From NCBI GenBank assembly GCA_038087875.1, contig CM075987.1, forward strand, positions 23,500,001 to 23,564,000: a DNA stretch of 64,000 nucleotides, given 5' to 3'. Below, piece by piece: positions 1-64,000 of this stretch; within the stretch, counting starts at the first letter, position 1; every line of letters starts with the position of its first letter. The translations under genes and the position numbers were made by a program. This stretch comes from Malacoraja senta (Eukaryota). The notes beneath the pieces were generated by a model. It was not told where the DNA came from and did no database searches. It was given only the letters and a program-made list of their open reading frames with translations.

Positions 1-16
1 GTACCCCAGTGAGGGT

Positions 17-49
<33 letters not shown>

Positions 50-69
50 ACCTGTACCCCAATGAGGGT

Positions 70-104
<35 letters not shown>

Positions 105-124
105 ACCTGTACCCCAGTGAGGGT

Positions 125-157
<33 letters not shown>

Positions 158-177
158 ACCTGTACCCCAGTGAGGGT

Positions 178-212
<35 letters not shown>

Positions 213-232
213 ACCTGTACCCCAGTGAGGGT

Positions 233-265
<33 letters not shown>

Positions 266-1038
266 ACCTGTACCCCAGTGAGGGTCAGTGTGTGTGTGTG
301 GGACCTGTACCCCAGTGAGGGTCAGTGTGTGTGTGGGGGACCTGTACCCCAGTGAGGGTCAGTGTGTGTGTGGGGGACCTGTACCCCAGTGAGGGTCAGT
401 GTGTGTGTGGGGGACCTGTACCCCAATGAGGGTCAGTGTGTGTGTGTGTGTGTGTGGGACCTGTACCCCAATGAGGGTCAGTGTGTGTGTGTGTGTGTGG
501 GGGACCTGTACCCCAGTGAGGGTCAGTGTGTGTGTGGGGGACCTGTACCCCAATGAGGGTCAGTGTGTGTGTGTGTGTGTGTGTGTGGGACCTGTACCCC
601 AATGAGGGTCAGTGTGTGTGTGGGGGACCTGTACCCCAGTGAGGGTCAGTGTGTGTGTGGGGGACCTGTACCCCAATGAGGGTCAGTGTGTGTGTGTGTG
701 TGTGGGACCTGTACCCCAATGAGGGTCAGTGTGTGTGTGGGGACCTGTACCCCAGTGAGGGTCAGTGTGTGTGTGTGTGTGGGGGGGACCTGTACCCCAG
801 TGAGGGTCAGTGTGTGTGTGTGTGGGACCTGTACCCCAGTGAGGGTCAGTGTGTGTGTGTGGGGGGGACCTGTACCCCAGTGAGGGTCAGTGTGTGTGTG
901 TGTGTGTGGGGGGGACCTGTACCCCAATGAGGGTCAGTGTGTGTGTGGGGGACCTGTACCCCAGTGAGGGTCAGTGTGTGTGTGTGGGGGGGACCTGTAC
1001 CGCAGTGAGGGTCAGTGTGTGTGTGTGGGGGGGGGGAC
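1..1038. repeat. Compound minisatellite, unit GGGACCTGTACCCCA(G/A)TGAGGGTCA + (GT)n; continues past the left edge
   Basis: 24 copies of GAGGGTCA counted, each followed by a GT tract of variable length; lies in the intron after the 1459-1564 exon. Confidence 0.97.
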
Positions 1039-1081
1039 CCATACCCTGATGGTATACCACGTGCTGCCTCACGTTTATATT

Positions 1082-1381
1082 GAAGATAGACACAAAGTGC
1101 TGGAGTAACTCAGCGGGTCAGGCAGCATCTCTGGAGGTAACAGGATGCGTGACATTTCATGTCGGGACCCTTCTTCAGACTGAAAGCAGAGTGGGGGGAA
1201 CTAGGGGTAAGAAAAGGCCAGGATCATTTGTTGTCGACCCTGCTCTGCCATTTTCTTACCTCCAGTTCCCTCCCTTCTTCTTTCAGTCTGAAGGGTCCTG
1301 ACCCGAAACGTCACCCATCCTCTTTCACCAGAGATGTTGCCTGACCCGCTGAGTTAGTCCAGCACTTTGTGTCTATCTTCA
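1082..1381. mobile_element. Palindromic non-autonomous Penelope-derived element
   Basis: Inverted arms gaagatagacacaaagtgctggagtaactcagcgggtcaggcagcatctctgg... / ...ccagagatgttgcctgacccgctgagttagtccagcactttgtgtctatcttc; same sequence follows the GIY-YIG ORF at 60.7 kb. Confidence 0.75.
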
Positions 1382-1458
1382 ATATAAACGTGAGGCAGCA
1401 CGTGGTATACTATCGTGTACACCTCTGCAGCTCTGAATGGTGCACTGTTGCAAGTTAC

Positions 1459-1564
1459 CTGCCAGGTTGCTCTGGGTATTTCTGTTTGCAGAATCCTTCC
1501 AGGGATGCATACACCTTCTCCCGAAGTGCCTCCACTTCCCCAGGGTTGGACAGGCCTTTGGCAT
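1459..1564 (-). CDS. RXRA: RXRA exon (exon 9 equivalent): LBD helix 9
   Basis: ttgcag|ATGCCAAA...TGGCAG|gtaact; 106 bp; [36 protein letters not shown]. Confidence 0.96.
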
Positions 1565-1882
1565 CTGCAAGAGAGGAAGGGTCACACAATTACCGCCAAA
1601 TGTTCTCGCACTGCTGGGGGTTCGAAATGGGCGACGCGTGGAGCTCTGCATCATGGGAAGGTGGAGAGCCACCTGTGGTCACCGTGGACTCAAGTGTAAC
1701 CACAACTGCATTGCCGTGCTGTATGCACGTGGTGGCTGGTTACAACCATCTTTATTGAGTTCCAACAGCAGGTTGAAGATCGCATATGTGAATTATTCCG
1801 ACTAAATGCCTGGGGCCCAAGTGTGGGGAAAAGTCTTAAGAATGTTCTCAAGTTTATTTTTCGGCTCAGCCCACATTGAGTG

Positions 1883-2120
1883 TAATAGACAATAGGTGCA
1901 GGAGTAGGCCATTTGGCCCTTCGAGCCAGCACCGCCATTCAATGTGATCATGGCTGATCATCCCCAATCAGTACCCCGTTCCTGCCTTCTCCCATATCCC
2001 CTGACTCCGCTATTTTTAAGAGCCCTATCTAGCTCTCTCTTGAAAGCATCCAGAGAACCTGTCTCCACCGCCCTCTGAGGCAGAGAATTCCACAGACTCA
2101 CCACTCTCTGTGAGAAAACG
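1883..2120 (-). mobile_element. CR1-type LINE 3' end (young subfamily)
   Basis: FSQRVVSLWNSLPQRAVETGSLDAFKRELDRALKNSGVRGYG plus 3' UTR; near-identical to copies at 34.0 and 63.4 kb. Confidence 0.85.
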
Positions 2121-2519
2121 TGCAATGGCAATGATGTTAGTTCCAGGACACTAAAGTGACAAAGGTTTTGTGAGAGCATGGAGAGAATATTCACCACGGC
2201 AGCATGGGGTATTCAAAATACAATGCAAAGTGCTGGATTAACTCAGGAGGTCAGGCAACATCTCTGGAGGACATGGATAGGTGACGTTTCGGGGAGAAAG
2301 CCGGGAGAGGGGAGGGGCAGGATAAAGCCTGGCAAGTGGTAGGTGACCGGTGTTTTTTGGGAGGCAGGTCATTGGACAAAGGCCAGAGATGAGACAAAAA
2401 GATGTGAGACAAAGATAGAAAGGGGGCGATCCAAAACGGATGCTTCTTCATAAGTTTGATATATTTACATCAATCAGAGGATGCCATTCAACCCATCTGA
2501 TTCTTTCTCCTTCCTTTTC

Positions 2520-3240
2520 ACAAGTGATAGGGGCAGAATTAGGCCATTCGGCCCATCAAGTCTATTCCGCCATTCAATCATGGCTGATCTATCTCTCCCT
2601 CCTGACCCCATTATAGGTGCAGGACGACAGATGGCGCAATGGGCTAAGTGTTTGGCTGGCAACCGGAAGGTAGCCGGTTCGAATCCCGCTTGGGAGTGCA
2701 TACTGTCGTTGTGTCCTTGGGCAAGACACTTCACCCACCTTTGCCTGCGTGTGAATGTGTGTGAATGTGTGTGAGTGATTGGTGGTGGTCGGAGGGGCCG
2801 TCGGCGCAGATTAGCAGCCACGCTTCCATCAGTCTGCCCCAGGGCAGCTGTGGCTACAGAAGTAGCTCACCACCACCGAGTGTGACTGAGGAGTGAATGA
2901 ATAATGCGATGTAAAGCGCCTTGAGTATTAGAAAGGCGCTATATAAATCCCATCCATTATTATTATTATTATTATTATCCCGCCTTCTCCCCATAACCCC
3001 TGACACCCTTACTAATCAAGAATTTATATATCTCTGCCTTAAAAATATCCATTGACTTGACCTCCACAGCCTTCTGTGGCAAAGAATTCTGCAGATTCAC
3101 CACCCTCTGACTAAAGAAATTCCTCCTCATCTCCTTCCTAAAGGAACACCCTATAATTTTGAGGCTATGACCTCTGGTGCTAGACTCTCCCACTAGAGGA
3201 AACATCCTCTCCACATCCACTCTATCCAAGCCTTTCACTA
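2520..3240 (-). mobile_element. CR1-type LINE 3' fragment interrupted by a SINE
   Basis: KGLDRVDVERMFPLVGESSTRGHSLK...FFSQRVVNL; its 3' UTR resumes at 2520-2612 on the far side of the SINE. Confidence 0.85.
2622..2978 (+). mobile_element. tRNA-derived CORE-type SINE resembling teleost AFC SINE, with L2-like tail
   Basis: A box TGGCGCAATGG, B box GGTTCGAATCCC, CORE-like GTGTCCTTGGGCAAGACACTT, tail TGTAAAGCGCCTTGAG...GGCGCTATATAAAT(ATT)n. Confidence 0.75.
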
Positions 3241-4120
3241 TGGGCCTTTTCCATCTTTACACCTATGACTTATCTCTCTCGTGTCCTTCACACCCCTTGG
3301 TTCTCCTGCCACTTTGCCAAGGGGTAATTTACAGAAGACAATTCTAACACTACTCGAGGAAAAGAAGAACAAACAGAAACCCGCACGGTCTCAAGGAGAA
3401 TGTATCCACGACACAAAGTCTACATACAGGGTCAGCCTGAAAAATACGAGCGATATATTTTTGATTCAATGTTCTCTCAGTCCCGCGCTGAAGAGTTTCA
3501 ATCTGGATTAGGTGTAGTCTGGAGTTGGATTTAAACCTGCAGCATTCTGACTCAGGCAAGAAGCATGGCCAAGTATCCATGGAAAGATAAGAGTGAATAT
3601 AACAGAGCTATAGGCGTTTCAAATTCGCAATTGACTGTAGGTGTGGGTAAAGTGACAGTCACAACCTCTTTCCACCAGGGTGGAAATATTAAAGACTAGG
3701 GGGCAGAGCTTTAAGGTGAGAGGGGCAAAGTATACAGGAGATGCATGGGCAGAGTGTGGTGGGTGCCTGGAATACTCTACCAGGGGTGGTGGTGGAAGCA
3801 GATACTATAGTGGCTTTTAGATAGGTATGTGGACATGCAGAGAATGGAGGGATATGGATCACGTGCAGGCAGAGGAGTCTAGTTTAACCTGGCATCATGT
3901 TCGGCATGGACATTGTGGACCAGTAGGCCTGATCCTGTGCTGTGCTGTGCTGTGTCTTATGTGGAGCATTTCATTTAATTTTATAATATGTTACTGTGGT
4001 AACGAGTCACATAAAATGACTAGGTCACGATTCAAGGCTGTTCAGGCAGCCCTTTGTGGAAGGAGGTTAACATCTGACAAGAGCAGCAGTAGGAAGGAGT
4101 TGTACGTTGTTGCCCCTTAC

Positions 4121-4212
4121 CTGGGTTAAAGAGCACGATCGCTCGCAAGCAGCCCAGTTCTGTCTTGTCCATTTGCATGTCCCGCATTTTAGAAACCAGC
4201 TCGGTCAGAACT
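4121..4212 (-). CDS. RXRA: RXRA exon (exon 8 equivalent): LBD helices 7-8
   Basis: ctccag|AGTTCTG...ACCCAG|gtaagg; 92 bp; [30 protein letters not shown]. Confidence 0.96.
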
Positions 4213-4395
4213 CTGGAGAAAAGGAATTAAAAGTTGGAATTAAAACTCAGCTGGCTCCGTAAACAATCAGGGAAACCTAATTCCTCAATAACTCCCCTTT
4301 TACATTTTCAATGCAGAATAAACGACTTTCAAATAGCACATCTCAATATCACGGACACACGGATTCTTCATCTCCCCGACCACTTCCCAAATTTG

Positions 4396-4708
4396 GGTGG
4401 CACCTTGGCGCAGCGGCAGAGCTGTGGCCTTCCTGCGCCAGAGACCCGGGTTCCAATCCTGACCATGGGTGCCACCTGTACGGAGTTTGTACATTTTCCT
4501 CGTGACCTGCGTGGGTTTTCTCCGGGATCTCCGGTTTCCTCCCACGCTCCAAAGACGTACAGGTTTGTAGGTTAATTGGCTTTGGTAAAAATTGTAAATT
4601 GCCCCTAGTGTGTGTTGGATAGTGTTAGTGTGTGGGGATCGCTGGTTGGCGCGGACTCAGTGGGTCGAAGGGCTTGTTTCCGCGCTGTATTTCTAAACTA
4701 AACTAAAC
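4396..4708 (+). mobile_element. HE1/V-type tRNA-derived SINE
   Basis: TGGCGCAGCGG A box, GGTTCCAATCC B box, V-domain-like ggtttcctcccac, LINE-like tail and (TAAAC)n end. Confidence 0.85.
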
Positions 4709-4858
4709 TCCCCCTCCTGCCCCATCTCCAACCGCTTGCCCTGCAAACTGCAGCTGTAGATTTTAAACACTCTTTCCCCATGCTGATACCAAGGGCCACC
4801 TCTGACCCTGCAAGACACCAACAGCTTCCACCAGCGACCGGGTGATTAAAGTGCCCAC

Positions 4859-4991
4859 CTGTCAAAGATGGCTCCCACTCCCGCACTGTGCGCGCTGTTC
4901 CGATGCACGTGGAGACCAGTCGCCAGCAGAATCCCATCTTTCACAGCTATGGATCGGTGAGAGAACGAAGCGATGAGCAGCTCATTCCAGC
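4859..4991 (-). CDS. RXRA: RXRA exon (exon 7 equivalent): LBD helix 5 to helix 7
   Basis: ccacag|GCTGGAAT...TGACAG|gtgggc; 133 bp; [45 protein letters not shown]. Confidence 0.96.
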
Positions 4992-6745
4992 CTGTGGACG
5001 TAACATCAGGAATCCATTGAACTTGAAGACAGACTGCAGATACCTTCCACAATGCATGTGGCCTTTCAAAAGGAATCAACCGATAAAAGCTGGGGGCGAG
5101 GTTTCGATTCTCACCATTTACAAGGCACAATGGAATAGACCCCACTTCTCTGGAAAGTGGTGACTATTCCATTACTCCTCCATTAACAGTCGGGGATCTC
5201 AACTCCACCCTCCATCGCTGTGCCCCAATCTCACTGTTGTGCACTGACTGGTTGGCACGCTCCGCTTTCTGGTTCGCATGCAACAAAAGCTTTTCACTGT
5301 ACCTCGGTGCACATGGCACTAAGTTGAACCGAACTAATTAACTGGCTGCCTTGACTCACTGCTCAAACCTGCAAACTCAACCAGTAAAGAGGCCAAGGGC
5401 AGCAAGTGCATGGGAATGGCATTGCCTGCAGCTTCTCCTCCACATCGTACACAATCCTGATTAGGAAGTACATCACCAGTCCTTCGCCATCACTGAATCT
5501 ATATCCTAGAACTCCCTGCCCAAGAGCAGTGTGCAAGTACCCATACAAATGGAATTGGGGTCGGACAACAACATCACCCTTTCAAATGGAATTAGGGATG
5601 GACAATTAACTACCCTTAACCTGAAAAATGAATAAAATCTTTTTAAAAAGGACCCTCCCCTCAGTTACTCATCTCATCTGTTCTGCATGATACACGCTCC
5701 CTCAATTTCTGCTTGCTGTTACATTATCTCAACATTTTTAGCATTCTGAGTATCCCCCTTCACAGCCACGAATCCAAGACTGATTGCAGCCATCCCTGAA
5801 GCTGCCCACTTCCCCATCTGAGGCTGGCCCATGTTAGAGAGTGTTTACGTCTCTTCCCTCAGCGATCAGCAACAATGAACTTTGAGACACTGGTGCCAGT
5901 AGACAAGAGTCCCAATTTAATCTGACCCTGGGTCTCAGCAGGTGGTGGCACCACGGAAGGAGAGGGGGCACTGGGAGCAAGGGAATGGAGGGAGAGGCTC
6001 CCTTTCTGCTCCATGAGAAGATACATTTCCTACACATACTATGAAGCACAGTAAAACCTTGCTGAATCACTATCCAAAGTACTGCTCTTCGAGTCAGAAC
6101 GACATCTGGAATGGGCAGGGATTTCTTAAGAGGAAAGGCTTGATAAACTAGCTTGTAACCATTGAAATTTAGAAGAATGAAGAAGGCTTGACTGAAACAT
6201 CCCTGACAAGATGGATGTGAAGACGTTGCCTCTTGTGGGAGAACCTAGAACTAGGGATCACCGTTTAAAAATAAGCAATTGTCCATTCAAGACAAATTAA
6301 GATTTTTTTTCTCTCTCAGACGCTGTCGAATCTTTGGAACATTCTTCCTGAAAGGACAGTGGAAGCAGATTCTTCAAATAGTTTCACTGCAACGGGAGAG
6401 GTGCGCTTGATAAGCACGGGTTTATTACAGGTCAATGGAAATGCATATTTGAGGTTACTGCCAGATTAGCCATGATGTTATTAAACGGTAGAACAGGATT
6501 ACTCATGTTCCTGATTCATATGGTGTACACCTTCAAAATATGCTGGAAGGGATGAAATTCCCTATCGAATCCTATCTTCTCCATAAGGCAGCTTATAATG
6601 CACCTGGATGACAAAGCTTTTGGCTGATGTTTCCAAGAAATAGGGTCTTAATGTTTCTATAAGTCAGAGAATATAGAACAGTACAGCACAGGAATAGGCC
6701 CTCCAGCTCACAACCTCCTGCCGAACATGATGTGATGTGAAGCTA

Positions 6746-6880
6746 ATGTCCATGCCTGCACATGAGCCATATTCCCCCATTCCCTGCATGTCCATGCCTG
6801 CACATGAGCCATATTCCCCCATTCCCTGCATGTCCATGCCTGCACATGAGCCATATTCCCCCATTCCCTGCATGTCCATG
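6746..6880. repeat. 42-bp tandem triplication within a CR1 3' fragment
   Basis: atgtccatgcctgcacatgagccatattcccccattccctgc x3, perfect copies. Confidence 0.95.
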
Positions 6881-7019
6881 TGCCTATCTAAAACCCTCTT
6901 AAATGCCACTATTGTATGTCACTGATATTCAAATGCTGCCTGTCGTTTATATATTATTAATGTACATACATATTGGGGGGCAATTTGCAACAGCGTTGAC
7001 AAACAACTAAGGAGATTTG

Positions 7020-7480
7020 GAGGTAGACACAAATTGCTGGAGTAACTCAGCGGGTGAGGCAGCATCTCTGGAGAGAAGGAATGGGCAGCGTTTCAGGTCG
7101 AGACCCTTCTTCAGACTGATGTCAGGGGAGGGGGCGGGACAAAGATAGAATAGAGTCGGAGACAGTGAGACCAGTGGGAGAACTGGGAAGGGGAAGGGGA
7201 TGGAGAGGGAAAGCAAGGGCTATCTGAAGTTAGAGAAGTCAATGTCCATACCGCTGGGGTGTAAACTACCCAAGCGAAATATGAGGTGCTGTTCCTCCAA
7301 TTTGCGCTGGGCCTCACTCTGACAATGGAGGAGGCCCAGGACAGAAAGGTCAGATTGGGAATGGGAGGGGGAGTTAAAGTGCTGGGCCACCGGGAGATCA
7401 GGTAGGTTAAGACAGACTGAGCGCAGTTGTTTAGTGAAACGATCGCCGAGCCCGCGCTTGGTCTCGCCGATGTAGAGGAG
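7020..7480 (-). mobile_element. Penelope-like element 3' fragment (GIY-YIG endonuclease C-terminus plus terminal repeat)
   Basis: YIGETKRGLGDRFTKQLRSV...PVAQHFNSPSH...RKLEEQHLIFRLGSLHPSGMDIDFSNFR. Confidence 0.85.
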
Positions 7481-7798
7481 ATTTGGACGCAAGGATATGA
7501 ACTTTAAAATGTAGATTCCACGCTGGGAAAAAGGTTCTGACAGTCTACCCTGTCCATGCCTCTCATAATCTTTTACGCAAGGACGTCTGAAGAAGGGTCT
7601 CAACCCGAAACGTCACCCATTCCTTCTCCAGAGATGCTGAGTTACTCCAGTATTTTGTGTCTATCTTCGTAGGCTGACGTGGTCAGGGTAATAGGTTTGA
7701 GAGAATTGGGAGGATGGTTGTAATGTTTGTTGGATCGAGGAGTTGGGTACAAGGAATGAGACACCAGCAGAGGCCAAAGGAAAAAAAAAGCTCCTTAC

Positions 7799-7928
7799 CT
7801 GCCCTCAAAAGGATGACCTGGTCGTCCAACGGGAGCTCGGAGAAGTGTGGAATCCGCTTGGCCCACTCGACCAGAGTGAAAAGCTGCTTGTCAGCTGCTT
7901 GGCAGATGTTGGTAACTGGGTCATTCGG
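7799..7928 (-). CDS. RXRA: RXRA exon (exon 6 equivalent): LBD helices 3-4
   Basis: ggccag|CCGAATGAC...GGGCAG|gtaagg; 130 bp; [43 protein letters not shown]. Confidence 0.96.
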
Positions 7929-9702
7929 CTGGCCAGGAAAGACAAAAGAAGATCACAGTAACACATAAGCTTTGGTCGGGATTCCCTGAGAGTGCAGGAG
8001 GAAAGCTCCACAGCTGACTTTTGCTTTCCTTTCAAGAACAGGAAAAGGCCATGTTTGTGAATGATCTACGACAACACACACAGTGAATGGCATGGATTAA
8101 TAAGGGCTCATCTACATGCCATTCATTTACTCCAGTCTTTCCTGACCTTCAACCAATACGTACCAATCTAAGTCATGAAAGGATCATCTGACCCAAAGGA
8201 TCTTCAAGATTTTGTGTGAGAGTTCCAGATTTCTACTAACCTTATTGTGAAGGTCTCCTGATTTCATCCCTGAATAAAATTGATTTCGTTTTGAGACTCT
8301 GCCCTTCTATTTTGTCAAAGGTGCTATTCTGGATTCCCTTTCCAGAAGAAATCTTTTCTCCAAAATAACTCTATCTAATTCATTTATGATTTTGAACATG
8401 TTTTTAGATTAGATTTAGATCAGATTAGAGATACAGCATGGTAACAGGCCCTTCGGCCCACCGAGTCCCCGCCGACCAACAAATTTCCAGGAGATTTTGA
8501 TTTCCATTTGCCATCCTGCATATTGAGACCCACTTGACTAGCACTTTAATCACCCACCCAAGCATTTGTTCCCACTACACCTGGAGCAACATGGCAGCAG
8601 GGCAATGAAAGATACTATGCTAGGGGGGGATATATCTAATCCATTTATTGCTTAAAACGGCTCTCAACTTTCTAATTAAGGCTTGTTTACCGTCGGATGA
8701 AGGAAATACACAATACAATTTGTTCCCAGCCAGGTTCCATAAATAGCAATGAGCAGCAATAATCCATGTTAGCAATGCTGACTGAGGGATGATATATTTG
8801 CTTCGAGATGAAGAACATCTCTGCTCTTCTTGGGAACAATGCATGGGATGTTTAACTTCCTCCTGAGAGGACGGATGGAGCTGGGGCTTAATGGCACTAT
8901 CTGGAACAATGCAAAACCACAAATCAGTGGCAGCATTGACGGAGTGCTGATCAGTAGTGCGATAAATGCGGTGCAGAGACCGGGATTTATTGCCGGTGCA
9001 AGTGCGGGGGATTTGTTGCCATCCCGTGTTAGTGGCGATGGCACCCAGGATTTATTTTCTCACAGCTTGAGCACGGGGATTAGTCACGCAACGTAGACAC
9101 TGGAATGAATGACTTTATCATGTAAAAGAGGGCTCTGGAATTTATTGCCACGACGTTCTGCAGTGTAGGAACTAAAACCTGAAGCAAAAAATAAATATAC
9201 TGCTGGAGGAACCCGGCGAGGCGAACAGCACCTCTGGGCAGAAACGAACTGTTGACATTTTGGGTCAAAATCCTGCATCAGGGTTCATCAGTCATGAGAA
9301 AGGGCCTTGACCCCAAAAACATCGACAATCCTTCCCCACCCCCCAGTAGATACTGCTCAACCCGCTGAGTTCCTCCAGCAGTTTGCATTTTGCTCCAGAT
9401 TCCAGTACCTGCATCTCCACAGACTCAAACGTATTGCCGTGACACTGGGATTTATTTCCATTTTGTGTGGGGACTGGAATTGATTAGCAGAGCATGCTTC
9501 CAGTGGGATTGTTGTCGAGTGCAGATCCAGGGATTTATTCTATCATAGGAATGTAACAGCACTGGAGGAGACCACTGAGTCTGAGCCATGACCACATCAC
9601 GTGGGCTGTTTTTGAAATGCATTACATTTTCGTTCAACCACAATTTCTCTTTTAGTGCTGTGCCTGCAGGAAGCAGGATTTATCGGGCTGCACTGTGATT
9701 AA

Positions 9703-9998
9703 AGTTTAGAGGTAAGAGAGATACAGCACAGAAACAGGCCCTTCGGCCCACCGATTCCACGCCGACCAGCAATCCCCATTACACTAGCACTATCCTACAC
9801 ACTAGGGACAATATACAATTTTTACCAAAGCCAATTAACCTACAAACGTGTATGTCTTTGGATTGTGGGAGGAGGGTCCGGGAAAAATCCACGCGGCGAT
9901 GTGGAGAACTTACAAACTCTGTACAGACAAGCACCCGTAGTCAGGATCGAACCCAGGTCTCTGGCTCTGTAAGGCAGCGACTCTACCGCTGTGCCTCC
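9703..9998 (-). mobile_element. HE1/V-type SINE just downstream of the exon 5 donor
   Basis: Reverse complement of the SINE family seen at 4396-4708. Confidence 0.85.
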
Positions 9999-10051
9999 AG
10001 GTACTAGGATTCGTAGCTGTGGTGTGTGTGTGTGTGTGTGTGTGTACTCAC

Positions 10052-10221
10052 TGAGCTGCTGCCCATTCCGAGGTTGGAGTCGATGTAAGTCTCAGTCTTG
10101 GGCTCAACAGCCAGCTCGGCCTCCACTATCTTCTCCACTGGCATGTCCTCATTGGCACTGCTCGTTGACTCCACCTCATTCTCATTCCTGTCCTTACCCC
10201 GCTGTCTCTCCTCTTGTACAG
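10052..10221 (-). CDS. RXRA: RXRA exon (exon 5 equivalent): T-box, hinge, LBD helix 1
   Basis: ctgcag|CTGTACAA...AGCTCA|gtgagt; 170 bp; [57 protein letters not shown]. Confidence 0.96.
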
Positions 10222-10469
10222 CTGCAGGCAAGAAGGGGGATAACTGTTGAGGGCCCCACTCACCATCACTCAGCAGAACTCCTCCTGACTGCAAAAACAT
10301 CTTGCATGGAGTAACGACGTTTCAGAAACACCTTCCTCAGCGACCTGCCCCACACCCAAACTGCCGCTGTGCTTCTTTCAAAGCAATTTTGCTTTTCTTC
10401 TGTCTTATTCTCTCCATGCAGGAAGTGCCTGACGCTGAGCTGTGGATTCTATATTTGCCAGGACATATA

Positions 10470-10860
10470 CAGGCCTCCTCCACTGTCAGAGTAAGGCCAC
10501 ACACAAATTGGAGGAACAGCACCTCATATTCGCTTGGGCAGCTTACACCACAACGGTAAGAACGTTGATTTCTCCAATTCCAAGTAACCCCTGCATTCCC
10601 TCCCCCTCTCTAGCACCCTAGTAGTCCTACTTGTTCCCCTGTTCGCATCCTTGTATCCCTCATTATCACCTCTTCCCCAGCCAACAATAGGCCATTGTGG
10701 GCTCCACCCTATCTTGCTTTGTCCTCGCCTTTTATTACCTCCAATTCCTCCCCTTTATTTTCCAGTCTGAAGAAGGGTCCCGACCTGAAACGTCACCCAT
10801 CCTTTTTCTCCAGAGATGCTGCCTGACCCGCTTTAGTTACTCCAGCACCTTGTGACTATC
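10470..10860 (+). mobile_element. Penelope-like 3' fragment
   Basis: GIY-YIG tail (aaattggaggaacagcacctcatattc...gatttctccaattccaagtaa) followed by terminal repeat with ctgaagaagggtcccgacctgaaacgtc. Confidence 0.75.
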
Positions 10861-13800
10861 TGCGGACTCCATTTTTGCAGGGCAGCCTTCAGCGGGCATG
10901 TCCAACTCACTAAAGTGAGCCGGTGTAACACAGTCCAATCTTATCCTCAACCCATGTCCTTAAATAGGGGTTAGTGAATCAGACCCACTCCTCGCCTCCA
11001 TCAGAGGAAGTTACACCAAACAGGGACCTAGGACCAAATTTTAGAGGAATGAGGAGAAAGACTAGTCAGCATCTGGCCAAGCTGCCACATGGGAATCCCG
11101 CCACTTATAGGTTCCCCGCCAAGTGGCACAAGATTACAAGTTGGAAGGATACGGTCGGCACTTCGTACATCCTGGAACTGCCACCCAACATCTCCGCGGG
11201 AGTACCTTCGCCAGAGAAGCTGCAATAGTTTAATGTGGCAGCTCCCTGCAATCGTCTCTTAAGGCCCTTAAGGATGGCAAGCATTTGTGGGACCTTGCCA
11301 GCAAATCACAGAACCAAAAAAGTGGTACGCCTCCCGCTATCAGCCGGGCCTGACCCTCATCTAATCCTCAAGGTGCACTGCAAGGATTCTGTTGACAGGA
11401 AATGTAATGTTACAATGCACTTTCCCCCAGTTAACAGTTGAATCTTAAAAGATGTAACAAAATATAACACAGAACACGAGCATTCACACAATTTAGAAGT
11501 TGACAATGTTTGTTGAGAACAGCTCAGATCCTTCTCCTCTGTACACGGACAAGTTACAAATGCAAAAATAATTCTGGTCGGGCCTCTGCTGGAGTGTATT
11601 AACTGATTCCAACGCCCACACTTTGGGAAAGATGTCAAGCGCTTGGAAACTGCACAGACGATTTGCTTTAATTTAACCAGGGATCATTTCAAATATGTAC
11701 AAAAACTGGAGAGGTCAGGAATACTTCACTTGACAGCAGATCAGGTTATGGAGAAATTTAACAGTAGTCAAAATGATCACATTTTGGAAAGAATAAATAC
11801 GTTACTGGTTTAAGAAACATTTTAGGCAGGTACAAGGATAGGATAGGTTTAGAAGGATAATGGCCAAACGCAGTTTTCAAAATGGAATTGGAAAAATACT
11901 TTGAATGAACATTGTGAAGGACTAGAACAAAAGAGCCAGCAAAAGGAGCTAAATACTCTTCCGAGATCTTGCACACAATGGATCATATGCCTCCTTCTGT
12001 GCAGCAAGATACAAGAGCTGAATCAAGGAGGCCGTCTGGAATTTTATGCACAGCTGAGATCCCAAACACAAATTCCAAGGAGAAGAACAATAAGAGTCAG
12101 GAACAGGCGACAAGGGTCACAGTCCAGAGACAGAACATGTAGAAATAGTGTGTCGCAGAGAGGCAAAGATGTTTGCAGAAAAGTAAATGAGGACTTGCAC
12201 GATTTGAATATTAAAATTTGAAAATTAAAATGAAAACTCCCAAGAGGGAATTCAATAGATGTTTGAAAAGTAAATATTTTAGGGAAAAGAGCAAAGGGTT
12301 GGTTTTAATTGAATAGCTCTTATTAACTGTCAGTGTAGGTACTGTAGGGTGGAAGGCTTTCATCTGTGCTTTAAGATTCTATGTGCGTGAAGTCCCAGAT
12401 CAACTGTATATTTCTCCATATCACCGTTTAGGTCTCTCGTTTCCCTTTCCGCTGACTCTCAATCTAAAGAAGGGTCTCGACCCGAAACGTCACCTATTCC
12501 TTTTCTCCAGCGATGCTGTCTCTGACCCGCTGAGTAACTACAGCTTTTTGTGTCTATATGTTGTATTAAACTTAACTTGGAGTGAGTGAATGGTATTTGG
12601 TAAATGATGCATGGGGCCCACTGAAAGGAGCATTCTACGGTGATTCTCAATTTAAACAGTGGTGTGCAGTGTATTCAGCAAAAGAGGAATTAACATGAAC
12701 CAAACACCGCCTGACAGGTGCGGGAACAGGGTTCTCACAAGGAAGTAGACACGTTCCTCTATTTAAATGGATCCCTGGCTATAAATAAAATAAAACTCAA
12801 TAGGAGTCTCCGAACACACCCACACTAACAGCCACCCTCTCGTCCTGATCTAATCTGTCGCTCTCTGTTGGCAGGCTGCAATCTCAAACATCCCCTGGCG
12901 ATTTGATGATCGCCTCATAAATTCCTCTCTCACTTAGTTATCGCCCCATCACTCAGCACAGAGTGAGGCTGTTGTGATTGCAGGCTCTCAATATGGAGCA
13001 GCCATTCCAGCTTCACCGTTTGCTCTAGGTAAAGACTTGTATCATATCCGGAGTTAAGGAAATGTGTGTGTAATAAAAGATCCCAAGACATTTCAAAGGG
13101 AGGTTACCAGACAAAATCTAACACCTCACCAGATAACGAGACTAAAAGGTTAATCAAAGGTGAATTGTGGTACAGCTTTGAAGGAGAGGGAATATAACGA
13201 AGGAATTTTAGCTCTTCCCCAACATAGCTGAAGGCATAACCACCAGTAAGGAAGCAATTAAAACATGGTTAGGGGCAAAAGCCCAGAATTAAAGGAGCAC
13301 AAAGATCGTAGAGGATTACAGGGCTGTGGGAGATTTGTTGAGTTGTGTATAGATTTGAAAACAAGAGAGAGAATTTAAAACTAAATTGAAGCAGGACAAG
13401 GTCAAAATGTGGGCAAGACAAACAGCTCATTTCTGTGCTTAATGACTCTCTGACATTGGTGTGATGGGTGAATGGAGCTCTGTATGAATTCGGGAAGATG
13501 AGGTTTGGATGAATTGCATCAAGAGCTGGCTGTGGGGCCGAATGGTCTACTCCTACACCTATTGTCTAAGAGAACCTCGGAATAATCAAACCCTAGAGTA
13601 CCAAATTTTATATACATATATAAAATGTCGCCAAATAAAACTCAACTCTAATATTACCTCATGAATAACTCAGCCCACCTTTGCTGCCAGCTTTCAATCA
13701 CCCCCAGCACATCCCCCTACAGCCGTCAATCTGCTGCCTCTTCACCAAAGCAAAACATCTAGTTCCCACAACACTCTCGAAACACAAATTGCCCAATTTC

Positions 13801-13904
13801 TCCTTCACTATTCTCCCCGTCAATACACTTCTCTCCTCCCGCTCCTCACATCCTCTTCCCAAACAATGCTGAGCTGCCCGAGGTTCATTATTAAAGAGCC
13901 ACGG

Positions 13905-14660
13905 TGACAGAGTAATACAGCGTGGAAACAGACCCTTCGGCTCGACTTGCTCGTGCCAACCAACATGCCCCATCTACAGTGGTTCCATATCTCTCTAAAC
14001 CTATCCTATCAAGTACATGTCTAAATGTTTCTTAAATGTTGTGATCGGACCTGCCTCAATGACCTCCTTCAGCAGCTTGTGCCATACACCCACCACCCTT
14101 TGTGTAAAAAAAGTTACTCCTCAGGTTCCCATTAAATCTTTCCCCTCTCACCTTAAACCTATGTCCTCTTGTTTTCGATTCCCTTACTCTGGGCAAAAGA
14201 CTGTATGTTTACCCGATCTATTTCTCTCTCTCTCACAATTTTCCATACCTCTATAAGATCACACCTCATCCTCCTGCCCTCCAAGAAATAAAGTCCTAGC
14301 CTGCTCAGCCTCTTCCCTATAGCTCAGTCCCTCGAGTCTTGACAACAGGGGATATGGTGAGACGGCAGGAACGGGACACTGAATGAGGATGTTCAGCCAT
14401 GATCACAGTGAATGGCGGTGCTGGCTCAAAGGGACGAATCGCCTACTCCTGCACCTATTGTCTATATATCCCAGTAAATCTTCTCTGGACTCTTTCTGAA
14501 CCCTTTCAAGCTTGACAACATCTTTCCTACAACATGGTGACCAAAACTGAGCACTATACTCCAAATGTGGCCTCACCAACTATTGTTTTACACAAGTGTA
14601 ACATGGCCTCACAACTTCTATACTCTGACTGATGAAAGCCTTCTTGATCACCCTATCCAC
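13905..14660 (-). mobile_element. Degraded CR1-type LINE fragment with a second CR1 tail nested at about 14348-14465
   Basis: RT C-terminal remnants (gtgaggccacatttggagtatagtgctcagttttgg on the minus strand) and CR1 3' UTR. Confidence 0.7.
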
Positions 14661-14755
14661 CCTATTCTGCAGTAACATCTCAACTCAATAGCTTCTCCTC
14701 TCTGCTGCTGTAACTAAGGATAACATTATGATGTTGCAATGGCAGTGAGCATTTT

Positions 14756-15705
14756 TTTTTTAATTATTCAATTGTTAAAAATATTATTTACAATACAATA
14801 AAACAAAACAGAACCCACCACCATAACACAAGACAAACAAATATACTAAATAAACTACTATACAACGATGTTACAATCCTTGTCAAGGATGCATTCAACC
14901 CCCCCCGCGGTGTCCAGCGGTCCTGGAACTCCCCCAGGGTGCCCGTGGACAGTGCGTAGTCCCTCTCTAACACCACCCAGGCACGGAGGTAACCCCGGAA
15001 AAGGGGCGTGAAGCCAGCTCGGGCAGAGCCCTCTTCTGCCTTGGTAACCAGCTTTTTTTTTTTGTAAAATCAAAACCGTGGTGACACACCCACCACCTCA
15101 TTACAAAGTCACCAAACTATTCAAACATTAAATCACAAACTAAGTTACAAATAACAGCACCCGGGCGCGGGCAGACGTGACCCCGGTAAAAGGGGCAAGC
15201 ATCTGGCTCGGGCAAAGCCCTCTTCCGCCTGGCGCCGTGACTCGCGGTTGGCCAGCTTGGCCAGGCCTAGGAGCAAGCCAACCAGGACATCTTCGGCCCT
15301 GCCCGCTCCCTACATCCCATCACCGGTCCTTCGGTCGCCGACAGCAGAGCCGCTCCTCCCCCTGGCTGTGGCGGTGTTGCTGACCCTCCGGACCCTTGAT
15401 ACAAGGTCCCTCTACCCGCAACAGGAACGATGCTGCTCTTGGTCTTGGCGTCTTTCTCCAGGGCGTCCAAGAAGGACCTGAGCTGAAGCCGGTCGTTCCC
15501 CTGCACCTCCTTGCCCCTCGCCCTCCTTTTGAGGATGAGGTTCAGCGAGCTGGCGAGCCCGTGTAAGTTTGGCCACCGGAGGGAGGCCAGTCTGGGCCGA
15601 TGTTGGGCTCCTTCGGTGGCCTGGATGTACTGGCGGACTTCCTCCACTGGAATGTGTGGAGTGGCGTCGGGCGAGGAGGGGCAGAGAGCATCTTGGTGCA
15701 TCCAA
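14756..15705 (-). mobile_element. Tx1/L1-clade LINE remnants (two ORF2 C-termini, possible ORF1 tail, T-rich 3' UTR with poly-A)
   Basis: LLLGLAKLAN..SRRQAEEG and VVLERDYALSTGTLGEFQDRWTPRG resemble Tx1 ORF2 ends; A-rich tails at 14752 and 15054. Confidence 0.6.
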
Positions 15706-17274
15706 ATAACTACACAGGAATTGGTTTAGATATCCGTGCTTAAAATATCGACTAGACTTTATTACCTCACTGCCATTGTATTTATTTATTCCACATTAAG
15801 TATTTTGGAACATCTTTAAAATATGCATCTATTGGCTGTTAGATGTAAATACAAGGAACTGCAGATGATACTGGTTTACAAAAAAAGGCAAAGTGCTGGA
15901 GAAACTCAGCGGGTCAGGCAACATTTCTGGAGGTTTCGGGTCAGGACCCTTCTTCAGACTCTGAGTTACTCCAGCACGGTGTCTTTTATTGGCGGTTTGA
16001 TGTTGAGGAGCAACAGGGTGTCAGGGGTTATGGGGAGAAGGCAGGAGATTGGGGTTGAGAGGGAAAGATAGATCAGCCGTGATTGAATGGCGGAGTAGAC
16101 TCGATGGGCCGAATAGCCTAATTCTCCTAGAACTTATGACGTCAGATGCCACATGTAAAGCACTCCTATGTTACAGGCCACTCACTATCCCTATTTCCAT
16201 CTGAGGGCTTTCTGCCAAGAGCCTCCCTGTGCAGCAAAACATCTGGTGCCCCTGTCGGGGATTCCTCCATGGTCCCCAGCGCTGCTGCCTTCCAGTTTCC
16301 TGTGCTGATTGCTGGTACGTGCTGGCTGGCACAAGGCAGTCTGGTGCAAGAAGCTGCTCCTGGCGCAGGCATCAGACGGCTGCTCTCTCTCTCTCTCTCT
16401 CTCACACCAGGCTGCCAGCAACTGGCAGGAGCAAACGCCCGCACTGCAGCTTGCTGCTCCTTCGTCAGTACACAGAGGCACCGTCACAAAAGCCCGTGCG
16501 ACCAGCCGCTTTCTGAAAGGCACGGTAGCCCACGTTCACACTCGGGCATCCCTAACCAGCCTCACAGTGGCTCCACTGCCTAGTCCACACCCTGACCCCC
16601 CAAATCCCAACCCCACCAGCTGTGGAGCACATTTCAGACCCTTGGCCCCAGGCCAGCAAGTACTGACTTTCATTAAATAACATACACAAATTGTTCTAAT
16701 GAAACTCTGACCGACTTCCTGAGGCATGTCACAATTTGATTAGTAATGGCTGCATTTCCTCTATTCGTTAATCCATTCAGCTAATTAATCTCAATTAAAA
16801 AATTCAAAGCATTTTCATCAGTTGCATACAATCGCCACATCAATCTGTCCAAGTCACATTCTCTCCCAGTTTATCCCCCTGCACTAGTCGATGTTTCTCT
16901 ATCAACCCCACCCGATACCATCAGGTTAATGTTCACAATCCTCCCCATCACCGCACCACTTTCAGCACAAGCTTCCACTGCAAGCTGTGAAGTGATCATA
17001 AAGTGATGCGATTAATATTGTCAGGCTGTCTAACCATGGAAGCCAGAACATCTTCAAATGCTATTGCATCCAAATATCACCCAATGCTACTGGAGGAGAG
17101 TGCGAGTCTGCGAGGTCGTGCGAAAGGGTAGTCTTGGTACATCTTCACAAACCACCAGTACGGCCTCAGTTCTGAGCAACACGCTATAGGATGTCAAACC
17201 AATGGACAGGGTACAGAGGAGGAGGAGGAAGAGAAGTGTGGATGAGGATCACTGGCTCCTGGATGAGATTTTTA

Positions 17275-17549
17275 GTTTAATTTAGAGATACAGGCCCTTC
17301 AGCCCACACCGACCAGCGATCCCCACACATTAACTCTATCCTACACACTGGAGACAAGTTATCAATTATACCGAGCCAATTAACCTACAGACCTGCACGG
17401 CTTTGGAGTGTGGGATGAAACCGAAGATCTCAGAGACAAGTCACGAGGAGAACATATAAACTCGGTACAGACAGCACCCGTAGTCAGAATCGAACCCGGG
17501 TCTCTTGCGCTGTAAGGCAGCAACTCTACCGCTGCGCCACCGTGCCGCC
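17275..17549 (-). mobile_element. HE1/V-type SINE
   Basis: Head ggcggcacggtggcgcagcggtagagttgctgccttacagcgc on the minus strand; (TAAAC)n tail. Confidence 0.85.
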
Positions 17550-18237
17550 CTGTTGGCGATGAGGATTTTTTTTTTCCCCCTCAGAGCACAGATTAGTGGA
17601 GACAAATTAGAAATATTCAAAATCACAACAGCTCTAGAGAAAATATGGAGAAAATGCTGCGTCTAGAAAATGAATCAATCCAGCATTGTGGAACTTAAAT
17701 GAACAGGTCAACAGACATAGGGACAGGAGGAGAAGCTACATCCTCAGCTGTTACTGTTAAGATCTGAATGGACCACCTGATGGGATGATAGAACCTGGTC
17801 CAAGTGAAACCTTCACAGAACATCTGCATATGTATATGTATTCGAAGAGAACTAATCTGCAGGAACAAGAAGAAAATCGTAATATATAGGAAGGAACTGC
17901 ACATGCTGGTTTAAACAGAAGATAGACATAAGATGCTGGAGTAACTCGCGGGTCAGGCAGCATCTCTGGAGTAAAGGAGCAGGTGACGTTTTGGGTCGAG
18001 ACCCTTCTTCAGACTGAGAATCAGGGGAAAGGGAAACGAGAAAAAAATTAATAGACAGGACTAATCTCGACAGCGCCATTAAATCACCAACATAGCCACA
18101 ACACGCACAAGAGTCCTCCTTTTGTCGCAACCTATAGATCTCTAAACTGTTTCACCAGAAGGAAGGATTAATAACAAGATTATACAAACTTAATGGGTTT
18201 GGCAAAAGATCCAGAGTTGGGATTGCAATTTTTTTTT

Positions 18238-19844
18238 TTAAATAAGAGGGAAAAGGGTAACTAAAGAGAGAGTGGGACCTCTCAGGAATAAAAGCAGTCA
18301 CCTCTGCGTGGAGCCACAGGAGATGGGCAAGGTCTTCAATGAGTATTTCTCATCTATATTTACCGAGGAGAAAGACAGTAGGACAGAGGAAATTGGAGCA
18401 GTCACTGGAAGTGTCATGAGAGCAGTCACTGGAAGTGTCATGAGAGCAGTCAGGGTTACCGTCGAGGAAGTACTGAAGGTACTGTCGTGTTTGAAGTTAG
18501 CCAAATCTCTAGGGCCTGATCAGATATATGCGAGGACATTGTGGGAAGCCAGAGAGGAAATTGTGGGAGCCCTGGTTGAAATTTATGAGTTGTCCTTAAA
18601 TACAGGAGAGGTTCCAGAGGATTGGAGGGTGGCAAATGTTGTGCCTCTTTTCAAAAGGGTTGCAGGGAAAATGCTGGGAACTATAGGCCGGTGAGCTTAA
18701 CATCTGTAGTTGGTAAGTTACTGGATAGTATTCTGAGGGATAGGATATACAGGCATTTGGATGGGCAAGGGCTGATTAGGGACAGTCAGCATGGTTTTGT
18801 ACGTGGGAGGTCGTGTCTCACAAATCTGATGTTGCTTCTCGGACTGAAGGCCTGTGACTAGTGATGTGCCACAGGGTTCGGTGCTGGGCCCGTTACTGTT
18901 TGTCATCTACATTAATGATTTGGATGAGAACACACAGGGCAAGATTAGCAAGTTTGCCGAGGATACAAAAGTTAGTGGTTTTGCAGATAGTGAAGATGGT
19001 TGTGAACAGGATCTGGGTCAATTGGCCAGGTGGGCAGAGGAATGGTTGATGGAATTTAATACAGAGTAGTATGAGGTGTTGCATTTTGGGATGTCGAATA
19101 AGGGCAGGACTTACACAGTAAATGGTAGGCCTCTTGGGAGTGTTGTAGAGCAGAGGGTCTAGTAGTATGGTTCCATGAAGGTCGAGTCGCAGGTAGATAA
19201 GGTGGTCAAAAGGGCTTTTGGCCTTCATCAGTCAGAGTATTGAGAATCGAAGTTGGGAGGTCATGTTGCAGTTGTATAAGACGTTGGTGAGACCGCATTT
19301 GGAATATTGTGTTCAGTTCTGGGCACCATGTTATAGGAAAGATATTGTCAAGCTTGAAAGGGTTCAGAAAAGATTTACGAGGATGTTGCCAGGACTAGAG
19401 GGTATGAGCTATAGGGAGAGGTTGAGTAGGCTGGGTCTCTATTCCATGGAGCGTACGAGGATGAGGGGAGATCTTATAGAGGTTTACAAAATCATGAGAG
19501 GAATAGATCACGTAAATGCACAGTCTTTTACCCAGAGTAAGGGAATCGAGGACCACATAGGTTCAAAGGTAAAGGGGAAAAGATTTAATGGGAATCCGAG
19601 GGGTAACTTTTTCACACAGACGGTGGGGGGTGTATGGAACAAGCTGCCAGAGGAAGTAGTTGAGGCTGAGACTATCCCATCATTTAAGAAACAGTTGGAC
19701 AGGTACATGGATAGGACAGGTTTGAAGGGGTATGGACCAAGCGCAGGCAAGTGGGACTTGGGTAGTTGGGACATTGTTGGCCGGTATGGGCGAGTTGGGC
19801 CGAAGGGCCTGTTTCCACACTGTACCACTCTATGACTCTATGAC
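18238..19844 (+). mobile_element. CR1-type LINE, 5'-truncated and internally deleted ORF2 (reverse transcriptase pseudogene)
   Basis: NYRPVSLTSVVGK, QHGFVRGRSCLTNL, VPQGSVLGPLLFVIYINDL, KFAEDTK (FADD motif mutated), LYKTLVRPHLEYCVQFW; frameshifts; (CTATGACT)n tail. Confidence 0.92.
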
Positions 19845-21500
19845 ACCAATGTAATCTATTTCCATTTTCATGAACTAAAATTCACTGGCTGGAATGGTAA
19901 TGGGTGATTTAACAGCAATTGTCAAAAGAGAATTGAATAAATGCTTGAAAATTCCAGAGCCTTATGCAAAAAGCCAATGTTAAGCTCTTCAAAGAACCAG
20001 CATTGGGCATGGTGGGCCAAATGGCCTCCTCTCATGCGTTAAAATTCAATCACATATCTGATTAGTGAAACGACCTTTTAGTGACCTAACATTACAAGGT
20101 TCATCGCTCGGACACTGCCAGGTTATGGACACTAGTAAAGTCATGTTGTCACTGAAAGCTTTTCCCTTACAATCACTTGCCATGTTTCACACACCCAGCA
20201 ATGGGAGACAAGTATAAAGATGAAATTTGTGTGCCTCTGGAATGGATCAGCAGACAATGTGAAACCTGCACATCTCTGGCGTAAACATCGAGGGGTAAAA
20301 CAATCACTTAAATCAGCCCTTCAAGGCACATGCTGTGAGCGTGACCCACTGAAAGAGAGCTAGAATAGATTATGATTACAGAGTCTCAATATTCACCTTT
20401 GACAGAGACATCTCCATAACTTGGTACTGGAGCCGGTCTGTGCATCAGCATTGGGAACAGCAGCTGGATTACCGAATGTATTCACTGTCAGTAAACCACA
20501 TGGGGGGCACCAACACAGTGCCAGAGATACCTCCCTTCTCAGCCCACATCCCAAACAGTGACAGATGATGCACGAATCTTCTGATTACAGGTATCGAGCG
20601 GTGTTAGACTCATGTCACAGAATTCATCATCATCTCTGCCTTGATTAAAGGCCGAGTTTGCAGACGACACTTGGGAGTCATTCTCCGTTACGTGTGCACG
20701 TATTCTGCCTGAGGAGGCCACCCCCCCATTCTGGAGCTGGAGGTCAAGGACAGCCCTTGGTAAAGAACTGGAGGCCGAGAAGTGAACGAGAGAATGAGAA
20801 CAAATCCTTAAGTTAATCAAAATCGTGCTGGGGCCCTTTTTCAAAAGCAGGAAACATTAATTTAAGAGAAAGAAAGCAAGTAAATAACTAACTGTGCACA
20901 TGTAGAGAGCAAACTCTACATCACATAGAAAGGTGTCATTCTAGACTCATGAAGATTCAGCTGATCTCTGTCAAGGCAATGTCAGCAATGCTCTTTGCCT
21001 CGCATTTCACTGTACCTTAATTGGTACATGTGACAATTAAATTGAATCTTGCCTGACAATGAATGGAAATATCAACCAGTATTTCTGCTCTTAATCACCG
21101 CTTGGACCCCCAGGTTAGAGAGGGGGGATATCAGCCAGAGTTCTGGCCGCCAATCACAATCTTGTGATTTCTGCTGAAACTTGGGCTACATTTCAATATC
21201 AGCATCCCACCCATGTTCGGACTTGATCGTAGACCTTTACTGACATCAGGACATCATTGGTTTTGTTTCCATTCTTTAAATCACATCCTCAGGACAGGCC
21301 AGAGTGAGGGTCTGGTAGTGGGCATACAGGAGAGGAAGGGGGGAGGGGAGGGGGGGGGGGGAAGGGGTGAAAGAATAAAACTACACACCAGGTGGCACCT
21401 TGGAGCTGCATAGGTGGTTTCAGTGTTGATTATTCTGCAATAAAGCTGCACGTCACCAAGAGCCTCCGCAGAGTGAGCCCTGCACACGTCCCTTAGCCTA

Positions 21501-21767
<267 letters not shown>

Positions 21768-22075
21768 CTATAGAAGATAGGCACAAAAAGCTGGAGTAAC
21801 TCAGCGGGTCAGCTTTTTGTGTCTATCTTCGGTTTAAAACAGCATCGGCAGTTCCTTCCATAACATAAATACAGCATCAGCAACTCATCCTGGAGAGAGA
21901 GAGAGAGCGCCTTTAATATGAAATAACTTTGGATGTGTGCACTCTGCTCACCTTTTAACCAAGAATAAGAAATCCCACAACATGCTGATCATGCTCTTGC
22001 ACTTCAGAAATTGGATAAATACTTGAACGAAAATACTTGCAGGTTTAAGAGAAAGCATCAGACAAGTGGGACTCG

Positions 22076-22473
22076 AAGATAAACACAAAAAGCTGGAGTA
22101 ACTCAGCGGGTCAGACAGCATCTCTGGAGAGAAGGAATAGGTGACATTTCAGGTCTTGACCTTTCTTCATACTGAGAATCAGGGGAAAGTGAAACGAGAG
22201 GTATAGATGGTGAGAGAGATATAGAACAAATGAACGAAAGATATGCAAAAAAGTAACGATGAAGGAAGCAGGCCATTGCTAACTGTGGGCAAGGTGAAAA
22301 CGACAGTCTATATCCCTCGTTTCCCTTTCCCCCGACGCTCAGTCTGAAGAAGGGTCTCGATCCGAAACGTCACCTATTCCTTTTCTCCAGAGATGCTGTC
22401 TGATCCGCTGAGTTACTCCAGCTCTTTGTGTCTATGTTCGGTTTAAACCAGCATCTGCAGTTCCTTCCTAGAC
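22076..22473. mobile_element. Palindromic Penelope-derived element with inverted arms of about 130 bp
   Basis: Left arm 22076-22208 is the approximate reverse complement of 22307-22439. Confidence 0.8.
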
Positions 22474-23631
22474 AAGGACTAATTGGTCAGCACTTTCAAA
22501 GATAATGAAGGCTCAAGAAGCCCACCGGCCTCTTTCCGCACTTTGTTGTTATATTATTATGTTGGGAATTATATGCCTTCTTTTACATGCTCAAAAAATT
22601 AAGATTTATCAAGCAGAGGCCTTCCTTGATGCCATGATAAGTGCTTCCCTTGCACGGTAGCACTATGAACAAGCATTTCCAGCCTTGAGTTTTACACTGG
22701 GTGTTTTAATCCAGCATTTGAGCACAAGATCGACGTGACAATCTAAATCCCTCCTGGACTACTCATGTGAACAAACAAATAGTGAACTTCACAAGCCTCC
22801 TCAAGTCTCCCCAATGTCATTCTGGCTGCAGCCCAGCAATGAGGTCCTTGTGGAATTCAGTGGCAGAGTGCCAACATTTGGCCATTTCTTTGTAGTTCAT
22901 TTTTGGAATTTCAGAATCAAGTAATTGATATGTATTAATTGTTAAAAATATATAAAAAGCAATTGTTTTAAACATTTTGTCGTGTTGTTAGTCTTGATTA
23001 TGATAAACTTTTTTCTATAAAACCATTACACTTCTAAGAAGCATGTTCAAGCTTTTGACACCAAGAGTAGTGGGTGCCTGGAACGCATTGCCAGGGGTGG
23101 TGGTGGAACCACTCACGATAGTGGCGTTTAAGAGGCCTTTAGATGGGCACATGGAAGTACAAGTAATAGAGGGATATGGATCATGTACAGCTAGATGAGA
23201 TCAGATTAATTTGCCGTCATGTTTCGGCACAAACATTAGGGGCTGGACGGTCCATTCCTGTGCTGCCCTGTTCTATGTTCCATGGGGCAGCTCATCATCG
23301 ACTGGAGCAAGCTGGGCCAAACCATTTCACAGCATGTACACTGTGCATCACTGTAATTCAGGGGTCAGCATAACCTTTCCAACACCAAGGGCCCTGTGGT
23401 GTGTTGCATAAATAGGTAAAGCTGCAATCTCCAAAATCATGAGGGGAGGATTGGCTGCAACAGGATAACGGGACTGGAGATACTCGAGACCTTTAAGGTG
23501 CAGCCCTTTAAAGGGAGTGATGAAGCAAAGTTCAAGATGAGGACGTGCAAATCTGCCAACTGGTCATGAATGAACTACCAGGGTGTTAGTGCAGGCAAGG
23601 AACACCAGAGAGACCATGAACACGCACCCAC

Positions 23632-23782
23632 CTGAAGACCTGTCCCCACAAATGGCACAGATGTGTTTGGTGAGCGAAATCGGACAATTTGAAGAATGGG
23701 AAGGCATTTTAAGCATGCCATTGATTCCTAAAGGTGGCTTCACATCCTCTGTGCTGCTGACTGAATTCATAGGCGAGTTTAT
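23632..23782 (-). CDS. RXRA: RXRA exon (exon 3 equivalent): end of A/B domain and start of first zinc finger
   Basis: ttacag|ATAAACTCG...TCTTCAG|gtgggt; 151 bp; [51 protein letters not shown]. Confidence 0.95.
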
Positions 23783-26088
23783 CTGTAACACAAGAGCGAA
23801 ATAAGAAATTTTAAAAAATGTTCCTGAAGTGACAGAAAGGACCTCTTCGAAACCATGTTATGCAGTCAATGCTAGCCCACCCTTCCCCGTGTGAAACAGA
23901 CATATACGGACACCAGGTGATAAAATAGGAAGCATCGCGAATATAGAGAATAACAGCCGCATTCTTTATTCAATACACAAGGATAGAGATCAGCATTTTA
24001 GAACTGCATTGACATTCCTTCTTCCAAAGAAATTCTATTGCTTTCATGATGCTGCCACGTAACATCAGATTAAGTCCCCCTTCTGTTTGCTCCTGAAGTA
24101 CAGGACTCAGGGAACCATTTTGGATGGAGGCTGGTGAACTTGCGAGGCCCTCTCACACAGGGTGGGACATGTGGGCTCTACCCAAGCAGGACTGGTGGAA
24201 CGAGAAGATAAACAGGGTTTTCTGGATACCCACAAAATGTTGGAGTAACTCAGCGGAACGGGCAGCATCTCTGGAGAGAATGGGTAATGTTTCGGGTCAA
24301 TACCCTTCTTCAGACTGAGCTCGACCTGAAGCCCAATGCTTCTCTCCAGGGATGCTGCCTGTCCCTCTGAGTTACTCCGACAATTTGTGTCTATCTTCCG
24401 TGTAATCTGCAGCTCCTTCCAATACATTACTGGATAGGGATGAGGAGCTGGATACTTTCCTCCTGCCCCATCGACCCTCTAACGTAGGGGAACTAATTCC
24501 CCAACGCCAAAATTCCCTTCCCCAACTGAGAACCGGAGAACGAAAGTCAGTGCACTCAGCAAACGGCCAGGGAACGTTGAGTTTTCTTGCTGTGTGCAAA
24601 GGTTAACTAATAGAATTTAAAGTCTTTGGGAATCTTGATAATAAAAATAACGAGAAAAGCACAAAGCACACACACAGCGCATGTTTTCATCAGCACCCTT
24701 TCAAGGGAATGTGTTTTGAACATTGTCAATTGCAGTGTTTCAGTGGCAGCTTGCCTCACCTAACAGTTGTGTACTTACAGCAAGTCCTTGAAAATACTAA
24801 GGGCTTTAGAGAATGTTGTAATTAATTTGTTCTCCCTTGAACAAGCAGTACATTGCATACAATTCTGGAATGTCGAGTTGCCCAACCTACCTCAAAAGAA
24901 AAAAACAATGCAACCTCTGACTGCATACATTACTTCATAAATGCAGTGAATCTCAACTCTGCATAATGTATTGAAACACCCTTGGTCAAAATGACAAACT
25001 ACCCAGTAATCCCTCTGTGACTTTCACCACCAGCCTTTTTGCCACTCTAGTCACATCTGCAGGTTATGATAGCTTTCAACACTGCAGAGATAGATTCTTG
25101 GTTAGTACAGGTGTCAGAGGTTATGAGGAGAAGGCAGGAGAACGTGGTTAGGAGGGTGAGATAGATCAGCCATGATTGAATGGTGGAGTAGACTTGATGG
25201 GCCAAATGGCCAAATTCTATTCCTATCACTTATGACCTTATGAACACCAGGCAGTCCATATTAAATCAGCTTAATCGCCATATTAAAGGCACTGTTACCG
25301 TTCCAATCTGACTTATTCCACACCCACCTTGGGGTAACAAAATCTTTATCACTGTGAACAATCAGAAAACTGATGAAGGATTTTCAGTCTGAAACATGAA
25401 GTCTGTTTCTCTCTCCACAGATGCTGCCTAACCTGCTGCTTGTTTGAACATTTTCTCTTTTAGTTCCTTAATACAATGGATTTGTACATGTTCTCCGATT
25501 TCACCCCACAGTTTGTTAGGGGCCTACATATTGTCGATTGTGTTAAATCAATAATTACAGCAAATGGCCCTGGTCTCCATGCCCCTGATTTATATACCAA
25601 AAAGAACAAGTCAGTAAATCCCTGGGTAACGTTACATCAACATCCTAGGGCATGTGCACTTCTGGATTACATTCATCCCACATTTAGGGAGATGCAGCTA
25701 ATAGAACTGGCAACTCATATTTCAGTGAGCCAGATTCAATCTTGACCTCTGGTGCTATCTGTGTGCAGTCAATATGTTCTCCCTTCTAGTTTCCTCCCAT
25801 GCCCCAAAACGTACATGTTGTTAGTTAACTGGCCTTAGTAAGTTACCCTCTTGTGTAGAATAGCAATAGAACCCTGCGGGGGTGGGGGTTGGAAAGAGGG
25901 TGATGGAGGTAGATGACGCCAATGAATGGGAAATAAAATGAGTCAGAGTGGGATGAGTATAGATTTTATTGATGTTGGAGCAGAGTTGGTAGGACCAAGG
26001 TGCAGAGCTCCATGATTCCATTCTGGAGGCACTAACCTGGTTTAAATACAGTCCTTGTCTAAGTCTGCCTTTGACACAACCATGGTAA

Positions 26089-26416
26089 CAGCCCTGTCCC
26101 GCGGTACAAATTCATTCCAAGAGCACTCCCGAGTTTGCCCCGATTCGAACTCGGAGATTTACGGTAAAGGCCACTCGTCGGTACTCGGGGCTCTCGTGGA
26201 CATTTTTCAACATGTTGAAAAATCTTCACGAGTCTTCCCGTGCTTACCTGCCATTAGCGAGTCTTCCCGAGTACCCGCTGTTAGCGTTACGAGCATCTAA
26301 GAGACGTCCCCGAGCTCCGACGTACCCGCTACGTTCATTCTCTGTACTTACGAGTTTGATTTTTTTTTTAACTCGAAGGAGCTCTTGGAATGAACTCGTA
26401 CCGTGGGACAGGGCTT
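26089..26416. mobile_element. MITE, Harbinger-like; inverted relative of the 62530-62838 copy
   Basis: TIR agccctgtccc.cggtac / gtaccgtgggacagggct; interior is the approximate reverse complement of the 62.5 kb element. Confidence 0.75.
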
Positions 26417-26916
26417 GGGAACATAGTTTACAACTAATATTTTCAACATTTAAAGCAATTCAGTTAACAGACTTTGCCCAGGCATGACAAGGGCGTGGCC
26501 GGTGAGCTGAATCCCACAGCACAATATAAATGCTCTAGCTATTTTTTTTAGAGAAATAGCTGGTGTAGTCCTACCTTGGAGTTCTTCATTACTTTAAAAT
26601 TACTCAAACTGAATTATCTTTCTACTCCTCCAGTTAACATTGTCACAATGATCCTAATTATCGGAACTTAGGCTCAGGATCTGAAGGGCAGACTCTATGT
26701 TTGCGATTAGATTATTTTAATACTATTTAAAACATAAGGTGTCATGTCTATCTGAATAATTCTATCCTTGAACATTTTGGTCAGCATGGTCACATCTATA
26801 TAATGAACTTACAGAAGGAAACTACTGCAGATGTCGGAAAGCTGAAATAAGAGCACAAAATGTTCGAATTACTCAGCAGATGAGGCAGCATTTCAGCAGA
26901 GGTAAAAGAGTTAGCA

Positions 26917-27508
26917 CAGGGGTGGGGAACCTGCGGCCTTCTAGGCCATTGAGTGTGGGCTTTTGAATGAATCCAAATTTTGTAGAACAAATCCTTTTAT
27001 TTGTATTTAAGAAGGAATTTCAGATGCTGGAAAATCGAAGGTAGACAAAAATGCTGGAGAAACTCAACGGATGAGGCAGCATCTATGGAGCGAAGGAAAT
27101 AGGCGACGTTTCGGGTCAGGACCCTTCTTCAGGTCAGGTCTGAAGAAGGGTCTCGGCCCGAAACGTCGCCTACTTCCTTCGCTCCATAGATGCTGCCTCA
27201 CCCGCTGAGTTTCTCCAGCATTTTTGTCTACCTTTTATTTTCATTAATATCTTTTTGTTCGTCTTTTATTATTTTTATTTAAATCTTAAAATGAACGTAT
27301 TTAAAATACCAAAGAGTAAAAGAAGATTCAACGAAATAATCCTCCCCGACTGACGGCCACAATTAAAACATTAGTAAGTCATGAGGGCTATTTTAACAAA
27401 ATAATGTACATTTTGAAGCATATCTAATTGAAGTTTCTTGGATGCGGCCTTATTAGATTACAGCTAACTTAAAGCGGCATTCCAACATGAAAAGGTTCCC
27501 CACCCCTG
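26917..27508. mobile_element. Non-autonomous hAT (Charlie-like) DNA transposon
   Basis: Perfect 16-bp TIR CAGGGGTGGGGAACCT and perfect 8-bp TSD AGTTAGCA (26909-26916, 27509-27516). Confidence 0.9.
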
Positions 27509-29879
27509 AGTTAGCACTTCAGACTGATGACATTTCATCTGAACCATTCTGAAACATTACTTCTTTCCTCTCTTCAGCAACGTTGCCTCACCAAACCTGC
27601 TGTTTTGTTTCAGATTTTCAACATTGCAGTATTTTGCTCTGGGTGCTAAATTATGACCTCACTTTTCCGCTCACAAAAATGCCGCATGACATGTTAACTC
27701 GCTTTTTCAGCATTGTTCCAAATCAACTATGGCCTCTAGCTCGGTTTAGGCAGTACTCAGATCGCTGCACTTTGGTCTAGTCGTACTCAAAAAGAAAGCA
27801 AAGATCGGTCATTCATTTGGCATTTTTGGTTGAAGATGGCTGAAAACGTCGCCTATTTCCTTCGCTCCATAGATGCTGTTTTTTTTAAGGAAGGGGTCAT
27901 TGGGCATTGACCAAGACGAACAACAACTTCCCATCTCTAACGTGGGAGGGGGTAGAAAAAAAAATTGGACAGTGATTCGGAGCAGAAACCTAATCTAACT
28001 ATTTTTCTCCAACTCGGGATCACTGGACAATCATCAGGAGCAGCAACCTCTGCAGGCTCTCCTTCTAATCTCAGGAATCACTGGACACTATCAGGAGAAC
28101 TACTGTTTGTCTAAGCAGGGGGGGGGGGCACTCTACAACAGCCAAGAGTAAGGAGTAACCAGACAGCCTTCGTTAGCAAGGACCCTGCCCACCAACTTTC
28201 CACGAGGAAGGTACCACAACATCTACCTCATCTTTCGTGCCCAGATTTTCCACACATTTCATGTTCTCTTCAACATCTGAGCAATCCCTTCAGACCTATT
28301 CCCTATCTATTTCCTTATAACCTTTTTGTATGAAAGAGGGTCTTGATCCAAAACCACCTATTCCTTTTCTCCAGAGATGCTGCTTGACCCGCTGAGTTAC
28401 TCCTGCATTTTTGTGTCTATCTTCAACCGATTCTATCTTACACTCATCCATTCCATCCTGATTGTCCCACCACCCTCCTGCACCAGGGGTAGTTTAGAGT
28501 AGATAATTAACCCACCAAAAAGGACATCTTTGGGTGGAAGCCAGAACACCCGAGAAAACCACATGATCACAGGAAGAATGTGCAAACTCCACGTGGCACT
28601 GAGGTTAAGTTTGTACCCAAGTCTCTAGATATGTAAGTAAGTAAGTAAATTGTATTTATTTAGCACGTTTTAAATCCTCGCGTTGAAACCAAAGTGCTTT
28701 ACATAAAAGAAATAATAAAAGAAATAATAGTTTCCATACATCCATAGAAAAATTAAAAATCAGAAAAATGACACAACACATTACAGAATTCAACAAGAAC
28801 GTCCCCCCACAACAGAATCAAAATTTTCCACTGTGGGGAAAGGCAACAAAAAGTTAAGTCCTCTTCCTCTGTGAAACACCCGAGGTCGGGGCCTATTTGT
28901 GGCCTCCGCAGCCAGTCCGATGTTTTCAGGCCCTCTTTTTGGGATATGTGAGGTAAAAGTCACCAGGCCTCTATCCATGTTACTCCATCCAAGGTCTAAG
29001 CAATCATTTATGAAGTTTTAGCAAAGTGTTTTTCATTTTAAAAAAGCATGCCTTATTCAAGCCACATGCTTATTAAACACTTTATCAACATGTCCTGCCA
29101 CCAGTAAGAAATTATTTCCCCGGTCTGTCTGCTCATCTACTCTTTTCACAATGGTGCCATTTGAAAGTAGGATAGAAACGTAGAAGAATCTTGCACCAAA
29201 ACAAGGAGAAAAACAGGTTAACTTGGTCCTGTGCCCAGAAACAGAAGACCAATGACTCAAGCCAAAAAAATCACATTCCTCATGGGATATAATCGTTCAT
29301 AAATTAATTCTTCACAATAATCAAATTGCAGCAATTGAAACCGTCAAGTCTACAAAGGGCTTCAGTGATTCATTATAAAGAAATCATTATATAAACTGAG
29401 GACAGGAGGGGCTGAACTGAAGCTAATGTTAAGAGTTAGACGACAACAAAAAAGTTCAGGAGTAACTCAGCAGGTCAGGCAGCATCTCTGGAAGACATGG
29501 ATTGGTAACGTTTGGGGTTGGGACCCTTCGTCGATTCAGTTTAGTTTATTGTCACGTGGACCGAGGTACAGTGAAAAGCCTTTGTTGCGTGCTAACCAGA
29601 CAGCGGAAAGACAATGCGTGATTACAATCGAGCCACTCACAGAGATCCAGACTAGAGAAATGGTGAATGAGGGCAAGACAAGAATAGAAGATAGCCCAGG
29701 GCAGGGAAGTGTAGAGGGTAAGTCATCCAAAGGAATTGAGGAGAAAGGTAGCAATACGGAAAGAAAGGGAAGTTGACCCATGGAAGAAAGGTCAAACAGG
29801 GTGAAGGGGAGTCAGCAGGAAACAGGAGGTGACCATGTGCATTTTAATTATTCCCAGTGCAGCGCGCCTTTAAGAGTCA

Positions 29880-31020
29880 CTAAAATAGGTGGTATCGCAG
29901 ATAATGAAGGAGATGATCAGGAATCTTGATCAGCTGGGTAAGTGGGCCACGGAATGCAAAATGGAGTTTAATTCAGATAAGTGTGAGGTGTTTCATTTTG
30001 GGAAGTCAAATCAGAGAAGGACCTTCACAGTGATCAGCATGTCTCTGGGGCTCATTATAGAACAGAGGGACACAGTTCCCTGAAAGTGGCATCACTGGTG
30101 GACAGGGTGGCTTCTGTCATGCTGGCCTTCATCGGTAAGGGTACCGAGTATAGAATTTGGGCATTTTGTTGCCGTTTAGAGATATGTGGGAACATGCCCT
30201 TCGCCCACCGAGTCCACGCTGACGAATAATCAAGAAATACATTAGTTCTATCCTACACTCTAGGGACAATTGAATGAAGCCAGTAAACCTACAAACCCGC
30301 ACGTCTTTGCAATGCGGGAGGAAACCGGAACACCCGGAGGAAACCCACGCGATCACAGGGAGAATGTGCAAACTTCGTACAGATAGCACCTGTAGTCAAG
30401 ATCGAACCTGGGTCTCTGGTCTCTGTAAGGTTGTGCAAGGCATTGGTGAAGCTGCATTTTGGAGCAATGCGTTTAATTTTGGTCACACTGCTATAGAAAA
30501 GATGCGATTAAAGCTGTAAAGAGTGCAGAAAAGGTTTTTGGGGACGTTGCCAGGACTCAAGGGACTGAGTTAAAGGGAGAGGTTGGGCAGGCCGTGACTT
30601 TATTCCATGGAGTGCAGCAGACTGAGAGGTGCTCTTCTAGAAGTGTATAACATCTTGAGGGGCATAGATCAATGCACAGTCTTTTTCACACAGTTGGTCA
30701 ATTGAGAACTAGAGGGCATAGGTTTTAAGGTGCAGAGGGAAAATTTCCGCTGGAACTTGAGGGGCAACTTTTTCCTCTCAGAGTAGTGTGTATATGGAAC
30801 AAGCTGCCAGAAGAAGTGATTAATAATAATAATAATAGATTTTATTTATATAGCGCTTTTCAGGGCAGGTACAACATTCAAAATACATTTGAACAGGTAC
30901 ATGAATAGAAAAAAGGATTAGAGTGATCTGGGTCAAAACACAGTAAAATGGGACAAGTTTAGATGGGCATCTGGTTTGGCAGGCACAGGTTGGGCTGAAA
31001 GGACTGTTTTCATGCTGCAT
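29880..31020 (+). mobile_element. Degraded CR1-type LINE with a nested HE1 SINE (about 30175-30430, minus)
   Basis: LDQLGKWATECKMEFNSDKCEVFHFGKSN; CR1 tail gggctgaaaggactgtttt. Confidence 0.8.
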
Positions 31021-32847
31021 GGCTATGTTTCTGTGGCATCCATGATGGGAGGAAAGCTCATTGTGGACAGTGAAGTGTTTTTTATGGAGTGTGAATGTCT
31101 CACGTTCTCTATGAATGGGTGTCCTTCCAATATTTAATTCAGTTTTGTCGTTGCAGTTAAATGATGGGAGACGCAAAATCTGATACTGTCGGGATACAAG
31201 AATGAAAGAACCAAACTAAAATCAACCTGAGAGAAGAGTGGAGACACACGAGTGTGATTAAATTGGAAGACAAAGGGTCTGATCACCTAAGCAATGGATT
31301 GAATTAACAGTTTAAATTTTCATTCACCTCATGCCAAAACTGAGAGCTGCTGATAGACACACAAAGACAGGTATTGCACAGGATTGATTTAGAACCAATC
31401 TAAAAAGTTACATAGAATAAGCAGGCCTAATAAGGGACAATTTAATTACAGCTCTGCTGCGGTCTGAGTGCTCATGCCTGGGCTTGACCGTCCTACTTAC
31501 TCTTCTGTGACAGTGAAATAAAGACAGGACAAGATGAGAAACGCAAGCCAAGCCCGTCTATCAACTTCGGATGTGCAATAAGGAAAAGTGCTGTGCTGTT
31601 GAATACACTATGACCTGTTTTGAATACATAACACTTCAAAGATACCCTCTGCTGAAAGTTAACAAATTAGCTGCAGCCATAAATACTGCATGCTCCTGGT
31701 GATCATGGCAAAAGGGGCTGGAGTTAAGAGGAGCTGAGGTTAAAAGAGGTGGAAGGCAGAGGGGAGGCATTAGACATTCTGCAGTGTGCAACAAAAACAT
31801 GTTAGCGTTTTTGTTGGTTAACAAGCTGAATGAATCATTTTAGAAACAATTCTAATGGACCTCCATTGGAAAATATTGTTATATTATTTAAAAAATATAC
31901 ACTTTCAACAGCTCTTTAAGTAGGCCATGGAGGAAGAGATAGAAGTGGAAAGGAGGTTGTTACTATGCAGAAAGAAAGGTTTACAAAACCCTATGTGTAG
32001 GAAAGAACTGCAGATCCCGGTTTAAATCGAAGATAGACACAAAGTGCTGGAGTAACTCAGCGGGACAGAATGCTGCCTGTCCCGCTGAGTTAATCCAGCA
32101 TTTTGTGTCTATTTACAAAACCCTATTTTCCTTTATTAATATATAATCTTCAAGACATTATCATTAGCTTGCAAAGACCAAGTACTTCAGCTCAGTCAGA
32201 TACGACACATTGTTCAGCTGGGGTCTGTGCAGTTTAGTTAATGTGGCCATTAACAATGACCGTCTGAATTACAGGGGAAATGCTTTGGTTCACCATCTTT
32301 CTGTTCCTTGGTGATATTTACAGATCAGCAAAATGCTTTGGAAAGATTTGTTCTGTGACAGATATTGTACTAAAAGGAGTCAGCTGAGTGCAAGAGGAAT
32401 GAATCTGGGGATTGAAGACCGGGACAGTTTGACAAGCCCTCCCCTGACAGTCAATACTTCTTCCAACAGGCATGTAATCTTCAACAAAACATCACTTGTT
32501 TTATGAGAGGGAGAGAAGAGGGGGGATGTCAATAGAGCACGTCATAGCAACATCAGTTGCAGAGTAAAGCTCACCCTGAACCGTAACCCTAATGTGTCGA
32601 ACGGAGTGAAGTAGACAGATCCATCAGCCACACACGACACGTGGGAACAACAAGATTCAAACTATTACACCATCTAAACTATTTCTCAATCGAAATGCAC
32701 TTGATGCAAATCATACTTCCAAGTATTCTCCTTTGCAATGCTTTATGGAAAGGGAAATAGAATGTAAATAAAAATCACACCATTGATTGCTATCTATGAA
32801 CACTTAATGTGCTCCTTCGTACGTGAATCATGTGTCGTGCCGTACCT

Positions 32848-33153
32848 TGGGTGGCGAGGTGGTGGAGCAGTAGAGCTACTGCATTACAGAGCCAGAGACC
32901 CAGGCTCGATCCTGAACACGGGTGCTGTCTGCATGGGGTTTGTACGTTCTCCCCGTGACCTGCGAGGGTTTTATCAGAGATCTTTGGCTTCCTCCCACAC
33001 TCAAAAGCCGTGCAGGTTTGTAGGTTAATTGGCCTACAAGTATAAGTGTAAATTGTCCCTAGTGTGTGTGGGATAGTGTTGGTGTGTGGGGATCGTTGGT
33101 TGGCGCGGATTCGGTGAGCCAAAGGGCCCGTTTCCACGCTAAACTAAACTAAA
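32848..33153 (+). mobile_element. HE1/V-type SINE flanked by diverged direct repeats of about 180 bp
   Basis: SINE family match; flanks 32660-32840 and 33161-33345 are similar to each other. Confidence 0.8.
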
Positions 33154-33976
33154 ATAAACAAACTACTACACTACCTAAACGATCCCTGAAACAGAGGGCA
33201 AGTAAAACACATTTGATGCAAATTACACCAAGTATTTCCCTTTGCAATGGTTTGAGGAAAGGGAAATAGTATGTAAAAAAAAAAACTTACACCCCTGTGC
33301 TATCTATGAACACCTAATATGCTCCTGCATGCGTGAATTATGTGTTTCGCATGCACCTCAGCTATTCCAGATTGGTACGATACATGGCCGTCAAATGGCC
33401 TAGTCAATACTCAATCTTCACACATTATAAATGAGAATGAGGCATCAAATGGTACCACTATGTCCGAGCCTTGAACCCGAAAGTCACCATTCCCATGCTC
33501 ACTGACTGACAATGGCTCCCAGGCCCAGGAAACATTATCCACATTTACAAATTTCCCCGCTTGACTCACTCCTCAAGATCGCTACTCTCTCACAGCCCCT
33601 CAAATGTTTGAGATGTCTGCACTTCTCCACCTCTGAGCTTTGTCGTCCCATCATCCTCAGCCTTTATGCAGCTGCACAGATCCTAACATGACAGAATTTC
33701 CTCCATAAACATCTTGAGCTCCCGGTCGTTAAGACGTTTGAACTCTCCTCCTCATTCCCACACTGATATGTCTGTTCTCGGTCTCCTCTGCCGCCAGGGT
33801 GAGGCCAAATGCAACTCTTGGGTGCTCAACAGCCTGAAGATTGAGGTCTCCAATCTCAGGTAATGCACCCCCCCCCCCCCCCCCACCCCCCCTGTTCAAT
33901 TCACTCTTCCTCTGAATGACACATGACCTCACACACACATTTCCCCTCCCAACCCATCCTGCCAGTGTCCTAAGAA

Positions 33977-34463
33977 GTGCAGCGTAGGTTTACAAGGTTA
34001 ATTCCCGGGATGGCGGGACTGTCATATGCTGAGAGAAAGGAGCAGCTGGGCTTGTACACTCTGGAGTTTAGAAGGATGAGAGGATATCTCATTGAAACAT
34101 ATAAGATTGTTAAGGGTTTGGACACGCTAGAGGCAGGAAACATGTTCCCGATGTTGGGGGAGTCCAGAACCAGGGGCCACAGTTTAAGAATAAAGAGTAA
34201 GCCATTTAGAACGGAGACGAGGAAACACTTTTTCTCACAGAGAGTGGTGAGTCTGTGGAATTCTCTGCCTCAGAGGGCGGTGCAGGCAGGTTCTCTGGAT
34301 GCTTTCAAGACAGAGCTAGATAGGGCTCTTAAAAATAGCAGAGTCAGGGGATATGGGGAGAAGGCAGGAACGGGGTACTGATTGGGGATGATCAGCCATG
34401 GTCACATTGAATAGCGGTGCTGGCTCGAAGGGCCGAATGGCCTACTCCTGCACCTATTGTCTA
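33977..34463 (+). mobile_element. CR1-type LINE 3' end (young subfamily)
   Basis: QRRFTRLIPGMAGLSYAER...RRMRGYLIETYKI...FFSQRVVSLWNSLP; almost the same peptide as 63440-63811. Confidence 0.9.
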
Positions 34464-36479
34464 TGCACTCAATCCACTGAGCCCCCCATGCCCTCTCTGT
34501 TGTTCCCAACTGTCCACCAATGATAGGCACATGCAGGGAATGGAGGGATATGGATTATGTGCAGGCAGATAAGAGTTGATCTTGGCATCATGTTCGGCAC
34601 AGACAATGTGGGCCGATGGGCCTGTTCCTGTTCTGTCCCTTATCTGGTTCCACTCGCCACCTTTTATCAGAGTCAATAATCCACAGCCCCTTGATGTCCT
34701 CACTTATCACCTCCCAGCATCTGTCCCCATCTCCACCCTCCCCTCCGCAACTCCATCAAACCCACCCCGCTCAACCACACTTGCCAGCCCCTGCCTCCAC
34801 CCTCACCCCTTGTTTCTTCACATGGCCATTTCCCCTCGACAGCCAGAGTCCTGATGCAGGGTCTGACCAGAAACGTTGACTATCTCCGTCTCCACTGATG
34901 CTGCCTGTCCACTGAGCAACTTTTTTGTTTCAGTCTGAAGAAGGGTCTCAACCCGAAACGTCGCCTATTTCCTTCGCTCCATAGATGCTGCCTCACCCGC
35001 TGAGTTTCTCCAGCATTTTTGTCTACCTTCGATTTTCCTGCATCTGCAGTTCCTTCTTAAAAACGTGTTGGTTTTTTTTGCTCGCATGACTAGTTAGCTT
35101 ATTCCCGATCATAATTCTTCTCACGTACTACCCACATTTTACTGTGGCCCGATAAAATGCAAAAATGCAATTCTAGCTGCATCCCATTTGGACCGACAAA
35201 ACTTAGAATGTCTGACAGTGCAGTGAAGAGAGGGAGCAAGGATTGAGAATTTCACGCAGTTTCATAACTTCACACACCAGAGCAACGTCTCACGGCTCGC
35301 AGTGAATTAAATCAAACACGATCAAATCACTGTTGCCATTCAAATGCTCGGATTATGCAATTGGTCAAGCATGTTCGAGAGGGGATGTCTGAAAAAAGAC
35401 GGTAGTTAAAGCAGAACAACAGACAATTTCCTGAAACTCCTGCAAATCGTCTACTTTAATTAGGATTGTGAGCGCTCTGAAAATTCAGACGTTAATAAAA
35501 GACAGAGACAGCCGAGTGTGTGTGGGTTGGGGGGGGGGGGGCTGAGAGTATGAGCTAACAAGCATGAGCAACACCTGCAGGCAATAAAACTCAGAGAGAA
35601 ACAGGAAGCCCAGGCCAGGGTTGCCCGGGAGGAGGTGCTGGTGACGCCAGCCAATTCATCTTGCTGCCGATTAGCAGGAGGCCTTCGCTGGGACAGGCTC
35701 CTAGCTCGCAGGCATACAGGAAGGCAGCTAATGAAACCCATAAGGGAGCTGTCTGAATCAGCATGGAGAATGGTATTCTTGGCACAGGCACTGCTCTGTA
35801 TTTATCCTGCTGACCTCATGCAAGCTTCCACACACAGTCGTCTCATGACTCTGTCATTTTGACTGCAGTAGTTCAGGAATGCCAGGGGTTCGAGGCCAGA
35901 ACAGGGGGTGGGAGGAAGGACAAGATCCTTGGCAATTTTTTAATTTTTTTTTTTTACCCAGCGCTGGCTTTCTGAGGTTAGCGAATGCCTTACTTGTGTG
36001 TTCGAGCACTACCCAGTGCTGTCGCGGGGGTGGGCGCAGTTCAGAAAGAAGAAAACGCTGCCCCAAGAAGCTATTTAAAAAGTGACAGCAATCTCACTTT
36101 TGCAACAGCACCTCACCTCATCTCAGCAACCCAGACTCCATTTGCTTAAGCTAAGGAAAAACATAAGAGATCCAAAGAAAAATGTATCCCATGTGTAGAT
36201 CAGGTTACAAGCTTGGCACACCACACCCCAACTCAGGGTCAGCAGGGTAACAACCCAGGCCACTCCACAGTCGAGTTCAGGAAAGATTCAGGCACAGGGA
36301 GCCAACTTGCCTCCTCGCCTCATGGTGGAAAATGAGGTACACCAGAAACCAACACAATTCACGAAGCACTCGCAATATATTTCAGGAACCCTTTAACTCC
36401 AGCTCGCAAGATCATCTGTCCTCTGGTCACTGCACAAGCAGGGCACTCCCCACCGTAGCACCAAGGACACTGTAGGGAC

Positions 36480-37120
36480 ACTCAATCCAGCTCTCTGTCT
36501 GCAGAGACCCGACCACTCTGTCACCCTGGCTCACTGTGGGATCCCAGGCAGCTATGCCTCAGCTCACTGAAATAACCCAGGCAGCCCTCTCCCCAGCTCA
36601 ACACAACAAACCACGGCACCCTCTCCCCAGTGTAATGTATGAACCTCAGCACCCCTCTCCCCAGCTCATATACAAACCCCAGCACCCCGCTCCCGGTACA
36701 ATACATGAACCCTGACACCTCTACCCCCAGCTCAATGCACGACCCCCAGCAGCCCTCTGCTCGGCAGAATACAGGACCCCAACATCCCTCTCCTCAGCTC
36801 ATGCAACAACCCAACTGCCCCCTCTCCTCTTAGCTCACGGCTAAATTTGACACCCCTTGCCCTCGCTCAATTGAGGAGGAAACAAGGTAGCCCTCTACAT
36901 TCCTGAGCAGGAACCGAAGCACCCATCAAACCTCAATCCCAGCAGGAACGCGGGTACCCTCATCCCCAGCTCACGGCAGGACACCGTGCAGCTTACACCC
37001 CCAGATTACTGCAGGAACTGGAGCACTCCCGTCCCTAGCTAACAGTGTCCACGTGAGCACCCCTTTACCTACACCACTGCAGGGACCTGGGTAGCTCTCT
37101 CCTGAGATCACTGCAGAATC
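36480..37120. repeat. Degenerate minisatellite, period about 33 bp
   Basis: Recurring cagcacccctctccccagctca..ca(t/g)gaaccc units. Confidence 0.65.
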
Positions 37121-37129
37121 CTAATCATC

Positions 37130-37143
37130 AGGTCATCAGGTCA
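37130..37143. promoter_or_regulatory. Perfect DR2 nuclear-receptor element AGGTCAtcAGGTCA (candidate RARE)
   Basis: Exact consensus half-sites with a 2-bp spacer; function not shown. Confidence 0.35.
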
Positions 37144-37227
37144 CCACGGCAACATAAGCACCCCAATTCCAAGCTCAGCCTCTGCAGGATTCAAAGTACA
37201 GGAATTTGGTGACAAAGAGAATTCGAA

Positions 37228-37397
37228 TCATAGAGTCATAGAATCATAGTGTGTGGAAATAGGCCCTCGGCCCAAGTCAGCCAACATGCCCCATCTAAAC
37301 GGGTCCCACCTGCCTGCTTTTGGCCCATATCCCTCTACACCTACCCTATCCATGTACCTGTCTAAATGCTTCTTAAATGCTGTGATAGTACCTGCCT
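37228..37397 (-). mobile_element. Short CR1-type LINE 3' end abutting the inverted exon copy
   Basis: [25 protein letters not shown] plus (CTATGACT) tail. Confidence 0.8.
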
Positions 37398-37411
37398 GGT
37401 GAGACCAAAGC

Positions 37412-37589
37412 ATGAGGTGGAGTCCACGAGCAGTGCCAATGAGGACATGCCAGTGGAGAAGATAGTGGAGGCAGAGCTGGCTGTTGAGCCCAAGACTGAG
37501 ACTTACATCGACTCCAACCTCGAATGAGCAGCAGCTACACACACACACACACACACACCACAGCTACGGATCATAGTACCGGGAGGCAC
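37412..37589 (+). pseudogene. Inverted partial duplicate of RXRA exon 5 and the start of the following intron
   Basis: atgaggtggagtccacgagcagtgccaatgaggacatgccagtggag...actccaacctc matches the reverse complement of 10069-10179 with 2 substitutions; then a 1-bp deletion, loss of the donor, the CA tract and the intron flank to 9991. Confidence 0.93.
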
Positions 37590-37874
37590 GGTGGTGCAGC
37601 AGTAGAGTTGGGACCTTATAGACCCAGAGACCCGGGTTCAATCCCGACTACGGGTGCGGTCTGTACACAGTTTGTACTTTCTCCCCGTGTTTTACCCAGG
37701 TGCTCCAGTTTACACACACACTCCAAAGACGTACAGGCTTGGAGGTTAATTTGGCTTCAGAAAAACATTGTAAATTGTATCTGGTGTGCCGGATGGTGCT
37801 AGAATGCAGGGATCGCTGGTCGGCACGGACTCGGTGGGCTGAAGGGCTTGCCTCCGTGCTGTATCTCTAAACTA
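37583..37874 (+). mobile_element. HE1/V-type SINE following the exon copy
   Basis: SINE family match with ctaaact tail. Confidence 0.85.
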
Positions 37875-38619
37875 ATGTTCATATCCCACTGAATGCAGAT
37901 GTAAAGCTTGTACGGGATCAACTATACACTGCTATTATAGTTTTGAAACAAGATCTTGTTTATCATAGGTGGGAACATCAAACAAGCAAACCTGAAGTGT
38001 GTGCAACCAATATATATATATACCAACGGGTCTCCTGTCCTAGATGCCCAAATACTCTCGATTACTGTTCCGTAACCAGCGACGATGCCTACCACATATC
38101 CCCTGGCCACACCAAGTACAATATAATTTGTATTTGTTAGTCTGTGTTCAAGATGGCGGTCGGAGGGAGAGTGGACGCTGGCGTTAAATTGCCGCTGCTC
38201 TCTCCTCAAATTGTGCTTCTGATTTTCTTTTTCTTGTGTTTTTGGAAGGAATTCTGTCCTGATTTATGTATTGGTCTTTATAACCTATTTTTTTTAAAAT
38301 TCTGATTATATGTTTTCTATAAATCTCTGTATGGTGTCCTTGAGACCTCGGTATAAGGCGCCCGTAAATAAAATCCATTATTATTATTAATATGACCAGG
38401 TGACTGTGCTCCGACTGCCATTCAGAAACTGAAGTACAACATTCTGGCACAGAAAGTCGTACAGTGCTGTTCTGAGCAAAGAGATGAGCTCCTACCTGAC
38501 TGCTTTGAGTCGGTGGGCTAGTCCACATGCAAGGACTCTGCAACCATACTAAATGAACATGCCACTGCAAACAGAGTGGCATTAAGTGTGTAGAGGATTG
38601 CGTGCCCAAAAAAAGTCAG

Positions 38620-39420
38620 GCCAAGTGTTGCTCCAACTCCATTTACAAGTTTGCAGGTGACACTACCGTAGTAGGCCAGATCTCAAACAACCGTGAGATG
38701 AGAGTGGAGAAAGGAGATAGAGGGGATAGCATCCTGGTGTCAAGAAAACAACTTCTCCCTTAATGTCAGCAAAATGTCGGAGCTGACCATTGACTTCGAG
38801 AAGTGGGATGTGTATAAGCCCAGTCTGCATCAATGGAGCCGTAGTGTTGATGGTCAAGAATCTCGGGATCAACATAGTATAAATATCGCCAACAATTAGT
38901 CTTGGTCCAACCATATCAACCTATAGTCAAGAAAGCACATCAACACCTCTACTTCCTCAGAAGTCTAAGGATACTAGGCACATCACCAATGACTCTCACC
39001 AACCATAAAGAACATCCTCTCACAGATTGGTATGTCAAGAGTGCAAGAAATTGCAGAGTTGTGACTGCAGTCCATCAAGAAACAAGCCATCACCCCGATT
39101 ATCTCGTGTAAGAAAGAACTGCAGATCGAAGGTTGACACTTTAAAATGCTGGAGTAACTCAGCGGGTGAGGCAGCATCTCAGGAGAGAAGGAATGGGCTG
39201 AAGAAGGGTCTCGACCCGAAACGTCGCCCATTCCTTCTCTCCTGAGATGCTGCCTCACCCGCAGAGTTACTCCAGCATTTGTGTCTACCCCGATTATCTC
39301 CATATATCAAATTGCGACCATTACACGTTTTGTAATCAGCACTTTCTCTGCAGCTGTAACACAATATTCTGCACTCTGTTTATTTTCTCTTTGGTACTGT
39401 CTGATGTCATCATTTATGGT
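38620..39420 (+). mobile_element. Degraded Rex1/Babar-like LINE fragment with a nested Penelope palindrome (about 39110-39290)
   Basis: aagtttgcaggtgacactaccgtagtaggc (KFADDTTVVG-like); IVKKAHQHLYFLRSLR. Confidence 0.65.
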
Positions 39421-39499
39421 AAGATTTGCCTGGAGAACATACAAAACAATGTTTTCCAATGTATTTTTGGTGCACACGACAATGATAATAAACGAATAC

Positions 39500-42400
39500 C
39501 AAGTAGTAAGAAATAACTTTGGCTCAGAAGTTCAGGAAGTAGAATCGGGTTGGGTGCGGATAAGAAATAGCAAAGGAAATAAATCATTGGTGACGTTAGT
39601 CTCTAGGCCACAACATCAGAGATTCAATCGTGAAGTAAATTAAGAGTGCATTGTAACTAAGAGTTATTGAATTTAATCTTCATATAGGTGAGCAAATTAA
39701 ATTGACAACACAGCAGTTCTTTGAACGCATTCGAGACAGTTTCCCAGAAAACGGCATGGCGACAGTAGAGCTACTGCCTGCCTTACAGCACCAGAGACCT
39801 GGGTTCAATCCTGACTACTGGTGCCATCTGTACAGAATTTGTACATTCTGCCTGTGACCTGTGTGGGTTTTCACCGGGAACGCCGGTTTCCTCCCACACT
39901 CCAAAGACGTACAGGTTAGTAGGTCAATTGGCTTGGTAGAAGTGTAAATTGTCCCCCTCGTGCGTGTAGGATAGTGTTAATGTGCGGGGATCGCTGGTCG
40001 GTGTGGACTCGGTGGGCCGAAGGGCCTGTTCCCGCGCTGTATCTCTAAACTGAACCAAACAGATTGTGGATGTAATAAAAGAATAGTCTAGTTTAGGTCT
40101 GGTCATGTACACCTTTATAGATGATTAATCAGTGATCTGAGAGTAAAGAATGCTCTGTGAAGACTGGTCAGAACATGACAGAATTTCACATTCAGTTTGG
40201 CAACGTGTTGCATAGGTCCAAAATTACAGTCTTAAACTTAAATAAAGGCAATCACATTGGTTTGAAGGTGGAGCTCGCGAAAATGGTTTGGGATATTAGA
40301 TTAAAAGGAACGAAGCTGGGCAAGCTGTGACAGACAATTAAAGAAATGCATCAGAAGTCTCAAAGATATATATTCTGTCAGACATAAAGACTCGACAGCA
40401 AAGTGGATTCATCTGCAGCCAATTCAAGAAATGAAGAATTGTACTAGAGCGAAAGAAAATATTTATAAATATTATAATAAAAATTGGCAGCGTGAGATTG
40501 GGTAACATTTTTGAAATCAGCAAAGGAAGACTAAAATTAGAGTGCAAGAGTAAACCATCAAGAAAAATAAAACAGATTATCAAAGCAAACGGTAAACATT
40601 GAACACTTAGAAGCCAAGACAAAAGAATTATTAAAGTGGGGTGGGTGGGGAATAAGGAAATGGGAGAGACGTTAAACAAATACTTGCGTTCAATTTTACA
40701 GTATTAAACTAAAAGTGTGTGATGGTAAGAAACAATGGGGCAAAAAAAGGGTCAAGGAAGGTACATATTATGTCAAAGGAGGCAGCCATTCAGCCCATTG
40801 AGTCCATGTCAGCCCTCAGCAGTCCCATTCCCACTTGTTTTACTCGTATGTCACCCATGAACATATTCTCTCAAGACAAACACAAAATGCTGGAGTAGCT
40901 CAGCGGGACAGGCAGCATCACTGGAGAGAAGGAATGGGTGACGTTTCAGGTCGAGACCCTTCTTCAGTCATCCATTCCTTCTCTCCAGAGATGCTGCCTG
41001 TCCCGCTGAGTTACTCCAGCATTGTGTGTCTATCTTCAGTTTAAACCAGCATCTGCCGTTCCTTTCTACACATATTCACTCTAATTCTTTTGCCACTTAC
41101 CACGAAGGGACAGATTACATCAGCCAATGTAGCCTTCAAGCATACACTCATTGTTGTGCCATCATGGCACTTCAAGTATATTAAAGGGACTAAAAGCTGA
41201 CCAGTCCCCTGGACCTGCATCTTCGGCTTCTAAATATGGTGCATTTCCAGGGAATGCAATGGTTCAATCTTTGGGCGCTCCTGCCAGAGAAGGATCTACT
41301 ATCACCCTGTACAATCGCTCGACTCTTTTAAATCTCTTTTCTACCTGCAAGTATAAACGACATTCAACTACAATGATGAGAACTGTATTCTGCACTTTGT
41401 ATCTTCCACTTTGCTCTTTTATCCTTGAGTTTGACGATTGTATTTATGTATATCTGATCTGCTTGGACAGCGTGAAAATCAACGTTTTTCACTGTACCTT
41501 GTGACGTGACAATAATAAACCTAAACCTCTCAAAATTCCCGACATGCTGCAACATTCCCAGTGAATTGGAACATAAGTGTGACACCATGATACAAGAAAG
41601 GAGGTAAAAGAGAAAATAAAGAACAATGGGCCATTTAGGCAAACATCTGTCATTAGGAGGCTAAAAATGCCATCCATTGAGAACGCCCAGAAATTCACAA
41701 CCCAATTACAGAAAATCAAGAGTTTACAAAAGCATATTTGACTAGCTTCATTGGAATCGGTTTGAGAATAATAGCGGGGTAAATGAAGGGGTGGCCCTGG
41801 ATGTAGAGTATTTTACTTTCCTAAAACGTTTGAAAAGTTGCCATATCAAGTGTTACTTAATAAGAGATTTTGTGGTACTGAAAGTATCGGATTCACGTGT
41901 ATTGAGGATTGGCTACCCAGCAGAAAAGAGACAAGAAAGTCATTTTCAAGTTGGCAAGTAATAATTAGTGGGGTGTCACTGGGAGCATTTAAAATTGACA
42001 TTAGTGACTTCAGATGAAGAGAGTTTTATCATATTGTAGACAAAGATAGGCCACAAAGTAAATTACAAAGGCATAGAAAGTCTGCAAAGAGACATACACA
42101 GGTTAAGTGAGGCAGCATGGACAAGATAGACCAAGGGCCTGTTTCTATGCTGTATTACTCTGTGACTCCAAGATGATGGGAATGAGGGAACTGTGAGGTT
42201 ATCTACTTCAGTAGGAAGTACAGGTGGGAAACTGATGAAGATTGGCAAGTAGAGAAATCTGATGGCCCTCATTGAGTTTACAATACTAGCAAGAATATTG
42301 TAAGGATGGCCGTTATTGGAGGATTGAAGTGTAGAAATGAGCACGCGGTACAATTGCTGCAATTGTACAAGGATTGAGTGGGACCCCGCCTGGAGTATAG

Positions 42401-42850
42401 TGTAATTTGCTCCCTTAGTGAAGGAAGGATATACTTTCCTTTAGGCAGGCTGAAAAGGCTTACCAGATTGATTCCCAACGTGAAGGAGTTGTCTTAAGAA
42501 ACAAAAAGGATAGTATCCTCTTTGCAGGAGAGAGAAAATCAAAGTTAAACACACACAACTCAAAGGGATCTTGATAGATCTCCTCCCAGGTGACGGAATC
42601 TGGAATCGGGGAACATAGTCACACGATATAGTGGGATGGAAAGGAATTTATTTTCCCAGGAGTTGCCAATTTTTGGAATTCTCTACCTCAGAGAGCTTCA
42701 TTACTTAATGTCAAGGCTGGGATAGAATTTAGACTTCAGGGGAGACAATGACAGAAAAGTGTTGACCAAAGGCATTTGATCAGACCAGCTATGGTGTTAA
42801 TGAATGGCAAAGTAGAATCGAGGGGCCACACTGCCTCTTCCCGTTGCTAA
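39500..42850 (+). mobile_element. Old, heavily degraded CR1-type LINE interrupted by SINE, Penelope and other inserts
   Basis: Endonuclease-like remnant (ESGWVRIRNSKGNKSLV), LKGLKADQSPGP, RT C-terminal remnants and 3' UTR near 42780-42840. Confidence 0.55.
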
Positions 42851-43729
42851 CATTACATTCCCGCAGCATGAAGCTCAGTACACCTCACCGCAACTCACTG
42901 CAGGAACGCAGGCGTCCCTTATTCAGTGTCAAATGCTGTGGTTAGAGAAGGATTAGAAGAATCCCTGAGCAATACACAAGTATATCAGCCGGTTAAACAA
43001 GTTAAGACACAAATGAATTATATCTCACTGATATGTTTGCTGTCTGAAGCCATTCTGCTGAACTATGCAGTTTGTTTTATGTTGTGTTCAATGCCCTCTC
43101 ACCTCCCAAGCACAAGCTCATTTAAAAAACATATCGAAATGAAAGAGATTAATTAGTTCACCAGAATATGTAAAACAAAACAAAAGAATCGAACAGCAGG
43201 GGGAATGTCAAATAAAGGGCAGCAAAATATTCACAGCAGAGGAAATGAAAAAGATTGACTAGAATTTGGGGTGTGCGAGACACTAAATAAAACACTTATT
43301 TTTATTCACTATTGTACAAGTGATGAGGAATCGGAAAATTATGCATGTTTCTACAGAGGCCATTCAGCCAATTATACTTTGTCAGCTCTTTGGCAGGTCC
43401 ACTACCATGCTAAGTTTGCCAGAATTCTGCATTTTCTTTCCCAGTCATTTACTTCAAACTTTTTTGAGAGCTATAAATGGATCCACTTCCACACTCTTTC
43501 AGTGTGTGCATATTCCAGAACTTAACACCTCATTTCATAGACAAGAAAGATTTCCTTCACAATGGATTGGCTCTAAGTCAATTAACCCAAATCCCCAAAC
43601 CACTGACCGTTCTGGCACTGGAAAAGGCACATCCACTGACATCTCTCAGTGCTGTGCATTCAGGCAGGCAGTTGGGAGACACGACTGCAATTTCAGAGGG
43701 AAAATACTGAAGGGAAATGTTATTTGCTG

Positions 43730-44018
43730 TGGTAGAGTTGCTGCCTTACAGCGCCCGAGACCCAGGTTCGATCCTGACTACGGGATGCAGTCTGTACAGA
43801 GTTCGTACGTTCTCCCTGTGACCGCGTGGGTTTTCTCGAGTGCTCCTGTTTCCTTCCACACTCGAAGACGTTAAGGTTTGCAGGTTAATTGGATTCTGTA
43901 AATGGGAAAAAATTGTCCCTAGTTTGTAGGATAGTGCTAGTGTAGGGGTTGATTGCTGGTCAGCGCTGGCTCGGTGGGCCGAAGGGCCTGATTCCGCACT
44001 GTATCTTGAAAGTCTAAA
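43730..44018 (+). mobile_element. HE1/V-type SINE
   Basis: ggtagagttgctgccttacagcgcccgagacccaggttcgatcc...ggccgaagggcctg. Confidence 0.85.
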
Positions 44019-44585
44019 GTTATCATCAGACATGGCATAAAATCATAAACCTGGGATGAGCCAATAAAATGTAGGCCACATCTACCCATTCAAAGTTGAT
44101 GCAAAATATCCCACAGGTTTCAGGATGTAGGAAAGGAAAGCTCTGGCTACCTGGTCAGTATTTATCCTACAATAATCATCACTTAAAAATACTGTATGAT
44201 CATTATCACATTCACAGCTGCAGGCAAGTTGCTTACCAGATTTTCTACATTGTAACAACAAATATAGTTAATTGGCTCTAAAGCACATTGGTCATAATAG
44301 CTATACAAATGCTACCCCTTTCCCCCCCCCCCCCCCCCCCCGACACACAATGGAGGACCAGATACCTTGCTAAATGTTGCATCATTTCAATTAACTTGTT
44401 TAAATGATATGGTTTAGTTTATTGTCATATGTACCAAGGTACAGTGAACAGTTTTTTGTTAAGTTTATTGTCACGTGTACCGAGATACAGTGAAAAACGT
44501 TTGTTGCGTGCTATCCAGTCAGCGGAAAGACTAAATATGATTACAATCGAGCCACCCACAGTGTACAGATACATGATAACGCAAT

Positions 44586-44785
44586 NNNNNNNNNNNNNNN
44601 NNNNNNNNNNNNNNNNNNNNNNNNNNNNNNNNNNNNNNNNNNNNNNNNNNNNNNNNNNNNNNNNNNNNNNNNNNNNNNNNNNNNNNNNNNNNNNNNNNNN
44701 NNNNNNNNNNNNNNNNNNNNNNNNNNNNNNNNNNNNNNNNNNNNNNNNNNNNNNNNNNNNNNNNNNNNNNNNNNNNNNNNNNNNN
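44586..44785. other. Assembly gap (200 N)
   Basis: Run of N; the round length suggests a scaffolding gap of unknown true size. Confidence 0.97.
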
Positions 44786-46146
44786 CTTTAAGAGCTCTAA
44801 CTAACTCTCTCTTGAAAGCATCCAGAGAACCAGCCTCCACTGCCCTCTGAGGCAGAGAATTTCATACTCACAACTCATTGTATGAAAAAGTATTTCCTCA
44901 TCTCCGTTCTAAATAAGCACCCCTTATTCTTAAACTGTGCCCCCTGGTTTTGGACTCCCCCAACATCGGGAACATCGGGATATGGAACAAACGTGGGCAC
45001 GTGGGACTAGTGTTGCTGGGACATGTTGGCCAGTGTGGGCAAGTTGGGCCTGGTTCCACACTCTGCACTCTTACCTTTGTTCCCAGCCCCCTACACTATT
45101 TGAAAGAAGTGCCGAGGACAGCATCTTGTTTCTCTATGAGGAATATAACAGTGTCTGGATTCATCATTGCATCCAAGTATTGTACATGGTGGTTCTTCCA
45201 TTGAATATAAACTGACAATATAAAAGCAAAGCCTTGTGACTGCCAGACAACTGAATTACAAACAGATAAAGCCGGCAAACTCACCAGGTCAGAGAAAAAA
45301 AAGCAAAGTCCTGGTGGAACTTAGCAGGTCAGGCAGCATCTGTGGAGGAAAAAGACAATGTCACCTTCAAATACCTCAATTTTATGTTGTCTTCCCTTGT
45401 CCAGTGTCTTCCCATCTACATCCAGGCCCCCTCACATGCTGTTCCCCACATTAATAACTTCCAGTTCTTCCCCCCCCCATCTCACCTAATATTCCCCTTG
45501 CGTAGCCTGACCTAAACGCAATTGCCTTTATCGTGTATCTGTACACTGTGGACGGCTCGATTGTAATCACGAATCATCTTTCCGCTGACTGGTTAGCACG
45601 CAACAAAAGTTTTTCACTGTACCCCGGAACACGTGACAATAAACTAAACTAATTAACTAATCCAACAGTATGAAAATAGAATTCTCCGATTTCAATAATA
45701 CCCCCCTAACCCGCTGTCTTTACCCTAAAGCGCCCCCCCCCCCCCCACGCACACACAACCTGTTACGCATATTTGTCCCACCATCCCGGTCACCTTGCTC
45801 CTTTCTCCTCTGACGTGTGCTTACCTGCCTTCCGGGTCTCAAATGCTCCCTCTTTCTCTGCCCCCCCCCCCCTCCATGTCCTTTCACCCATATTCCTCCC
45901 TCCGGCTTTACATTTCACTCCTCCTCCACTTCTTTCCTCATCTCACACCCTTTTGTCTCCCTTTCACCTCTTAGCCCTCGTCCCTTACTCCGCCCACCTG
46001 CCAATCGCCCCATGCCCCCTGACCTGCATCAACCTACCACTTGTGTCGGAATGAACTGCAGGTGCTGGTTTAAATCAAAGGTAGACACAAAATGCTGGAG
46101 TAACTCAGTCACTCACAGGCAGCATCTCTGGAGAGAAGGAATGGTT

Positions 46147-46203
46147 GACGTTTCGGGTCGGGACCCTTCTTCAGACTGATGAGGGGCCTCGACCCGAAAC
46201 GTC
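46147..46203. ncRNA. Back-to-back minimal hammerhead-ribozyme-like cores at the centre of a palindromic Penelope-derived element
   Basis: Plus strand CTGATGA-ggggcctcgaccc-GAAA-cGTC (46176-46203); minus strand CTGAAGA-agggtcccgaccc-GAAA-cGTC (46174-46147). Confidence 0.55.
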
Positions 46204-48989
46204 ACCCATTCCTTCTCTCCAGAGATGCCGCCTGTCCCGCTGAGTTACTCCAGCATTTCGTGTCAACCTACCACTTGGCAGGCTTGTCCCACCCCTACCT
46301 CTCTTACCCAGCATTTTCCCTCCAACTCCAACTAAAGAAAGGTCCCGAGCCACTGATTGTATGCCTTCTGAAGAACGGTCTCAACCCGAAACGTCACCCA
46401 TTCCTTCTCGCCTGTCCCACTGAGTTACCCCAGCATTTTGTGTCTATCCTCCTTAATATCGTCTGTTCATTTCCCTCCACAGATGCCGCCTGACCAGCCG
46501 AGTTCCTCCAGCACTTTGTTTTTTGCTCAAGATCCCACCATCTGCATTCCCTTGTCGCGCAGTTACAGTATCTATGGTGGCTGGGAGTACAGTTAATATT
46601 TTAAGTCGGTGGCCTGTTCTCAGAAGTGCACGTAAGTACAGATGAACAGGTTTTATGTTCTGTGATATAGTGGAAGGCAGGAGAGATTAAATAATGGAAA
46701 GGTTGACAGTGCAAGTTACTACAAGCCTAGAGATGAAAATGTTGAATAATCATCTGAAATTACTTAAAAGCATGTGCTAGGAATGCTGGAAATCTGGAAT
46801 AGGAAATGCTGACGATTCAAAGCTGCCTGTTTTATAGTCGACCCCAAGAAGATTCAAAGATGCTCGGTCAAAGTTCAGCTGCTGTTCCTTGAACTTCATT
46901 GGAGTAATGTAGTACGGTAGGAGGTCAAAGGCAAGAGGCCAGAGGAGGAGTGAGATGGAGAATTAGGTTCTCATTTCTCCTTATGATACACAAGGCCACC
47001 ATTTGGACCATCAAGTATATGCCAGCCCTCCAAACAGTCCCATCAGTTTCATTCAGTTTGAGCTTGCAGTCTGCAGCCTGTTCTGATACGTCCCACTGAA
47101 GGTCAATATAACCTGGAGGAAGAACACTTCAACTATTGACACTGAACTCCATAAATCTCCAACTACTAGGGGCAGCACGGTGGCGCAGCAGTAGAGTTGC
47201 TGCCTTACTGCGCCAGGGACCCAGGTTCAATCCCGACTATCTGCTTATCTGTATGGAGTTTGCATGTTCTCTCCGTGACCCACGTGGGTTTTCTCCAGTT
47301 TCCTCCCACACTCCAAAGACGTGCCAGTTGGTAGGTTAATTTGGCTCGGCATCATTGTAAATTGTCCCGAGTGTGCACAGCTCGGGCTAGATGGGCCGAA
47401 GGGCCCGTTTCCACGCCGCATCTCTAAACTAAACTACTTCTGGCATTCAGTGTTTTTTCCAATCTGTTTCAAATGTTTAGCGTTTGTCTCTTCCTCATTA
47501 CACTTCCCTCCAGCTGCCTTTTGTTAACTCGCGTGTCTTTACCACAATCTTTCAGCTGGCATCACCAACTCTTGCATCAATTAAAAAAACCCCGTGGTAT
47601 GAATACTGATTTCACTAACTTCAAGTAACCCCTGCATTCCTCTCTCTCCATCCCTCCCCCCCACCCCAGACGCACCAGCTTCTCATTCTTACCTAGCAAG
47701 CAGCTAACAATGGTCTGTTTCCTTTACCAAAGTAACTTTTTTTTGGCATATCTTTCATTCATTCGTTCTATATCTCTCCACGTCCATCTATATCTCTCGT
47801 TTCCCTTAACCCCGACTCTAGCCTGAAGAAGGGCCCCGTCCCGAAACGTCACCCATTCCTTCTCCCCAGAGATGCTGCCTGTCCCGCTGAGTTAGGCGAC
47901 ATTTTGTGTCCATCCTCAATTAATCTCACCCGACCAGACTTTCCCTTCAGCTCTTTCCCCACCCCCAACCCACAACTATTTTGCAACTGCAAAGCTGTTT
48001 AATTTCCAGCTTTTCCCAGTGATGAGGGAAGGTCATTGACCTAAAATTCTTGTATCAGTTTTTTTCTCTCCACAACGGAGTCCAAGAAACTACGTCGCCA
48101 ATCCCCCTCCCTTATCCGGTTTCCCAGTACATTGGCGACTGCATCAACGTTAATTTCCTTCTCTTACCGCTGCTCATTTCTTCCCCAACCTCACCTTCCC
48201 ATCACCGACTTCCTTCATTTCTCTACCTTTATGCAGAAAAGCATGTTAAATTCCAAGCAGCGTGGAGATAGTAGATAGTCAGAACCATTTCACCAGGGTG
48301 AAAATGTCAAAGACTGAAGGGCATAACTTTAAGGTAGACAAAAATGCCGGAGAAACTCAGCGGGTGAGGCAGCATCTATGGAGCGAAGGAATAGGTGACG
48401 TTTCGGGTCGAGACCCTTCTTCAGACTTTAAGATGAGAGTGGGCGGCAAAGTTTAAAGGAGATGTGCAGGGGAAATTTTATTTTTAAACAGAGAGAGTGG
48501 TGGGATGGTTATAGAGGCAGATATGTTAGTAGCGCCCGAGAGGCTTTTGGATAGACATGGATATGCAGGGAGTGGAAGGATATGGATCATGTGCAGGGAT
48601 ATAAGATTAGTTTATTTTGGCATTATATTGGGCACAGACATTGTGGGCCGAGGGATCTATTCCTGCACTGCGCTGTTCTGTGTTCGACCTCCACTTCAGA
48701 GGATTGCTTTGTGTCCAATATTCATTAATCCAGCTACTACATTTCATTCTCCCCATTTTATTCCAGCATTCCTTTGGTGATACAGACAAAAATGCTGGAG
48801 AAACTCAGCAGGTGAGGCAGCATCTACGGAGAGAAGGAATAGGTGACGTTTCAGGTCGAGACCCTTCTTCAGACATGTTGTGCTGTTGCTTCCACTCACC
48901 CTCAACTACATTGACAAACCACATATACAAGGATTATCTTCTCACCCGTACCGTATACAGTCTACCCTTGTTGTTATCGACCTCTATGG

Positions 48990-49420
48990 TTTATTTTGGT
49001 TATTGCGGACCGAGGCCTCCGATCGTGGAGTTGGCTGTCGGGTGTGGCGCAGTGAAGCAGTGGGAGAGAGAGCGAGCGGCAAACATCTTGAAGAGCGCCG
49101 CATTGGGCACGGGTTTGCAGCGGCTGCAACAAAGCGAGGTCCCGGGGTGTTAGATGCAGACACAGTGGCATGCATCGCCGCTGCAGCTGCGCCTCCCTGG
49201 CAATAATGCATGCCTCCCGGCACCCGTTGCATCGACCAACCAGTTACCCAACGAGCTGGCGCCACGTGACGGGAGCTTCCAGTTGCGGTAGCGGTGAGAG
49301 CGACGTGAGCACCGGGACCGTTCCTGGTGCACCGCGTGTTAAGCCGGCGGCTCTGTGGCTCCTTGGCCTGGGAACTCCCCCTCCCTTCCCCCAACGCTGC
49401 ATTTCTCCCCACACGGCTTT
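48990..49420. promoter_or_regulatory. CpG-rich segment not repeated in the window; possible promoter or enhancer
   Basis: High CpG density against a depleted background; E-box GCCACGTGAC at 49261-49270. Confidence 0.3.
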
Positions 49421-50714
49421 CGGATAAACGAGTTAATATTCATTCCCCTGACTGAGTTACAGCGGACAGTCGGCATTAACAGACACCATCTCCCCGCCCC
49501 TTGGTCCATTTACAGCGAGGGTTCTTTCCAGGCTGATACCTGAGGTGAACATTCATCAATACTCGTGTCGGGAGGAACTGCAGATGCTGGTTTAAACTGA
49601 AGACCGACACAAAAAGCTGGAGTAACTAACTCAGTGGGTCAGACAGCAAGCATCTCTGGAGAAAAGGAACAGGTGATGTTTCGGGTCGAGACCCTTCTTC
49701 TGTGCTTAGTTCCAGTGCATCAATGCTTGGTTTGTATTTAACTGGAGCAGAGTAGTTCCAGATTTCATCACAGGCCTGAAATGGCCATTGATGCAAGGAC
49801 TGTATGTATGAACAGCCCAAGAAGCACGTTTGACATCAACACAACATGACATGAGGGCTCCCAGGAGTAACTGAGAACATTGGGAAGCATGGCTGTGGTT
49901 GTCAGAGGACAAATCAACAAAAATCCCAGGACATCACCACTGAAGTTCCACAAGATAATATCCTTGATCTAATGATCTAAGTTGCTTAATGTTTAACTTC
50001 CTTGCCAGTGTAGGGTCAGTAATGGAATTATTCAAAAATAATTTCCAAATCTTAACTCAATTAATCTCAAGAAGCATCTCACAAATAGCCGACCTCCTCG
50101 TGAATAATTGTTGGTTGTGCAGCCTCTATGATTTCAACAGCCACTAACTTAAAAAAAGAACAGGAATACCATGCATTATGAGAGTGGGGGGGTGTATTCC
50201 AAGAAAACAGTCCATATCACTATTTACTGAAGCATCATCTGTGTGTTCGTGTCAAAATAACAAGGGGTGGAAAATAAATAAACAAGTTTATGTACGTATT
50301 CTTACGTTTAATTCTGTTAGAGCAAATTTTATTCCAGATCTCAAACTTTTGGGTCGTGATTTGTGAATTCTGCAACAAACAATTTTTGTTGCCTGTTTAA
50401 GAAGGAACTGCAGATGCTGGAAAATCGAAGGTAGACAAAAGTGCTGGGGAAACTCAGCGGGTGCGGCAGCATCTATGGAGAGAAGGAAATAGGCAAAGTT
50501 TCGGGTTGAACCCCTTCTTCAGACTCAAGAAGAGTTGCCTGATCAGCTGCAATATAGAGGGGGGGAGCGGGGGTCACCTGTACATCACTGGTGGTGAAGC
50601 ACTGTTGGATCTTTGAAGTCATGGAAGATGCTGCACAAATGCACATTAATTCTTTACTCCTCTCTCTCTCTCTCTCTCTCTGTAATTAAGTATTCCATGA
50701 AAACTACTATGGCT

Positions 50715-50987
50715 TTTAGTTTAGTTTAGTTTAGAGATACAGCGCGGAAACAGGCCCTTCGGCCCACCCAGTCCATGCACCCCGCACTATCCTATTCACA
50801 CAAGGGACAATTTACACTTATTCCGAGCCAATAAACTTACGTGCGGGGAGAAACCGAAGATGTCGGAGAAAACCCACGCGGTCAGGGGGAGAGCGTTCAA
50901 ACTCCGTACAGAGAGCACCCGCAGTCGGGATTGAACCCGGGTCTCTGGCGCTGCAAGGCAGCAACTCTACCGCTGCGCCACCGTGGT
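50715..50987 (-). mobile_element. HE1/V-type SINE
   Basis: Family head and (TAAAC)n tail on the minus strand. Confidence 0.85.
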
Positions 50988-52043
50988 CGCCCTGGACAGG
51001 TAATGGAGAAACAAGGAACTGCAGATGCTGGTATACAACAAAAAAAACCACACAAAGTGCTGGAGCGACTCAGTGGGTCAGGCAGCATCTCTGGAGAACA
51101 TGGATAGGCGAGGTCGGGATTGTGTTCATTCCACAATAATCAACATGATGACAGGTTGATAGGCTGGCTAAGGGAGAATGCAGATTCAATTCCATGCGAT
51201 CAATCCCCTTCATATGGAAGGTACACAATAATGCTGGAGAAACTCAGCGGGTGCAGCAGCATCTATGGAGCGAAGGAAATAGGCAACGTTTCGGGCCGAA
51301 ACCCTTCTTCAGACACCTTCATATGGATATCCCCTTTATCAATGAGGTGACAAAGTAATACAATCTCCTCGTTTACAACAGCGTGAAACCACTTGGACAC
51401 ATGGACTGCAGCCAGGTAACAGGTAGCATCACAGATACACACAAAATGCTGGAGTAACTCAGCGGGTCAGGCAGCATCTCTGGATGCTTATTCACTACTC
51501 ATTTCCTTCCTGCACTCAAACTCACTTGGACCATCTCCGACATCTCCCTATCCTTTTCTGATCTCACCTTCTCCATCACAGGAGATAGACTATCGACTCT
51601 CATCTATTTTATAGAGTCTGAAGAAGGGTCTCAACCCGAAACGTCACCCATTCCTTCTGTCCAGAGATGCTGCCTGTCCCACTGAGTTACTCCTGCTTTT
51701 TGTGTCTATCTTCGGTGTAAACCAGCATCTGCAGTTCCTTTCTACACATGATGGAAAGCATTATCTCCACCATCTCAGGGAAATAAAGAATGGGAAGTAA
51801 ATGTGTAGGAAGGAAGTACTGGTTTACACTGGAAGGCTGGTTTACACTGAAGAAGGGTCTTGACCCGAAATATCACCGATTCCTTTTTTCTCCAGAGATG
51901 TTGCCTGGCCCGCTGAGTTACTCCAGCTTTTTGTGTCTATCTTCAATGGGAAGTAAATGGTGATCTCGTCAGCAGTCTTTACATTCCATGGCAGAGAGGG
52001 GAGAAGAACAAAGGGATTGGTCACACTGAGGTACTAACAGTAA

Positions 52044-52561
52044 AGGGCCTGTCCCACGAGCATGCGACTGCATGCGGCTAACGCGACCTAACGTGGTCGC
52101 TTGAGCCGTGCGGCCTCACGGGGCCGGTCCCACTTCGATTAGCCGGAGCCGCATGGAGTTGTGTGGAGCTGGTCCCGACATCGCGCGGGGCTCCGAAAAA
52201 CTGACAGTGTTCAAAAATTCCGCGCGGCAAAGGACTGCCGGCCCGCTGCCGCATGGAGGGCGCACGCACCACCTCGAGGCCGTACGCAGCGTCTTGACGG
52301 CGTACGCCTAGCGCGTGGCGTTGCACGATGACGTCACCGCCCGGCATGCCGTTGCGCGATGACGTAACCGCCCGACGCCGCGCGACGTCGAAATTCAGTC
52401 GGCCCGCTTCCTGCCCAGCTGATTGGTGAGTATGAAGTCGGGATCGGCCCCGCACAACTCTAGACGGCTCTGCGGTTGGAAGTGGGACCGGCCCCGCGAG
52501 GCCGTACGCCTCAAGCCACCACGTTTGGTCGCGCTAGACGCATGCTGGTGGGACAGGCCCT
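52044..52561. mobile_element. CpG-rich MITE, PIF/Harbinger-like
   Basis: TIR AGGGCCTGTCCCAC extending to about 90 bp of imperfect inverted repeat; TAA target duplication on both sides. Confidence 0.85.
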
Positions 52562-53686
52562 TAAAAGCATTGAGAGCGGAAGGAATGCAATGATAATAAA
52601 GAAGAGGAGGTCTGCGGCTAAACCAGGTCTCTGATGCTGTAAGTCAGCAACTCTACTGCCTCGCCACCGTGCTGCCCTGTTCTTGCTTAGTTCTCAGCCC
52701 TGGAACCTGGGCTGACTGCAGCAATGCAGACATCACCACAGTGCTGCAAGACTGCTGCAGCAGACCCATGCGAGGTCAGGGTCACATAGACATCAAAGAT
52801 GGACACAAAGAGCTGGAGTAACTCCGCGGGTCAGCTAGCATCTCTAGAGAAAAAGGATGGGTGATGTTTCGGGTCAGGACCCTTCTTCAGACTGCCAAGT
52901 AGTCAGTGATGTCAAATAGACATGACTGGGCGATAGGGGCATTTAAGTGCTGCATTCCCCTGCCCGTACCCATTAATATATTCTCCTGAATATGGACTCA
53001 AAAAGCTGGAGTAACTCAGTAGGTCAGGCAGCATCTTTGGAGAAAAGGAATAGGTGACACTTTGGGCCGTGACCTCTCTTCCTTGTGCCTAGCTGAGAGT
53101 CGAGAGAAAGGGAAACATGAGACATAGAAGGTGGAGGACAAATGAATGAAAGATGTGCAAAAAGCAATGACGATCAAGGAGATGTGGAACCCACAATGCT
53201 CCATTGTTGGCTGTGGGGTAGGTGAACATATGCAAAATGCAACGATGATCAAGGAACGATGAGCCCACCATGGTCCAAACTTCCCGTTCCCCAGACAAAA
53301 GCCCTACTCCTCCTCCTCCAACCTATTCATATAACGTGGCCTCAGACAATATTGCCACCCAAAGTCCACATTAACCAAGCCCTCGCATTCAGGGGATACA
53401 TACGGGGAAACCATTCGAGCTCATCACAACCACTACCAGTGGCAGGCTTAGACTGTATTCTGTGCAAGCACCAGTGCAGAACTAATGCGATGAGTGAGGT
53501 ACTGTGTGCATTACACCTGGGGGCTGCAATTCTTCTGTTCTGCTTCACTTCCAGGTCAATAAAGATGAAAAGGATCCAATTAAATTGTGGGCAAAGCTGT
53601 TAAAAATCACTCAATTAACAAGCGGAGATGTGTGTGCTTCTGCAGCGGAGACTGATTTAAATGCCGCAAGACAGTGAGCAAACGAA

Positions 53687-54023
53687 AGGGCCTGTCCCAC
53701 TGTACGAGGTAATTCAAGAGTTCTCCCGAGTTCTCCCCTGATTCGAGCTTGTGTAATGTACGTAGCGGGTACGTAGGGGCTCGTACGAGTAAAAAGTTTT
53801 TTAAAATGTCATCACGAGTATTTTTTTAAACTCGTGGACATTTTTCACAGTTGAAAAAAATGTCACGAGTTTACCAGATTTCCCGAGTACCTACTGTTAC
53901 TCGTACGAGCCGCTACGTGACATCCACGAGCTCCTACGTACCCGCTACGTACATTACACAAGCTCGAATCAGGGGCAAACTCGGGAGAACTCTTGAATTA
54001 CCTCGTACAGTGGGACTGGCCCT
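53687..54023. mobile_element. MITE, PIF/Harbinger-like, TIRs about 100 bp
   Basis: agggcctgtcccactgtacgaggtaattcaagagttctcccgag / ctcgggagaactcttgaattacctcgtacagtgggactggccct; TSD not preserved. Confidence 0.85.
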
Positions 54024-55131
54024 TCACTCTCCCCTCTCGTACAGCAGGACTGAGCAAGGCATTGCATTACTGTGCAAGAAGGAACTGCAGATGCTGGTTT
54101 AAACCGAAGATAGGCACAAAAAGCTGGAGTAACTCAGTGGGGCAGGCAGCATCTCCGAAGAGAAGGAATGGGTGACGTTTCGGGTCGGGACTGCGTACTA
54201 ATCAAACTTCTTCATTGGTAGAAATCAGAAAGTCGTGAAATAATCAGCGTCTAATGAAGGTCTAATTGCACAATTGTGGAACGACAACCAATGCAATGAA
54301 AGCACAAAATCTGCGGATGCCAAAGATCCAAATCTTTTGAAAAAGATAGACACAAACAGCTGGAGTAAATCAGCGGGTCGGACAGCATCTCTGGAGAAAA
54401 GGGATAGGAGATGTTTCGGGCCAAGATCCTTCTTCCATCACCTATTCCTTTTCTCCAGAGATGTTGCCTGACCCGCTGAGCTGTTCCAGCATTTTGCGTC
54501 TATCTTCGGTTTAAAGCAGCACCTGCAGTCCCTTCCTGCACATTTAAAAATAAAGAAATTGCTGGAAATATTCTGCAGGTCGTGGAGCATTAACAGAGAA
54601 AAAACCGTTTCAGGTCGACGGCCTTTCATCGTGATCCAGAGGAGATCAGAGGCGAGTGGAAGGTGTTCACACAGATCGTCGATTCTGAAGGCAAGTGAAA
54701 GGATGTACTGTATGGGTGAAGGTTCCTGGCCAAATACGTTGCCGTGGAGATGAAGGCAGTGGAAGAGGAACTCGACATCGCTGGCTAAACCTGGTCATTC
54801 TGAACAAAACCAAAAAACATTTGGCAGCGCACACAGCAGCGAGTTCGACATCTACGAATGAATACACATTCAAAAACAAAAAAAGTCCTGGCCTTTCTGA
54901 CAGATTTGGAAGGCGGAGCCCAATCTTGGTGAGATCCCCTTATTTAAACTTCTTGGATTTGACACGAAAGCGATGATTTCAACAGAATTGTATTAGGATG
55001 CAGTGAGCAATGTAACTCCTATATATATTTTTTAAATTGAATGCTTCAAATTATTTAAATATTTTAGATACTTTTGGTCAACCTTATTTTTTCTTATAAT
55101 TTTAAACGTTTTATATATTTTAGGTCAACTT

Positions 55132-56135
55132 GGCAACACAGTGGTGCAGCGGTAGAGTTGCTGCCTTAAGGGCCTGTCCCACTTTCACGACCTAATTCAC
55201 GACCTCTGCCGAGTTTGCCCTTGACTCATACTCGCAGTATAGAAACATAGAAATTAGGTGCAGGAGTAGGCCATTCGACCCTTCGAGCCTGCACCGCCAT
55301 TCAATATGATCATGGCTGATCATCCAACTCAGTATCCCATACCTGCCTTCTCTCCATATCCCCTGATCCCCTTTAGCCACAAGGGCCACATCTAACTCCC
55401 TCTTAAATATAACCAATGAACTGGCCTCAACTATCCTCTGTGGCAGAGAGTTCCAGAGATTCACCACACTCTGTGTGAAAAAGTTTTTCCTCATCTTAAA
55501 GGATTTCCCCCTTATCCTTAAGCTGTGACCCCTTGTCCTGGACTTCCCCAACATCGGGAACAATCTTCCTGCATCTAGCCTGTCCAACCCCATAAGAATT
55601 TTGTACGTTTCTATAAGATCCCCTCTCAATCTCCTAAATTCTAGCGAGTATAAGCCGAGTCTATCCAGTCTTTCTTCATATGAAAGTCCTGACATCCCAG
55701 GAATCAGTCTGGTGAACCTTCTCTGCACTCCCTCTATGGCTATAATGTCCTTCCTCAGATACTTGATACTCGTGGCATCAAGTAGGTCGGGGCCTTTTTC
55801 TAGCCTGATGACAAATGTCCACGAGTAAAAAAGGTCGTGAATTAGGTCGTGAAAGTTGGACAGCCCTTTACAGCACTGGAGAGCAGGGTTCGATCCTGAC
55901 CACGGGTGCTGTCCGTACGGAGTTTGTACGTTCTCCCTGTGACCACGTGGGTTTCCCCCGGGTGCTCCGGTTTCCCCTCACACTCCAAAGACGTGCAGGT
56001 TTGTAGGTTAATTGGCTTTGGCAGAAATTGTAAATTGTCCCTAGTGTGTGGGGTAGTGTTAGTGTACGCGGTGATCACTGGATGACGCAGACTTGGTGGG
56101 CCGAAGGGCCTGTTTCTGCGCTGTATACCTAAACT
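55132..56135 (+). mobile_element. HE1 SINE split by a MITE (55169-55867), which is itself split by a CR1 LINE (55238-55760, minus)
   Basis: SINE reads ...gctgccTTA[agggcctgtcccac...ttggacagccct]TTAcagcac...; LINE peptide QRRFTRLIPGMSGLSYEERLDRLGLYSLE. Confidence 0.88.
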
Positions 56136-56314
56136 CCAAAATAATTTTCCTCATAATTCCTTACGGCTTTTAAAAATCAGCTTATCTGGAGCAGACTTTG
56201 GCAATTGTTGTAGCTTCCGTGGGCGTTTCATGGTCAGGGCAGCAAGACCGTGGCGCTGGAGTCAGAATGCTTCACGACAATGATGGGTCCTCTGCACTCC
56301 AATCACACAAGTGG

Positions 56315-56387
56315 ACCCACACCTCCTCATCTCCCAACATCCACTGGAGAGGATGCAGTGGATGTTGGGAGATGAGGAGGTGTGGGT
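56315..56387. repeat. Perfect inverted repeat: 32-bp stem, 9-nt loop
   Basis: acccacacctcctcatctcccaacatccactg-gagaggatg-cagtggatgttgggagatgaggaggtgtgggt. Confidence 0.95.
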
Positions 56388-56449
56388 TGGATGGGAGAAT
56401 GTGGCGGAAGAACATGGCCTAGCTGAAAACTGACTGAGGTCTACGTTTA

Positions 56450-57120
56450 CATTTATTACTGTCACATGTTCCAAGGTATTGTGAAAAAGCTTTTTGTTTG
56501 GCAGGGTATTCAATCAGATCTGATTATACTACACATAAATACAAGAGTGCAGAATATATATCTCAGCATTGTAGCGCATCAGTTCCATAGACAAGGTCCA
56601 ATGTCCACAATGGGTTAGATGTGAATTGGAAAGTACTCTCATTTATGGAAAGACCTTTCAGAAGTTTGATAACAGAGGGGAAGAAGCTGTTCCCGAGTCT
56701 GGTGGTGTCCTCTTTCATCTTCTGTACCTTCTACACGATGGGAACAGAGAGAAGAGGGAATGACAGGGTGGGATAAGTCTTTGATTATGTTGGTTGCTTT
56801 TCTGAGGCAGAATGAAGTGTAGATGGAGTCAATGGTGGGATGTCCAATCTGCGTGATGGTCTGGGCAACATCCACAAGTCTCTGTAATTTCTGTCGGCCT
56901 TGGGCAGAGCTGCTCCCAAACCAAGCAGTGATGCAACCCGACAGTATACTTTCTATGGTGCATCTGTAAAGTTTGAAAAAGTAATTGAAGGCACGGCAAA
57001 TCTCCTCAGTCTTCAATGGAAGTGGAGCCGTTGGTGTGCCTTCTTGGCTGTCACTTCGATGTGGTTAGTCCATGGCAGATCTTATTAACGCCATGGAACG
57101 CGAAGCTCTCAACCATTTCC
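56450..57120 (-). mobile_element. Rex1/Babar-like LINE 3' fragment
   Basis: YRCTIESILSGCITAWFGSSSAQGRQKLQRLVDVAQTIT...KATNIIKDLSHP. Confidence 0.8.
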
Positions 57121-57249
57121 ATCTGAGGTGAGAATCTGAGAAGATGCAGCCAAGACTTTTGCAGAAGATCCTAAATAGATCGTCGACCAGAAACGCTGAC
57201 TCGATTCCACACCGTCTGACATTTCTTCAAAATTTAAATTTAGCATCAA

Positions 57250-57592
57250 ACGTGGGGAGGATGTTTCCACTTGTGGGAGAGTCTAGGACCAGAGGAGATA
57301 GCCTCAGAATAAAAGGACGCACCCTTAGAAAAGGGATGTGGTGTAATTACTTTTGTCAGAGGGTGGTGAATCTGTGGAATTCACAGCCACAGACAGCTGT
57401 GGAGGTCAGGTCAATGGATATTTTTAAGGCGGAGATTGACAAATTCTTGATTAGTACGGGTGTCAGGTGTTACGGGGAGAAGGCAGGAGAATGGGATTGA
57501 GAGGGAAAGATAGATCAGCCGTGATTGAATGGCGGAATAGACCTGATGGGCCGAATGTCCTAATTTTCCTCCAAAAACAAATGAACTTATGA
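57250..57592 (+). mobile_element. CR1-type LINE 3' end
   Basis: MFPLVGESRTRGDSLRIKG...QRVVNLWNS...IFKAEIDKFL. Confidence 0.85.
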
Positions 57593-58524
57593 AACTGATG
57601 AACAAATTGCAGCAGACCTTAAAAAATAGACTACGAATTGCACTGAAAAACTGATCATTTGTCTAGTTGTTGATGTTGGATAGGGCCAGGGGATGTACTG
57701 AGGGTGAGACAGTCTAGACTGGTGGCAGAGTCTGACCTGGGGACAGACAGAACAAAGTCTAGCACTAGTGGCAGTGGTAGGTGCAGGATCCAGCAACAGA
57801 GACAGGGGTCCCCGCACATTAACATAATCCTACACACTGGGGACAATTTACAATTATACTAAACCAATTAACCTACAAACCTGTACGTCTTTGAACCGTG
57901 GGAGGAAACCGAGAACGTACAAACGCCATACAGACAGCGCCCGCAGTCGGGATCGAACCCGGGTCTTTGGCGCTGTGAGGCAGCAACTCTACCGCTGCGC
58001 AACCGCGCCTCCCTCCAGTTCGTCTGCTCAATGTTCATCAAAAGTAAATCAGCTTTCCCAACACCCATGTCCCCACACCCACACCCTGCAATGCAATAGA
58101 ATCTAGCGATCACTTCACGTCAGCCGGTGTAGGTGGAGCGGATCTGAACAACACCCACACACCCAGGTTCTAACACGTTCCTGGGTTTTGTTATTCCACC
58201 TACGGCCCTGAACCCCTCCATTAGTTCGTAGTTGGCATGTGTTTGATGTGAAGTCAATAGTTGCTCCAATGGTGAAATGGCTGCATTGTTTCTGATGATG
58301 GTGAGCAATCTGCACCCTTCATTCACGTCACATATTCAGCCTCCCTCATGGTATACGAGCTTAGCTTCCAAGATGGCGCCCAACACCCAAACCAGGTGAC
58401 TCTTTGTGTGTTGGTCACAGAAGTGGATCTGCAATCACACATTACAATTACTCCACTCTTTTAAATCTCTAGCCCTACAGCAACATTTCAGTACACTGTG
58501 AATGGCTCGATGGCAATCATGACT

Positions 58525-59310
58525 AAGAAAGAACTGCAGATGATGGTTTAAATCGAAGGTAGACACAAAATGCTGGAGTAACTCAGCGGGGCAGGCAGCA
58601 TCTCTGGAGAGAAGGAATGGGCAGCTTTTCGGGTCGAGACCCTTCTTCAGACTGATGACAGGGGAGGGGGCGGGACAGAGATAGAATGTAGTCAGAGACA
58701 GTCAGACTGGTGGGAGAACTGGGAAGGGGAAGGGGATGGATAGAGAAAGTAGGGGCTACCTGAAGTTAGAGAAGTCAATGTTCATACCGCTGGGGTGTAA
58801 AATACCCAAGCAAAATATGAAGTATTGTTCCTCCAATTTGCGCTGGGCCTCACTCTGACAACGGAGGAGGCCCAGGAAAGAAAGGTAAGATTGGGAATGA
58901 GAGGGGGAGCAGAAGTGCTGAGCCACCGGGAGATCAGGTAGGTTAAGACTGAGTGGAGGTGTTCAGTGAAACGATTGCCGAGCCTGCGCTTGGTCTCGCC
59001 GACGTGGAGAAGTTGACACCTGGAGTAGCGGATACGGCAGATGAGGTTGGAGGAGGTGCAAGTGAACCTCTGCCTCATCTGGAAAGACAGTTTGGGTCCT
59101 TGGATGGAAACAAGGGGGGAGGTAAAGGGACAGGTGTTGCATCTCCTGCGGTTGCAGGGGAAAGTACCTGGGGAGGGGGTGGTTTGGGTGGGAAGGGACG
59201 AGTTGACCAGGGAGTTTCGGAGGGAACGGTCTCTGCGGAAAGCAGAAAGGGGTGGAGATGGGAAGATGTGGCAAGTAGTGGGATCCCATTGGAGGTGGCG
59301 AAAATGTTGG
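58525..59310 (-). mobile_element. Penelope-like element 3' fragment (GIY-YIG)
   Basis: AFRRDRSLRNSLV...PGTFPCNRRRCNTC...FTCTSSNLI...HVGETKRRLGNRFTEH plus terminal repeat. Confidence 0.88.
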
Positions 59311-59860
59311 AGACTTGCAATCATGTGTTGTCTTTGAACTGACTGGTTAACACACCACAAACGCTTTTTCTCTGTACTTCGGTACACGTGACAATAAACT
59401 AAACTGGACTGCAGGAGCTGAACAATCCCAGAGATATGAACCTGAGATGTGGGCAGATACATCCCCCCAGGTACATGGGAGGGGGGGGAGGGGGAAGGAG
59501 GACAGATGGGCGAGAGAGGCAGGCACCTAATCGCAGCCAAATTCAACCTTGCCCCGTACGAAACCTTCCCTCCAGAGTTCAGAGCAATCCCCTGACACTT
59601 CCCTCTCAAGGAGACGGGATGTCTGTGAGATATTTCAGCGTGTAGCTCCAACCAGCCTTGTGACTGTTCCCTTTGGCTCTGTTGCAAAAAAGAGAAGTCA
59701 AAAAAAGCAGGCACCAGATCAAGCGATGGCAGGGAGTTCAGTGGGAGGTCAGCAGGACACGGTGAAAGTGTCCTCAGCAAAGCCCTGTGCCTTCATTTAA
59801 TGAGGAACATTGTCAATGGAGCAGCCCGCTCGCTCCCATGTACATCTGAATCTGAATCGG

Positions 59861-60839
59861 CATCGGAAATGTCCTCATTCTTCAGGAAAGGGGGTTCCCC
59901 TCCCCTACTATAGATGAGGTTCTCACCAGGGTCTCTTCAATACCCCGTAACACTGCTCTCTCTCCCCATCCCCCCCACTCGCAACAAGGGCAGAGTTCCC
60001 CTAGTCCTCACCTTTCACCCCACCAGCCGTCACATACAACAAATAGTCCTCCGTCAGTTTCGCCACCTCCAACGTGACCCCATCACTCGCCACATCTTCC
60101 CATCTCCCCCCCCCGTCTGCTTTCCGCAAATACCGCTCGCTCCGTAACTCCCTGGTCAATTCTTCCCTTCCCTCCCGCACCACCCCCTCCCCGGGCACTT
60201 TCCCTTGCAACCGCAAGAGATGCAACACTTGTCCCTTCACCTCCCCCCTCGACTCCATTCAAGGACCCAAGCAGGCGTTCCAGGTGCGACAGAGGTTCAC
60301 CTGCATCTCCTCCAACCTCATCTATTGCATCCGCTGCTCTAGATGTCAGCTGATCTACATCGGTGAGACCAAGCGTAGGCTTGGCGATCGTTTTGCCGAA
60401 CACCTCCGCTCGGTCCGCATTAACCAACCTGATCTCCCTGTGGCTCAGCACTTCAACTCCCCCTCCCACTCCGAATCCGACCTTTCTGTCCTGGGCCTCC
60501 TCCAGGGCCAGAGTGAGGCCCACCGGAAATTGGACGAGCAGCATCTCATATTTCACTTGGGCAGTTTGCACCCTAACGGCATAAACATTGACTTCTCCAA
60601 TTTCCGGTAGCCCTTATTGTCTCCTCCCCTTCTCAGCCCTCTGGCTCCTCCTCTTCCATTCTCCTTTCTTCTCCCTCCCCCCCCCCCCCCCCCACCCTAC
60701 CCTACATCAGTCTGAAGAAGGGTTTCGGCCCAAAACGTTGCCTATTTCCTTCGCTCCATAGATGCTGCCGCACTCGCTGAGTTTCTCCAGCATCTTTGTC
60801 TACCTTCGATTTTCCAGCATCTGCAGTTCCTTCTTAAAC
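59861..60839 (+). mobile_element. Penelope-like element 3' fragment (RT thumb/linker, GIY-YIG endonuclease, terminal repeat)
   Basis: RVPLVLTFHP; CNRKRCNTC; FTCISSNLIYCIRCSRCQLIYIGETKRRLGDRFAEHLRSV...GINIDFSNFR*; one frameshift near 60110. Confidence 0.9.
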
Positions 60840-61839
60840 ATCTGAAACAGGCTCCTTTCTGTTTTCCACAAACTGAACTTAAAGAATTCACAAAAGGTAG
60901 ACACAGAGTGCTAGTTTGCTAGTTTACACGGAAGATACTGCAGCGCTTTAAACGCACCTCAATCAAGCTTCCCGAACAATTAAAGAGAAATGACCCTCCA
61001 ACCCTATCTTGGTTCCAGATAAGAAACACAAAGTGCGGGAGTATCTCAGCTGGTCAGGCAGCATCTCTGGAGAAAAAGGATGGGTGACGTTTTGGGTTGG
61101 GACCCTCCTTCAGACTGAAAGTATATTGTATTAGTTCTGTGAAGGCTTGGAATTGATTGGAAGACAATAAGCAAGAATGTAGAGACAGAGAGGCCTACAG
61201 CACATTATTTGGGATGAAATATACCTGCAGGACCTAGAGGTGCATAAGACCAGCAGGGGAACAGGTATGGTGAACCCAGAGTAGGGGGGTCAGGAAGCAG
61301 GGAACCAGGTGAGTTTTCAGGTCGGGACCCCTTTTCAGCCTGAGAGTGGACGGGGGTGGGAGGTGAAGAGTTGGAGGCAAGGAAAGACCAGGACCAATCA
61401 AGGCCGGCTACAAATCTGACTTCAGGCTGGGCGGTGTCTGGCAAGCCCGTTGTTGGCTGGGGTAGGTGTGATCTCAAGAGGGAAACAATGTGGTGAATTG
61501 GGGAACTGGTGAAACAACTAGGGTGGTGGAAGGGGGCAAAGGGGGAGAGGAGTGTAAATACAAGTTAATTAAAAATGAGAGAATTCAACGCAGGCTAGTC
61601 GATCGTTTAGCTGAATTCGTGGAACTCTCTGCCACAGAAGACAGTGGAGGCCGATTCACAGGATGCATTCAAACGAGAGTTAGATGGAGCTCTTTGGGCT
61701 AGCGGAATCAAGGGACATGGGGAGAAGGCAGGAACGGGGTACTGATTGTAGATGATCAGCCATGATCACACTGAATGGTGATGCTGGCTCGAGGGGCCGA
61801 ATGGCCTACTCCTGCACCTATTGTCTATGTATCTATGTA

Positions 61840-62335
61840 CCTCCGCTCAATCTGCCTAAACCTACCCAAACACTAAATACTAATCACTTTAATCCCCTCT
61901 CATTCCCATTCTGTCCTGGGCCTCCTCCACTGTCAGAGTGAGGCCCAGCGCAAATTGGAGGAACAGCACCTCATATTTCGTTTGGGCAGCTTACACCCCA
62001 GCAGTATAAATATTGACTTCTCTAACTTTAAGTAACCCTTGCTTTTCCTCTCTCTCCACCCCCCCCTCCCCCTCCCTATTTCTCCGACCAGTCTGCATGT
62101 CCCCCCTGATTAAATGTTATCTCTGTATGCTTCGTGGTCACCTTCTCCTAGCCAACAATGATCTATTCTCATCCCCTTTGATGTCTTGTTTTCACACCTT
62201 ACACTTCCTTATCTCTGTGTCTCCCTCGCCCCCGACAGTCTAAAGAAGAGTCTCGACCCGAAACGTCACCCATTTCTTCTATCCAGAGATACTGCCTGTC
62301 CTGTTGAGTTACTCCAGCATTTTGTGTCTATCTTC
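61840..62335 (+). mobile_element. Penelope-like 3' fragment
   Basis: GIY-YIG tail nucleotide match and terminal repeat. Confidence 0.75.
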
Positions 62336-62529
62336 AATATTCATTACGCTGGGTTGTAACCTACCCATGCAAAATATTAAGCAAAAATATGGATTCACAA
62401 TTCAGTAGAATCAAGTTATGGACAAATTTGCCCATCTAACAAACCACACGCCCTAACTTCCCATTTAAACACATCATCCATACAAACAAATCAGTCTAAC
62501 CAGTGAATTGGAGTTAGTGTTCAGAGTTA

Positions 62530-62838
62530 AGGGCCTGTCCCACTGTACGAGTTTACCCAAGAGCTCTCCCGAGTTTAAAAAAAAATCAAACTCGTGATAA
62601 GCACTTAGAATGTACGTAGCGGGTACATCGGAGCTCAGGACGTCTCTTAGCGGCTCGTAAGGCTAACGGCAGGTACTCGGGAAACGCGGTAAGCTCGTGA
62701 AGACTCGTGAAAAATTTTCAACATGTTGGAAAATGTCCACGAGAGCCCCGAGTACCTACGAGCGGCTATTACCGTAATTCTCCGAGTTCGAATCAGGGGA
62801 AACTCGGGAGAATTAGCTCGTACAGTGGGACAGCCCCT
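62530..62838. mobile_element. MITE, PIF/Harbinger-like
   Basis: TIR agggcctgtcccactgtacgag / ctcgtacagtgggacagcccct; TTA target duplication. Confidence 0.87.
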
Positions 62839-63354
62839 TTAGTGTTGAGACTCTACTCCAAGACACACTTTAATTTCTCTGTCTCAACGTCTTGGTGATG
62901 TTAAAATGAAGGGCAATGTACTCAATAAGCATTATGAACGCAGAAGTACTGTGTCAGTGTGTCGAGACGTTTCACTGTAAAACTCTGAGCTGAATGATAT
63001 TAGTTTTTCTTTTAGTTCTAGTTTATTATTTCTTTTAGTTCCAGATTATTATTGTCACTTTTACCGAGGTACAGTCAAAAGCGTTTTTTGTTGCGTGCTA
63101 TCCAGTCAGCGGAAAGACCAAACATGTTTACAATCAAGCCGTCCACAGTGTACAGATACAGGATAATGGAATAACTTTTAGTGCAAGATAAAGTCCAGTA
63201 AAGTCTGATTCAAGATAGTCCGAGGGTGTCCAATGAGGTAGATGGCGGCTCTCTAGTTGGCGATAGGATGGTTTGGTTGCCTGACAGTAGCTGGGAAGAA
63301 ACTATCCCCGAATCTGAAGATGTGCATTTTCAAACTTCTATACCTCTTGCCTGA

Positions 63355-63890
63355 CAATAGACAATAGACGCAGGAGTAGGCCATTCGGCCCTTCGAGCCA
63401 GCACCGCCATTCAATGTGATCATGGCTGATCATCCCCAATCAGTACCCCGTTCCTGCCTTCTCCCCATATCCCCTGACTCCACTATTTTTAAGAGCCCTA
63501 TCTAGCTCCCTCTTGAAAGCATCCAGAGAACCTGCCTCCACCGCCCTCTGAGGCAGGGAATTCCACAGACTCACCACTCTCTGTGAGAAAAAGTGTTTCC
63601 TCGTCTCCGTTCTAAATGGCTTATTCCTTATTCTTAAACTGTGGCCCCTGGTTCTGGTCTCCCCCAACATCGGGAACATGTTTCCTGCCTCTAGCGTGTC
63701 CAAGCCCTTAATAATCTTATATGTTTCAATGAGATACCCTCTCATCCTTCTAAACTCCAGAGTGTACAAGCCCAGCTGCTCCATTCTCTCAGCATATGAC
63801 AGTCCCGCCATCCTGGGAATTAACGCTGCACTCCCTCAATAGCAAGAATGTCCTGCCTCAAATTAGGGGACCAAAACTGCACACAATACC
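63355..63890 (-). mobile_element. CR1-type LINE 3' end (young subfamily), nested in an older Rex1-like 3' fragment
   Basis: MAGLSYAERMEQLGLYTLEFRRMRGYLIETYKII...; (CTATTGT)n tail. Confidence 0.88.
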
Positions 63891-64000
63891 TGATGGTAGA
63901 GGGGAGAAGAGGGAGTGACCAAATCAGTGTGAAGTGTATAGATGATATAAAACTAACACCACATACCCCTGAGATTACAGCACCATCCGGGTATGAGGAG

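Follow-up and report, generated by a model that had tools for sequence, protein, structure and literature searches.

A probable break-repair scar: an inverted fragment of skate RXRA exon 5, 27 kb upstream of the exon itself

Template switching at microhomology gives rise to templated insertions, a well-established class (PMC8421209, PMC11724301), and RNA-templated break repair has been described as well (PMC11390984). The sequence reported here, about 170-180 nt that hold most of exon 5 and the start of intron 5 of RXRA, inverted and 27 kb upstream in the same gene, resembles the templated insertions of this class (MMBIR/FoSTeS, synthesis-dependent end joining; PMC8421209, PMC11724301) in being a single inverted copy in cis with the donor left intact, in having one short-homology junction and another with filler and sequence loss, and in lacking the hallmarks of transposition. 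It differs from them in that ~170-180 nt were taken from 27 kb away by an event that is reconstructed, and in that the apparent homology is supplied by the heads of two diverged SINEs and not by a few random bases. Intronic editing-site complementary sequences (ECS) of ADAR targets, such as those of GluR-B (Q/R and R/G) and the intronic element of Gabra-3 (PMC1920255, PMC3479170), offer a second comparison, in that they are complementary to a coding exon of their own pre-mRNA and able to form a long duplex with it; the RXRA copy shares the complementarity to a coding exon and the predicted duplex, and is probably intronic too.

Inverted repeat pairs, e.g., inverted Alus that act in exon looping and circular RNA formation, likewise place inverted complementary arms in one pre-mRNA, and the arms described here enclose exons 3 and 4; unlike in those purely intronic pairs, exon sequence makes up most of one arm, which also spans the donor region, and 17 longer intronic inverted pairs would compete with it. 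Known ECS lie close to their exon, whereas the RXRA copy lies 27 kb upstream of it, across two exons, and is not conserved above its flanks. Its likeness to the ECS is confined to its complementarity to an exon; its position is probably intronic, with the A/B exon not found (see below), and distance and lack of conservation speak against membership among the ECS. Chimeric retrocopies formed by template switching of LINE reverse transcriptase are known as well, and these, like 5'-transducing SINE/LINE copies, resemble the present locus in that a 5'-truncated piece of a gene adjoins, in register, the 5' end of a retroposon; here, in contrast, the adjoining SINE is far older than the fragment, and the SINE at the source is not its parent.

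Source gene and anatomy of the copy

The window, i.e., the whole stretch of 64 kb that was analysed, is part of an assembly of 1.94 Gb and holds RXRA on its minus strand. Exons were placed by tblastn of a 456-residue skate/ray RXRA protein (P0003), which matched the exons found at 94-100% identity, and a protein search with the translation of exon 5 found RXR-alpha proteins of sharks, skates, and rays, the best of them 100% identical. The following exons were located; the last exon lies just below the window.

RXRA exon 3: 23785-23630, minus strand, start of the DNA-binding domain (tblastn 100%, P0003 residues 80-131)
RXRA exon 4: 21716-21507, minus strand, rest of the DNA-binding domain, between the two arms (tblastn 98.6%, P0003 residues 130-199)
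RXRA exon 5: 10221-10052, minus strand, 170 nt, hinge region, acceptor and donor both read (tblastn 100%, P0003 residues 198-254)
Start of intron 5: 10000-10051, minus strand, the donor GTGAGT followed by the CA tract and 24 unique nt; apart from the donor, copied at 37537-37580
RXRA exon 6: 7928-7797, minus strand (tblastn)
RXRA exon 7: 4992-4858, minus strand (tblastn)
RXRA exon 8: 4223-4122, minus strand (tblastn)
RXRA exon 9: 1565-1458, minus strand (tblastn)

The start of exon 5 is 10222 by tblastn and 10221 by reading of the splice site, and the latter was used. In the direction of transcription, exon 3 is the exon nearest downstream of the copy, at a distance of 13.6 kb. Two further features of the gene were recorded. 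An alternative donor of exon 4 lies 21 nt past the usual one (21507-21527, minus strand) and adds the residues GMGADFR before the hinge; these are present in P0003 and absent from P0004, and since batoid RXRA proteins are annotated with 456 as well as 449 residues, the donor seems to be a conserved alternative. These batoid entries are annotated genome proteins and not transcripts, and they carry no information on editing. Positions 1-1066, which belong to the intron separating exon 9 from the last exon, are densely filled with tandem arrays whose periods are ~37 and 53-55 nt.

A repeat search of the window detected two inverted arms, 10069-10182 and 37409-37522, that are complementary at 97% over 114 nt, and fine alignment extended the homology of the copy to the RXRA source as far as 37580. 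The copy is composed of two parts:

Exon-derived part: 37412-37536, plus strand, reverse complement of 10179-10054, with 3 substitutions (37425, 37473, and 37527) and one 1-nt deletion
Intron-5-derived part: 37537-37580, plus strand, aligned with 10043-10000, made up of a CA tract as long as that of the source and 24 unique nt of the intron

Positions 37409-37521 align with 10182-10070, with mismatches at 37411 (at the edge), 37425 (C versus A), and 37473 (A versus C). The source base 10069 is missing from the copy, and this 1-nt deletion breaks the reading frame of the exon-derived part. Positions 37522-37536 then align with 10068-10054 with a single mismatch at 37527, after which 10 bases (source 10053-10044) are missing, comprising the final 2 bases of the exon and GTGAGTAC, so that the splice donor GTGAGT is lost from the copy. 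Two further mismatches, at 37569 and 37573, fall in the intron-derived part and bring the total to 5 substitutions in 169 nt. The copy starts 42 nt inside exon 5 and carries neither splice site, and tblastn aligned 37402-37521 with residues 209-248 of P0003. In the frame of the exon, the substitutions at 37425 (TCA>TCC) and 37473 (GCC>GCA) are at synonymous third positions and the one at 37527 reads GGC>AGC. The initial annotation, which had described 37412-37522 as the reverse complement of exon 5 with two synonymous changes, was right in this respect and overlooked the third substitution at 37527; its account of a 1-bp deletion, loss of the donor, and retention of the same CA tract and intron flank agrees with the fine alignment. 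Because intron 5 sequence is present in the copy, its source was DNA or unspliced RNA and not mRNA, as had also been proposed there.

Searching the whole assembly (1.94 Gb) with 37409-37589 returned only the copy itself and the exon 5 locus (E=1.5e-69, 91% identity over 181 nt), a match that is not due to chance. With two copies only in 1.94 Gb and an intact donor locus, the fragment is a one-off copy and not a member of a mobile family. To the left of 37409, no homology to the 5' part of exon 5 was accepted, the ~7 of 14 positions that agree by eye being dismissed, and an Rfam scan of 36500-38500 gave no match at E<=1.

Presence in other sequencing runs and rate of change

Logan contigs of four public sequencing runs were aligned to 36800-38200. 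The left junction is bridged with 0 differences in organism A by contigs of two runs (X1 record 7, 37368-37455; X2 record 16, 37368-37522), whose flanks are identical to the window and which may share the source of the assembly itself. In organism C, from another study, the left junction together with the filler next to it is bridged by a single contig (X7 record 29, 37348-37520) over 173 nt with 8 differences and no gaps. With its left junction bridged in both A and C, the copy is real, orthologous in at least two organism labels, and must predate the A-C split. The CA tract at 37526-37567 was skipped as a repeat in the contig alignment, and the right junction is therefore taken from the assembly only. 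Divergence of the flanks from the window amounts to 45/745 (6.0%) for organism C and 43/707 (6.1%) for organism B.

At 37425, both contigs of organism C (record 29 across the copy junction and record 30 from exon 5) have A, as does exon 5 in the window, which identifies the C in the window copy as a later change on the copy side, after the A-C split. The fragment is covered in organism B (X3), where one contig reads A at 37425, out of a depth of 12.5, and a second sequence with C at this position seems to exist; no bridging contig was among the rows listed for this organism, in which the copy is likely present. An empty site was not seen among the organism labels aligned (A, B, and C). In word-based comparisons, six runs guessed to be RNA (X18-X23) contained a share of 0.08-0.10 of the query words, which is expected from the true exon alone because 38 of the 471 words recur elsewhere in the window; shares of 0.16-0.22 were obtained for runs X4-X6 and X8-X17 (organisms B and D to I).

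The initial annotation had proposed to compare the divergence of the copy with that of neutral flanks. The A-C comparison gave 8/173 differences in the copy region and 45/745 in the flanks (p=0.59), i.e., the copy diverges at about the flank rate. The 4.6% of the copy is nominally lower than the 6.0% of the flanks, with small counts and with the positions of 7 of the 8 differences not visible. The 3 substitutions in 125 nt of exon-derived sequence fit the share of one lineage in this divergence (P(>=3)=0.72 at 3%), and in addition to them this part has suffered deletions of 1 nt and 10 nt. Conservation of the copy above the flank rate was not found in the comparison of A with C (8/173 versus 45/745, small counts), and the copy decays at about the neutral rate, as far as these counts can tell. 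That both substitutions in the 111-nt core are synonymous is, by rough estimate, a ~1-in-16 coincidence and counts against a neutral reading. With no constraint seen relative to the flanks, a neutral relic, which had been the fallback of the initial annotation, is the better reading.

Flanking repeats and origin of the copy

Four elements delimit the copy and its source:

Repeat X: 37228-37397, plus strand, truncated interspersed repeat on the 5' side, i.e., the left flank (blastn matches to window copies at 19663-19843 and 30871-30967)
Filler: 37398-37411, plus strand, 14 nt at the left junction, the last 3 bases of which may already pair with the source
SINE-B: 37581-37884, plus strand, old tRNA-derived SINE whose head is the right-hand limit of homology and whose body lies outside the duplication
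SINE-A: 9695-9999, minus strand, in intron 5, sense to RXRA, same family as SINE-B, lower boundary approximate

At the left junction, repeat X ends abruptly at 37397, whereas the two other copies in the window run on for more than 250 nt further. Resumption of repeat X after the insertion was not found within 37000-39500; a 28-nt match considered as resumed repeat X was rejected, as it proved to be an AT-rich insert in another copy of the repeat. The filler matched only itself in the window at up to 2 mismatches. A truncated repeat followed by unique filler resembles the junctions of end-joined breaks.

At the right junction, the start of the SINE (GGG) was placed at 37581 in the copy and at 9999 at the source by alignment of 12 window copies and their flanks. 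The 24 nt before the SINE start are unique intron sequence common to both loci, and at both loci homology of high identity ends at the first bases of the head of a ~300-nt SINE. The head is tRNA-like: ARAGORN called a tRNA-Cys at 50915-50988 (minus strand) in the least decayed copy of the window, and this call is a SINE head and not a stand-alone tRNA gene. The head of SINE-A is without 8 nt (9990-9999, in the box-A region) that are kept by SINE-B and by most other copies, and the order of this deletion and the duplication sets the homology that was available for a template switch.

The two SINE bodies are much more diverged than the fragment next to them. SINE-A and SINE-B are 75% identical to each other, SINE-A being 78-80% identical to 4 other window copies and SINE-B 77-81% identical to 39 other genome copies, among which SINE-A does not appear (40 scored of 5872 candidates). 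Scored against a consensus built from the other 10 copies in the window, the two SINEs have 7 derived states in common, SINE-B has 38 of its own and SINE-A 25, and 3 differ in both, which makes 66 unshared versus 7 shared states, with no indel in common; the SINE-A-only count is slightly inflated since MAFFT misaligned ~20 columns of the SINE-A head around the 8-nt deletion. The SINEs differ from each other at 66/275 aligned positions, compared with 5/169 for the fragment (Fisher p=2e-10), and derived positions number 48/275 in SINE-B versus 3/125 in the exon part (Fisher p=7e-6). Had the exon part the age of SINE-B, ~22 substitutions would be expected in its 125 nt, of which 3 are seen (P=6e-7). 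SINE-A and SINE-B are thus old, independent insertions. Inspection by eye of 37380-37600 and its flanks revealed neither a poly(A) tract nor a target-site duplication nor terminal repeats.

From this anatomy, we consider it probable that, in an ancestor of several skate-like species, a single DNA-repair or replication template-switch event left the copy as a scar (a templated insertion of the kind made by MMBIR, FoSTeS, or synthesis-dependent end joining), which has drifted neutrally since. The event would have begun with a break just 5' of the head of SINE-B in intron 2 of RXRA. The end carrying the SINE-B head would then have annealed in register to the head of SINE-A, 27 kb away, inverted, and 52 nt into intron 5. 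Synthesis would have left SINE-A, copied first the 24 nt of intron, then the CA tract and the donor, and halted after ~125 nt of exon 5. End joining of the new end to the other side of the break, which lay within repeat X, would have introduced the 14 nt of filler and cost the locus the remainder of the repeat. The template may have been DNA or nascent RXRA pre-mRNA, which the data cannot separate; as SINE-A is sense in the pre-mRNA and the acceptor site is in the same gene, nascent pre-mRNA is as plausible a template as DNA. Neutral drift would later have added 5 substitutions, the 1-nt deletion, and the 10-nt deletion that took the donor, although both deletions may also stem from error-prone synthesis during the event itself.

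Several observations are those expected of a templated insertion. The inserted stretch is copied from elsewhere, the donor is intact (exon 5 is 100% identical to P0003), and the copy number is two. High identity ends at two SINE heads that are in register and share the stretch GGAGGCAC. The exact homology of the heads is short, with 8 nt (GGAGGCAC) and a G/T mismatch just before, and it is longer only if the 8-nt deletion of SINE-A postdates the event. Hallmarks of transposition or retroposition were not seen on inspection by eye: with intron included, a start inside the exon, and no poly(A), target-site duplication or terminal repeats, the copy is neither an mRNA retrocopy nor a transposon. 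A processed, mRNA-derived retrocopy was accordingly rejected, given 44 nt of intron 5 in the copy and no poly(A). Some 180 nt brought from 27 kb away are long for polymerase-theta-type insertions.

Two other origins were weighed, and both appear unlikely. According to the first, the copy would be part of an ancient chimeric retrocopy, formed when a reverse transcriptase jumped from the 5' end of SINE-B RNA to RXRA pre-mRNA at the head of SINE-A and copied into intron 5 and exon 5; gene conversion or selection would afterwards have preserved the resemblance of the exon part to exon 5. Such a jump would account equally well for the in-register junction at the SINE heads and for the 5' truncation within the exon, and SINE-A has the required sense orientation in the pre-mRNA. 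The ages do not match, however, with 48/275 derived positions in SINE-B against 3/125 in the exon part (Fisher p=7e-6), and among the genome copies scored (40 of 5872 candidates), the 39 closest to SINE-B reach only 77-81% identity. A SINE-borne transduction is likewise at odds with a SINE-B that is neither of the age of the fragment nor a daughter of SINE-A (75% identity; 7 shared versus 66 unshared states). The additional conversion or selection that this origin requires left no sign in a fragment that drifts at the flank rate, and a target-site duplication around the whole unit was not found by eye.

The second origin, which we rate as equally unlikely, is that of a remnant of a larger inverted segmental duplication (exon 5, intron 5, and SINE-A) that has mostly been deleted or has decayed, the exon-proximal 170 nt having been refreshed by gene conversion. 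Inverted repeats in cis can exchange sequence by gene conversion, which makes such a refreshment conceivable, and the order of exon fragment, CA tract, flank, and SINE is the same at both loci. Against it, homology was found neither past the 3' ends of the SINEs nor to the left of 37409, the SINE bodies share 7 of 73 derived states and no indels while each has closer relatives elsewhere, and the conversion tract would have to stop exactly at the SINE head.

Position in RXRA and possible pairing with exon 5

The A/B-domain exon (P0003 residues 1-79) had no tblastn match in the window, including the gap-free stretch 23786-37408. A genome search with residues 1-99 returned only the part belonging to exon 3, and tblastn of five RXRA proteins on the 200 kb upstream (23564001-23764000) gave only weak, low-complexity matches on the wrong strand. 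Since the exon is absent from the gap-free 23786-37408, it must lie upstream of the copy, and it may be located in a gap (44586-44785 or L021 8070-8269) or further upstream. The first of these is a scaffold gap of 200 N in the presumed intron 2 of RXRA, 7 kb upstream of the copy; L021 8070-8269 is the second gap. By this inference, the copy very probably lies inside intron 2 of RXRA and is antisense to the gene. Start of RXRA transcription upstream of 37.6 kb, on which the initial annotation had made its proposal of antisense control depend, is likewise made probable by the absence of the A/B exon from 23786-37408.

A copy in intron 2 and antisense would allow a duplex with exon 5 in the pre-mRNA. 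The predicted duplex of the 114-nt core has -236 kcal/mol, as compared with -59 +/- 7 for 50 shuffles, and over ~200 nt the prediction is -367 kcal/mol, with the donor in a 10-nt bulge. Seventeen longer inverted-repeat pairs exist in the same window, some at 96-97%, so that the exon 5 pair would be one of many possible duplexes. A young repeat family was noted among the inverted pairs (94-97%), with 33997-34464 / 63357-63824 (pair I1, 468 nt) and further copies at 1885-2122, 14346-14485, and 61612-61828; it occurs within and around the RXRA transcription unit and forms pairs longer than the exon 5 pair.

The initial annotation had suggested cis-antisense control of RXRA by the duplicated exon. 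As a working arm, the intron 2 copy would pair with exon 5 and the donor region, thereby hiding the exon or its 5' splice site, attracting ADAR, or placing the exon 3 acceptor close to the exon 5 donor, which would favour a circular RNA of exons 3-5. Its presumed antisense position inside the transcription unit, the strength of the predicted duplex, and its persistence in at least 2 organism labels ~6% apart are compatible with such a role, and intronic complements are known to define exonic editing sites and to affect splicing (PMC1920255, PMC3479170). However, the copy is under no detectable constraint (8/173 versus 45/745 in the flanks, p=0.59), a change that creates a mismatch arose at 37425 after the A-C split, and two deletions have occurred in the copy. 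Moreover, 27 kb separate the arms, a distance that takes in exons 3 and 4 as well as portions of three introns. Splicing is co-transcriptional, and over this distance intron 2 can therefore be removed before exon 5 has been made. With these points and the 17 longer pairs, cis-antisense control is unsupported, and we regard a working arm as quite improbable. The consequence claimed for exon skipping does hold on its own, since exon 5 (10221-10052) measures 170 nt and its omission would shift the frame.

More doubtful still is that the fragment has become a young partner in editing or splice masking. The donor of exon 5 would then sit in the 10-nt bulge between helices, and some tissues would show less inclusion of exon 5 (with a frameshifted product and mRNA decay), editing of the hinge by ADAR, or a circular RNA of exons 3-5. 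Most likely, the copy could pair with exon 5 in the pre-mRNA but would do so without function. An assembly artefact by a chimeric read or misjoin, to which the 200-N gap 7 kb away (44586-44785) and a right junction inside a CA tract uncrossed by short contigs might point, can practically be dismissed, as the left junction is bridged in two samples of organism A (0 differences) and in organism C from another study.

The copy, which we favour as a repair scar, is a real, ordinary, and probably neutral relic with a neat mechanistic signature. Numerous nuclear receptors have RXRA as a central partner, and an effect of RNA pairing on it would, if shown, be a notable case of self-antisense control, to which the evidence does not point; if the fragment were a young editing or splice-masking partner, a repair scar would have given a nuclear receptor a self-targeting control loop. 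Taken alone, the copy is a small scar in an intron and probably harmless. It is a clean, datable example of how break repair may copy a fragment of a coding exon backwards into its own gene with dispersed SINEs as the alignment point, and it would add a further route by which SINEs shape genes. Scars of this type may be the raw material for intronic elements complementary to exons, i.e., editing partners, splice-masking stems, and arms of circular RNAs.
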